DNA of 63,304 nt, counting the filler, from Sphacelaria rigidula (taxonomy: Eukaryota): the NCBI GenBank assembly GCA_964200075.2. It is 10 parts of 10 records of this genome, joined end to end, with 100 filler letters (N's around TTAATTAATTAA, not from the genome) between each part and the next. Parts side by side here need not be neighbours in the genome. Positions count along the whole stretch, not along the records: positions 19,024 to 25,264 come from CAXNAA020021291.1; 9 more parts are not named here. One strand, written 5' to 3'. The translations under genes and the position numbers were made by a program. The notes beneath the pieces are model-generated. The model was not told where the DNA came from. It saw only the letters and a program-made list of their open reading frames with translations, and made no database searches. This document shows, piece by piece, positions 1-63,304 of the stretch (positions are counted from its first letter, which is position 1; each line of letters starts with the position of its first letter).

Positions 1-210
1 GGGGTTCAGCCTTGGTCTCTCAGCATACATATCGTAGCTATTTTCTCTCAACGCTGCTCATGTTTTTTTTTTTTTTGCTTCATGTTTGGGCTACGTGCTT
101 CCTTCTGCATCAACATCCCTCCACCCCTTCCGTTCCCCCTCCCCCCTGTCTCCATATTTTGTTCTCTCTTTGCTGTGTTGTGTCGGGCGTTGGGCGCATG
201 ACGTGGGCAG

Positions 211-342
211 CAACGCATTCTGGTGCTGTCGTTCCTCGTGTTGCATGCGGCGCAGCAGCTGACGGGCATCAACGCGATATTCTACTACTCAAACAGCTTC
301 TTCGTGGGCGTCATCGACAACCCGCTTGTCGGCACCACGCTG
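211..342 (+). CDS. MFS sugar porter (GLUT/SLC2A-like), internal exon
   Basis: CAG|...|GTGAG boundaries, phase 0. Translates [44 protein letters not shown], containing the sugar-porter TM7 signature [13 protein letters not shown]. Upstream exons lie outside the contig. Confidence 0.9.
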
Positions 343-486
343 GTGAGACGGCCCGGATGACCGTACGAAGGGGAAGATACTGGGTAGACAAATTGCGAAA
401 CATATTAATACCTGGTACTCCATCTAGATCGGTTTACCTACCGTACGTGTTATTACCGGGTACTTCCCCCCGCCTCCCCGAAGGGT

Positions 487-1000
487 GTACTCATGATCAT
501 GCATGTCGTAGTCATGAGACCATTGACCTCGCATCCCTGCAAAGGCGGTACGGAACATGCCGGGTTTCCGCCGGACCAGGCTCGCGCTCAGTCACCAAGT
601 GCGAAGCGCCGTGGTGAGTTGGGTGAGTCGCATGAAGGGTGAGCTGCATCCTGCCAAGATTGCTCGGCCCGAAGCGTACTGATTATGTTACATTTAGATG
701 ACAGCCTCCAATGAGTTGCTTTATTTTCTGGTGTCGCCACTTCCAGAGACGGCGACAGCTGACACGCTGCCTCATGGGTGTCTCACCACATTTGAACACT
801 ACGTAGTACGATCATCCCCTTTGCGCGGAGTTGAGGTCCTCCCATGCTGCACAATATGATCTAGCTCGACCACCATCATGGTTACCGCAATAAACAACGC
901 GAGCGCGTGAAAAAAGCGGTAACCTGGTTTCCCAGCCTACGCAGTGAGTGCCGTGTTTACCTCCAGCGTCGTTGCCAACCGATGCCAACCTCATATGAGG
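487..1000 (-). mobile_element. Family B non-autonomous retroelement (SINE-like), longest copy, inside a sugar porter intron
   Basis: 487-790 matches copies at 11697-11995 and 34534-34830. 780-875 matches 34830-34897, and 920-1000 matches 44385-44470. The 3' end (GTACTCAT on +) is at 487, next to GGG. Confidence 0.8.
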
Positions 1001-1754
1001 CTAAACTTTCCCCAGTATTTTTCGTGGTTTTGCGTGAATGTTGCGATACACGTGGGATAATTGTTTAATCGTGGACCTACATCCACTTTGTTGCCCCTGA
1101 TCAACCTTGAACTGAGTGTACACGCACAATAACCCAAGCACACCAGGTAGCCGATATGTTCGCTTGAGTTTCGTCTCTTTTTTTTTTTCTTCGTGTGTTT
1201 TTTTTTTACTTTTCTTGTGTGCCCCAATTGTTCATCTTGTACAGTATTCATCTACTTGGTGTGTCGGTGTCGATTTCGCTCTTTTTTTTTTTCTTCGTGT
1301 GTTTTTTCTTGTGTGTTCAGATGTTCCACGGCTTTTCGGTTTGGTTGTTGAGCTCTGTATCTCTGTTAACATGTTGCCCACTGTCGTTCTTCATGGTCGA
1401 AAACATCACCCAGAAGTCGAATACTGACCGGTCTCCAAGAAACAAATGACGGATGTCACTCGCCATGTTCGAAGCAAGGGTTCGTTTTTTACAAGTCAAA
1501 CCTCATGAATCCATCTTGTGTTACTGACAGTTACTCATTGTGATCACTGCGCATACGTGAACCGCGTTTCGATGTATCAACAGTCGAAACTGCTGTTGTA
1601 TCAAAATTTCATGTTCGGACGGACCACTTGCTTCTGTATCAACTATCATACCATGTTATCATACTACTCTTATCGATCACGCAAACCAGAAGAGTTCTTT
1701 ACTCCCTGCATTGAAACTCCCCTCCCCCCCTGCCTCCCTCGATCGCCCAATCAG

Positions 1755-1999
1755 GTGGGAGTAATTAACGTGGTCTCAACATATGTTGCCCTTCAGCTCA
1801 TGGACAAGGCGGGTAGGGTGCCGTTGATGCTTTGGAGCACGGGAGGCATGATGGCCTCCGCCTTTGTAGTGACCATGACGCTCCTGGGCTTCGCGCCGAA
1901 CATAGTAGCTGTGCTCGCGGTCATGGGCTTCGTGACGTTCTTCGAAATTGGCCTGGGTCCCATCCCTTGGCTCATTGTGGCTGAAATGTTCGACGCCAA
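1755..1999 (+). CDS. MFS sugar porter, internal exon
   Basis: CAG|GTG acceptor and AA|GTGAGT donor (phase 2). VGVINVVSTYVALQLMDKAGRVPL...FFEIGLGPIPWLIVAEMF has the DxxGR loop and the FEIGxGPIPW motif. Confidence 0.93.
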
Positions 2000-2675
2000 G
2001 TGAGTTCATGCCCTCCTCTGAAGGTTTTTGTTCCCGCGGAGGTTGTTGACGCTTGCTTCAGGTTTGTGATGTTTTGAGCAAAGAAACGACAAAAACGAAG
2101 GGGGGGGGGGGAGGTGCAATTGATTCACTACGTCGTCGTTTATTTTTTTGGAATGTTGGTTGAAACGTTTCGAGCCTGAGGCCGTGTCATTGGCTATGTT
2201 ATTTTTTTTCATTCAGAAAACGTACGGCGGAAGAGAAAAAAACAACGGATCTGCTGGGTCAAGATAGGTAGTCATTTATGTTGAGATGACGACGTATCTG
2301 GTCGGATTTCGTTTCTTTTCCCATCGCATATTTTCGATCGGAAAATGTTTTGCGAAAACACGCCCTGAGTGAATTTCCTTTCACGGAGAGAGAGAAGAGG
2401 ATAAAAAGCCAAAATACACCGTTGAAGATGGTTGAGTACGCGACGACTTTGTCGCTGACAGGACATACAACTTCCGCCTCGTTTTTCTCATGTCTTCGGA
2501 GCGGCCTCTGTATATGCGTGTCTTCAGTGTAGAGTGAGCTAAATACGTCAACTGTGAGGCGTTCACTATCGGAGTAACATTCCTGAGCACCAAGTGCTGT
2601 GCGAGCGGCGTAAGGAAGAGCCACAGACGGTGCAGCGTCGTGCAGGACGTTGCTACAGACGACGAGATTCGTTTT

Positions 2676-2701
2676 GTGTGTGTGTGTGTGTGTGTGTGTG
2701 T
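2676..2701. repeat. (GT)n microsatellite
   Basis: Direct reading. Similar tracts at ~6066-6087 (CA) and ~37066-37090, plus a CTG/TTG tract at ~37570-37660. Confidence 0.9.
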
Positions 2702-3502
2702 TTGTGCTATGCTTTTTGGTTTGTTCCCGACAGTTGAGTACACGTTTATTATTGTCGCGTGTCCGTCCGTCATGTCTTCGGAATGGAAGAGACGTACCTC
2801 CACTCTCGTGTGTGCTACATTTTCCCCACCAGTAAAAAAACCATGTCCAGTCGGTGTCGGCTGTTGTAGCATATGGACTCAAACACCACGCTGAGGGTGT
2901 TTTTTTCGGGAAGCTGCGCGAGCTTTGACGTCACACCATGAGATTAGGTCATGCTCGCTCAACCTCTCCAAAATGTTTTTCGTTGACCCCGTCCCTCCGC
3001 CCACTGGCAGAAGAATAGGAATATAGTTGCTGATGAAAGCCCAACCCCTGATATTTCGTTGGGGTAAAGTCTCTCAGACGCCGTCTATTTTTTTTAAAAG
3101 TCACGTCGAAGTTATCTGTAATTTCGCTGTGTGCGGTACTACTAATGTAAAAGTTCATACTCCACTCTATTGCGTCGCTTCCTCTTTCTCGTTCTCCCTT
3201 CCAGTTTGTTTTTGCATGCTGATTCTTTTCTTCCCTTTCCCTTTTTCTGCTTTTTTTTTTTTCTCGTGAACATTGTTTTTCAGATTTTTTTCGGCGAGCG
3301 TTTCCGTGTTGTGAAGCTCACGTTTGTGTTGTCATCCCATCTGTTCTGGGCGTACGGTATGTTTATCTTGTGGATAATGACCACTGTTGGGTCCCTCAGG
3401 GATCCCTTGATGTGTGACAATCAGGTGACTCAAACAGATCAAATGAATCAATGTGGTATGTACTGCTGTTGTATTGATTGAACTCCGGCGTCCCCCCCCG
3501 CT

Positions 3503-3707
3503 ACTACTAGGTAGATGGTGGCACAGACACAAACGGCGAAACAGGACGGGGATAAGATATGTGAAAGGCTTCCTTGTAATGTACGGAAGAAGCGTGATGA
3601 ACGCCCAAACGTTGGAGGTGTCTCGATTAGGAGTAGGAGCGGTGCTCCGTCTCGAAGGAGATGCGTGGTCCATGGTCGAACGGATAAGGCAAGCAACAAA
3701 TGAGTAC
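3503..3707 (+). mobile_element. Family A LINE, 5'-truncated 3' end
   Basis: Encodes the recurring terminus KQDGDKICERLPCNVRKKRDERPNVGGVSIRSRSGAPSRRRCVVHGRTDKASNK*. Ends ATGAGTAC followed by a C-run. Confidence 0.85.
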
Positions 3708-3758
3708 CCCCCCTCCCCTCTCCTCGCCCCCTCCCCTGCTCCCGCCCTTGAAACCCAG

Positions 3759-4119
3759 GTACGTCTCAACCGCAATGTCCGTGGCGTGCCAAGTGAACTG
3801 GGCATCCAACTTCATCGTAGGGCTCGGCTGGCCTTACCTGAACGCCGCCTTGGGTCAATACAGCTTTGGTCCCTTCGGCGTCCTCCTTCTGGGCACCTTT
3901 TTGTTCACATGGGCCTACCTGCCCGAGACGGCTGGACGTTCCGTTGCCGAGGTGCAGAGAGCAGCTAACGAGCCGAAAGCCCTCTGGGGGGCTAGAGGGG
4001 GGAGGGGGGACGGGCCCGCGGTGGTAGGAACAGGGGATGGTCGCCATGCGCCGAAGGGCAACGGCGTGCAGTATGTTGTGGTTGAAGGTGTGGATCTTTC
4101 GCTGAATGCGTCCCCTTGA
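3759..4119 (+). CDS. MFS sugar porter, terminal exon
   Basis: CAG|G acceptor completes the split Lys codon (AA+G). YVSTAMSVACQVNWASNFIVGLGWP...LPETAGRS has the NWxxNF and PETxG motifs. TGA stop at 4117-4119. Confidence 0.92.
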
Positions 4120-5054
4120 TGTGGAAGTCAAGTCTAACATTTTTACAAAAAAACGTTTTTTTCTGTCTGGGGGGTGCGGGGTGAGTTAAGGGGAGAGGGG
4201 GGGCGGGGGGGGGGTATGAGGCGTCCGCGTCTGGCTGTCTGTGCACAACGTATAGTACAATATACATTCAAGGCTTCATTTATCGTGTTCTAATGACGAT
4301 GTCTGCGATCTGTACAGGACAGTATTCTTCGATCATCAGAGCACGTTGAAAATATTTCACTGATTACGATTTTTTTTCTTCTTTTTTCCTTTTCCGTGTT
4401 TTTCTTCTTTTCTTCCATGTATGTGAAGCGTCGTGTGTAAGCGTGGTAAATGGTTGGGCCTTGTAAGGTGGTTCCTTGATTTCTTTTTTGGACGGGGGGG
4501 GGGGGTGGGAGAACCACAGCTTGATGATGATGTAGGCAGCTGACAAAAAATGAGCTGAAAATGCGTGCATGTATATTTTTTTGTCGTGATGTGTAGCACG
4601 CGGTTGTGGTGACCTTATATATGCAGAGTAAGTGTTGTTGAGTGGTTCTGCAATTAGGGCGGTGATCTTCGAAATTGTATCAACGTCGACCGCTCCGAAA
4701 AGTTCGTTGTCACCGTCGATGAATTGACATGAAATCGGCAAAACAGTTTTGTCTCCGCCTTTTACATGGAGTAGTATACTCGTGTGAAACATGGAGGAAA
4801 AAGAAAAATCGCAGTGGTCCATCCATTCGCACTCCTCCATCGAATAAAAAAAGAGATATATGTTTTTTTTTTCTCGTTCCTTTATGGATCCTCTGCGCGG
4901 GTCTGAACTAAAGGGACTCTGATGAATGCGGGAAAAATCGGTTCGCGCGGTCCATCCAGACGGAGGGCGTCAAAGCTGGCCTGTTCCATCAGGGCAGAAT
5001 CTGAGAAGCTGATCATATGTTTGGGCTCGAGTGTACACGTGGGCCGGTAAAATC

Positions 5055-5264
5055 CAGGGCACGTGTCGTTACACGTCACAAAACTCGTTGCACGTTAATA
5101 GTTGCGCGTCGGATCAGGTAGGTACTACGGTGAGGGTCCACGGGGGGAGCCCTGTCCAAAGTCAAGTCAAATCAGGGCTCTCTTCGTGGTCCCCCACCGT
5201 AGTACTAGCCTTGCTTGACTTTTGACGTGTGGCGAATTTGTGACGTTTAACGGTAAGTGCCCTG
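5055..5264. mobile_element. hAT-type MITE (210-bp fold-back)
   Basis: Termini CAGGGCAC...GTGCCCTG, arms pair along almost the whole length, perfect 8-bp TSD GTAAAATC (5047-5054 and 5265-5272). An 8-bp TSD with CAG termini is typical of hAT elements. Confidence 0.85.
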
Positions 5265-5417
5265 GTAAAATCCCATGCTTGTCGACGGCGGTGACCGTAG
5301 GGCAGAGTCAAGGGACCGATCGGTAGTCTGAGGTATTTCGGAATACTATTTTTTTTTCATTCGTCAGGTTGCCGAGAATATACAGTACCTGATGCTGTAC
5401 TGTACGTTGTATTTTTT

Positions 5418-5562
5418 TCACACCTTGGTCAAAAATAGACAGCGTTGCCAGAAAGTGTACTACGTACAGTATCGAAATATTTCGTTGATTGCAATCGGTA
5501 GTAGGTTCGAAACCGTACACGGTACAGCTTTTTTGCCAACGTAATCTATTGTGTAGGGTGTG
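5418..5562. repeat. Palindromic dispersed repeat (MITE-like), copy 1
   Basis: Imperfect ~60-bp inverted arms (TCACACC...GTACAGTATCGAA / TTCGAAACCGTAC...GGGTGTGA). Related copies at ~10101-10235 and ~57901-58035. Confidence 0.65.
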
Positions 5563-6241
5563 ATTTTTTTTTCTTCTTTACTCGGTACCCAAAGTTCCCT
5601 AGAAAAGTAGTTTCGGCAATCGGCACCCCAGGTATCCTATAATAGGTGCGGTACATGCAACCCTGGGGTGCCATACCATACCCTAGTACCACAGGGTATC
5701 CACCCTATGGTACGGTACCCTACCCTGGTACCTTAGATACGCTGGGATTGTTTGCCCCGTGGAACGAAATGGGAGGAAGAGGGAGGGGCATCATCGCTTA
5801 TTGCATCACGACATTGCGGAACATGGCTGCCGCCGGGTAGATAGCTATTGTTGCAAGATGACGAGTGGTGTCACACGGACTGGGTGGCGGTACGAGTATA
5901 GGGGGAGGGGTCTTTGCCACGCCACCCCTCTCACGAGACGGTGAGAAACGGTGAAGAACGGCCCGTGTTTTCGTCCTACACGAAGGGCAGGGCCCCGACA
6001 GATGCCCCCCGAACACCAGCTTGTGTGGGGTAAGGGATGTGTTTCGATGAAAAAGCGCGCGCGCGCGCACACACACACACACACACATGCGTGATACATG
6101 CCACTGCAACCCTTGATGTAGTCGTCGAATGTGTCGAAGATTTTGTTGGGGAAGTAAGAGAGCGCACGTGTATGGTGATGCCCCCCCCCCCCCCCCCTCC
6201 CACCCGCCCCCCCCGTCCCCCCCCGTTGCCGCCCGTGGTAG

Positions 6242-6341
6242 NNNNNNNNNNNNNNNNNNNNNNNNNNNNNNNNNNNNNNNNNNNNTTAATTAATTAANNN
6301 NNNNNNNNNNNNNNNNNNNNNNNNNNNNNNNNNNNNNNNNN
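6242..6341. other. Artificial contig linker N44-TTAATTAATTAA-N44 (first of nine)
   Basis: Identical 100-bp spacers at 6242, 12583, 18924, 25265, 31605, 37945, 44285, 50625 and 56965. The core has stop codons in all six frames. Confidence 0.97.
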
Positions 6342-7149
6342 GAAGATTTTAATCCTCCGGTTTCTCATCCTCAATGAAAAGCACCATCCTCAACATAGAT
6401 GATCGGCTGTTAATAGTCCCATACATGGTATCATAGTGGCCGCAATGAAGAGACGAAGAGGGTGACATAGCCGGATTTTTGTTGAAGGCCGTAGCGGTGG
6501 CGCTATGGACAAAAAGATGTCTCGGCCAATCAGCACCCTTCAAACTGTTCCGAGATCTGAATTGCGAAAACCAAGCCCATTTTTTACACAATCTCTACAT
6601 GTTTCAAATCGTAGTAACCGTCATCGACACGGGAATCTAACGAGAAAATCGTATTTTTAAACCGGTTACTACGGGGTTCGAATTATATCCGAAACCGTGA
6701 TGTTTCAGTGATGTCGGTTGTTGCCGTCGTCTAATTTCCACTCATGATACGCACGAAAGACCCAGGGAGCCTCGAGACGGTGTCCCATATATATATGTTG
6801 TAGAAAAGCTCAGATCGCCCTCAAACTCGGCAGTTCCGTAGGTATTGATGCTCAAAATGGAAAAATTGTATTCTTGTCAATATAATGTTTTCTCCGTTCT
6901 CTACCGGCTTCCAGGAGTCCCCGCATGAAGACCCCCGGAAGGCAGTACAGAATGCCCTGAAAGAAAAATAATGAAATGATGCGTCCCGGGAAGGTCCAAG
7001 AAACACATTTACAAGGTTTAGTGGCGAAACTCAAAAACCTCATACAGTTTTTCTTGCCTTGACGTCAAATTCACCGCAAAAGACCTTTCCATACTTAAAC
7101 CAAGTAGTCAGGCGTTCCACGTTTCAAGCCCACATTCTCCACAAACGCG

Positions 7150-7822
7150 CAAACTTTCACGCTGGCATAAGGAGTTAGATTCTGAAACTTCGCATAAATA
7201 TGCTATGTATCATTACGCAACTTTCTACGAACGAGTATTTTTTACTTCTTGAGTTCTTCACCATTTTTCGGGGGTCCGATGGGATCGAACTCGTTTCTCG
7301 AAGTAGTCTCCATTCTGGGACCCCAGAAAAACGGCACTACAATCTATTTTTTCATTTCTTCGCAAGCTATCTGCCTCCGCATAACCCAAGGATGGGCTCC
7401 ACATTTTTTCGTCGCAAAACTTGATCAACTGACGCTTGAATTTCCATGTTCACGTCAAAGAAGGCCCAAAAACGCCGTTTCGGTACTAAAATCAAGTAGT
7501 TTGCTGTTTCACCCAATACGGCAAACTTCATCGCACAAAGGCCAAAACCCTCAAGCCGATTTGAGGAGATGGATCCCGAAGTTTTGCACAACTGCGCTTT
7601 GGGACATTACGCAACTTTGCAGTTACGGGATTTTCGATTTTTTCTTTTGTTACCGTTTACGGGGGTCCGATTGGGTCGAGGCTTCCCCCAAAAAACTGGG
7701 ACCCCCGAAAAACGGTGAAAAATGTTGTAAAAAATATGTATTCCTGCAAAGTTGCGCACTGACCCATAAAGAATTCGTGCAAAATTTCAGGGTCTAACTC
7801 CTTCAAACGGCGTGAAGTTTTG
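7150..7822. repeat. Fold-back element made of ~130-bp units (two direct, one inverted)
   Basis: 7150-7278 (CAAACTTTCACG...AGGAGTTAGA...GCAACTTT...TTTTTCGGGGGTCC) recurs degenerately at ~7545-7668 and as a reverse complement at ~7699-7822. Confidence 0.65.
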
Positions 7823-9129
7823 ACCATGATTTGTTTTGGGGTGATGAGCGTGAACTAGCCTGTATGCTGAATATAAAAACATACAACAGCCGATTTTAAA
7901 TTTTGGGGTTCAACACTAAAATGGGGTTGAAGTCCCATTTCTCTATTGCAGGGAAGATACGAAAGAGTAACACAGAGCGAAAGTATATTCCTTCCCAAAA
8001 CTCCGCAGGAGGAGTTAACCGTTGGACCGCGAGAGTAGGTCACCTGCTGAATCGGCATCAATATTCACTTGAAAAAAGTACACGTGGTCCAGATAGACTA
8101 CCAGCACCGCGGTTCAAGGGNNNNNNNNGCTAGGTGCACCCAACGAATGCGACGTACACGCGTGTCGATGACGATATCACCAGAGAGAGAAGCAACGACA
8201 CAGAGGAAGTTCCTCGCCCGTGCCCTTTGCGTGTCCTCGCTCGGCGATTACTACTATCGCTCGACAGACTCGCATCATCGATGCCACCAGCATGTACCCA
8301 ATTTTCCATGTATGTTGTGCCAGAACACCGAGAGCTGCAGAGACATTTCGTCTCTTCTTGCTTGCTTGATGCGAAGATCAAGTTCTCTCTGCCTCTCTTT
8401 TTGGACAAGACGCGCGTCTGTGCACTGAAGAACATGTCGTTGAAAAACAGGGCAAGGTTGCCGTCACCGCTACTACTGTTCTCTGTCACACACATGCCAG
8501 CAAGGACGGTGCTGCGGCAATAACAGATCCAATTTGAACTTAGGGGGTGTTATTCATCCTTGATTCTCCCCAACCTCCCCCTCCCGCCAACGGGGCGCTT
8601 GACGACACGCCAATTGGGGTGTGTGTGTGCGTGAGAGATCAAACACTTGTGGAGACCTTCTTGACATGCGGAGTGCAAAAAGATACCTATGGTGGTGACC
8701 TAACTGTTGCCAGCGTGGCGCGTAGGAGTCCGCCCATGCCGCAATCTGTAGCGCACGGTGGCCGCGTGAGCACCTGAGTAATAATAATTGGCACAATAGC
8801 ACCAGTGCTTCCCATGATAATCTAATAAACGTCACGTTCCCGACCTTGCCACACAAGGTCACACAAGGTACCTTGCAAAACGTCTGGAACATCGATTCAG
8901 GCATGTGCCAGGCACCCCAGTGGCCACTACGATGGTACAATTGCCTTGAACATGCCTGCGACCTGAGATGGATTCCAATCTATACCCTGGCAAGGTCAAC
9001 TTTCTGACCCTCCACGGCAAGGTACCTTGCAGAGGGTCTGGAGGGTCCGAAATTCCACCCTCCAGGCACCCCGGTGGCCACGCTTCAAAGCACCGCAGAA
9101 GGAAGGAAGGTGGAGTCTTGACACAAACA

Positions 9130-9430
9130 AACAAAAATCTTGTTGACCTACCTCCTGAGAGACTTCGGCTATTACGTCCACAACAACAACGTTTTCGTGG
9201 AATTCAGAGTAGAGCGCTGATTGAGAGTGGCTTTGATAATTCGCTGTAACTTCGCCAATTTTTCATTTCGTGTGTGCTCTTCGTTGCCTCCATCACTGGC
9301 GTGTGCTTACAGCTACAAAAGCTACCAGCAAGTGAAGAAATGGAGTCATATTTCGAAGATTTGGTGTGGATACGAAGATTTTAATTTTCCGGGTTTCTCA
9401 TCCTCAACAAAGAAATCCATCCCCAATTCG
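9130..9430 (-). repeat. Unclassified dispersed repeat, possibly decayed DNA-transposon coding sequence
   Basis: 9225-9316 matches 43680-43775 and (reversed) 11180-11290. 9375-9420 matches 6342-6390. All frames are interrupted and the family is not assignable by eye. Confidence 0.4.
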
Positions 9431-9507
9431 TAACATCTCGTGTTTATACCAAAAGGTGTAGACTGGTGTCCAGAACAAATGAAAGGAATGACAACACACA
9501 CATATGC

Positions 9508-9540
<33 letters not shown>

Positions 9541-10100
9541 CACAAAAACAAAAAAACACAAAAAAAAAAAAAAAACCACAAAAAACAAAAAATAAAACAC
9601 CAAAANNNNNNNNNNCAAAAAGGGGTAGACTGGTGTCCAAAACAAATGAAAGGAATGACAACACACACATATGCCCCCCCCCCCCCCCCACCCGCGTAGT
9701 GTTATGCACGATGAAGAACGAGAAAAGTGCATACCCTATCGCCAGGCACACGATATTTTCTCCATCAGAATATCACAGCGACGTACGTATCAAAGAAATG
9801 TACTAGTATGCAACCGTTAATGCCGCACACACTGATTCCAAGAAGTACAACAATATTCCCCGCGATGGACAAAGAAGGTACGTGAAGCATCTCACATCTT
9901 ATCCACTCGACGCTGAAATGGCACATAACGCCGTCGCTTTATCTTGCAACCACGACTTGTCAGTTCAGAGTGGGCAATGCCTATTTAATCTTTTCACTGC
10001 CATGGCGCAAATCGTTACATTTGCGAGGATGAGAGGGGGGTTGTCCATTCCATTTTGAGCATATTTCTGCGTACCACCCGCATGTATATTCCGATTCCGA

Positions 10101-10235
10101 CACACCCTGAACAACAAATTACGTTGGCAAAAATTGTACTGCGTACAGCATGGAATATCATGTCTACAGCATTTGATAAAATAGTCGATACTGAACGAAG
10201 CCCACTTTTCACCGATGTATCTATTTCCCAAGGTA
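10101..10235. repeat. Palindromic dispersed repeat, copy 2
   Basis: CACACCCTG...TTACGTTGGCAAAAATTGTACTGCGTACAG matches the arms of 5418-5562. Confidence 0.55.
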
Positions 10236-11696
10236 TGCGTATCCGAAACGTACTGTATGAGCTTCGCAAGAAACAAGTTGTAGGGGCTGTAAACCGGCTT
10301 CGAAAATCTAACTCACATCCCAGTCTCGTCTTGTTCGAGCGATGGAATGTCCCATTTCAGGGTTGCGGTGGTGTATATTGAAGCATAATAAATCGATATT
10401 TCCCCAGCCCCGTCTGTGCGAGTGTTGACACAAAACTTCTCTCACACGCATCCCAACAGATACATGATGAAGAAATTTCGACTGAAGGAGGCAACGAGTG
10501 TTGAAACTTGGACTATTTCTCGGACGTATGAAGAACTTTTGGATGTTGAGCGATTAGCCCCTTTCGGAAACCAGCTAGCGTGTAGCGGCGGGGTTCAACT
10601 AGTTGGTCACGTCCGAGTCTCGCCAGGAAGGAAAATCAGCTAGAAAAAAAACGAAGTGGAAAGCCGTTCCTTAGCTTGTGTGATTGTGGGTATCAAAAAT
10701 TGCACCGATGGACATTTTGCTCTCGCCGCAAGGCTGCAAATCGTAGAGGGTGTGTAGAGGGTCGCCACAGGGGGTTCCAGATCTCGTAGAGGGTGTGTAG
10801 AGGGTGGCCGCAGGGAGTTCTGTACCTTTAGAGGGTCGCCAGAGGGCCTTTACCTGCGGAAGGTGCTTCGAGGGTGTAGCAAAGTGTCCACGGGTCATAG
10901 TCAGGAGCGGGTGATGTCCTCGACTCCCATTCTCCGATTACACAGGTCACACCTATTCTTGGGTGGATCCTTCGAGATACAAACAACCGGCCAAACGAGT
11001 TTACTCATAACAGTGTTTTCGTGAGATGGAGAGTCTAGGATCCGATCGCGAGCGAGCATATGTCATTTATTAATGAAATATTGGCAGTTCCGGAATGCCC
11101 CTCGGGACCTTATACGAGGCCCGATACGCTTTGTGTCTGTAGCATCTTGCCACTGAAGCCTTCGATATCCCTGACTAGGATATCGACGTGCACATGTAAG
11201 TACACGACAGTGTTACAGGAGAAGAAAAGCACACGCGAAATGAAAAATTGGTCAAGATAGAGCAAAGAATAAAACTCACTCTCAATCAACTCTAGAAATT
11301 CGAATCTCATCTTCCGCCGAAAACGTCCTCCATTCACCAAAAAGTTGAAAATATGTTCTGGAAAGTCCTGTCATCCTCCGTAACTGTGGAGTGCTGTGCG
11401 ATTGATTTATTCGACTGTCTCACGTTACCTAGCCCCCTCGGGATCCAGTCACGCTCACAAGATGGACAGACCCAAGGCGGAACAAAATGCAAACACCGGT
11501 GGAAGGAAGTTCGAGGAAGGGAAAGGAAAAGGCAGAGAAGAGGCGAAGAGGAAGGCAGGACGGTAAAAATGAAACAACGCTAACATGGATCTAATACCGG
11601 TCGTACTGGAAACAAAATTACACAAACAGTCGGCCCCAGTTGTATGGCTTGACGTAAGTGAGCAGTACAAGATCAGTCCAAACACAATGGAGGGGT

Positions 11697-11995
11697 GTAC
11701 TCATGATCATGCATGCCATATCATAAGAACATTGACCTCGCATCCCCACGAAGCCGGGACTGAGCACGCCGGGTTTTCGCCGGACCAGGGTTGCACTCAA
11801 ATCACCAAGCGTAAAGCGCCATGGTGTGTTCGGCGAGTCGCATGAAGGGTGAGCTGCATCCTGCTAAGATTGTTCGGCCCGAAGCCTACTGATTATCTTG
11901 CATTTGGATGACAGCCAACAATGAGTTGCTTCATTCTGTGGTATTGCCACTTCCAGAGACAGCCACGACTTTTACACTGCCTCATGGGTGTCTAA
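11697..11995 (-). mobile_element. Family B retroelement copy
   Basis: Full 300-bp core. Imperfect TSD CCAAACACAATGGAGGGG (11678-11695) vs CCAGACACAGTGAGAGGGG (11996-12014). Confidence 0.85.
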
Positions 11996-12813
11996 CCAGA
12001 CACAGTGAGAGGGGGGGGGGAAGAAAGATGGCCGTGGACCTGGGTTGCGATTCAGCCGTTCGAAAACCATATTATTTTGGCGGAAAAGCCTCATTCGCGA
12101 GCATTATAGAAGCGAGACGCATACACTGCCACAGCATCAACATATAATTGAAGATCAGAATAATAGGGCCTGAAAAAATAGACTATAAAGGGAGAGCGAG
12201 CACAAAATAAAAACATGAACAGATATCCACCAACAGAGCAGAAGCCGAAACGTCGTCAGTCAAAAGTCGAGAATCGCTACCGTTGCAACTCAAGGACGGC
12301 AGTGACTAACCGAGAGGATACTAGAGGGATGTGGCATTTTTCGCGTTACCCAAGACTCTTCCACCCATCGCTAGTCAGCGACAAGGGGAAACAACGTACA
12401 CCAATCGTGCCACTGCGCCGTGGATTGGTTTTCAACACGACTGCTAGAGTTAACAGAGCACTGAAATAGACATTTCATCAGTACCGTCGTGGATGAGCAA
12501 AATCGCACTTCATCTTTTTTTCTTTTCTTTTTTCCTTACACTTTGAACCCCTCCCCTTCCTCGGGATGAGTCCGTGGCCTCANNNNNNNNNNNNNNNNNN
12601 NNNNNNNNNNNNNNNNNNNNNNNNNNTTAATTAATTAANNNNNNNNNNNNNNNNNNNNNNNNNNNNNNNNNNNNNNNNNNNNCGAAAAACCGATCATCTG
12701 TTTTCCAGACTATCGGTCGCCCCGGTGGCTCAGAAGATTACGAGGTTACCAACTGAGCCACCGGGGCGACCGATAGTCTGGAAAACAGATGATCGGTTTT
12801 TCGGTAAGTGTTT

Positions 12814-13890
12814 TCAGCAAATCGCGAACGATAACTTCCATGTCTTTGATGAAGATAAACACAGCGCTTTTTTTAAGCAAGTCCATAATGGGGCGTATCC
12901 GTTTGGACAGGTTAGGCAAACCTTTGCGATAGTAGGACAGTTCACCCAATAATGAGCGAAGCTAAGTGATGTTAGTGGGCATTGGCAATTCAGCCATTGC
13001 TCTGACTTTGCTGGTTTCCGGGTGTAGACCTGCCCGTGAAATCGAATGTCCCAGGAAATCCAGTTCAGTAGCGCTAAGGCGAGCTTTGGATGAAGACAGT
13101 TCCAAACGTGCGTCCGTAGCCGAGGAAAAAACTCTCGTGATGTGAGCACATGCGCAATAGGGGAGGCATCGAAGGCGACAGCGTCGTCCAAGTACATGAT
13201 CACGTGTTCGAGATTCTCTGTGACGCGTTGCATGAAGCGTTGGAAACAACCTGGTGCAGCGGCGGCGCCTTGTGGCATACGGAGCCATTCGTAGAGCCCG
13301 GAAGATGTACAGAATGCTGTCAGTGGGGCTCTATCAGGGTGAAGCGCTCTCTAGGAAAATTCAGAAGCGAGATCGAAAGTACTGAATATTTTGCTTTCGC
13401 CGAGAGAGTCGAAGACTTCATATATGCGAGGGATTAAAAGTTTTCCCACCACAGTAACGCAGGATGCAGCTCACCCTTCATGCGACTCGCCGAACACACC
13501 ACGGCGCTTCNNNNNNNNNNTCCGTCCCGGCTATGTAGGGATGCGAGGTCAATGGTCTTTATGGCTATGGCATGCATGATCATGAGTACACCACAGTAAC
13601 GCGATTTAGTCGTTGATGATTCACGATGATGCGTATGTTTCCATCCTTTTTGGGGACTACCACTAGGGGTGAGGCCCATGGAGAGGAGGAGTGTTGGATT
13701 AATCCGGCACCTGAGTACGCATCTAAGATGACGTTATCGTTTTTTAGTGAGGACAAGGTTTGTCCGATACGGTCGAGAGGAGCTTGGCGAAACGCCAGGT
13801 TAATGTGTGATTTCAAAAGGCAGCGTTTTGCAATGCCCCAGATCCGTTTTGAATCGAGAGAATCGATCTTGGTACTCCGATAAAACATCG
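12814..13890 (-). pseudogene. Gypsy reverse transcriptase domain (frameshifted, interrupted by a family B insertion)
   Basis: AGLIQHSSSPWASPLVVVPKKDGNIRIIVNHQRLN; MPQGAAAAPGCFQRFMQRVTENLEHVIMYLDD; ELDFLGHSIS. Confidence 0.88.
13461..13588 (+). mobile_element. Family B retroelement inserted into the Gypsy RT
   Basis: Perfect 14-bp TSD CACCACAGTAACGC (13447-13460 and 13589-13602). The element ends CATGATCATGAGTA(C). Confidence 0.9.
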
Positions 13891-16800
13891 CTCAATTCTT
13901 TGATTGCAGCGGGTTCTCAACTGGGTCCGTGTAGGTCAAAGTTGATGTCACGTAAATGGGGTGGAAGTCGATTTCACGTGTGCGAGAAACGTCTCCGAGA
14001 TTCTGGTTATAGGAGTTGGAGCACTTTAGCAGGAGGGTCGAAAGTTGATTATGCAGGGTCGACGGCGTGGATACACGATGGAGACAAAGAGGCTACGTCG
14101 AAATAAGGCTTATCGATGCAATTGACAGAACACTCTGTCGTTGGCGCCGAGTTGGACGCCGAGGGTTCAGTGGCACATGTCCCAAGTGGAATGGGCATCA
14201 GGGGAGCAGCAGCGATACACAAAACATCACCGGGTTCCAAGTTAGCATGATCCATGAGGGATAAAAGTTATTTTCCTACTGCTCCTGAGCAAGCATTTCG
14301 GCGAGGTAATATCCCGTAAGGGCAAGCATGCCATTTCGGCGAACGAGAGGGCAACTTCTAACAGTTGAGGATCATCGGAGAGGGTAACACCAGCACTACC
14401 ACCGTATCTATCGTGATAAAGCTCCGGTAGCTTGTTCATTTTTTCGATAGGCCAAGGCGCCGTGGAGCGTACCGATATGTTCAAGATTGAGTTCTCTGCG
14501 AGGCGCAGACTGTGATAATTGTGATAGCGTGCGGTAGGTGCGTTGATCAAACCGCATGTGACGATATCTGCCCATTAGCAAGGCGTGAGCCATGGTGCTG
14601 TCGGAGACGACATATGCCCAGACTACAAGGCTGGCAGAACGAATTGTGTTGTGAAAGAATTGCACACTAAGACGAACCGATTTTCGTGTGATCGAAGGTG
14701 CGGTGGAGTCGCCGAAACCGCCCCATACTGGAGGCTGGGTGGTGATCGCAAGCTGCTGAAGCAGCGTCAATTCGTTTCATGTGTTGAGTAATGCTACGGT
14801 AGGGGTGCACTTTTTGCACGAAATCTCGTCTGGTTCAGGGGCTCCTAACGATTCTAGATGCACAAGAATATGGGCCAGGGCACCCTCGTTTGCACATTCA
14901 GTCGGGGTATCCCCAGCGCATTGGGAAAGTCATCCTGGCGTACTCTCACATATTTCCATGAGTCGTGGTTTGGATGAGATCAAGTGCTCCTAACAATTCT
15001 AACCTCAGAAAATATTAGTGCACCCCTACCGGTGCATCACTCTGTTCCCACATTGATTCACGGATAAATGTTTGTGGGCTGCCATTATCTCACAAGGAGA
15101 CACATTTGGCCGGCTCGGTGGCGTATGGCCGACAAAGGATCGCTACGCGAGTAGTAAAAGTGGCAGGACCAACCGACACTTTACCTCCGACAAGATCCGG
15201 ACCATGTTCAGCCAAGGTAAATTGATGGGGATCAGCAGTGCTGACGGCGAAAACAGACGACGGGTCATCCGCCGGGGGATCAATTTTCTCGCCAGAAAGT
15301 ATGGTGGATGGTATGTAATCCCCAGGGTTGGCACCGCTCGGCTGGACATTAGCAACTTCATTGATTACCGTGTTAGGAAGAGAGAGATCAACGCCTTAAG
15401 CGGACCCATGCTGTTCGTTGCTAGGGTCATCCATAGAAGAGGCAGGAACATCCGAAATATATTTTTTGGATTCTTCTGCGATGCGTGAGGAATTCATCGA
15501 ACTCAAAGCCATCGCATGTTGGAGGTAATAAGGTCGAGATTTTCCGCTCGAGGGAGGTTTACGTGTGAATGCGCGCGCTACCGTGGGAGCATGTTCACGG
15601 GGGTTCCTCTCGCGCCGTAACAAGGGGCGGGGAGCTTTCAAAGTGTTTAGGGAAACCTCAAGTGCGTCCAGTCGGGTGAATGGAGTCATCGCTAGGGCAT
15701 GCTCGGGCGAAGCTTGTGGACTTTACGTTGGTAAGCTTGGCTAAGGAGTCATAGCCGAATGTAAATTAGGGCAGCTTTTGTGAGAGTCATTCAGGGGTAG
15801 CTTCGCGTGGTGCAATGAACGCGAAGAACGAGCTTGTTCGACCTCGTGGGTGTTATTTGGCTTGAAGTGGTCAAATTCAGACCAGTGACACTTGAAGCAG
15901 TCGAGTGAAGTACACTACTGCCTGTGCGTGCGGTCGCTGAGGAAAGCCTTTGCCTCAGAGACGGGTGGTTGGTCTTCCCACACCTCAGATTTAGACTCAC
16001 TTCTGGAGGACCAAGCCTAAAGCCGAGCGTAGAGCTAGGTCGTGAGTCAACGCAACTGGTCCGCTGTGTGCGAAGAGGTGAAGACAGGGTCGATATGAGC
16101 GACCGCCGTCAGTACTCGTGCATAGTGCCGGGCAGACGGAGTGAGAAAGCTTCGTCACTCTTTCCGCGGGTGGTGTTGAAAGATTCTTCGTGTGTGCTTT
16201 CGGTGGTGCCGAAGACGCAAAACCGCCGGCGTCGGCACGTCATCATGGATCAGTACGATCAGTCATAAATGAACCAGGGTTTCTGGTATTAGGGTTCGAG
16301 CGATTGTGATTCGGCCCCGTGCGCTGTTGTCCATATCAGCGGAATTCTGGTGACGGTGAGGAGAACCCTGTCTTCCCCGAGGACCGGAGTTTTCATAGTT
16401 GTTGGGGCAACGGTCGCGATGTGAGCGAGTGTTGTCGCGGTTGTTGGAACGATGACGAAAGTCACGGTGGGGTGCACGGTATTCACGACGCGTTTTTGCC
16501 ATCGGCACCACGCTGGTTTGTTCTCCTGCAGATCAGGGTTCATGAGGTCGAAGGCGTTGATACAAAAACGAGTACAATCGCGCATATTGTGGTCTCGGTT
16601 GTTACAGCTGATGCAACAATTCGCGTGGCGGCTGAAGGCATCTTGCCTGGCAGCGGGCGAGAGAAGTGGATTCCAAAAATGTGGATCCTATGTTGTAAAT
16701 GCTGAAGTAAAAACAGTATCAACATCATCCCAAGCCTTAGCGAAGTACGGCCACCCATTAAAACTGGCGCAAAACGGATATTGCTTGTTAGCAACGTTCA

Positions 16801-18855
16801 TGATAGAGCCGGTGACTGAGGCGGGTAGATTCTTCTAACATGGTAGAGTTTTTTCATATCCATCTGGAAGTATTCTCTCTGGATGGCGGCGACGCGGGTA
16901 GATTCAGTTCGAGCGGCGGCCGCTGCTGCACTAGCTGCGGCTTGCTCTCGATCGGCGGCAGCAGCGGCCAGAGTGCGGGCCGAAGTGGAGGACAACGGTT
17001 TACCCGAGTTGTTGTCATCCAAAAGGCCTAAAATTTGACTCGAAACGTCTGCTAAGCGCGATGTAGCGCGACTTAGTTCGGCAGAAACCGACGGAGGCGA
17101 GTTCGTGGCAGACCGAATCCTGGGCTTGATGGAAGAAGAGCTCGACGAGCCTGCTCTCTGGTGTGCCCTGTTCAAGCCGGTGGTGGGACGGGTCACCCGG
17201 TGTGGTTGGGTCCACCCAGAGGAGGAGCATGAACCTCCGTGGTGGTTGCGAGAACCGCCGCCGCGGATGCGCTCGTGGTCGGCAACATCATGCCTGTGGC
17301 GTCGGCGACGAGGGGTCACCGAGATCCAGCCGCCGTCACCTTGGGCTGTGGCGGACTTGGAGGTGGCGCGTAATGCGCCGAAGAGCTCGACAACGGACAG
17401 TTGGTATGAGGTGGTGGTTTGTTGGATGTGGCGGACTAATTGGCCAGTGGTGAGCGGAAGGGGACCATCGGGGCGACAGACCCCGTCATGGTCCAGATAG
17501 GACACCACTGCGCCCTGGTGTGGTCGAACGAGCGCTAGCCAAGCGTCACGAAAACTTCGCCGAGGATTCGTGAGGGTGTACTTGCTCGCAGGAGCCTGCA
17601 CAGAAAGCGTGAATCAAGGGATGTCATCGCAGTGGATGGAGAAGCGGCACGGTTTGGCACCGGTGTCAGGGCGGGCGGTCGGAGTAGTGGGGTTGGGGAT
17701 GGCGTGCGGTGGGAGCGAGGAGCGGCAAGAGCTTGAGAGGATCGGTGCTGCTCTATGTGGGAGTCAATTTCCTGCAGCCGCGGGGTAGTCTGCTGTATCT
17801 GGGCCGTCCTGCCTCCTAATGTCCTGTAGCCGCGCGGTAGTGTGCTGTATCGGGGCCTCCTGACTGGCGGCCATATTAACCCATTCCTGCGTCGTCGCGC
17901 GGGTCTCAGTCAGCGAGCGTTGAGCAGCTGTACGTGCGTTCTCGACTCGTGAGCGCACCTCCTCTAGTTTGCGGAGTGGAGCGTGATACTCCTCGGTGGG
18001 GAGTGTAGACGCCGCTGCCTCTGCATTGCGTTGCCGATTGGTGAAATAGTTCATCATGGCGTGGGCAGCATACTCTTGTATGAGTTGTTCTTGGGCAGCG
18101 CGGCCATGGGCCGTGAAAATACGTGGGAGCAGCCCGGGTGGACAGTGCTCCGGACCCAACCGTGGGCGGTCCTGCTGCGGCGAGGGCGCAGGGTTGGTCG
18201 GCGCGACAATAGATGCAGGAGGGTTTGAAGCGGATGCGAATGCACAAGGGGCCCGGGAGCCAGTGTGAGAGTACCACTATCGGCGTCGGTGTCGGCGACG
18301 GTGGCGGTCGCGGCGGTGGCGGCAGCGGGAGCTGGTGCTGGGGCAGCAGAAACTGCGGCTTTGGGGGCGGCGATGGGGAGCGGAGATATGGGGTTGTCCA
18401 CAGTTGTTGGTGCTATGCGCGCTGTATATCGGCAAGTTGTTGTCGTAAGGAATGGATGACTGTCGTGGCAGAGCGGGCAGAGACATCACGTGTGAGTGAG
18501 CCCAGCGACGGCGATGGTGTAAGTCGTACGGCGGTTGGTCACTGGGATGCGCTATCGACGGTTCCTGTGCTGAAGGGAGATCTGAAAAGACACCCCTCAT
18601 GACGTCAGCGTGAAGAGTAATATTATCACGTGGGGAGCGTCGACGGGAAGAAGCCCTCGAGGCAGTAGAAAGGCGGGAGGAACGAGAGGCATGTCTCGAA
18701 CTGCCGTCACGGTGATGCGTCGGTCGGTCGTTTCCATCGACGGCGTACCGAAGGTAAGGCGACAGGGAGTGTGGGGGTGAAAGCCGAGGTCCAGCGCGTG
18801 GAGGCGCGCGTTGTCGCGGCTGATCTTCTGCAGCAACTGGTATACCGGAGGGGGC

Positions 18856-18923
18856 GTACTCATTTGTTGCTTGCCTTAGTCGTTCGACCATTGACCACGC
18901 ATCCCTTTCGAGACGGAGCACCG
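18856..18923 (-). mobile_element. Family A LINE 3' end at contig edge
   Basis: Reverse complement reads ...GGATGCGTGGTCAATGGTCGAACGACTAAGGCAAGCAACAAATGAGTACGCCCCC. Confidence 0.85.
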
Positions 18924-19023
18924 NNNNNNNNNNNNNNNNNNNNNNNNNNNNNNNNNNNNNNNNNNNNTTAATTAATTAANNNNNNNNNNNNNNNNNNNNN
19001 NNNNNNNNNNNNNNNNNNNNNNN

Positions 19024-19100
19024 TTGGATGAGATAAGGGGCTCCTAACAATTCTAATCTCAGAAATTATTTCTGCACCCCTACCGTAGCATGACTCTGTG
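19024..19100 (-). repeat. Fragment of the same Gypsy family
   Basis: TTGGATGAGAT..G.GCTCCTAACAATTCTAA.CTCAGAAA..ATT..TGCACCCCTACCG matches ~14970-15045. Confidence 0.7.
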
Positions 19101-19485
19101 GCCTCATATGCGAGGTATATACCGTCATACCAGGATACACGTCTCAAGCCGAAGCGTCGTATCTATGTTCACAGGTGTGTGAACATACACTCGGGTAATC
19201 AGTCTGCTGGATCTCTATTCATCAAAAGCTGTTGGGAATTATTCATCCTTTAGCCCATGTATACATGAACTGGGGGGCAAAAGGATTAATCACTCAACAT
19301 TTGTTTTTGCGTGTCAGATCCGATACGCTGATAACGGTGCAGTATGCGGAATATGTCCAGCTGACGCTGTTTGTAATAAATATCGTTTTGCCCGATTTCC
19401 GGATGAATTGGAGGGCAAAGTGAAGATTTATTTTGAGCTTCTTCTGCTGTCCGAATTCTAAATCTGTCAGTGTGCATGGGATTTG

Positions 19486-19735
19486 CGCAGCAGAAAAAGC
19501 TGTTCGAAATAGATTATTTTTTTGCCCAATTTAAACGGGCGAAAAATTATATATTTTGAATGGGTTCTTCTGTTCGAAAGAGTTTGTTTTTTGCCCGAAT
19601 AAATTGGACGAGAAAAAGATCTGTTTTGAATAGCTTTTCCTGCTGCCCGAGGTATATTCCTTTTTGCCCAATTTATTTGGGCAAAGAAAGGCTTTATCTC
19701 GGACAGCAGGAGAAGCTATTCAAAATATATAAATT
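19486..19735. repeat. Array of alternating inverted 27-bp units with palindromic spacers
   Basis: CAGCAGAAAAAGCTGTTCGAAATAGAT (19488), its near reverse complement (~19618-19644) and a direct copy (~19704), separated by TTTGCCCAATTTA..GGGC(G)AAA palindromes. Confidence 0.6.
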
Positions 19736-21300
19736 CACAGCTTTTGTTCCAAAGTAATTTGGAATTTTTCAAAACACAGAAGGAATTTTCAAAGTTGGGA
19801 GGGCCTCTCCATAAGGGGATGTTTGCAGGGTTTCGACAAAAACGCTATGCAAAATGCTAGTAGAGGTACTAGGGTTTGCAAATGCAATACAGGGTTTCTC
19901 ACTAAAGACTGTGAAGGACCCTGTGCAGCACGTTCTACAGGGTGTTATCTGTCCACGTGTGAGGGGCGTGGTGTCCGCAGGGACCGGCTCGATAGGTTTT
20001 GAAAAAGTCGATCCTGAGGTGTTATAGACGACCATGCGGTCCTCCAGGCACGCGGTCCTCTCACGCATTGCACTCAAGCCAGGTGAAAAATGGGTGCAGC
20101 GTCTAGGCTACGATCCGGGCCAGCCAACAATGATTGTTGAATGTTTTCGGGTCCGGCGGCGTTACATTTGAGAGTGAGGCACTGAAATTCGGACACATAA
20201 TCATGAACACGCGCAACATTTCTCGGGACGCCCAGAAGAAACCCAAAGGAAGAGCGATTTGAAATTCCAGAAAAGACTGGAAAATTGTCATAACTCGTGG
20301 GAAAATTACACACGGCGGCATCTCAGAAACGCTGTTCGTACTTGCGTGCATGAGATCCTGATGAAAAATCGGCCAGAAACTCCTAAATTGGGCTCAGCCT
20401 GGCCCCTTTTGTGTGACACCGCTGCGTCCCTGTCATCCAAGTGATACAGGAAACTCCAGTTATGGATGTCATGGGTTCGAATCCCGACATATTCTCTCGT
20501 GTGCAGAAATTGGTTCCGTCGTAGAGGTAATATTTCATGACGTACACATTTTCGTAATATCGTCAGAGGTAGAGGGTCTATGAGCAGGTTGGCCGCAGTT
20601 CACAGCGATATGTCTTTATCGGACTCATTGTGTGACGTGCGTTTGTACGTGGTACGGCTGGCCCAGCTCGTATGGATTTCGCTTGCACGACCTGCGCCAT
20701 CGTCGTGATCCTGACAGAACTGCACGCGTCACCAGGGGTCACGTCCACGTAGCGACATGTGAAATGTCAACACGATACGACGAGTCCCACACAGTTGGAG
20801 CATGTAGAAACAACGTAAGCACTGCTTATATTCCTCATCATGTTTCCCCTTTCGTCTGCCCTGACATATGTCAACGGCGCAGTCAACACTCCAACCCCAA
20901 ATACACGAAACACATGACTCGCTCCCCTCCGGATGGGTCGTTGGAGGACCTGTGGTAATCGTTGTAATTGCTGAAGCGGAAAAAATATACAGGTACAACT
21001 GTAGCCACGCCTCCGTGAGAATGATTTCCCCCGAAATTACGTGATGGCGTAGGCCAACAACGACAGCACGAACAACATCACACCAGGAACAACTTCACAA
21101 GACCAACGTATGAACTACTCGAGGATGAAAAATCAAACGCCATCTTGTACAGGCACGGCACCGCATTTTGCCTTCAACATCATGGCAACAGGCGATCCGG
21201 ATGCATGTGTCCATAGCAGCACTTCCAACACAGAGACCAACTGGGCAGACCTTGTCGGACCCCTCCGGGGGAGAACGCCATCGCAACAGCACGGGCAATC

Positions 21301-24300
21301 CTACGGTGCAGGTTTCGATAGTTCCAGTTCCAATTTCACAGCTTTTCCATTGTCTTCGGTGTCCACTCCATCTGCTGTAACAGATTTTCTGGACGCCACT
21401 GACGTCGTCGTACGAGGTCGCTTCGCCCTTCTACTACTAGCGCTGCAACTGCCAGAACCACCCACGCTGCTGCACGCTCTAGCAGCGTCCGCTGCTCCCA
21501 CATGCGTTCTCCTTGATCTCGTTCCATCTACACAACTTGCAGCGGGGGTTACTTTCAGCTCCATCTTAGGGCCCACGTTGGTCCCTTCCACATCCATCTG
21601 GACCACAGTGGTGGGCTGTGCGAACCCCGGCTGTGGAGCCCAACCACCCTGCACGGCACTATCGGGGAGTAAACACCGGCGAAATCCAGCACTATCGGTT
21701 CCGCAGCCGGAGCAGGTACCAGAGGAACGGCCGAATGTACCTCGGTCATCGACATCCACATCTTCTGTCATGGTATCGTCGGCAGTGCCCCCGCCATTAG
21801 CGCCCTCATCTATGGAGACATTATCCGCCGTCACTGATGCAATATGTTGAGGGCAGATGCTCCTTGGGTAGTCCCTGAACCGCTTGCTTTCACACTGCCT
21901 ACTGTTGACGCGCGTTTTCCCCACTATAGCACGGGCGCAAGACTCCGCCTTCCCTGTACCTGATGCACCGTAAAATGGCTGTTCGGAGCAGCCATGACTT
22001 ACACAACATGTACCTCCTACATCTATCATCTCGGCCACAGGGTACTCGATGCGGAGATGGTCTTTCTTTCTGCTCGCCACGCCGTGCGACGGTGTGTAGC
22101 GGTCGTTGTTGCCGCATACTCTGGTCTTGACATTCACCATCCCCCTTCTGGCATCGGGTGGGGGACCTAGACCTGCCAGAAAGAAGAAATATACTAGTAG
22201 TCGTGTGGAGGAGGAAGAAGATGCACATAATTGCCCCTGTGGCAAAGCAATTGAGAGAAAAAATCACATAGTTACAGAATGTGAACTTTACAAGGAGGAA
22301 CGGGAAGTGCTGAAGGGGGAAATGCGGGACGTGAACGAAGGTGGCATGGAATCGTTTGATGCATTGGACAGTAGCGAGAAAACGATGGCTATATTACGGA
22401 ATAGATGGTGGCCACAGACCAGGACGGGGATAAGGTTTGTACAAGATTTTTGTGTAGTGTATTTAAGAGACGTAATGAGCGCTGGAATGTTGAACGTGTC
22501 TGTAGTAGGGGTAGAAACGGTGCTCTGTCTCGAAAGGGACGCGTGGTCAATGGTCAAAAACTTGGGAAGCATCAGATGAGCACGCCCCCTCTGGCATCTG
22601 TGGAGCAGAACTCGGCTCTTCTACGGCCCACTACGCCGGACAACAAGCTCTTCGAGCAACAAACATCGCCGCATATTATACCTTCAACATCGACCAACCC
22701 CTCTCTCGCATGCGTGTCGCAGGATTTGGCCTTCCTACTGCCCGTCACACCGCAAGACGGCTCTGTGGAGCAGCCGTCGATAACGTGATAAGTTGTCGTC
22801 ACGCCGCCTATTTTTTCCCTGGCTCTCCTGCCGCCCTCCACCCCGTACGACGCCAATGAAATGCAGTAGTCGTTGCCGCCAGATTTACTCTTCACGTTGA
22901 TCATGCCTTCTCTGGCATGCCTGGCACAGAATTCGGCTGTCTTACTGCCCGCCACCCCGTACGACGGCTGTGTGGAGCAGCCATCGTTGCCACACAATTT
23001 GTATCCAACATTCACCATCCCCTCTGTGGCATGCTTGGAGCAGAATTCGGCTTTCCTGCTGCCAGCCACGCCGTACACCGCCAACGAAAAGCAGTCGTCG
23101 CTGCCACACAATTTGCCTCCAACATTCACCATCCCCTCTGTGGCATGCTTGGCACAGAACTCGGCTTTCCTGCTGCCAACCGCGCCGTACAACGCCAACG
23201 AAAAGCAGTCGTCGCTGCCACACAGTTTGCTCCTCACGTTGACCATGCCTTCTCTGGCATGCTGGGCACAGAACTCGGCTTCCCTACTGCCCGCCATCCC
23301 GTACGACGGCTGTGTGGAGCAGTCATCGTTGCCACAAACTTTCTTCTTAACGTCGACCATGCCCTCTCTGGCATGCTTGGCACAGAATTCGGCTTCCCTA
23401 CTGCCAGCCACCCCGTACGACGGCCGTATGGAGCAGCCGTCGTTGCCACACAATTTGCCTCTAACCTTCACCATCCCCTCCGTGGCATGCTTGGAGCAGA
23501 ATTCGGCTTTCCTGCTGCCAGCCATGCCGTACAACGCCACCGAAAAGCAGTCGTTGCTGCCGCACAGTTTGTTCCTGACGTTGACCATGCCCTCACTGGC
23601 ATGCTTGGCACATAATTCGGCTTTTCCACTAGCCTCCACGCCATACGACGGTACTGTGAAGCAGCCGTTGCTGCCGCACACTCTGCTCGTCACGTTGACC
23701 ATGCCCTCCGTGGCATGCTTGGAGCAGAATTCGGCTTTCCTGCTGCCAGCCACGCCGTACACCGCCAACGAAAAGCAGTCGTCGCTGCCGCACAGTTTGT
23801 TCCTCACGTTGACCATGCCTTTTCTGGCATGCTTGGCACAGAACTCGGCTTTCCTGCTGCCAGCCGCGCCGTACAACGCCAACGAAAAGCAGTCGTCGCT
23901 GCCACACAGTTTGCTCCTCACGTTGACCATGCCTTTTCTGGCATGCTTGGCTCAGAACTCGGCTTTCCTACTGCCCGCCACCCCGTACGACGGCTGTGTG
24001 GAGCAGCCGTCGTTGCCACAGACTTTCTTCTTAACGTCGACCATGCCCTCTCTGGCATGCTTGGCACAGAACTCGGCTTTTCTGCTGCCAGCCACGCCGT
24101 ACACCGCCAACGAAAAGCAGTCGTCGCTGCCACATGATTTGCTCCTCACGTTGACCATGCCTTTTCTGGCATGCTTGGAACAGAATTCGGCTTTCCTGCT
24201 GCCAGCCACGCCGTACAACGCCAACGAAAAGCAGCCGTCGCTGCCACACACTCTGCTCGACACGTTGACCATGCCTTTTCTGGCATGCTTGGAGCAGAAC

Positions 24301-24725
24301 TCGGCTTTTCTACTACCCTCCACCCCGTACGACGATACTGTGAAACAGCCGTTGCTACCGCACACTCTGCTCGTCACGTTGACCATGCCCTCTCTGACAT
24401 GCTTGGCGCAGAACTCGGCTTTTTTACTGCCCGCCACCCCATACCTCGGCAATGAAATGCAGCCGTCGCTGCCACATGATTTGCTCATCACCTTGACCAT
24501 GCCCTCACTTGCATGCTTGGCGCAGAACTCGGCTTTCCTACTGCCCTCTACCCCGTACGACGGCCGTATGGAGCAGCCGTCGCTCCCGCACCCTCTGCCT
24601 TTACCGTATACCATGTCTGTTTTGGAATGCCGGGTGCAGAAGTCGGCTTTTCTGCTGCCATCCACACCGTATTGCGGCCTTGATGTACACGTCACATGGG
24701 CGCAAATTCGAAGACCTATCCCCTA
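21301..24725 (-). pseudogene. EsV-1-7 domain (Cys/His repeat) protein gene; in-frame TGA and LINE insertion suggest it is damaged
   Basis: Tandem 38-aa (114-nt) repeats C-X4-C-X16-C-X2-H-X12 (e.g. CGSDDCFSLALYGAAGSRKAEFCAKHARKGMVNVRSKL), the EsV-1-7/IMM family spacing. About 16 canonical and ~5 degenerate units. TGA at 23952-23954, LINE at 22156-22584, and the frame resumes to a stop at 21301. Confidence 0.88.
22156..22584 (+). mobile_element. Family A LINE 3' fragment (with C-terminal CCHC finger) inserted antisense into the EsV-1-7 gene
   Basis: Encodes KYTSSRVEEEEDAHNCPCGKAIERKNHIVTECELY...RWWPQT. TSD CCCCCTTCTGGCATC (22141-22155) / CCCCCTCTGGCATC (22585-22598). Confidence 0.9.
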
Positions 24726-25096
24726 CATAGCTGCACAGGAAAAACATGCACTGTACATAAATCTGGCTATCGATATCATGCCCGCTTCCGAATAGCCAAC
24801 AACGAGGGGCAGCTGCGTCTTCCGGCACCACCAGCCACCTGGACGAGCATCGTAAGCAGCAGCATTCCCAGAGGAGAAGAGAACACCGTGTCAAACGACT
24901 GTCGCCGACAGGATCAGACAATGCACTGTCATCACTCCCCACTAGGAACGAGCAGGTGTAAGGAATTGCCCCCAATATCATGCCAATAAGGAATCACCTG
25001 GTATACGTGACGGATGTCGCTACCGTTGGCTTGATGCTACTATAGCGAAATGCGCGACCATCGGGAACTTTCGAGTCATCCTACGATGGGGGGGGG

Positions 25097-25161
25097 GTAC
25101 TCATTTGTTGCTTGCCTCAGTCGTTCGACCATTGACCACGCGTCCCTTTCGAGACGGAGCA
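25097..25161 (-). mobile_element. Family A LINE 3' end
   Basis: Flanked by CCTACGAT-G-run (25080) and CCTACGATA-G-run (25168), an apparent TSD. Confidence 0.85.
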
Positions 25162-25364
25162 ATCCTACCTACGATAGGGGGGGGGGGGGGGGGGTATGGG
25201 GTTGCCCGAAAACAAAGGATCATAAGTGGGCCCGACGCCGCCCCCCCTTGTCGTGGCTGTTGCANNNNNNNNNNNNNNNNNNNNNNNNNNNNNNNNNNNN
25301 NNNNNNNNTTAATTAATTAANNNNNNNNNNNNNNNNNNNNNNNNNNNNNNNNNNNNNNNNNNNN

Positions 25365-26289
25365 GGAGGAGTATACTAAAGCTCGGAAGGAAGTAAAAAA
25401 GGTGGTGTAGCAGAAAAAAAAGGAAGTTTGGGAAGGTGTGATGAATCAATCAAATGAAGATTTCGACGGCGGGATGAAGCAAATGTGGGCAGGGATAAAA
25501 GGGATCACGAGAAACCAGGTAAGAAGGATAGACAACGGGATAGCCACACTACGGACACATAACGGTAAAATGGTCAACAATTCGAAGGGGAAGAGAAAGG
25601 TGCTAGTCGAGCACTACCGTGAACTAGGGACACCAAAAACTAACACGAAGTTCGACACGGAATTCGAAAAATAAATCAACGAGTGGGCAGAAGCAAATGT
25701 AGAGACGTCAAAACGGGAGGATAGAGGCTGGACAGAATTGCAGAGAGAGTTTACTAGAGATAAAGTAGAGGGGTGCGTAGCTAAACTCAAGAACAAAAAG
25801 GCAGCAGGGGCAGACGGAATAGTGAAGGAATTTCTTTAGCATAGGGGGGGGGGCGGGGGGGGGGCGTACTCATTTGTTGCTTGCNNNNNNNNNNCCATTG
25901 ACCACGCATCCCTTTCGAGACGGAGCACCGTCACTACTCCTAATAGAGACACCTCCAAATTCTGGCGCTCATTACTTCATAGGGGGGAAGGAATGATTAC
26001 CATGATGGTTATGCTGTATAACTGGATATGGGAGAACGAGTACACACCCCATAGGTGGAGAGAAGGAGAAGTAGTCAATCTTTTCAAAAAGAGAAACAAG
26101 GCCGACCCAGGAAACTATAAAGGGATAACGCTACGGAGCACGGTAGGGAAAACATTATGTAAGATTCTGAATGATGGAGTAGGAACGGTGCTAAAAAAGA
26201 AGGACAATATTGGGAGTAGGAACGGTGCTCCGTCTCGAAAGGGATGCAATGTCAATGGTGAAACGACTAAGGCAAGCAACAAATGAGTA
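25365..26289 (+). mobile_element. Family A LINE, decayed ORF (pre-RT and RT start) joined to the 3' terminus
   Basis: KLKNKKAAGADGIV; WREGEVVNLFKKRNKADPGNYKGITLRSTVGKTLCKILND (non-LTR RT N-terminal motifs). Colinear with 59380-60070 and ends ...TTKASNK* GTAC plus a C-run. Confidence 0.85.
25866..25976 (-). mobile_element. Family A 3' end nested in another family A copy
   Basis: TSD CATAGGGGGG (25840-25849 and 25978-25987) at the Gly-Gly codons of the host KYGGEG motif. Confidence 0.8.
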
Positions 26290-26689
26290 CGCCCCCTCCC
26301 CCTCCCCCTCCCCCGATAATTGTTGTGTACGCTGTGTAATGGAACGGTTCGTAGGTTGAAGAAATCACCGAAGCTGCTCATCACTTGAGCTGTGCGTGAC
26401 CTTGTATAAATCTGGTCAAAATTCGATGAGAAACGATGCTATGTGTGGGACCTGCGCGAAGCGGTGATAGTCGTGTGCGTTGCGTAATGGCACAGGTCAT
26501 ACTTTGAAGGAAACGCCGTAGGTGCTCACCAACTGACCACATTGTGCGTGACCTCGCACAATTTTGTTCAGAAAGTAATGAGAAACGATCCGAAGAATGG
26601 CAACGATTGAGTTATTGGAATGATGCTGACCCAAATTTGAAATAAACATGTTTGTGAGACCAGGAACGAATTTTAGTTTTCGGATTTCG

Positions 26690-27846
26690 GTTGATTTTGA
26701 CTGATTGTCGTACTTTAACTGACCACCCATGAGTTTAGTCGTGGTCGCATGATAGACGTACCCAAGAAAAGCAATACTGAAACACTCGCTCAAGAAAAGA
26801 AGGAAGATAAAAAAGCCGAACACAACGACATCGTAGACTCAGATTTGAAAAAAAAGAAAAAAGAAAAAAACTCAATAAAAGCAAAGCACAGAAAGAGATG
26901 GCCGACCTGAAAGAAAAAATGGTGCAAAAAAACACGGGAATAAAATAATTTAAAAGGAAAAACCCCGAGGGATTCAGGGCAGCAGAGTACATACAGACAG
27001 ACACCAGTGGGCACCACAGAGCCACCGACTGAGGACATAATCAGCACTCGATATGAGCAGATAGGATTCTTCGGTTGGCGGTCCTCGACGCAGCAGCCTC
27101 TCCCTTGTGACGGCGGTCTGATTCTCGTTTGTCCGTGGTCGCCACGCGCCCTTAAATTCTTCCGCTCCTTTTTCGACTCCAATATGCCACTTGTTGCTCT
27201 TCGCCGCAGTGACCCAATTGTATGCATCATTAACTTCCACACCGTAGACGAACCGTTTCCGTCGGGCTCCTATGTGCAGGGCAGCCCCTAGCGCACGTAG
27301 GCTCTCCATTAGGGTGCCCTCCCATTGCTTGGGGGGGCGGCCGGACTTCTTGGGTCCTTGTGTGGAAAGCCGACCGTTCATGATGCGTTTAGCCAGGCGT
27401 GTGTTCTTCTGCCGGACAAGGGCTCCCGCGAACGAGAGTATGTGTTTTTGGATAATCGTCTCGATACGTTCACAGTTGATAATCTCGAGCACCGCTCTGT
27501 ACGAAAGAGTCTTGTAGCCATTTCGATCTTTCCTGCGGAATCCAACCACTCGCAGCAAGAGCTGTGATGGGCAGTCCACAGACTGTCGAAGTCCTCAAGA
27601 CATAGCGTCCATGTGGCACACCCATACAACAAAGCTTCTACCACCTCCGCTTTAAGCAGTCGAAAGTTCAAGGATACCTTGGCGTTGGGTCGGTCGTAGA
27701 GTTATTGGGAGCTATATTTTCGGATACGCGCCCACGCCGCGCTGATACGACGATTGATTTCGATAGAAATTTCGCATCCCCGCTGATGGCTCCACCAAGG
27801 TAGATGAACTTCCCCGTCTGCTTATACCGTTGACCGGCAGCTCCGG
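26690..27846 (-). mobile_element. RTE-like LINE, 3' portion (frameshifted)
   Basis: QRYKQTGKFIYLGG, EINRRISAAW, LLKAEVVEALLYGCATWTL, RLAKRIMNG...GRPPKQW are RTE-type post-RT motifs. T-rich 3' UTR ends in an ATCA-like tail. Confidence 0.82.
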
Positions 27847-29417
27847 AAGGGGTCTATAATCGATTTGGGGCATATGGCCGCCGATCAATTCCAGGTAGGT
27901 AACTTGAGTACGTGTGTTTTTTTCATTGAAAGCTTGGAAAGAGAAAAGGGAGATGATTTTGTTCCAACGGCGATTGGGATTAGCGGCGGTGCCAAATCAA
28001 GAGAGAGAGACGGTGACTTTGTCTCTCGTTGTATCATACACTAGAGGCCTCTGTGTGCTGTCATCAGTCAGCATTGGGGCGTTGGGCTCAATGGGCAGGC
28101 TGCTAGCACAACACCGTGTCCCGTACAACCGCAGGTAGATGTGCCCCAAGTCATGCGCACCCCCCTCCAACATGCACAATGACCTGCAGAGGTCGGGATC
28201 ATCTCAAGCTGTCAGCTCCAAGCGAGAAGTCTCGAGGCATAAAAAATATGGCGTATATTTGCAGCACAGGCGCCCGAAGATATCAAGGCCTGCGGTTGAG
28301 AGCTCAGCGATCTCAGTCAAGTCATATTTATTATCGGTGATATTCAAGGACGCGATGATAATGCGACTGACGCCGCAACGCCCAGCGAGGAGGGCGTCGC
28401 GGCCATAGTAGTATCCATATATCAGCACGGTAATGCTTTGAGGTTACAGGTCACAAGCCTCGTTGGTACCGTTCTACTCGAGGGGGTCTCTCCCATGGTT
28501 ATCATGATTCGATCATCCACCGGTGGGCATGTTTTGTCCATGGATACATCTTAGTCAGAGATTTGGGGAAAACCGATTGTTTGCTACCCATGCGTCGTTA
28601 AACAGCAAGGAGGGTTCGCACTACTTGAGCGTATTGGAACACACCATGACGAGACAGACAAAAGCTTGGGACACCAACATGAAAAAACATGAAAATAAGT
28701 GGTACGCTTGTGAATTCATGTCCGCGCGAACGCGTGCGTTTATTACTCTCGCACGACTCAAGATTTCACGTCTTCCTCGAGTCGCGATGCGTGTTGTCTT
28801 GCTCCATCGTTTCCATCTCGTTTGTTAGATAATTTAGGCGCGATGAGGGAAGCAACGTGAAGAACACGCTTGGGTCATCTCTTGAGTATTCGTATGATAT
28901 GCTACATACGCTTTGTGAATATAAATAATCTTCTTAGGACACGATTTTCTTCGAATCTGGGTCATAAATGCGTTGCTCCCCCACTGCGCTGAGATCTGCG
29001 TTCGTGTACTTACCTCAGCCGACCTTTCCGCGCTGTGTGATAAAACGCATGGGATATTTTTTCGTGGTATTGTCGACCGTAACGCTTTTAGTGGGCTGCT
29101 TTTTCTTTGTAGTACGTAGGTATTGAGAAAAACATGAACATCAGTGCTCGTCAAAGGTTCCGGGATTCATGATCCTGCAAAGCGTATTGTAATGACTAAA
29201 CGACTACGTCGTAAAAATGTGCACGAAACGGTATAGATACACCGTGTGCGGCAATTTCCAGCATATTTTACTGGACCAAGGCACTATGGTTTCTGATACC
29301 GTGGGAAAGATCGGCTGAACCCTTGAAATCACGGACGTGTCTGGAGGTAGGGGTGGGATTCAAAGTACGACAAAAAAATAAATGATCCCAGTACCCAATG
29401 TTGATCCTCAAACGCAG

Positions 29418-29576
29418 ACGGGAGGTCTTCTGCGACAGTTCAAAACCCGGTTCGGAGGCCTGCTCTGCCACCAGAACACGATCAACGCCGTATCCTTCAG
29501 CCCCGATGGCCGCAGGCTAGCCAGCGCCTCCAGCGACGGCACAATCAAGCTCTGGGACCCCGCTGCCGGGGAGCAG
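29418..29576 (+). CDS. WD40-repeat protein exon
   Basis: CAG|...CAG|GTAC, phase 0. [30 protein letters not shown] is a canonical WD40 repeat. Confidence 0.88.
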
Positions 29577-29804
29577 GTACGCTGACAAGTTGCGAAGATT
29601 TCGTGGTCGAATACACTGGTTGTAGACGTCTTTTTATGCGATTTCTGAACACAAATTTTGGCAGGTTACTCAGCATCTTCTCTTTTCCTGTAACAGGAAG
29701 TTGTCTTGAATGCACAGGACGTATGTATATCGTTTCTCTATGGAAACGCTCCGAATGATGCCGCGATAACCCCCCCCCCCAAAAACAAAACCCAGCATGG
29801 ACGA

Positions 29805-29925
29805 AAAAAAGTAATGAATACCCAAATGTTGGAGGTGTCTCCAATAGGAGTAGGAACGGTGCCCCGTCTCGAAAGGGATGCATGGTCGATGGTCAGACGA
29901 CTAAGGTAAGCAACAAATGAGCATG
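29805..29925 (+). mobile_element. Family A LINE 3' end inside a WD40 intron
   Basis: Consensus tail flanked on both sides by a C-run followed by an AAAC..CAGC-like sequence. Confidence 0.8.
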
Positions 29926-31012
29926 TCCCTCCCCCCCCCCCAAACCAGCCCCAAACCTGTCACGAAGATCATGGCCATACAGTGCAAGATAGCTGGTTTC
30001 AGACTTCATAAAGCCCCTCTTGTGGGCGACATTGGCGAAAATGGCCTCTAGTATGGGAGTTCCCAGCTGCTCGGTGTTCTCGGCTCTTGTCATTTTTCGT
30101 TCTCGTGTAGATTTTCTCCCCAAACCACCTATTTTTCTGGGAGGGCTATCGCAGCATCCCGTCTTCTGTTTCAGCTACATGGCGTCTTTTTGTATGGAGA
30201 TATCTTGTACCCCCAAATACGGAGTCAAAGACGAAACGCACGGAATTTCTAATGAAAATCGAGGTCACTCGTGACCCACCAACCTGTCACCTTCATACCA
30301 ATCCCATACGCGACGAACCTGGCGCTAATCTCACGGGCCTTCATGTACAACTTTCGTGCGGGGTCCAGTCTTTCGGCACGCTAGCGTAAGAAATCGCCCC
30401 CCGCCCCCGCATTTCGCTTTATTCTTCTTGCCCGACCACCAGCTCTGGTTTAAACTTGATCGTAACCCTTGACACTCTACGCTCTCGGACAAATGCAACG
30501 TGCAACGCCGCCGTCGAAAGCGGTGTTGAAATGAATGGAAGAAGCTCTAACTGCCTATGCAGAGGGCATGATACCTATCATTAGTGGCACCCTTTGCACA
30601 GCAATAGAAAGGGGGTTGCAGGCCAGAAGCATGCAACGACACAACCCCAACACGGGGTTCAGGGCCTCTCGCAACTGATATCGTGTAGACTACCATAAAA
30701 TTCCTTCTCTCGACCTTTTTTCTTCAACACATTCTCGCATCGTCCTGTTTTGCTGCTATTGCGACATTCGTTGAATACCTGGTGCACGGTGTAGCCTTTA
30801 CGTATTTCACGAAATATTTCCTGCTTCCCGGCACCATCAGATAGACGTGAGGCTCAAGTGGCTGTCTAAACGGATCGTCTCGTCTAAAACTTCACGAATT
30901 CTATATTTTGATTCTAGTGCATACTACCACACCTTCCCAGCATCGTCAGGATACACGGCAGCAACAAGATCGTTTTTGATTAATTTTCGCCTGAACCTGC
31001 ATCCACAAACAG

Positions 31013-31123
31013 GTCGGTCTGCTAGGTACAGGCGGTGAGCACGAAGGGCTTCCGGTGTGGGACGTATCGTGGAGCGGCGACAGCATATACCTTGTGTCCT
31101 GCGGTGCAGATCGTTCGGTTGTG
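31013..31123 (+). CDS. WD40-repeat protein exon (next exon of the same gene)
   Basis: CAG|GTC...GTG|GTGAG, phase 0. VGLLGTGGEHEGLPVWDVSWSGDSIYLVSCGADRSVV continues the WD40 pattern. Confidence 0.8.
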
Positions 31124-31189
31124 GTGAGCGCTCAACCGCGGCGAGGATTTGCGGGACATACCTCCCACTCCCCGCCCCCGTACCTGATT

Positions 31190-31604
31190 AATCGAAAACC
31201 CGGCGCGCTCTGGCCCGGCTTTGTAGGGATGCGAGGTCAACGGTCACATGACTACGGCATGTATGATCATGAGTACCCCCCCCCTCCCGCTTCGGGTGTG
31301 TACTCATGACTATGGTATGCATGATCATGAGTACACCCCCCCCGCTTCCCCGAAAAGGTTTCGTGTAAGTATGGAATAAACGTAATGAGCGCCGGAATGT
31401 TCAAGGTGGCTCTATTAGGAATGGGAACGGTGTCCGTCTTGGAAGGGATGGTGGTCAATGGTCAAACGACTGAGGCAAGCAACAAATAAGTTCGTCCCCT
31501 CCCCCCCCCCTCGCTCCCCATGAGGCAGTGTGAAAGCCGTGGCTGTCTCTGGAAGTGGCGATACCACAGAATGAAGCAACTCATTGTTGGCTGTCATCCA
31601 AATG
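31190..31604 (+). mobile_element. Cluster of stacked family B and family A insertions
   Basis: B tail (~31195-31276), second B tail (~31306-31335), A 3' end (~31355-31495), B body (31517-31604), each separated by C-runs. Confidence 0.8.
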
Positions 31605-31893
31605 NNNNNNNNNNNNNNNNNNNNNNNNNNNNNNNNNNNNNNNNNNNNTTAATTAATTAANNNNNNNNNNNNNNNNNNNNNNNNNNNNNNNNNNNNNNNN
31701 NNNNTGAATTGATGCCGCTTCTGCAGGTGCCCTACTCTAAGGCAAGCATGGTACGGGGTAGGATCGAGGCAAACAAAAAATGAGTCCCCCCCCCCCCCCC
31801 CCCTCCTCATGACTTGTCCAAATCGCCTGTTTTTTCGACGATCTCCCGCTACACTACTCGGCGCCTCCCACTACCATGAAAAAATAAATAAAG

Positions 31894-32418
31894 GTGCGCG
31901 AGTTACAGCAGCTCCAGCGCTCGACCTCCTCCTCCTCATCATCATCCTCCCCAAGCACGACGAACACGAGCGCCAACAGCAGCAGGGTCATCGCCAGCAC
32001 TACTTTCACTACCACCACCACCACCACTGCCGCCATAGAGGAAGACGAGGTTTCAATGCCAGGGAGCTTGCTGTATTGGAGGCTGAAGTCGATTGCCGAA
32101 AAGTTCGTTGTTCCCGGCTGCCCCACCGAAGTCAACGTGAAGGGAGAATCTCGAACCGCGGCGCTGGACGCCATAGCCTTGGCCATGGCGGCGATGGATA
32201 TCGAAACAGACAGTGATACTGCCGGCCGGCGGCAAGCGAGCAGAGACGGCGGCGGTGAGGACAGGGAAGAGGCGCGGACGCATCGCGCTGCTCAGAACAT
32301 GGCAGCCGCGATCGATGCGCTTGGGGAGCTGTCGGGGGAGGTTATAACGGTCGTCATCCATGACATATGGCCACGGTTTCGGTCATCGCCCGAGTTCGAG
32401 CAGCTCATGGAGACCGAG
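31894..32418 (+). CDS. RGS (regulator of G-protein signalling) domain protein exon
   Basis: AAG|GTG...GAG|GTGTGT. SIAEKFVVPGCPTEVNV and EVITVVIHDIWPRFRSSPEF resemble the RGS C-terminal helices (P.EVNI; D.xPRF..S). Confidence 0.75.
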
Positions 32419-32847
32419 GTGTGTAGTGAGTGTTGAGGGAAGGGGGAAAGGTTGTATGTTCGGCCCTCAGATTGGAATGGCAGAGCTCGGAAATGATACC
32501 AGTTATAACCGGCCATCATCATTTTGATAGTAATACTGGTAACTAGTGGTAACTAGTGGTGAGCCACGGTTAACGCGCGTGGCAGCAGTGTTGTACGTAT
32601 CAACGTATCAACATGACGGGTCTCGCACGCATGGAGGTTGTGGACAAGAATGGGGACCGAAAGGCGACCCTGTCGTTAACCATCTTTTATCATGATCAGA
32701 TGAGCAGATAAGTACTTCCACCCCTGTAATAAGAGAAATTGCTATCATTTTATATGATTTTTTTTAATGATGGTTTCAAACCAGTATTTACCGTCACCGG
32801 CTTCATCAGCCGTTACCTGCAATCGCCTCAAATATCACGGGTTTTTA

Positions 32848-32922
32848 GCTCTGGTACCAGTGGCTCAGTTGTTGGCCTCGAAACCTTCTGACGGTTGGGT
32901 CGTTGGTTCAATTCTCGGAGCG
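32848..32922 (+). pseudogene. tRNA-derived sequence resembling tRNA-Ser(CGA); probable pseudogene or SINE head
   Basis: A-box TGGTACCAGTGG, loop CTCGAAA, B-box GGTTCAATTC, GCTCTG/CGGAGC end pairing and a T-run just downstream. Anticodon and T stems pair poorly. Confidence 0.35.
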
Positions 32923-34533
32923 ATCTGGGATTTTTTCTCACACCATGCCTAACAGTGGAGAGCGACTATATCGTGGGTACACAGAATTCGACTTAACGGT
33001 CGACCAGGGAAATGGAGTGCTGAACCCCTCTCGCGATAAAAAATAAAGGTAAGCACTGCAGAGGGAAGGTGGGGTACCAAAAACCAAGAAAAAGCTCCTG
33101 TGTTGACCTTCCTCTTATGTGACTCCGGTTGATGCGCCCACATATACCGAAAGGTGTCAACAGGCGTCCAGAATAGAAGGGACAACACACACAATACACA
33201 CAGTGACGCCAAATCGCGTAAAAATGTGCCTCCGGCACGGCGCCTCCAGCGGGGCCCCCTCTGCCGGCGGGGGGCTTCTTCGCTCGCGGCTGCGCTCGAT
33301 GACCAAACCATTATGTACCCTTTAACTGCTTGATGATTAGACAAACTATTTCCAAGCTCGATGAAATGGCGTTTGGTTTCAGGGTGACTGATGAAAAATC
33401 TGTTTTTTTCAAAGGGGGTTGGAGGGTGGTGGATGGGGGCGTAGGTACGGCGCGCGTGTATACGGGGTCATTTAACGCACAACCCAAGCTCGAATCGCAT
33501 CGCACAAAGCGAGACGCATGGTGTGCCCGTCGGCAGGCGAAGCAATGTTGTGCTCGGGCGCTGTCGGCGAACGGTCCATTTCTTTCGGGACAGCCCCCGA
33601 CGGAGCAGGTGATGCCTTCACTTCTGTCTGGCACATTTTGGACATCTATTACTCCGCTCCACATTTAGTTTGCCCACACAAATGTATGTTGTCTCCTTGT
33701 ATTTTGTACAGAAATTCACTGCAACACCGTTGTTTCTATTTTCCACAGCACCTTGGGAAACTTGACAAACGAGTTCTTGATACCGGTCAGAGTACTAGAG
33801 TAGAAGAACGGGTAGCGGAAGTATTGTGTCGACTTGGTGCGTTACCCACCGAGAAGAGCTATAGTTGACATGAGAATAAAAGAGGTCCCGAATCTGTTTT
33901 ACCGCACACAACAATAAAACACTACCCCCACCCGAACATTCTTTCTCGAGTACTGTATGACAAGAAGAGAAAAAAGCGCCCGTTCCGAAGCACAAACGCT
34001 CTTGAGGAAGCATTGTTGTGCATGCGTCGAGTTATACCTCGCTGCGATTGTACTGCACCCCGCCATGATGTTTTTCTGCGCCAGCCCGACCTGTGCCTTG
34101 CTTGATGATCACGTATCTCGGTTGACTGTGGTTTACCGTGCTGCCGAGGTTTGGGATGGGTTCTCCCTCGCTTATCTCCTGCCCTCCACGCCCTTCGCGT
34201 TACTTGGCGGCATTTGTCGCGTTAGCCCGTCTCCACCCTGATTTTCGAAAGGTCGTTGTTTGATGTCTGTAGAGGCATGGGATGGGGGGGGGGGTTTCCT
34301 TGAAACGGACTACCCATTGACCGAGAGTACTTCCTATTGACGAACAGGAGTCGTTGTGGGTGCAGAAGCTCCCCGCTTGCGACTCAGAGGCAGGCTGCTG
34401 CCTCTCACGAGCACCGCTCACGTATTCTCAGGCCTGAAGCAACTGATGTTTCCCAGCTCCTCAAATTTAGAAGCTTCACTCGCCACCCTTTGAGAGAGAG
34501 GGGACAGGGGGCGGGGAGGGGAAGGGGGAAAGT

Positions 34534-34897
34534 GTACTCATTATCATGCATGGCAGAGTCATACGACCATTGACCTCGCATCCCTAGAACGCCGTGATGG
34601 AGCAAGCCGGGTTTTTGCCGGACCAGGCTCGCACTCAATCACCAAACGCGAAACGCCATGATGTATTCGGTGAGTCGTATGAAGAGTGAGCTGCACCCTG
34701 CTAAGACTAGTCGGCCCGAAGCTTACCGATTATCTTGCATATGGATGGCATCCCTACAATGAGTGACTTCATTTTCTGGTGTTGCCGTTTCCAGAGGCAG
34801 CAGCGGGTTCCACACTGCCTCATGGAGGTCTCACCATATAAACACTACTTGGTATGATTATCCCACTTCGCACGAAATGATCTAGCTCGATCACCAT
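34534..34897 (-). mobile_element. Family B retroelement inside an RGS intron
   Basis: Matches 487-875. Both flanks carry AAGGGGGA G-runs. Confidence 0.85.
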
Positions 34898-35090
34898 GTT
34901 TACCCCAAGAAAAGGGGGAGGGGGGGGCAGCAAGGAGTATCGTTGGAGGAGAAGTACCAACGCGCACGCACTCCCTGGCACTTTCGTAACGACATGGTCA
35001 CAACGATTCATGAGTGAAACACTATATGCCCTTGATACTTCTTCTTATTTTGATTATCCCCTGTTCCATCCCGTCCCATCCCACCCGCAG

Positions 35091-36377
35091 GAGATGCGCA
35101 AGGTGGGATTCACGGATATCGACGGCATCGTGGTTTACCCGCCTCAGGACAGCTCGATTTCGCGTTCGTCTTCGTCCTCCCTCCCTTCCTCCTGCCGCCG
35201 TGCGCGGCTAAGCATGAAGAAGTTGAGCTTCAAGCCGGTCATCGTCCGTCCCGAGAACAGGCGCGAGGCAGACGCTACGGCGTCACCAACAACAGGTACA
35301 CGCGGGTCCAACACCGATCCGGACGACTCCGCTGCTCGAGCTGCAGCGGCCGACGCCGACCCGGATGACTCCACCGCTCGAGTTGCAGCGGCCGACGCCG
35401 ACGATGGCCATCCCGACAGCAACCACTCGCGTTTCCTGTCTGAGGAATCGTGCCTCGACCACGAGGATGATGGCGCAGGAGCAGGAGCAGAGGTGGTGCG
35501 GGACGGGTTGTTGGGGACTCCGTTCGGCGTCAATGACATGTCGTTGCCGAACTTACCATTTCCCTGGGAGGGGGCGCCGCCAGAATATCAGGAGTTCACC
35601 GATTCGGTTGACAGGAATGATTCGCTCACCACTCATATTTCTAGTTCGGTGTCCGCGCCGCTCAGTGTTGTCCGCATCCCTAGCCGCGGCCATCGCCGCG
35701 GTGGTAGCGGAGGCGGCAGCGGCGGCGGCAATCAGGTGGTGAGAAAGCAGAAAAAGGACGCCAGTAGCAGAAATCCCAGTTGCAGAAACCCCAGTAGCAG
35801 AAACCTCAGCAGCAGCAGCCTCAAAATAAGCGCACGGTTAACGAGGAAGACCACCGAGAAGGTTTACACATGCTCACCGGTGGGCAGACGGGCCGATGGC
35901 GACCACAGTCGTAAAGGCAGTTTCAGCAGCAAAACGCTGGTGACGCCCCTCGACAGCTCTCCGCGTCCGGGATCCGGGCATATTCCGGCGGGAGTGCCGC
36001 ACCATAATGCGGCTCGGAGCGTGGGCTCCGGTGATCATGACGGCGGTGGGTCCGGTGATGGTGGGGAGAGCTTAGTACCTGGCGATGTCGCTATTTGTAC
36101 CGCGTTGTCGCCGAAAGTACACACGACAATTGCGGCAATGGCGGCGTCGCCGCTGCGCGGCAGCCTTGGGAAGGCTGGTGAGTACGGTGGGACCGCGCCG
36201 TCTTTCTACGGCAATAAACTGCTGGAAGAAACCGTTCTTGGTCGATTCTTCAGCGGGTTCGCTTACGGGGGGGAAGGAGCAGGACAGCGGGCACTAGCGG
36301 GCTGGAGGAACAGCGAGAGGAGGGTCGCCGGTGATGGAGAATCTACGCAGCAGCGGCTGCCACGAAGGCCGCGCTAA
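35091..36377 (+). CDS. Terminal exon of the RGS-domain gene (Ser/Gly-rich, likely disordered)
   Basis: Pyrimidine tract then CAG|GAG, phase 0 matching the donor after 32418. Long GC-rich open frame EMRKVGFTDIDG...RRPR*. Confidence 0.7.
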   Translation, partial: EMRKVGFTDIDGIVVYPPQDSSISRSSSSSLPSSCRRARLSMKKLSFKPVIVRPENRREADATASPTTGTRGSNTDPDDSAARAAAADADPDDSTARVAAADADDGHPDSNHSRFLSEESCLDHEDDGAGAGAEVVRDGLLGTPFGVNDMSLPNLPFPWEGAPPEYQEFTDSVDRNDSLTTHISSSVSAPLSVVRIPSRGHRRGGSGGGSGGGNQVVRKQKKDASSRNPSCRNPSSRNLSSSSLKISARLTRKTTEKVYTCSPVGRRADGDHSRKGSFSSKTLVTPLDSSPRPGSGHIPAGVPHHNAARSVGSGDHDGGGSGDGGESLVPGDVAICTALSPKVHTTIAAMAASPLRGSLGKAGEYGGTAPSFYGNKLLEETVLGRFFSGFAYGGEGAGQRALAGWRNSERRVAGDGESTQQRLPRRPR

Positions 36378-37574
36378 TATATGTGCACGGCGAGGGCGGC
36401 ACAGCTTGCATCTTGGGACGTGGTCGGTGAACAAAAACGGAGGTTGAGTGGAGTATGACGAAGGCATGCGCCTGTAGGCGGCGTCGGCGGTGACGACTGT
36501 TTCTGGTTGCTGCAGTCTGTATATGTGTTACTGTGCGCGGTCGACTGATTTTGAAATCCAACTCGATCTTACATCCGCTTCCCCGATTTTCGTCGTCTGT
36601 TTTTATTCTTGAACAAGTATCATCATGGGGACCGCCTTGTGGTACGTTTCTGTGTATTTATATATGTTCGCGCGTGTATGCTCTACTGACCTGAATCCGG
36701 TGCGACGAGAAACGATATGTGATGGTGCGCTATAGTTGTTGTAGATATTGTCGAGCGTACCAATCCCTATTTTTTCTTTCCCCTGAAAGGTGGCCACCGC
36801 AGCGTTTTTATTTTTTTTTATCCTTTATTTTCTTCCTGGCTGGGAAGATTCACTTTTTTTCTTTTTGTTTTGGCGCGCGATGTCTACACTGTCCTCAGTT
36901 TCATTGATGAAAGTTTTCATTGGAACGGTTTCTCGGCATGGATGCCCGAACGTATAAGTCGGCGAGAGCAGAGTCACTTTATCACACCTACGTGAATGCA
37001 TTTTGATTTTTTTAGTTGTTTCAAGGGATTAACTCCCGTTAGTTGTGCATTTTTTCTCTCTTTCTTGTGTGTGTGTGTGTGTGTGCGTGTGCGAGCGTGC
37101 ATGCTTCTGTCCTCTGCAGTGCTGTTACGTTTCGTGCTGTGCTGTGCCGTGTTGTGTTATCTGTGCGTGTGAGCGCGTGCGTGAACGTTGTCGTTCCTGC
37201 GTGTCTCCCCGAGTGTACCTGCTGCCGGCGGCGACACCAATGTTTGTTGACTACACCAAGCAGGCTTCCATGCAATATTTCTCGAACCAAAGCCTGTCTC
37301 GGACTGCCTCAGTAGGAAGAAAAGCACACAATCGCTGAGCACCTCAGTAGGTAGTGTCGTCAGATTTCCAGACGTTCATCTTGTGGTTTACCACGTTGTT
37401 GGCAATTTTTTGCGACTGTCATCATCCATCATCGAGGAGAGGAGGGGAGAAAAAAACAAAACAATATACGGCAGACATGGCTGAGGCGCAAGCGTGCGCA
37501 ATGTTTCCTTGTTTCTTTTTTCCGTTTTGTGTTGTTACACTTTTTTTTTTCTTTTCTTGAAGTTTTAATGTTGG

Positions 37575-37612
<38 letters not shown>

Positions 37613-38044
37613 ATGATGAAGGTGGTGGTAGTGTTGTTGCTGTTTTTGCTACTACTGCTGAAGCAGTTTTTGTTCCCGACGAGTGCGCTCACAGTCAGTC
37701 CCCTTCTTTCCGTCCTCTTCCGCCTCTACCGCCTCTCGTGTCGACGTAAGTGTCCATAGTTTTCACTTTTCCACTTCGTTTCTAGTTCCGTATCTGGTTG
37801 TATGTTTCTTCTTCCTTTTCGTGACTTCGTGACGGTCCGACCGGGATCGCCTTTGTTATCATTTTTTTTTTTTTTTTTTTTTTTTGTTTTGTACACACCG
37901 ACCGCGTGCGTGGGTGTACGTGTCAATGTAGAAAAAAAAAAAAANNNNNNNNNNNNNNNNNNNNNNNNNNNNNNNNNNNNNNNNNNNNTTAATTAATTAA
38001 NNNNNNNNNNNNNNNNNNNNNNNNNNNNNNNNNNNNNNNNNNNN

Positions 38045-38195
38045 GTGTTTGGCGAGTCGCATGAAGGGTGAGCTGCATCCTGCGAAGACTGTTCGACCAG
38101 AAGCCTACTGATTATCTTGCGTTTGGATGACAGCCAACAATGGGTTGCTTTATTTTCTAGTATCGTCACTTCCAGAGACAGTCACGGCTTATACA
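38045..38195 (-). mobile_element. Family B fragment at contig edge
   Basis: GGCGAGTCGCATGAAGGGTGAGCTGCATCCTGC core. Confidence 0.85.
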
Positions 38196-39251
38196 TCCCA
38201 CCCTACGATAGTGGGGGGGAGGGGGTATTTGATTCCACGAAAAACGAGGCTCACAGGTGTGTCAGACGACCTGACTATGGTTGAGTTTGTATTTGGGTGG
38301 AAACGGTTTCAAGTGGTGTGGATGAGTGTTCTTATTGGTACCAAGCGCGTTCGAGCAAACGTTGCTGCTTTCAACGACGATTTCATTGCTGAATTTAACC
38401 CCCCCCCCCCCCCCGCTCTGCATCACCCCCCAGGGGTTTTGTTTTTAGTTTTTTTCTAATCTCCCCTTCGTCTTTTTCTTTTTTTNNNNNNNNNNTTTGG
38501 TACCAAGGGCTGACGGCCAAAGTTTGCTGTTTTCAGGGACCTTTTCTTGGCTGAATTTATCCCCCCCCCCCCTGTCGTAGCATCACTCGTGAGTGTTTTT
38601 TTTGCAGTTTTTTTCCAACTAGGTCTCTCGTCTGTTGCTTTCCTTGTGGCTGCTACTACTGTTCCGTCGAGAAATGTACGAAATGCTTTTCCCTCCTGGG
38701 TGTCATTGATGTATTTTGGCGACAGGTGTGGCGGCGGACGGAAGAGTACTTGAAGGACGCTCTGGGTTCTGTGGTGACCGATGTGGAAGACATGGCCGTC
38801 AACCTCTTGGTATTTGTCAGCGCGCAGGTGACACAGTTGAAGCGTTGAAATGTGATCGACCACCCAGGAGCCGTCAAAGATGGATGGTTGCCACAGAAGT
38901 ATTTGCGTACTGTAGTATACCACTCTGTGGTCGCGAAGTGCGCGGGAGGGTTCGTATGCCGCACTCTTAGTCACTCTAAATGAAACCGTGTAAAAAACTG
39001 TCGTCGTGGGCAACGCGGGAATACGCATAGTTGTGGCCTCGTCACTCGTGCATGTGCGTAGAAAGTACTCGTTTCTATCATCATTTATGCTCTCTTCACC
39101 TACCCCTTTTTCTGACATAGATTGGCACCTGAACATATTGCGGTGATACTTGTTGACTTTTCTCGTGTTATGGCTACTATACGATGTCAAGGGTGTACTC
39201 CGTATGCTGAAGGTCCGTGGTCCTCACCCTTGCCCCTCAATGATCTATGAG

Positions 39252-39441
39252 TAGATGGTGGCGTCAGACGGCGAAACAGGACGGGGATACAAAAGGTGAA
39301 ATATTTTGTGTGTAATAGATGAAATGAACGTAATAAGCACTTGGATGCTGGAGGTCTCTATTCGGAGTAAGGATGTTACTCTGCCTCAAAAGCGATGCGT
39401 GGTCAATGGTCAAATGACTAAGGTCAGCAATAAGTGAGTAC
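39252..39441 (+). mobile_element. Family A LINE 3' end
   Basis: Consensus tail with imperfect TSD CACCCTTGCCCCTCAA / CACCCCCTGCCCCCCAA. Confidence 0.8.
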
Positions 39442-39509
39442 ACCCCCTGCCCCCCAACTCAACCGTCGCTGCCCACACCTGTCGCTGCCTTATCGGCTCG
39501 CTACAAAAG

Positions 39510-40971
39510 GCTGATGCGCTGGAAACGGTGGCGTCCGACATTGAAGTAGCGCGGACGCGCCTGCTGCGATCGCGAGAGCAAAGTGCAGCCGCTCGATTCC
39601 TGGCGCTGCGAGCCGCGGCCGAGGAGACGCCCGCCCGTCAAAAAATCGTGGTACTGTCGGGCGAAGAACGCCCTCAAAAATGCCGACCCTTGCCGCCGCG
39701 CAAGCGGGTCCCGCTCTCGGAAAAACTGGGAGGTATCTATGCCGACGAGCCGAAGGCACTCTCTTGTGGGTCACCTATAGCAAGCAAGCTCGGCGGCATC
39801 GGGGAAAGCCAGTCGGAAGGGACCGGGACGGAAATGTGGGGAGAGCAAGACGATGATGATGACGACGACGACTCAGACCTTGACATGCCCAGACAACTGT
39901 CGGCTGCGGAACTACCGTCTTCATCGGGAGGTGGGATGGCGACACCGCGCGTGGACGGGTCGTTGCCGTCCCCGTCTTCGCTTAGCCTCGGCGGCGGCGG
40001 TGGAGGTGGTGGTACCACTAGTGGCAAGTCGCGTGAGAAGAAATCACGATTGGATGGGGCAGCTGCCGCTGCTGCACGTGCGGTCGCCGCGCCCGTCGCT
40101 GCGCCGGCGCTGGCGCCCCCTCCTCCTGCCCGTGAATCCATCGTTACGAACAAACGGAAATCAGCAGGGATCAGATCGTCTGTGGGGAGCATCGGAGCAC
40201 CCCCGCCTTTAGTTTCTCGGGCAAAACCGGGAGCGCCGCCTCCATTGCTGTCTCAGGCATCGCGAGGCGGCGGCGGTGGAGGCAAGGCTCCGCCGCCGCC
40301 TCCGCCCCCCATATCTGGCCGACCAAGTTTGCCCGCCGAGGGAGCGACGAGTGCGAAGCAGCCGGCCCCGCCACCGCCACCGCCACCACCCCCAGGTCGG
40401 CATTCTTCTCCAGCCGGAGACAACGCCGCGCAACCCCCCGCCCCGCCGCTGCCGACGCCCCCTCTTCCACCCCCACCGTCGGTGTATTCGCAACAGCAGG
40501 CATCACCGGCGCCGCCTCCGCCGCCTCCGCCGCCAAAGGAAGGAGTATCGATCACGCCGATTGCACCTACACCCCAGCCGCCGCTACCTGCACCGAGAAG
40601 TACCCCTCAGCAGATACCGCCGCCGCCGCCACAGCAACGACAGCCCCCGCCGCCACCGCCGCCGCCGGTGGCACAGTCGATTGTTTCGTCACAGCCACCA
40701 CCGCCGCCACCGCCGATGGCAAAGTCGGCTGCTTCGTCGCAGCCACCACCGCCGCCGCCGATGGCACAGTCGATTGTTTCGTCGCAGCCGCCGCCGCCGC
40801 CACCGCCAGCATCGCAGCTGAGGGCTTCTCAAATGCAGCCGCCGCCGCCGCCGCCGCCGCCGCTTCCATCTTCGCAATCGAGATCTTTTCAACCGCCACC
40901 GCCGCCGCCACCCGTTCCATCCATGGCAACCCAGCCGCCGCCACCCCCACCCCCGCTGCCACCGGCCCCAG
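39510..40971 (+). CDS. Penultimate exon of a protein with a long polyproline C-terminus (function unknown)
   Basis: AAG|GCT acceptor and CAG|GTACTC donor (phase 1). Open, GC-rich frame with a helical start, an acidic patch and many PPPPP tracts. Confidence 0.7.
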
Positions 40972-41464
40972 GTACTCGTTTTTTTGCGGACAACTTGTAT
41001 TTTGCATCGTCAGCATGAGACAAAATCTCGGGGGGGTTGCTCTCGATCACTTTTTATAGCGTAACAAAGCACGGCTGTTCCCGCTCGTTTTGCATGTTAC
41101 TTTTGGGGGTGACGAGGGGGAGAGGTCGGCATACATTTTCCTCATCTCGCGCCCGGTACCTGCTGAAAATGTTGCATCAAACACTGGACCAGCGCTCCCG
41201 CTACCCGCCGACATTCGTCGAATTAATGTCTAGTCAGGTCGTTGTGCTGTCCCAAACGGTAACAGATGGAATAAAACCTCACTGCCGGAATTGGAACCCA
41301 TTGATTCGCCTGAATTGGCCGGTGATGGATCAGGGTGACCACCAGGTTGCGGTTTTACAAGGGTTGGCGTATGTCGTCCTTGCCTTGATAACGAGCTGGC
41401 TCCTCGCAGTTCAGCCGTTTCTGGTGCTTCCTGACAATTTATGTCCAGGATATAATTTTTTAAT

Positions 41465-41835
41465 TTGATTGATGATTGATGATTGATTGTCGCACTTTAA
41501 CTGATCCCCCAGGGGTCCAGCCGTTGTTTCATGATGGACGTACCCAAGAAAGACAAGGCTGAAACACTCGCTGAAGAAGAGAAGGAACATGAAGAAAACA
41601 AAAGTCGAACAGAACGACATAGTAGACTAGGACGTAACGACAAGAGAATAAAAAAAATTCAACAAAAGCAAAGCACAGAGAAAAATGGCCGACTTACGAA
41701 CAAAAAAAAAGGAAAGAAGAGGGAAGTGGAGAGCAAATAAAACAATATAATGGAAAAAAAAAAAAAGCCCAAGGGATTCGACGCAGCAGCCTCTCGCTTG
41801 TGACGGCAGTCTGATTTTCGCTTGTCCGCGCGTCG
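41465..41835 (-). mobile_element. RTE-like LINE 3' end (second copy)
   Basis: Colinear with 26690-27140 (with an internal deletion). Ends in an (ATCA/ATC)n tail. Confidence 0.75.
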
Positions 41836-41983
41836 CCACGTGTCCTCAAACTCTTTCGCTCCCTATAAATGTAGCCTTTATCCCTGGGTAAGCGGCATTT
41901 ATTTCTTCGTTGCGTCTATTTACATGTTTACTCCGCGCCCTTCTCCGCCGCCTACTCTGCTGTCCCGTTTCCACACGTCGCAG

Positions 41984-42093
41984 GTGCAACTGATCGCCCT
42001 CCGGTTCCACCTCCTCCACCTCCGCCTCAAAGCACGAGGTCAGCGGCGCCTCCTGTACCGCCGCCCCCACCGCCGCCCCCTCCGCCGAAATAA
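41984..42093 (+). CDS. Terminal exon of the proline-rich protein
   Basis: CAG|GT acceptor, phase 1 compatible. GATDRPPVPPPPPPPQSTRSAAPPVPPPPPPPPPPK*. Confidence 0.7.
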
Positions 42094-44057
42094 TTTGGCT
42101 GAAAATAACCCCTGTATTGGCAACTTGCTAGCGGGGGGGGGGGTAGTGTCTGGAAACAGGAAATCCACTGCCGTCCGTTTGTCCATGTCTTGGCTCTATT
42201 CAAGCCGTGCTCGATTTTTCTAGTTCAATTGGGAACTAGGAGTAGACAGTCACTGTGGCAATACGTTAATGGAGATTCGGCTGGAATCATGGTCAGAAAA
42301 TGGACTGTTTCGACACTCACAGACCCCCCTCGTCCGTGTGTGCAAAACCCTGAGTGTAGACGCCAGGTTGCGTAGTTATGTAGCCAATATCCGGAGGTAT
42401 ATCACTCGCTTATCCCGCCGGATGGAGCTTCGAGGCCTCGCTTTTCGCAAAATCTGTGGCGACCACAATACCAGGTTGCAGCCATGCCGCGGAGCGCTCT
42501 TGTTTGTAATGTGTCTCGGTGATGACCCTCGACAGCTGGAGTTCGTTCAGAGTTGCGACCATTTTTTCTTGGGGCACACAGAGATGACGAAGCTCGTCGA
42601 AGGTCATGTGTTTCGCATGTCACGTATAGTCTACGATGAAACACGAAGCAGCACGATGCCAGGTGCTGCGAACGTCGTCACGTGCTTGGCCTTTGACACG
42701 AACGGGAAGCAGCGGGGTTGACCCAAGGTGTCGAAAACAATGTTTCGGATATAATCCGGGTTCTAGGTTTGGCACCTCGGTCATCTCAGGTCATATTGTA
42801 TCGAAGGCGAAGCGCTGGCGCTGCACTGTATTTTGCAGCAAAATTCACGCGCCGTCCTGTGGCGCTTCCTCCTTGAAGCGCGAAGAGTATACTATACCTG
42901 ATTGAACTAATTTAAGCGTACCCTTTATCTTGATGTTGCGTCTTGTTTTGTTTTCGATTTTTTCGCTGTCTTCGTGGTCATCTCAGTGCGCTAGCGGTTG
43001 GATTGAACACTTGATTCTTGTGGACATGCTTATCTTCTTGTCCCGGGATGGGGGGGGGGGGGGGGATCCTTTTCCTACTAGTAGTCGCTAAGCTGGCGAT
43101 TGGATTGCCTTTGGGTTGGAGGCTTGCTTGTCGTGCACGTGCAACACTATTCTCGACACCGGTTAGTCGGGTGATACTACTTTGACTTAGTCACGTTCCA
43201 AATCTAGTTGGGGTAGGTTGGGTATGATGAAATGCTGGTCTAACGGCAGAATATTTGCTCGATTTCAATTACCGGCTTTTATTTCTTCCTCATTATAACG
43301 GATATAGTGGCGAAACTGGTGAAATAATTTTCACCATCTTCGGTGTATGGCGGCGAGCGCAGCCAATAGTATCGACAAATGACTGGTCACAATGAAAGGG
43401 AAAACGTTCTCGCCATTACTTGCGGTCGACAATTCCGTAGATGGATGATGGGAGGATGACGAAGGATTAGCTCGGTGTTGGTGGTGCAGCTGCAGTTTCA
43501 TCGCTCCGTTACGACCCGTACACGCGTAGAATCAAACTTACGCTTTACATGGAGAAGCAGTTCCATAGCTGCGTTCGTCGCGACTGCGAATCTTGCACTG
43601 CACTCGGTATGGTTTTTCTTCGAACACATGTCGGTTACAATTAACAACATTCTCGTTAGATGAGAGTGGAGCGCCGATTGAGAGCGGGTTTGGTCATTCG
43701 CCTTCACTTGGCCATTTTTTCATTCCGTGTGTTCTTTCCTTGGCCTCTGTCGCTGGCGTGTGCTTACAGCTACACGTCGATATCCTACTCAGGGATATCA
43801 AGGGCCTCAGTGGCAAACTACTACAGGAAGCATATTGGGTCTCGTGTAGGTGCATTTCGGAACAGAAACGATTCACTCACTTGTGGACCGCTCTTCACTT
43901 TCAATCTCACGAAAACATTTACTTCGCCTTCCCGTCAGTGGCCGTTTTTTTTCGTGTGCATGATGAAAAGAATTGACGACTCAACTTTCCTTCATCAGTC
44001 ACGCACGTAGAACGTAGACTAAGTGATACCGCAATGATACTACAGCCCCCCCCAAAC

Positions 44058-44284
44058 CAGTGCTCCGTCTCGAGAGGGATGTACGGTCAGAGCTACAAAT
44101 GAGTACGCCCCCGCCTCCCCCCCCCCTCCTTACCCATGAGGCAGTGTATGAGCCGTGGCTGTCTCTGGAAGTGACGATACTAAATAATAAAGAAACCCAT
44201 TGTTGGCTGTCATCCAAATGCAAGGTAATCAGTAGGCTTGGGGCCGAGCAATCTAAACCGGATGCAGCTCACCCTTCATGCGAC
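44058..44284 (+). mobile_element. Family A tail followed by a C-run and a family B body
   Basis: ...AAATGAGTACGCCCCCGCCTCCCCCCCCCTCCTTACCCATGAGGCAGTG... Confidence 0.8.
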
Positions 44285-44699
44285 NNNNNNNNNNNNNNNN
44301 NNNNNNNNNNNNNNNNNNNNNNNNNNNNTTAATTAATTAANNNNNNNNNNNNNNNNNNNNNNNNNNNNNNNNNNNNNNNNNNNNCGGGAACCTGGTCGCC
44401 TAGCTTCCGTAGTGAGTGGCGTGTTTTATAGCGCCATCGCCAACCAACGCCGACCCCCATTGGGGGTCCGTTCGCGCCCGCAGGGGGGGGGGGGTTCTGC
44501 GCGCGGAGGGGTTGAGGCACGGATGCAGCACATATCCCGAAATTGATGTGCCTCGAGAATTTCAAGCGAAACCTGGGTTAGTGGCGTGTTCTTCCAATGT
44601 TTCTTATTTGGTCCAAAATATAATCTTTTCGGGACAAAAAAACACGAATGTGTACATTTTCTAACTAACACCCTTGAAAAAAACACTTCGCTGACTCTT

Positions 44700-44928
44700 G
44701 CCTCGCCAGTGCATGTCGTGTCATCAGCTGAGAACTGCTGCGTCAAGAGTAACCCCTCCCGTTGACATCCCGACTTGTACCGCGGCCCACCCTCGTAAAT
44801 CGGAGAGCAGCTACCGAACAATCCTGTGGAGACTATCTCTGTTTCTCCCGTGGGCTCGATGCACTTGCCACCGGTAAATTGTAATCCTTTCACGTTAAAG
44901 GTGGAAAGCGGACTGATTTTGGTAGGGA
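44700..44928 (-). CDS. Putative Cys-containing exon of an extracellular-type protein
   Basis: CAG acceptor in phase 1. VPTKISPLSTFNVKGLQFTGGKCIEPTG...GSCSPIYEGGPRYKSGCQREG...FSADDTTCTGE. Donor uncertain (possibly GC-type). Confidence 0.45.
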
Positions 44929-45812
44929 CTGCTACCGGACGCATCGAAGGACGCACGTAGGAAGGGGGAACACAAACCGTGTGGGCGGGACGGGTTCAGA
45001 CGCATTCAGCTACTGCATCAGTCGGACAGAAATAAGTGACGAGGCAATGAAGGGAGGTATGGGTCCAACAGAAACATACCTACCTACTCCGGGTGGGAAG
45101 TCTGCAGGTTGGTATTTGGCGTGAAATCAGTACTAATGGTAGCACCACGGTACTTTATCCTTTTACCGCCCAGGCCCCTTCTTTGACGCTACGTTGACCT
45201 GACGCTGTTGTACATGAACGGGCCCTTTGGAGGGCTCGGAATATTATCTCTGGTCGAGGAACACCGCCTATGTAGAAAAGGCTGTCGTCACGCATGGAGA
45301 AAATTAACGTGTTCCGCCCTTCCTTAATAGTGGTCAGAGGCTGCTGCACTCTTGCGATGAGCTGAAAAATACTAGTTTATGCAACTCGCGGCGTATCCTC
45401 ATGTCCATTGACGTCTCTCTAAGCCAACAAAGACCATTCCCATGAAACTATCGGGGGTGTCCGCGGTAAAAAGTCCATGAAACAGTCAATAAGAGCCGTC
45501 AAAGGGTTATACCCGGAGCCGTGAAGAAGGAAATCTTCCACAAATATATATTCTTCGTTTAGACGATGACCGGCGCCGCATGTATCTTTTTCATCTTTAC
45601 ATTTGCTGAATTCATCACATCATACAGTGAACACAGAGGAGGGACGGCGTATGTTCCAGCCATGAACACGGAAACAACGACCGCACTCAGAGACGAAACA
45701 AGTGCCGCTTGGGATTCCTGACCATCACACTTGTGTCTCGATAAAGATCACATGGTGCATCGCATTTTCACTTTCACACAGCACAGTCGGGAGGCGCACT
45801 CCCTCCCCTCAC

Positions 45813-46022
45813 CGTCGTCAGTGCAGACAGTCGACACCATACACTCTCGGTCGTGGTCGCAGGCTACGCACCCCGGGCTATTTTGGTACCCCTCGGCGGG
45901 ATCGGGCTCGGAGCACAAGGCGTCCGTATATTCCTCTAGCCCGCTATCGCCTGTGCTCAGCACACACGTCTGGATGGCAGATCCCCCGGAAGAGTCGTTC
46001 TCGTGGCATTCGTTAAAGGGCT
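45813..46022 (-). CDS. Putative Cys-rich phase 1-1 module exon
   Basis: CACAG| acceptor and |GTGAGG donor, 210 nt. PFNECHENDSSGGSAIQTCVLSTGDSGLEEYTDALCSEPDPAEGYQNSPGCVACDHDRECMVSTVCTDD. Confidence 0.5.
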
Positions 46023-49000
46023 CTGTGGGCCACGCAAGCGATCGCAACAACAGCAGCAGCAGCAGCGGTGGCGGCGGCGGCGGCGGTGGCAAAACAACGC
46101 AAGAAAGACATTTGAGTTACTCTTCCTGTAGCAAGGTATCCTGCCGTGTTGGAAGATGCTACCACGGTTAGGACGAATTACCATGACTACGAATCACCAA
46201 ATCCACGACTTCTTCGGTCTGAATGCCCAAAAGGGAGAAAAAGGTTGACCGCTGGTCCAAGGGATGTCCACGCAACTTTTGCGCCATTCCACGTGTCTGG
46301 GCTGCGTGTACCTGGGTTGCAACGCTGAAAACAAAGCCCAGGGATTGATTCGTACGATTCGAATCAGTTCTACTAACACCAAATAATTTCCAGACGAATC
46401 ATTATTTGTCCGACCCTTGGATGCTACCGCGAGGAGTTGTCTTATACTAGTTCAAAATCGCAATGCTATACATCTTGTCTACATTTCCGAGGATGCGAAG
46501 CATGTGGAGGGTTGGCGCTGAGGGGATGTGATGGTGTGGGGTCACCTCACTCGTACGTCGAAACGGCTGAGTAAACTTGTGCCGTTCGGGGCAAACGACA
46601 CCATCAGGTATTCATTCCTTCACACTCTTCGACCGAAGGTTGCTGGTACAAGCTCTACGCAGCGACAATGCTGAAGCGCGGCGGTTCAACAATCTCGCCA
46701 GTGATGATTCACGCTTTGCCGACAGAAACACACGAGCTCTGTTACCACACAGCTGGGTTGGGTGGCCTGTCAACGAAGATATCCTGAGATCATGCTCTGA
46801 CGACGTGCACGGGTCTCCCGGCTAGAGTTCAGTTCAGCGCGAGGCATTCGGTTGGGTTACACGAACAGGTTTGACGAGATCTTCCGTCACATCGCTCAAG
46901 GTACAGTTTCTTTCGGCTACAAATAGTGTACAATCCACGTTGAGGTACAGGCCCTTGGAGAGAAGAAGCCTCCGACAGGTATGCCTGAGGCTTCTGTCAA
47001 CCATACGATGAAATGTGCAGTGGAATACGCTGTTTTGAGGGTGTAATTGCGTTCGATCTAAAACATCCTCATGCGTATGATTGGTCGTCATGACTCTTGC
47101 CCCCCAACGCTTGCCCAACCTGCTTTCTCTCGTTTCTTAGATGTCGACAAAATTGTATTGCATAATAACGTGCGCTGCTTACCCGTCTTCGGCACACGTA
47201 TATTGGCCCATGCTTGTTGTTGGGTATCAAGGTTTACCTGCCTTGACAGGGCAAGTTGGGGCCCGGATTCAATATCTACTTGTCTCATGCCGTCGCCCTA
47301 ATAAGGACGGACCCTCCGACAGGGTGATCCGACCCTAGAAAAATATTGAAACGGTCGGATAACCTGACCTGGGACAATAGTTTGCACCCTCACGGGCAAG
47401 ATAATCCGACCGGATGACCCGGCACTTCTTTGCTCACTGGTTTCGCGGGGTTTCCTGCGTTTCGCGGGATTTTCGCGGGATTTCCCGCGACTATCTGAGC
47501 GTCAGATGTATCGCTATTCACCTCGCCTAGATCTGGTGTATGGTCGTTCAAGGGGCGTCTGGTGTCTCAGCAGTAGCACGTATAATATATACATCAGGCG
47601 CCAGTCCCTTGCCGCTCACGAGAGCCACGTGGCGCCAAACAAAAAAGGGCTGTTCCGCCGACGGACTCTTTTTTACGCCCAAATCGGCATCACTGTCAGT
47701 TGTTTGTCGAGATTTGAAACAAAGAAACGTGCGACATGTTATGCTTATCTTGTGAGCTGACAACATGAACCACCGTTTTCTGTCACCCGCGCTTTCGAGA
47801 TTTCTGAGCGTACCGCCCGGTACAGCGGAAACTGGGAAACGGTTGGGGGACCGACGTGAAGTTAGGAATAAGAAGGCCACCCGAGCCATCCTGGTCTTGG
47901 TAACAGTGCCGTCGTGCTCGTCGCGCTATCGCCAATTTGTGCGCTGTAGCTGGTGAAATTGAATTGGCGCTCGTTGAGGACGCACCTCCATCTACATGTA
48001 GGTTCCCGTGTAGTGGTGATTGGACGCTTAATCGAGAATGTCGACTCTGTCGGGTGGTACTTGGGGTGACTTTATCGCCGGCGCAAAGCCGACACATGGT
48101 GCACCCTAACCGTGCGTATGGGTCATTCTCATCTCGGCGAGCAGATCATACACTATTTTCATGCGGCCTTTCATATATGGTAGAGTAAGTCCTCCCATGT
48201 ATCTACACACGTTCATCAACCGCCAGGCGTCTCCCGACAGGATCTCCGGCAGTATCCAGCATACGCTTGTCGACTCTGTGCACTGTGGTGCACGTACAGC
48301 ACTTCCGCGCGCTATGCCCACACTGGCAGGGGTCGTGGGATTCGCCCCATATCGCCCATGCTGGCCAGCACATGGGCCGTTGGCACAGTGTGCCGCGTTG
48401 GCACAGTATTGCCGTGCGTGTGTTCGCTGCTGGGTGGCAGCCCGTTTCGCAAGAAGAGCCACGGTGTGTGACGAGTTACAACTGCTGTAGCAGCAGCATG
48501 AAGCAGCCCAGCCAGATTGAGAGTGTGCAAAGAGAGTTATTCTCCGCCTACTTTGCAAAGAGCACCATTCACCCCCCACTGCTCTGCGTGCTCTCGCGGC
48601 ATAGCGTTCGGGGAGAGTAGCCAGGTTGTCATCCCGCTCACTTGAAAACATAAGTACCGAGTGCGACTTTTCGTTCTTGTCGCGATGATGATATTTTCTG
48701 GCGGTCTGAATCATTTACATGGAACCTCCCCCTGAAGTTCGGAAATGCACCTTGGTTTACAAGTTGTATTTCTAGTGCTACACGCATAGAGAATTCACTC
48801 GAGTCCCAGCCCATGATGCTCCCGAGCAGCGGTTCTCAAAAAAAGAATTTCGGGGTGTAAATCATCGCCCTCTCAGAGTCATACCAAGTGAACATCATGA
48901 CCATCTTGTTGGCTACGCGCTCTCTGTTGCACACAGCCTCTGCACGCTATTTCTACCTCTGCCTCGTGTTTTATAACGACACTTAGGGACAGTTTGTAGC

Positions 49001-50002
49001 TACTTCGATACCACAACAGAGGTCAATGGAGGAAAGACTGAGCGAAGCAAAAAACACTTATTTGTCTGCTTTTGTGAGTGAGTGGTCGGTACCCAGATGG
49101 CCAAATATGGCTAGGGTGCAAGATAGGTGATGTGCATGCGATCTGTAGGGGAACACAATGAACAAACTGATCAATCAAATGGTTTTTTCATGCCCGGCTC
49201 GAAATTTTCCTCGAGAAACTTCGGGACGCGCATGACATGATTGACTTTTCACGCTGTTCAGCAACCGGAGGACCGGTACTCCCCGCTCTCCACCCCCACG
49301 TTCCCTGGAAAGCGTTGGATGTTTCTGATCTGTCGGCCCGCGTAATTCTTCCAAGGCGGGGCTGGAAGTCTGGGGGTTAGGGACCCGTGTGTATGTGTGG
49401 GGTCGTCACCACAGATAGACACGCCGGGGCGGCCAACGGGTAACACACTGCAAAGGGGCAGTAGGCCACGGATGAAATCAAGGTCATACTTTTTCCTTCT
49501 CACAGTCTGTCGTCGAAAGGTGTCCAACGCTGAACTGACTGTATATTGGGGAGCAGATACTCAGTCTTGAATCGCGCTGTGCATCAGCGCCATTTGTGTT
49601 TGTCACACGCTCAACCCTTCCCCTTCCTGCGGACGGCTACGTGGTCTCGAGGAATCAGCCCATCTCGCCCCCGGCACACACACACCTCACATTGTGGTAT
49701 GGCGGGTTGGATTATGACCAACACCTTCGCACCGCATCGACTGTCATCCGAAAAAGTCGGCCAAACAGATTTTTTTGCTACCCACGGCCTCACGCCTTTA
49801 ACGATGGAAATCACATACTGATGGAAGGAGAAGAAAAAAAAACGCATGTTTGTGCACCCCAAACCCTCCGAGGGGGGGAGGGCTAGGGGGGTGCCTCGCG
49901 AGACGGTGATTTGAGCCCTCGTTTGTTTTGTCACTACGAACTCAAGTGCTCAACAGTTGTTCTGTAAGCCTGTAGGAGGAGGGGGGGCGGAGACGGGGGG
50001 CG

Positions 50003-50624
50003 CGAACTCATTCGTTGCCTGCCTTAGTCGTTTGGCCATTGATCACGCATCCCTTGCGAGACGGAGCACCGTTCCTACTCCTAGTAGAGACACCTCCAGC
50101 ATTCCGTGCTCATTACGTTTCTGTCATACATTACACAAAAACCTTTTCCAAGACGAAATACTGTCCATGGGTGAGGGTGCGGGGTACAGGACAAAAATAA
50201 GAGACATGAAACGAGGGAAAGAAAAACGCTGAGGCGGCAAGTAGACGAAGAAAAACACCTGAATATATACGGGAGGTCGAGACCGGGGATAGGAGTGAAA
50301 AGATATCTGCATGACCTAATGGACGCAGCGAAAATATTGAAACTGCGATTTTGGGTGGGGGACCTGGACCTGCCGGAGAGAAGAAAGATATATACCAGTA
50401 GTCGAAAGGAGGAGGAAATAAATGGACAGAACTGTCTCTGTGGCAAAGCAATAGAGAGTAGAAGTCATATAATTGAAGAATGCGAACTGTACAAGGAGGA
50501 ACTCGACGTGCTAGAGGAGGGAATGCAGGACGAGAACGAAGGTGGCATGAAATCGTTTGATGCATTAGACAGTAGGGAGAAAACGATTGCTATACTAGGA
50601 GATAGATGGCGGCCACAGACGGCG
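50003..50624. mobile_element. Two family A LINE fragments back to back (3' end on minus strand; C-terminal ORF on plus strand)
   Basis: 50003-50150 is a reversed tail next to a G-run. 50295-50624 encodes LKLRFWVGDLDLPERRK...CLCGKAIESRSHIIEECELY (CCHC finger), homologous to 22156-22420. Confidence 0.82.
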
Positions 50625-50854
50625 NNNNNNNNNNNNNNNNNNNNNNNNNNNNNNNNNNNNNNNNNNNNTTAATTAATTAANNNNNNNNNNNNNNNNNNNN
50701 NNNNNNNNNNNNNNNNNNNNNNNNTGTTTGCCGGGTTTAAACGGCCGCTCGGGGTTGCCGCTTTCCCCCCCCTCGTCTGGGGGGTTCTCATGTGTCCTTC
50801 CCCCCCCCCCCCCCCCCCGCTCTTCCCTCAGCCACCCATCCCGCGCGCCCCCAC

Positions 50855-51088
50855 AAGCAAGATTATCAGTACACTTCGGGCCGAACAATCTTAGCAGGAT
50901 GCAGGTCACCCACCCTTCACGCGACCCGCCAAACACATCACGGCGCTTCGCGCTTGGCGATTGTGAGCCTACTTCGGCGAAAACCTGGTGTGCTCTGTCC
51001 CGGCCGTGTAGGGGATGCGAGGTCAATGGTCTTATGACTGCGGCATGCAAGATCATGACTACTACATCCTTAAGATGCGTCATGATCA
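50855..51088 (+). mobile_element. Family B copy
   Basis: Core CAAGATTATCAGT...GGGATGCGAGGTCAATGGTCTTATGAC, preceded by C-runs. Confidence 0.8.
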
Positions 51089-54000
51089 ATGTCTAGCTGA
51101 ACAACCACGCGTTTCCTATGCGAGGTGCCCTGGTGAACTCAACTGCTGGACTGCGACCATACTGACTGTACGAGTACACCGGCACTACGATACGTTTTCG
51201 CTGTCTGAAGTGTAGCTGGTGTTCCCGTGTTTCAGGCGACAACGGATGGGATTTGAATTCACTCAAGATATCACCAAGCAGCAGCTCGGTCCAGCCAGCG
51301 CCTTCACACAAATGCAGTGGTTAGCAAGTGAGTTTTTGTTCCGATCTGCACCCTGACATTCAGATCTTTAGGTGCTCGCTCGCCCACTCGAGGCAGCCCT
51401 CACTTTCACCGCCCCGAGGCGGGTCATCTGCTGAATCGGCATCATTTTCGCTTGAAAAATATAGGTATGAGACCCAGATCGCCTGCCCTGGCTGCCGATA
51501 GGAGGTATATCATACGCGAGGTTCTGGGTATATTCGAAAGTAATTTGCTGTTGAATACAGTGAGAACCTCGCGTTCGAGATACCTTCCATGTCAGCCCTC
51601 TCTGCCAGCTGGCTTTTTACCAACCCTGACTGTTGTAACGCAGGCAAATCGCTGAACTGAACATGATGACGCTGAAATCCTTTGCCGAACTTCAACTTTC
51701 GAAGCTGGATTTCTTACTTACCCCTTTGGACGACAGACCTCCTCTCCGAACAATACACCCCGGAGGCTGTCGACGGCGGATAATCGCATGCGACACTTTG
51801 ACACGCTCCCCGATGATAACATACCGGGTTTTCAGTACTTTCAAACAGACGAGTCATGCATACTGTACTGTCGTCCATCACGCGAACGGTTGCTTTCAAC
51901 ATACTTCATATTTCCACCACGAGTACTCGTAGCACTTTCAGGGTCGTTCCGATGAAGATTGGCGCCGGGAGGGTTAACCATAAATATTTTTCACTTATTG
52001 CTTGTTGCTGTTGCTGTTGCCGTTGTCGTCATCGTCGTCATCATCTCGTCTTCACATCATAAACCGTTCCGATTTCTGCGCAGCTTTGTACCTTCTAACT
52101 TCCATGGTGTGTATCTGGTGCGGGCGCCTTCCGTGGTCACAGGCTAACTATTGCAACTACCCAGAATAAGGTATAAGGAGATCAATTGATGAGTATTGCC
52201 GATCTCTGAAACAAGTAACAAACAGCAGATCTGGTAAACTCCGACCCTTCACTTTCGCTCAACATGGTGCAATTTGAGCTCAGCTAACAAACACTTGCGT
52301 TGGGTACCGACAGGATACAGTATAGTAATGGTATAGTTGAAGCTCTTGTACGGGTGCTGTTTCAACACGGCTGTGCGGTCGGATTAATCGCTCCAGCTCG
52401 TTCGCTCTTTGCTATTGCCAGGCACCATATTGATCACAGCCAGTACCACCTCCTAATCGAAATTTATGTTTGTCACGCATCACAGGAATTCTCCGGTAAA
52501 GCACTGTACTGTATAGTCAGCGCGGTACTGTTTGATGCTGGTAATCTCACTTCAACGCTGCTGGCACGTCGACAAAAGCTGGTTTCATCTGCAAACGTTA
52601 CAACGTTCCGACGGCAAGTTTGTATGTTGTCAGCAACGGAAATAATGCTCTGTACGCAGGGTAGGCCGCGAACAGAAACGGAGGAGGAAGTGCTGAAGAG
52701 AGCGATGGCACATGAATAGGTCCCCGCGTATCCAAGACGAACCTTCATCAGCCTGGTCGCCTTCTCAGGGATAGAAAAGAAAAACGGCTGCCATGCCAGA
52801 ATTCCACAACAGAGGACGGCCAGCACAATGCAGTCGAATTGCAGTACAAGTACAGTAGTCGTGGAAACTCAGTACCGCAGAAGTCAGTTTTAGTATTATG
52901 AGGAAAGTGCTGATTGACTGTTCGAATATTGAAGGTTCAATGTCGGTCAGCGTCAGTTACCACGACTGAAGGATAGTAACTGTTGTATCACTCGTGGTAT
53001 TCGTCTACTCAGGGGCGGGGAGAAATGGATGAGGAAAACTGCCGACAAGAAGCTGCCGGTGTTTCATTGCTTTTCTTGCTTACTTTTCTGCCTGCTGTAC
53101 TGCAGTCCACTACACAGAAACCAGATTGTAGTACTGTACTGCAGACAATAACGGATATACCAATTTCAGATTGTGCGTGCAAACACTTGAACATCGGCGC
53201 CAAGTGGTTGCGAAAGACACATACACGGTGTCTCTTATGCGGCACAATAGTATACAGTATGATATATGAACACCAGCTACCGATATATATATGATGAATG
53301 GCAGTCGTTCCATTGGATACACGCTTGAGTCAGGCAGACAACCAACGTCTATGTCCCTTTTGCATGCGCCACGTGGGTTAACATCAATGCTTATGGCTGC
53401 GTACAGTGCTCTCTTGCTGCGCTCGCCTAAAATTACAGCCAATACAGCAGAAAGGACGGACAAAGCGCATGCATTGTCCTGTACTAATGGAAGCTACAAG
53501 AATGACAGATATTCATGATGCCATGTCAGACAATTTGGCCTACACGCAACAGCAGCAGCTGTTACTAAGCGTAGAACAGAGGAGGTCTTGTGCCGCATGT
53601 CATGCATAAATGCACAAGGGTTTGAACATGTACATTACTCGGCTGGTTCTCAGCCCCCTACGCAGCTGGCTCTCAGCCAGAGGGCAATCGCAGCAGCATA
53701 AAGCAGCACAGTCGGCTCAGCAGGTGCTGCATAATTTCGAGAAAGCGCGAAGGTTTCTTCAGGTTCAGGAGTGAAGTGCGGACGGATGTTTCAAAGTGCG
53801 ATCACCTCAACTGCAGCCATGTAGTGTACGATCTTCTAGCTATGAGAGATGGAGCCAGTGTGAACGATATCTGCAAGGACTTTTCACTTGGCCTTGCGTT
53901 GTCAGCAGCCCTGGGGTTGCCGAGATAACCGCCTAGAGTTGTATGTAAAACGACCGCGTCGCACCTCAACTTGGTGCATTTTCTCCGAGGTCTACGAGAA

Positions 54001-55201
54001 CTTACTTTTTGGAAAAGGGAACAAGACACAGGCGGCCAACCTACAAAACCAAACGCTGTAGCGTACACACCGCGGCGAAGAAGTGCAATCAATCCAAGCA
54101 AGCACAGCGAGGTACTGAATGAACCTCACCTTCTCTTGTTGCGTTCAACCCTTGGCCTAGGCCGTGCTCGTACGTTAGACCTGTGGGCTCATCAGCAAAG
54201 GTCTCCCCTAGCTCTCCACGTGCCCTCCTTTCGTGCCGCTCTACTACACTGTCTGTTCACCCGCTCCCGTGCTCGAAACAAAAACTTCTAGTTTTTGTTA
54301 ATTACTTTCGTATTTTCGAATGACGACCCGCGACCCACCTTGCTCGCATTTTCACTTATTTGGCTGATGTCAGTGCTTGATCATCCCTTTCTTCTTGCGG
54401 CATTTCGTCCGTAGGAATGATTTTTCGACTGCTTACATTTTGATCAAACAGAAAAGGATTTCACAAACATGATTCGAACGGTGCTCTCCGTTTCCAAAAC
54501 AACTTCGTGCATTATTTGAAAAAGTCATCACCGCTTGAAGCCTTTGTTTTGCCGAGGACAAAATAAATAGTGCGGTAAAAAGTATATACAGGGGTATATA
54601 CCTCGGTAATTCGGGCTTCTATCGACCTCGACTTGCTACCTATGCAGAAATCTCATAAACTAAGAAGGCCATGGTGGTTTGAATCGTACTCACAAGACCT
54701 CTCTGTGTTCTGACCAAAATGCGAGTAATGAAGAAACCGATCATATGGACGAAATACCACACGAACAGATGACAAAAAGGTGCCAAGAAGAAGAGCTGCG
54801 CGCGAGCTGGGCCAACCTAAAAAAGGCCGATTCGGACGGCCATAGCCATATTATCTAATCGATGCAGACAAACTCGACCGCAATTCGCACAGACAGCTTA
54901 CTAACCGCCTAACTGAGGGGCAGATGCCCATGTACTCGAGAGTCCGGCCGAATGCTTTCTCGATTAAACGCCATATCGAGTACCTAAATGCGTTACGAAT
55001 ATATAATGAGAAGGGACTGGTCATAATTTAAATTAAATTACTTGAAATTAGTGTATACTTCATATAGTTTAATTGATTAATTGATTGTTGGTTGGATGGA
55101 TGGTTGGTTGGTTGGTCGGGTGGATTTTATTTTTTGGACTAGGAAAGGACAAGGGAAGGACAATATAGTGACATCCGGAGCTTTTTTTCAATACTACAGT
55201 G

Positions 55202-55316
55202 CTGACTACTTTGGTTCAGAAGATAGCTCCTCCAATCTAACCAAACACTTTACTTTGGTTCAAAGGGTAGCAACTGTTGGGTTAGAGGGGGCTATCCTCT
55301 GAACCAAAATAGTCAG
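55202..55316. repeat. 115-bp hairpin with ~37-bp inverted arms
   Basis: CTGACTACTTTGGTTCAGAAGATAGCTCC-TCCAATCTA vs the reverse complement of the right arm, CTGACTATTTTGGTTCAGAGGATAGCCCCCTCTAACCCA. Confidence 0.75.
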
Positions 55317-57900
55317 GTATGGAGACGGCGGGACGAAAAACAGAGAAATGCCCCATTTTCGCCGTATCTTCCCCGGCCAATAAGAACGAAATAAAAAAAA
55401 AATCCTGGAAGCAAGCAATGACAGACAGCAGAGTAGTGTAGCAATACGACTCGTGCGACCATTGTTGCGACGATGGATGCACGCTGTCACGCGGTAGTCA
55501 TGACGGACGAGAACCAGAAAGAAACAAAAACAAGAGCGTGATCGCGGGATTGTAGTAGGAGGACCCCAACAGACTGGTCGTTGTAAAGAAACAGGGCTGC
55601 GATTGGGGCGCGTGCGGAAGACCGCGAAGACGCGACGTTGCCTCCTCGCTAGCGCTGTGCGACGGCCGCGGCGAGGGCGATCCGCACGCGGGCAAGGACC
55701 TCGCGACTGAGGGCTATCGCTGCGCATAATAAGCCTCGCGCAGAAACGAGGCCGAGCGGCGGAGAAATCGCAGAAAAACAGCTCTAGGGCGCTGAGATTG
55801 CACGTATACTTATTGAAGCACGCTGAGCGCTCGAGTATGAAGGTATATAGCTTTAGATATACATACACACATAATATATAGAACCAACAAATGAATAATG
55901 ACGCTGGTTTTTGGTTTGACCGTTTTTTGGGGCACATGGGGGTTAATGATCGATAGCCTCACCTTAACCTTCTTTTTGTTCGTTGCACATCGAGGTATTT
56001 GTCGTGAACAAGACGCCATACTAAATTCAAGATATTGAATGTAACTAAATTCAAGATATTGGACGAAAGGAAATAATCTGGATATATATGTAGCAGCTCG
56101 ATGTTGAGAGTTGTGGTTTGAGAATTGGTATGTAGAATCCCAAGATTATAATGAAAAGAGTTTTTGTGCAAGGTCGTAAGATATTTTCAAAGAGGTGATG
56201 ACGATTTTGAGAAAAATTAATGTTATTCTTGTCCTTAATAACCCTTAAAAACACATACCTTGACATCTCACATCAACCTTTTGTATCATGTTTTTGCGAT
56301 TCTTCGTATACTAAATTTTCAAGCACACCTCTCAAAACCGGGCTACTCAATCCCCTGCAACGCTCAAAATCGTTTTACACTGGCTCAGCTCGTACTATTT
56401 AGTTTATGTGTAGGCTTTATTTTGTCAATATAAGGTGTACCTTGAAGCTTTCGCCTCTAGGAGGTACTACTTTGGACCAAACATACATATATTGGAGAAA
56501 CACACCATTTTCTCACGGGATTCTTCGGGCACATAATCAGTAAGAGATAGATGCTGCGCGTGCACCCTGAAATAAAACAGGGAAAATGTAGTATTTTCGT
56601 CGCAAATAACCCATGCGCAAACTGGAGCTTCACCTCAAACTTACCCTGTACCCTCGCCAGAAGACGGGATATCCAGAGGTAAAATCCCGGATTTCGCATT
56701 TATTTTCCCCAGGTACCTTTTCTAGATGTTCATCCCGACCGTTTCTAGTTGGGTATGGACTACCCGAGGACTTCATATAGTTCATGCAATCGGCGACTGC
56801 AACCATGGCTAAGATGCAATATTTAAGCGCATCCCTGGTCCTTACGTTAAAGGCGTCCATACGGCGCTTCTTCATCGTTTGTTCTTGACGTTCACGAGGG
56901 AGAGGGGGGGGGGGGGGGGGGGGGGGGGTACGCATTGGTTGCTTGCCTTAGTCGTGTGTCCGTTNNNNNNNNNNNNNNNNNNNNNNNNNNNNNNNNNNNN
57001 NNNNNNNNTTAATTAATTAANNNNNNNNNNNNNNNNNNNNNNNNNNNNNNNNNNNNNNNNNNNNTGTATGTCCATTTTTTTCTTGACACTTTTGGGCTGA
57101 TTTTTTGGGAGGGGCTATCGTAGAAAGTGTCAAACATGTGTAAAGAAACACAGGGTTTGTTGGGTAAAAAATATCACGCGGGTCAAGCGCTAGGGGGCAC
57201 GGTATAAACGATATGCATGTTGTCGTGAAGGGGGTGGTGATCACAAACAAAAGGGGCTGCTGAACTGCATCGTTGGGGTTAACGGCGTTGAAGGCCAACC
57301 GGCGTTATTGTTTAAAAAGACGATCCCACGCCTACACGGTTGAAGCCAAGCGTATCATGATGGGTATACAAAAGCCCGTTCGAACGGGGTACATATAGTG
57401 TGAGCAATAATAGTAATGACGGTACTGGAAAATACGAGTTCGAGAAGTTGGGCTAATGTGCGGAAATAACAAAAAGTTATTGAAGTCGTGGAGAATATGA
57501 AGAAATTGAAAAAACAAGTCGTGAGTATATGCTTACGCGCCTACGAAGACCCTGGCCACTCGAATCCAAGAAAGTGCGCTTATGTAGTACAGAAACGGTT
57601 GCGAGGGCTTTATGATTCCCCACGCCGGCGCTCCTTGCAGGGGTACATCATTTGCTTTTGGCGTCCCGATGGGACTGTACAAGCGCATGGCCCGACTGTA
57701 CACAGAGGGTCAGGGGACATCGACTCCTGAAGGACCTCAAATGGTTGCGCATGTTTATTCCATGTGTAATGCTCTTGTTGAGATTTCGCTGGTCCGTAGG
57801 ATATCACGCGGGCTTCTGCCGTGCCTAGAAAAGGTATTGCTTCCCAATGAAGGTAGGTGCGCCAGTGGCCCGATCGCAGCCGCAATTCATGTCTAGCTCT

Positions 57901-58035
57901 CTACCGTGGACAGTAATTTATATTAGCAAAGAGTGTACTGCGTACAGTATCGAATACATTCTCTATTTCGATCGACAACAGGTTCAACGCTGCACGCAAC
58001 ACATGTTTTGCCAATGATGTATGTTGTCCAGGGCT
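57901..58035. repeat. Palindromic dispersed repeat, copy 3
   Basis: AGTGTACTGCGTACAGTATCGAA...TTTTGCCAA...CAGGG matches 5418-5562. Confidence 0.55.
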
Positions 58036-59089
58036 TGGTTTATTCGGATAGCCGTAGCGCCTGCGCCTGAAGGGATAAAAGCGGTCACTCAAGTTATTGA
58101 ACTTTCTTTCTTTTTATCATACCATTCCTTTATCATACTCTTTTCACCATTTAATCCCTCAAGTGTTTGCTACCTATGATTTTTACGTGATATCGCCCCC
58201 CCCCCCTCCCCTATTTGGGGACGAGAAGAACACGAATTGGGTAGAGATGCTGAATTTCCTTGTAAATAAGGAGATGAAGACGCTGAACGATAGAGCACAA
58301 AAGCCAAAGACGCAATATGCTTGGACTAGGCAAAGCAAAAAAAAAAGACGACAGAAAGCTCCACTCTCGACTATTTGGTGATAGAATATGGAAATAGTAA
58401 GGTAATGGGAGTACATTCATGCGTAGAGGACGTGGGAGGTACAGGTCATTACTTGATATGGAAGGGCAACCGATAGACGAGAGCCATAAGAGTCAGGCGG
58501 GATAGGACGTTGTACAGATGGAGAATAGATACAGTAGTGGGCGGTCTAACTATTCATTTTTTGGCATTTTGTGATTTTTTCGTGATTGGCGATTTTCTTG
58601 GGCTCTTTTCACCTGCCACCGCTTATCACAGCGGGGATCTGAAGATATTTGTACCCGCTCCACATTCCAAAAAGAAAAAATCATCTGTACTCAATATTGA
58701 GTGACTTACGGGCTGACCGGTCATCGGGGGGCCTGCCACATTTCAGCCCAGATTCTTACTCTTCCGTATTTTCGGTCGATCGAGCCCGTCCTGAGCATAT
58801 TTGTAAATAAATGCTCAGTTTCGTTTTTCGTTTATTCTTCCTAATCATTGCACTAGGGCCAGAAAACTGTGTTTCACGGTCAATAACACCCTCCTGATGA
58901 ACGGGGTATTTACTCGTTTCGCCCGATAACACCAACATACACTGACTTGGGCACTGTGTTTCGAGGATGGTCTGTTGTGCCGTACCAAAATCTACCGACG
59001 CTAGCAATTTCGAGTTCTATCGAAGAGTAGTACGCGCGGAAAACCCCTAAATACTCCTAAATAATTAGACCGCCCACTACTGTACACGA

Positions 59090-60600
59090 AAATACAAGAA
59101 AAACAGCAAGAGCTCTAAGAAGAGATGTCCAAAAATGCAGTGAAATTCTCCAAGGTTTTGGAAGCGTAAGTACAGTCAAAACCGAAATGGAAAGGTATCG
59201 GGCAGGAGCGAAAACTATACTAGAAGGATGGGAGCAATTGGTCAAGACCACAGCAAGTAAAGTGATCGTATGCAACAGAGCAGTGAAATGGTGGGATGGG
59301 GAAGTAGAAGAGGCTATAAGAGTAAGGAGAGAGAGACACGCGAGACAAAAATTGAGTAAAACTACGGTAGGGTGGGAGGAGTGTGCCAAAGCTCGAAATG
59401 AGGTAACAAAATAGTGGAAAAGAAAAAGTAGGGAAAATGGGGAAGATTTAATGAAAAAACGAGTGGAGTTCTCGATGGCGGGATGAAACAAATGTCGGTA
59501 CTCGTAGGGATAAAAGAGATATTGGACAAACAAGCAGGCAGGATAAACAAGGGAAATATCCACACTAAGAGCACACAACGGTAAAATGGTTGGTACTTCG
59601 AAGGGGAACAGAGAGGTACCAGTATAGCACTGCGTAAGCTAGGAACACCAAAAGCTATCAAGAAGTTCGATACGGAATTCGAAAACGAAATCAACGGGTT
59701 GGCCGAGGCAAATGTAGAAGTGTCAAAACAGAAGGATAGTGACTCCAAAGAATTGGAGACAAAGTCTACCAGAGATGAAGCAAGGGAGTGGCTCACTCAA
59801 CAACAGAAATGCTGCACGGGCAGAAGACGTGGTGAACGAATTTCTCAAGTACGGGGGAGAGGGAACGATTACCGTAATGATTGTACTCTACAATCGGATC
59901 TGGGAAAACAAGTACACACCCAAGAGATGGAGAGAAGGAGCAGCAGTCAACCTTTTGATGAAAGGAGACAAGGCTCACCCAGGGAACTACAGAGGGATAA
60001 CGCTACTGAGCACCCTAGGGAAAACCTTCTGTAAGATTCTGAATGATGAAGTGGGAACGGTGCTAGAAGAGGAAGAACACGTCATCGAGGGGCAAGCAGG
60101 TTTCAGATCAAACCTTAGTTGCGTAGACCATGTATACACAATAGGTAATATGATTCAAGTTAGGAAAGACGCCGGGGTAACAACGTACTGTTTTTTTCCA
60201 GACGTGCAAAATGCCCATGCCACAGTATGGAGGAATGGAGTCTGGGAAAAGTCGTGGGAAACTGGGATCAGAGGGAAAATGTGGAGAATGGTGGAGAAGA
60301 TGACAGAATGTGTGCTAGAAGTGCCATGATGCTAGACGGGGAAATATCGAGATATTTTCATATTTTACAACGAGTTGCACAAGGATGTACGCTATCACTC
60401 TCTTTATTCGAAGTACTTGTTCATGATCTGGTAGTAGCAATAGAAGCGGCGAAGCCAGGAGTCAATGCGGGGGAAGATATGGTATCGGGATTGATGTTCG
60501 CGGATAATTACGTGGGGATATCAGAAACAACCGAAGGACTGCAGAAGAAAATAGAGGAGGTGCTAGAATGATACACTAGAAAATGGAGAGTGACAGCGAA
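59090..60600 (+). mobile_element. Family A LINE, decayed reverse transcriptase region
   Basis: KGDKAHPGNYRGITLLSTLGK, EGQAGFR...CVDH, YCFFPDV, VAQGCTLS, LMFADN (catalytic FADD mutated, ~60494-60508). Several frameshifts. Confidence 0.9.
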
Positions 60601-61121
60601 CGTGACTATATTTTTTTGTTCCTTCACTTGAAAACTGATTACAGATTTCTTATTCATGCCGATTTATTGGATTTTTTGTTTTCTGAAACTCTGAAATGTA
60701 TGGTGTCCCTCACTAGTATAGCGCTTCGTCCCCAGAACTATATTAGACCTGTAGTCCTGATCCCTAATCGATTCGCTGATGTTTTTTATTTATCGCAAAA
60801 CGGACAATCTCAGCATGTGACTTATCCGGAATATGCAAAAAAAAAAAAAGTGTTTCACCCACTTGTTTTTCCTTGCCGCCCCACAGTGTAAAACGTACAG
60901 CTAGGAGGGCAAAACGGTGTATAGATATCCATTGCACCCCGAAACACCAGTGTGTTTTGATCTTGGCTGGACATAGATAGCACTCCTTTCAATACCCACG
61001 AAGCGCAGGTCATATTTTAGATCTACATACATGCATAATGACTTATTCTGTCGTGTACGTATGTGTGGAATATTCATTGTTATTTTCTGGGGGGGGGGTT
61101 CTCTCTTTTTGTTTTTCGCAG

Positions 61122-61334
61122 AATGGCGACTTCAGGAGGTAAAGGAACGGCCGAGAAAATGTTCAAGGCGCTGCTGCAGCTAAGACAGGCGTGTTGCCAC
61201 CCGTGTATCGGAAGCGGTGGTATTGGTGGGGGCGTAGGGTCAAGGTTAGGCGTGAGTGGGGGGGTTGGAGGAGGGGTGGGGGGCGGGAGCGGGGGACAGG
61301 GAAGATGGCTGACGATGGATCAGATCTTGGACAG
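61122..61334 (+). CDS. SNF2-family (RAD5/SHPRH-like) helicase-E3 ligase exon
   Basis: TTTTCGCAG| and AG|GTACG, phase 2-2. LLQLRQACCHP...LTMDQIL matches the RAD5/SHPRH-type motif at the end of the SNF2_N domain. Confidence 0.75.
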
Positions 61335-62034
61335 GTACGTCAGGACGCGGAAAGGCTTTCGTTTTGTATGCGTGTGTCGTGTGTCGTGTGTCGTGTGTTG
61401 TGTGTGTATGTGTTCACGTGTGTTTTCACGCTTTCTATAGGAACTGGAGCTAAGGCAGGACGACTAAAGGAGTCTGTAGGGGGGGCTGTGGTGAGAATGA
61501 CACAAGCTGATGATAAAAACCAGGGGCTCCTTCATGAGGCGGGAGAAGCCCACTGAAGGATCGGCCTGACCGTATTGGTCATGGCCCGCAGTCGTATGTA
61601 ACGTAGTGTAACATCCATCCGCCGAATGATATCCTCTCAAATAGTACTCCAGGGTGTTCATCCCTCAGCTGTTTTCAGCGCTGTACTGGTTCCTACTGTA
61701 GTGTCCGGGTACTTTATGTACCACCCCCTGGACAACACACGCGAGTGATGAGTTTCCGGGCCCGAAAACTTACCCACTGGTGTTAGCCGCTGTTCTGTGT
61801 TGAGTATGAAAGTCGAAACTTACAACAAGCCGCAGAGTCCGGGGTATACATGTAAACACAAGACCAGATCTTTAAATCGGAAATGCAGTCACGCGAGTCA
61901 AAATGAGGTTCGAAGCTCGAGAGCAGATTTTTTTTTCAATGGTTTCCGTTGTCCGGAAACGCGAGGAAAAAAGTTCGGAAAATGGTTCGGTGGCAGTTGA
62001 CGGGCTGTAGGAGTGCTGGTTCACCTCTCGACAA

Positions 62035-62240
62035 TGAAAGTACAGCGCAGTTTGTTTGTTTTTTGTTCTCCACTGTTGGTTAGTCTGTTCTACCCTTTTC
62101 TTTCTTTCATTTTTTCTCCTTTTCCTCAGCGAGTGCTTCGGTTTTGTCTTTGTCTCGGGTACGTCTATCATGTGGACAATGACCACGTCTGGATCCATGG
62201 AGGGTCACTTAAAGTGCAACAATTAATCATTCAATTAATC
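62035..62240 (+). mobile_element. RTE-like LINE 3' UTR (third copy)
   Basis: CAGCGAGTG...GGGTACGTCTATCATG...GGTCACTTAAAGTGCAACAATTAATCATTCAAT is the reverse complement of 26700-26800 and 41480-41580. Confidence 0.65.
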
Positions 62241-63131
62241 GAGTTATGCACTGGGGGAGTGATGCGTCGGTCGCTTGAGACAAGAGACTCGTCTCGAGGA
62301 AGATTCCATTCGGTTTTGATTGATTGTCGCTCATAGGCTTATCCCCTTGAAATCCAAGCGCGGTCACAAGAAACACCCGACCTAGGCGAATAAAGTTGGA
62401 GATACTTGCTGAAGGAAACTGTCTCGGAAAAAAGGGAAGGCGGGGATGAAATGAGGGAACAAAACAAGGGAGGGGGGGTTAAAGTGCGACAACAACCAAG
62501 GTATATCGGTAAACGCAGACGTATCATGTTGCCCCTACAAGAAGGCAGAAAAACGTGGTAGTTGTGTTCGTGTTCAAAGCAAGTGTAAAGGCTGTTGACG
62601 TGAACCGGGTACTACTACACTGTAAGGGTACACACAAGGGCTAAGCGGAGACCATGGTAATCAATATACTGATATCAGACATGAAGCGCTTGCACCTTTT
62701 CACCTGCCCAAGAGTTTCCGAACATCCAGGTCGTGCTAGCCCTCGAGTTTGGGCGAGGACACGTCGAGAGTGAAAGAGAGCGGTGCGGGCAGGGGGTGAA
62801 ATGATCGATACTGAGTGATAGGCATATCGGGTAGGCGTAAATGAGGATACCATTTGGGCGCGAGTGCTGACGGGATTTCTCCAAAACTGTGAGCTTTAGC
62901 CAAAAACCTTGCAGAAGCCTATGACTGAGAGATCGGGTGACATGGCCCGTCCTCTATGTACCGCTGCTTCGCGTGTGGCTGCCGACCCAATGTCAGCACG
63001 ATGACTGCTCCCGTAATACCTGTTCCCCATTACGGCAATTGTCGATGCGTACGTGTTCGTCGTATGTCGCTCCAAAATTTTACGTAGGCGTCGTCTATCC
63101 GCTAAACAAAAGCGTTTTATCCCTAATACAT

Positions 63132-63304
63132 CCATGAGGCGGTGTTTAAGCCGTGGCTGTCTCTGGAAGTGGCGATACCAGACAATAAAGCAAGTCATTG
63201 TAGGCTGTCATCCAAAAGCAAGATGACCAATAGGCTTCGGGCCGAACAATCTCAGCCAGATGCGGCTCATCCTCCATGCGACTCGCCGAACACACCACGG
63301 CGCT
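63132..63304 (+). mobile_element. Family B fragment at window end
   Basis: CCATGAGGCGGTG...GCCGTGGCTGTCTCTGGAAGTGGCGATACC core. Confidence 0.85.

Follow-up and report, generated by a model that had tools for sequence, protein, structure and literature searches.

When every copy of a non-LTR retrotransposon ends against a run of cytosines, do these Cs belong to the element, to the site that it entered, or to both? The question is raised by a LINE family, here called family A, in a 63,304-nucleotide stretch of Sphacelaria rigidula DNA (the window). Our best reading is that family A is a new member of the (C)n-tailed RTE-X kind known from Ectocarpus, with Cs that come in part from the target and in part from the element. 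The window consists of ten unplaced contigs of ~6.24 kb, joined by spacers, so that its repeat density should not be taken as typical of the genome; the contigs are repeat-rich. Assemblies do not give reliable homopolymer lengths, and all C-run lengths below are read with that caution.

Copies of family A and their 3' ends

The original prediction had pointed to about 14 fragments of a family A 3' region. All 14 were recovered as 3' pieces of one LINE (Table 1) by BLASTN, with positions 22156-22584 and the related locus L001 as queries, and by TBLASTN with the relative P0018; three of the copies end at contig edges. The fragment at 22156-22584 encodes the C-terminal CCHC region, its stop lying inside ATGAGCAC, which is followed by G. 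The terminal ATGAGTAC occurs 13 times, against 1.51 occurrences expected and a maximum of 5 in 100 shuffles. As had been proposed, the ORF stop TGA lies within it: relatives end ...TKASNK, and the last codons at L001 read AAG GCA AGC AAC AAA TGA, then GTAC. With just GTAC(G) between the TGA and the C-run, the 3' UTR measures 4-5 nt, close to the ~4 nt first given.

Table 1. Families A and B in the window: copies, target site duplications (TSDs) and related pieces
Feature	Position	Strand	Remarks
Family A 3' fragment	3499..3707	+	C-rich tail 3708-3747
Family A 3' fragment	18856..18923	-	contig-end cut; G + C5 downstream
5' TSD copy of 22156 insertion, CCCCCTTCTGGCATC	22141..22155	+	2/110 mismatched pairs score as well
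Family A, 5'-truncated LINE 3' fragment	22156..22584	+	429 bp; matches L001 2310-2758
3' TSD copy of 22156 insertion, CCCCCTCTGGCATC	22585..22598	+	
Family A 3' fragment	25097..25161	-	TSD: 2/110 mismatched pairs as good
TSDs of 25097 insertion	25080-25096; 25168-25194		3' copy C9 ATCGTAGG; 5' copy C18 TATCGTAGG
LINE copy of family A's LINE family	25365..26290	+	without L001 positions 999-2671; interrupted by 25866-25978 insertion
Family A 3' fragment inside a LINE RT region	25866..25978	-	
Tail + 3' TSD of 25866 insertion; its 5' TSD	25840-25865; 25979-25988		G C10 G C10 TATG; CCCCCCTATG
3' end of 25365..26290 LINE copy	26208-26290	+	then G(CCCCCT)3CCCCC at 26291-26314
Family A 3' fragment	29803..29925	+	5' flank C11 AAA... 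(29770-29802); 3' flank TCCCT C11 AAACCAGC
Family A 3' fragment	31353..31490	+	in C-run after family B 3' end (31327-31352); own tail 31491-31516
Very short family-A-like 3' end	31767..31785	+	then C18 (31786-31803); first given as ~31730
Family A 3' fragment ending GTGAGTAC	39245..39441	+	C-rich flanks; TSD not separable from chance (76/110)
Family A 3' fragment, internal deletion	44060..44106	+	C8 upstream; C-rich tail 44107-44131
Family A insertion, 5' part inverted	49995..50624	-	recovered as ~50003-50147 (-) and 50148-50624 (+), two of the 14 fragments; tail ~49975-50002; contig-end cut
Family A 3' end	56929..56964	-	contig-end cut; then C25 (56904-56928; G on + strand)
Internal RT-coding part, same LINE family	59098..60685	+	78% identity to L001 1-1514
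Family B copy, longer form	487..900	-	
Family B copy ending ...CATGATCATGAGTACA	11697..11996	-	TSD CCCCTC(T)CA(C/T)TGTGT(C/T)TGG; 3/110 mismatched pairs as good
Family B 3' end after N gap	13521..13589	+	no C-run after it
Family B 3' end (31193-31276) + C-run, inverted terminal fragment, second B 3' fragment (31310-31334) + A C8	31193..31334	+	
Family B 5' part, starts CCCATGAGGCAG	31517..31604	+	right after C-run; contig-end cut
Family B copy	34534..34905	-	then ~40-nt C/T-rich tract
Family B copy ending ATGACTAC	50851..51062	+	no C-run after it; C19 upstream (50800-50818)
Other internal family B pieces	38045-38195; 44132-44284; 63128-63304	-; +; +	

What follows the stop is C-rich and holds no poly(A) at all 13 visible family A ends of the window, as the original prediction had it. 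Counting the first 12 nt downstream, at least 50% are C at 13 of 13 family A ends in the window, at three of three related loci and at four of seven ends of a second family, family B (20 of 23 in total), a level that only 7.6% of random 12-mers reach in the background. From +2 to +9, each position is a C in 16-22 of the 23 ends, and an A-run of the L1 poly(A) type follows none of them. The three related loci, which come from other assemblies, all finish with ...AAATGA[G/C]TAC G and continue into C7-C11; a further locus, L004, is a distant LINE without a C-run and is uninformative. Position +1 is G in 11 of 16 family A ends (three shifted variants counted) and A in five of seven family B ends. 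This family-specific base argues that the junction base belongs to the element and that the Cs come after it. The absence of poly(A), the very short 3' UTR and the simple-repeat tail together make this a 3' end of the RTE/RTE-X type.

Target and tail at the C-run

TSDs open with the C-run and run on into unique sequence, measuring 10-19 bp. Four pairs had been read in this way, and three of them stand: 22141/22585 (CCCCCT(T)CTGGCATC, with C5 in both copies), 25080-25096/25168-25194 (C-run plus ATCGTAGG) and 25840/25979 (C-run plus TATG), the last in agreement with paralogous empty sites. The fourth, 39225/39441, we reject as a TSD, its similarity being no more than C-richness: 76 of 110 mismatched flank pairs reach its score. 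Since all flanks are C-rich, plain alignment scoring rates true 5'/3' flank pairs no higher than mismatched ones, and we used a C-down-weighted scoring instead, with 110 mismatched flank pairs as the control. With C:C matches counting for less, the summed score is 111.1 for true flank pairs and 85.0 +/- 5.0 for deranged ones, and 0 of 2,000 derangements attain the true sum; taken singly, 6 of 11 pairs are no better than mismatched controls. As TSDs start with the C-run, the first nick falls on the other strand, on the 3' side of a G-run. Beyond the C-run, TSDs and flanks differ between copies, and the common site of an R1/Tx1/R2-like, site-specific LINE was not found among them.

The insertion at 25866 allows filled and empty states to be compared. 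The sequencing-run contigs (runs X1, X2, X4 and X5, from two studies) are repeat-dominated, and what can be read in them is paralogous empty sites and tandem joints. Contig joints cross the insertion site at 25835/25839->25978/25982. The + strand of the paralogous empty site, 59850-59865, shows no more than G5 (= C5), as does the loose-end consensus of many contigs, and the filled site at 25840-25865 holds ~15 more C/G bases than its empty paralogue. From C5 in the empty and G-C10-G-C10 in the filled state, it follows that the Cs come from both target and element. The proposal that they are at least partly target-derived is thus borne out by the C5 already present in the empty paralogue; the broader idea of a non-LTR retrotransposon targeting C/G homopolymers holds for the missing poly(A) and for TSDs that start in the target's C-run, but not for the lack of a tail, some of the Cs being an element-borne (C)n. 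Tails reach ~40 nt, the (CCCCCT)n at 26291-26314 being one example. The 3' junction at 22156 shows no Cs beyond the TSD, and the insertion at 25097 has C9 on its 3' side against C18 on its 5' side, which indicates that a tail is not always visible. The combination recorded for Ectocarpus, a (C)n tail with C-rich TSDs, is found here too.

These same junctions bear on whether one source could account for all Cs. Conceivably, the element is tail-less and ends ...ATGAGTAC(G), and its endonuclease nicks beside G/C homopolymers, so that every C is target; both TSD copies around 22156-22584 are exactly C5, with one extra base (G) between element and TSD, and the shorter 3' run at 25097 would fit as well. 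We nonetheless judge this improbable, given the longer C/G tract of the filled site relative to both empty paralogue and contig consensus, the tails of 24-40 nt broken up by T or G (26291-26314, 3708-3747 and after 34534) beside TSDs of only 10-19 bp, and the Ectocarpus curators' inclusion of '(C)n 3'' in the consensus. Still harder to sustain, and in our view very improbable, is the converse, in which the Cs are an element-borne equivalent of poly(A), sites are unselected, and 5' C-runs are coincidence or low-complexity noise. It would agree with the plain alignment scores, but at four sites (22141/22585, 25168/25080, 25979/25840 and 12015/11680) the unique sequence of both TSD copies comes after a C-run, and the empty paralogue holds its C5 at the very insertion point. 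Furthermore, in a 114-bp tandem repeat the insertion is found only in the unit with C5; among the 10 paralogous units listed, none has a C-run at the insertion point (all read GCC(T/C)(T/C)(T/C)T/A) and none carries an insertion. To an origin of the C/G homopolymers in sequencing or assembly, for example through two-colour poly-G or collapsed repeats in small contigs, we give almost no credence: the window is indeed made of small unplaced contigs and homopolymer lengths do differ between TSD copies, but the runs are contig-internal, with matching unique TSD sequence on either side, three loci of other assemblies and contigs from the runs of two studies show this junction again, and (C)n ends are recorded for Ectocarpus too.

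Coding capacity and a probable non-coding partner

The window itself holds fragments only, and the coding capacity is read from relatives. Those from ENA (P0001-P0026) carry the ORF upstream into the reverse transcriptase (RT), and two full-length relatives, P0027 and P0028, have an APE endonuclease followed by RT in one ORF (Exo_endo_phos 170-392 and RVT_1 740-989 in P0027; P0028 alike); RNase H gave no match in either at E <= 0.01. Within the window, the internal part at 59098-60685 has 50% amino acid identity to P0018 8-140 by TBLASTN and matches RVT_1 with an E of 1.4e-6 and 28.6 bits, just under the Pfam cut-off of 29.6; this sub-threshold hit was the single Pfam match over 14 long window ORFs. 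The nearest named relatives are Ectocarpus proteins, at 52-65% identity to P0018, and their ORF also ends ...ASNK. Neighbours in the Protein Atlas fall into generic RVT_1 clusters, mostly mollusc, and are a weak lead. The (C)n-ended LINEs of Ectocarpus were called RTE-X by best blastp to RTEX-4_NV / RTEX-1_BF (PMC12477816). By homology to the Ectocarpus proteins, and by the labels of the Ectocarpus paper, family A is most probably a LINE of the RTE-X type described in brown algae.

Family B is probably a short, non-coding and non-autonomous partner of the family A LINE. In the last ~50 nt, the two families share GGGATGCG[A/T]GGTCAATGGTC and ATGAGTAC, and upstream of this their sequences differ; a 3' end common to LINE and partner is what stringent template recognition entails. 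Family B has the same C-runs or tail as family A, with no C-run at three of its seven ends. Neither ARAGORN (0 genes) nor Rfam (0 matches at gathering score) found a tRNA or other Rfam head over the whole window. SINEs, strictly defined, have a head derived from tRNA, 5S or 7SL RNA with a pol III promoter; family B falls outside this definition, and we file it with the LINE-dependent non-autonomous elements, following the Ectocarpus curators in their entry for RTEX-N1 (PMC12477816). A covarying 3' stem-loop did not emerge from the 3' ends: a 5-bp hairpin is predicted, compensatory changes occur in 0 of 14 pairs of the alignment fold, and single-sequence folds, with z-scores of -1.5 to +1.4, are no better than shuffles.

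Proposed mechanism and relation to known systems

We consider it quite likely that families A and B represent an autonomous (C)n-tailed RTE-X-type LINE and its partner, inserting by target-primed reverse transcription (TPRT) at C-runs. Family A would represent the 3' terminus of a ~5-6 kb autonomous non-LTR retrotransposon, whose single ORF of ~1,330-1,360 aa would encode an endonuclease of the APE type, a reverse transcriptase and, at its C terminus, a CCHC region and reach to 4-5 nt from the element end (...AAA TGA GTAC G), with a templated (C)n or C-rich simple-repeat tail in place of poly(A). At the target, the 3'-OH of the G-run may anneal to the RNA's (C)n tail and prime reverse transcription. 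We infer this step by analogy with L1, whose T-run primer pairs with poly(A), and with LINEs of the RTE clade, in which the start of the TSD matches the 3' microsatellite. The register of annealing would set how many Cs a new copy gains, from none to many. Family B would be mobilized in trans, probably by recognition of the common 3' box, and old tails would become landing sites, yielding nested as well as head-to-tail copies. Indeed, the family A copy at 31353 lies in the tail of a B copy, and B 5' ends directly abut A tails at 31517 and at 44132, the latter after the tail at 44107-44131; the B-tail-to-B-head joint 31343->31517 is present in 15, 19, 21 and 3 contigs of runs X1, X2, X4 and X5, respectively (3-21 per run). 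Hallmarks of TPRT include 5'-truncated copies and one 5' inversion, in which the 3' segment 50144-49995 corresponds to L001 2611-2761 and the inverted segment 50150-50624 to L001 2105-2583.

We offer only tentatively the stronger proposal that the endonuclease is itself specific for G/C homopolymers, a preference that would then not stem from the annealing of primer and tail alone, and that LINE and partner create and extend most of the genome's long C/G runs and land in them again; if true, these runs would be self-propagating landing pads that build nested and tandem arrays. Among the 26 runs of at least 10 bases in the window, 16 adjoin C-tailed repeats (counted by hand from the run list), and ~0.2 such runs are expected by chance.

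A LINE with a C-run as both tail and target is a natural counterpart to the L1 poly(A)/T-run system, and could show what share of site choice comes from endonuclease specificity and what share from pairing of nicked DNA with the RNA tail. It also explains the strong excess of long C/G homopolymers in Sphacelaria rigidula repeats, runs that matter for assembly, annotation, and G-quadruplex or i-motif predictions. The original prediction knew of no description of such an element, but one exists: the curated Ectocarpus TE table of PMC12477816 (supplementary file 1) lists the RTE-X LINEs RTEX-1_Ec32 and RTEX-2_Ec32 with '(C)n 3'' and 'C-rich' TSDs, as well as RTEX-N1 and RTEX-N2, which share their 3' end with the RTEX LINEs and 'can be present in tandem'. 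The table gives these features as brief notes and does not separate tail from target; in the main text of that paper, the terms 'c-rich' and 'homopolymer' have 0 occurrences each and the C tail is not discussed. Our literature search on poly-C or C-rich-tailed non-LTR elements found no description besides this table, and a brown-algal centromere preprint has no mention of RTE-X. Since the table already records the phenomenon, what the present analysis adds is a second host and a first separation of the tail's share from that of the target; the element itself is of a known kind.

Comparison with Ectocarpus is closest. Family A resembles RTEX-1/2 in its single EN-RT ORF, (C)n ends and C-rich TSDs, and family B resembles RTEX-N1/N2, short partners with an unassigned 5' head that have ~60 bp of 3' end in common with their LINEs and may be arranged in tandem. 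Family A is nevertheless a family distinct from the Ectocarpus one: identity to the relative P0009 is 53% and 69% for window copies (over the C-terminal region) and 51% for the Ectocarpus protein P0030, and the sequencing runs that contain family members carry the label of another alga. Its kinship to RTEX-1/2 is judged from the table descriptions.

Further systems share parts of this design. In mammalian L1, the nick leaves a homopolymer primer able to pair with the homopolymer RNA tail, and old tails are re-used. Family A is like L1 in this primer and tail logic, in TSDs that start with the tail base, in 5' truncation, one 5' inversion and tail re-use; it differs in using C/G rather than A/T, in a tail presumably DNA-templated rather than made by polyadenylation, in its clade, in having one ORF, and in a common 3' box that points to stringent rather than relaxed template recognition. 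The L1 target is given as 5'-TT|AAAA-3', and for Bov-B and the Sauria SINE the first TSD base is said to match the 3' microsatellite (PMC13295347); Table 3 of PMC3747384 lists green-algal RTEX elements that end with (CA)n, (CAA)n or (CCAT)n. Like the RTE/RTE-X LINEs with SINE partners described in these sources, family A has no poly(A), a very short 3' UTR, a templated repeat tail, a 3' end common to LINE and partner, and a TSD start complementary in sense to the tail; unlike them, it has a mononucleotide C tail rather than a unit of 2-7 nt, and a match to the target that spans 5-18 nt, against one or a few bases in those elements. Microsatellite-specific families, which exist in the R1 clade, and SART1Bm likewise enter simple repeats that correspond to their own 3' ends. 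SART1Bm, as characterized in PMC7265360, is a LINE specific for telomere repeats; it and the R1-clade families are site-specific, belong to other clades and enter a defined repeat unit, whereas family A enters a short homopolymer with otherwise unrelated flanks.

Family A copies and their shared 3' end

The window is a concatenation of unplaced small contigs and not a single locus: its ten segments, each of 6,241 or 6,240 bases and ordered by falling length, are divided by identical 100-base spacers, and adjacent segments are without physical linkage. Copies adjoining spacers are cut, repeat density in the window is not representative of the genome, and 'algae metagenome' is among the labels of the public runs containing segment 25365-31604.

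We recovered all 14 fragments originally listed for family A, the 3' pieces of one LINE, by BLASTN with 22156-22584, TBLASTN with a relative and BLASTN with a related locus. The terminal octamer ATGAGTAC occurs 13 times in the window, against 1.5 expected. The frame of 22157-22579 encodes a C-terminal region with CCHC, and in relatives from ENA assemblies (P0001-P0026) the ORF continues upstream with a reverse transcriptase and closes with ...TKASNK. In L001, a related locus from another assembly, the final codons are AAG GCA AGC AAC AAA TGA, followed by GTAC, which confirms the proposed stop codon inside ATGAGTAC and leaves 4-5 nt between stop and C-run. Two of the relative proteins, P0001 and P0013, share an unrelated end peptide (...CLLYTSPSPRD...) that we take to resemble a translated sequencing adapter, so that their source contigs would be untrimmed at the ends.

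No poly(A) follows any 3' end, as predicted. Across 23 ends (13 of family A, 7 of family B, a second repeat closed by the same octamer, and 3 of related loci), the 12 nt directly downstream average 70% C, compared with 25% in the background, and are at least 50% C at 20 ends, compared with 7.6% of random 12-mers. This level is reached by 4/7 family B ends, 3/3 related loci and 13/13 family A ends, in agreement with the claim that C-rich sequence follows each visible family A end. The base directly after the octamer is G in 11/16 A ends (three shifted variants counted) and A in 5/7 family B ends; the three related loci from other assemblies likewise end in ATGAGTAC, then G, then a C-run. This base is family-specific, and the Cs come behind an element-specific last base.

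Coordinates of features in the window
Feature	Position	Detail
Spacers (starts)	6242, 12583, 18924, 25265, 31605, 37945, 44285, 50625, 56965	N44-TTAATTAATTAA-N44
Family B copies	487, 11697, 13589, 31276, 31334, 34534, 51062	
TSD, family A	22141 / 22585	CCCCCT(T)CTGGCATC
TSD, family A	25168 / 25080	C-run + (T)ATCGTAGG
TSD, family A	25979 / 25840	C-run + TATG
TSD, family B	copy at 11697	CCCCTC(T)CA.TGTGT.TGG
RT part of LINE	59098-60685; 25365-26207	sequence matches to relative/L001
114-bp (38-codon) tandem repeat	22577-24680	~15-18 units, within ORF 22870-24795 (+), 641 aa
Short repeat family	9451-9539 / 9618-9689	runs straight into C31, C16
Short repeat family	38335-38414 / 38497-38572	runs straight into C16, C12

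Cytosines of the target and of the tail

The Cs that follow the element are both target and tail. Target-site duplications (TSDs) had been proposed to begin with the C-run, and at 22141/22585, 25168/25080 and 25979/25840 they do so and then run on into unique sequence. Under plain alignment, true flank pairs score no better than mismatched ones because all flanks are C-rich. With C:C matches down-weighted, 11 true pairs total 111.1, compared with 85.0 +/- 5.0 for deranged pairs, and 0/2,000 derangements reach 111.1. Individually, 5/11 pairs are convincing or fair (2, 2, 3, 7 and 10 of 110 mismatched pairs score as well) and 6/11 are not convincing against mismatched controls under this scoring, among them the TSD suggested at 39225/39441, with 76/110 mismatched pairs scoring as well.

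The insertion at 22156 lies within the first unit, a diverged one, of the 114-bp tandem repeat. This unit has a C5 that is present in both TSD copies, and with the TSDs it upholds the view that the Cs derive at least partly from the target. Among the 10 paralogous units listed, none holds an insertion and none has a C-run at the matching place, where they read GCC(T/C)(T/C)(T/C)T/A. The 641-aa ORF has no Pfam match.

The element's own contribution is seen at copy 25866-25978, which lies inside another LINE copy. The empty paralogue at 59850-59865 has only five Cs in element orientation, as does the consensus of many site-bridging contigs, against CCCCCCTATG 5' of the insert and G C10 G C10 TATG 3' of it at the filled site; about 15 bases are therefore not target-derived. 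Elsewhere, tails span 24-40 nt, broken up by T or G as in G(CCCCCT)3CCCCC, and are longer than any TSD seen. The tail contribution varies between copies, and assembled homopolymer lengths are uncertain: 22585 has no extra Cs, and the copy at 25097 has a shorter run on its 3' side than on its 5' side. The original reading of a homopolymer-C/G-targeting non-LTR retrotransposon holds in substance and is incomplete, since the element has its own C tail; the joint evidence for target C-run and element-borne tail is useful but modest.

Family B, long C-runs and integration

Family B spans at least ~335-430 bp without a long ORF. Within the last ~50 nt it shares GGGATGCG[A/T]GGTCAATGGTC and ATGAGTAC with family A, a stretch that is coding in A and non-coding in B, and the upstream parts differ. 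ARAGORN and Rfam found no tRNA, 5S or 7SL head. Family B is probably a non-autonomous element that depends on the LINE, and not an established SINE. At 31269-31334, a B 3' end and its C-run precede the last ~10 nt in inverted form and then another B 3' end, of 25 nt; the whole makes a palindrome-like junction. The B copy at 487 has a similar motif, TTCGGGG, in its 3' flank.

C/G runs of at least 10 bases number 26 in the window against 0.2 expected from shuffles. By manual count, 8 are family A tails, 4 form the 5' flanks or TSDs of A/B copies (one approximate), 4 belong to the two short repeat families at 9451/9618 and 38335/38497, and 10 lie outside these assignments. The two short families are without the ATGAGTAC box, and the same machinery may carry them as well; at 9509-9605, C31 is followed directly by a ~60-nt A-rich tract and an N gap. 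Over the repeats, summed contig depth exceeds that of unique sequence by a factor of 10^4-10^5, which shows great abundance but is not a copy number.

Copies are 5'-truncated. Their TSDs, 10-19 bp long, begin with the 5' edge of a C-run, and a C-rich tract of variable size separates element and TSD. Older tails have served as insertion sites: A31353 lies in a B tail, B heads adjoin A tails at 31517 and 44132, and joints of B tail to B head are present in four runs (15, 19, 21 and 3 contigs). We infer that the first nick would leave the 3'-OH of a G-run, which would pair with the RNA's (C)n tail and serve as the starting point of reverse transcription. The tail would be templated, as Cs come after each source copy, and the 3' box common to A and B would be recognised by the element's protein; no RNA fold was supported in the element's 3' region.

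At 49995-50624, where the contig stops short of the far junction and the 5' TSD, the 3' segment matches L001 2611-2761 (minus strand) and the adjoining one L001 2105-2583 (plus strand), an inverted 5' part such as twin priming would produce. The LINE copy at 25365-26314 is missing ~1.7 kb (L001 999-2671), and a 17-nt near-repeat (GGAGTAGGAACGGTGCT) lies ~20 nt before the junction and again on its 3' side; this arrangement may stem from template switching or from a short insertion that happened separately.

Relatives of the element

Full-length relatives P0027 (1,360 aa) and P0028 (1,328 aa) have a single ORF for an APE-type endonuclease plus RVT_1, with the CCHC motif within a ~370-aa C-terminal region. 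Among named proteins, the closest homologues come from Ectocarpus, and the LINE part of P0029 likewise ends ...ASNK. A placement of the family A LINE in RTE-X is probable.

The original prediction knew of no description of such an element but did not exclude one, and one exists. A curated Ectocarpus TE table records RTEX-1_Ec32 (5,867 bp) as 'single EN-RT ORF; (C)n 3'' with a 'C-rich' TSD, RTEX-2_Ec32 with '(C)n termini/TSD', RTEX-N1 (607 bp, head unknown) with a shared 60 bp 3' end and the remark 'can be present in tandem', and RTEX-N2 (188 bp) (PMC12477816, supplementary file 1). That paper's main text mentions the shared 3' end and is silent on C tail and target. In green algae, RTEX elements terminate in other simple repeats (PMC3747384, Table 3), and in LINE/SINE pairs of the RTE clade the base that opens the TSD follows the 3' microsatellite (PMC13295347). 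The C-tailed LINE is another alga's member of a kind already recorded for Ectocarpus RTE-X, and so is not new.
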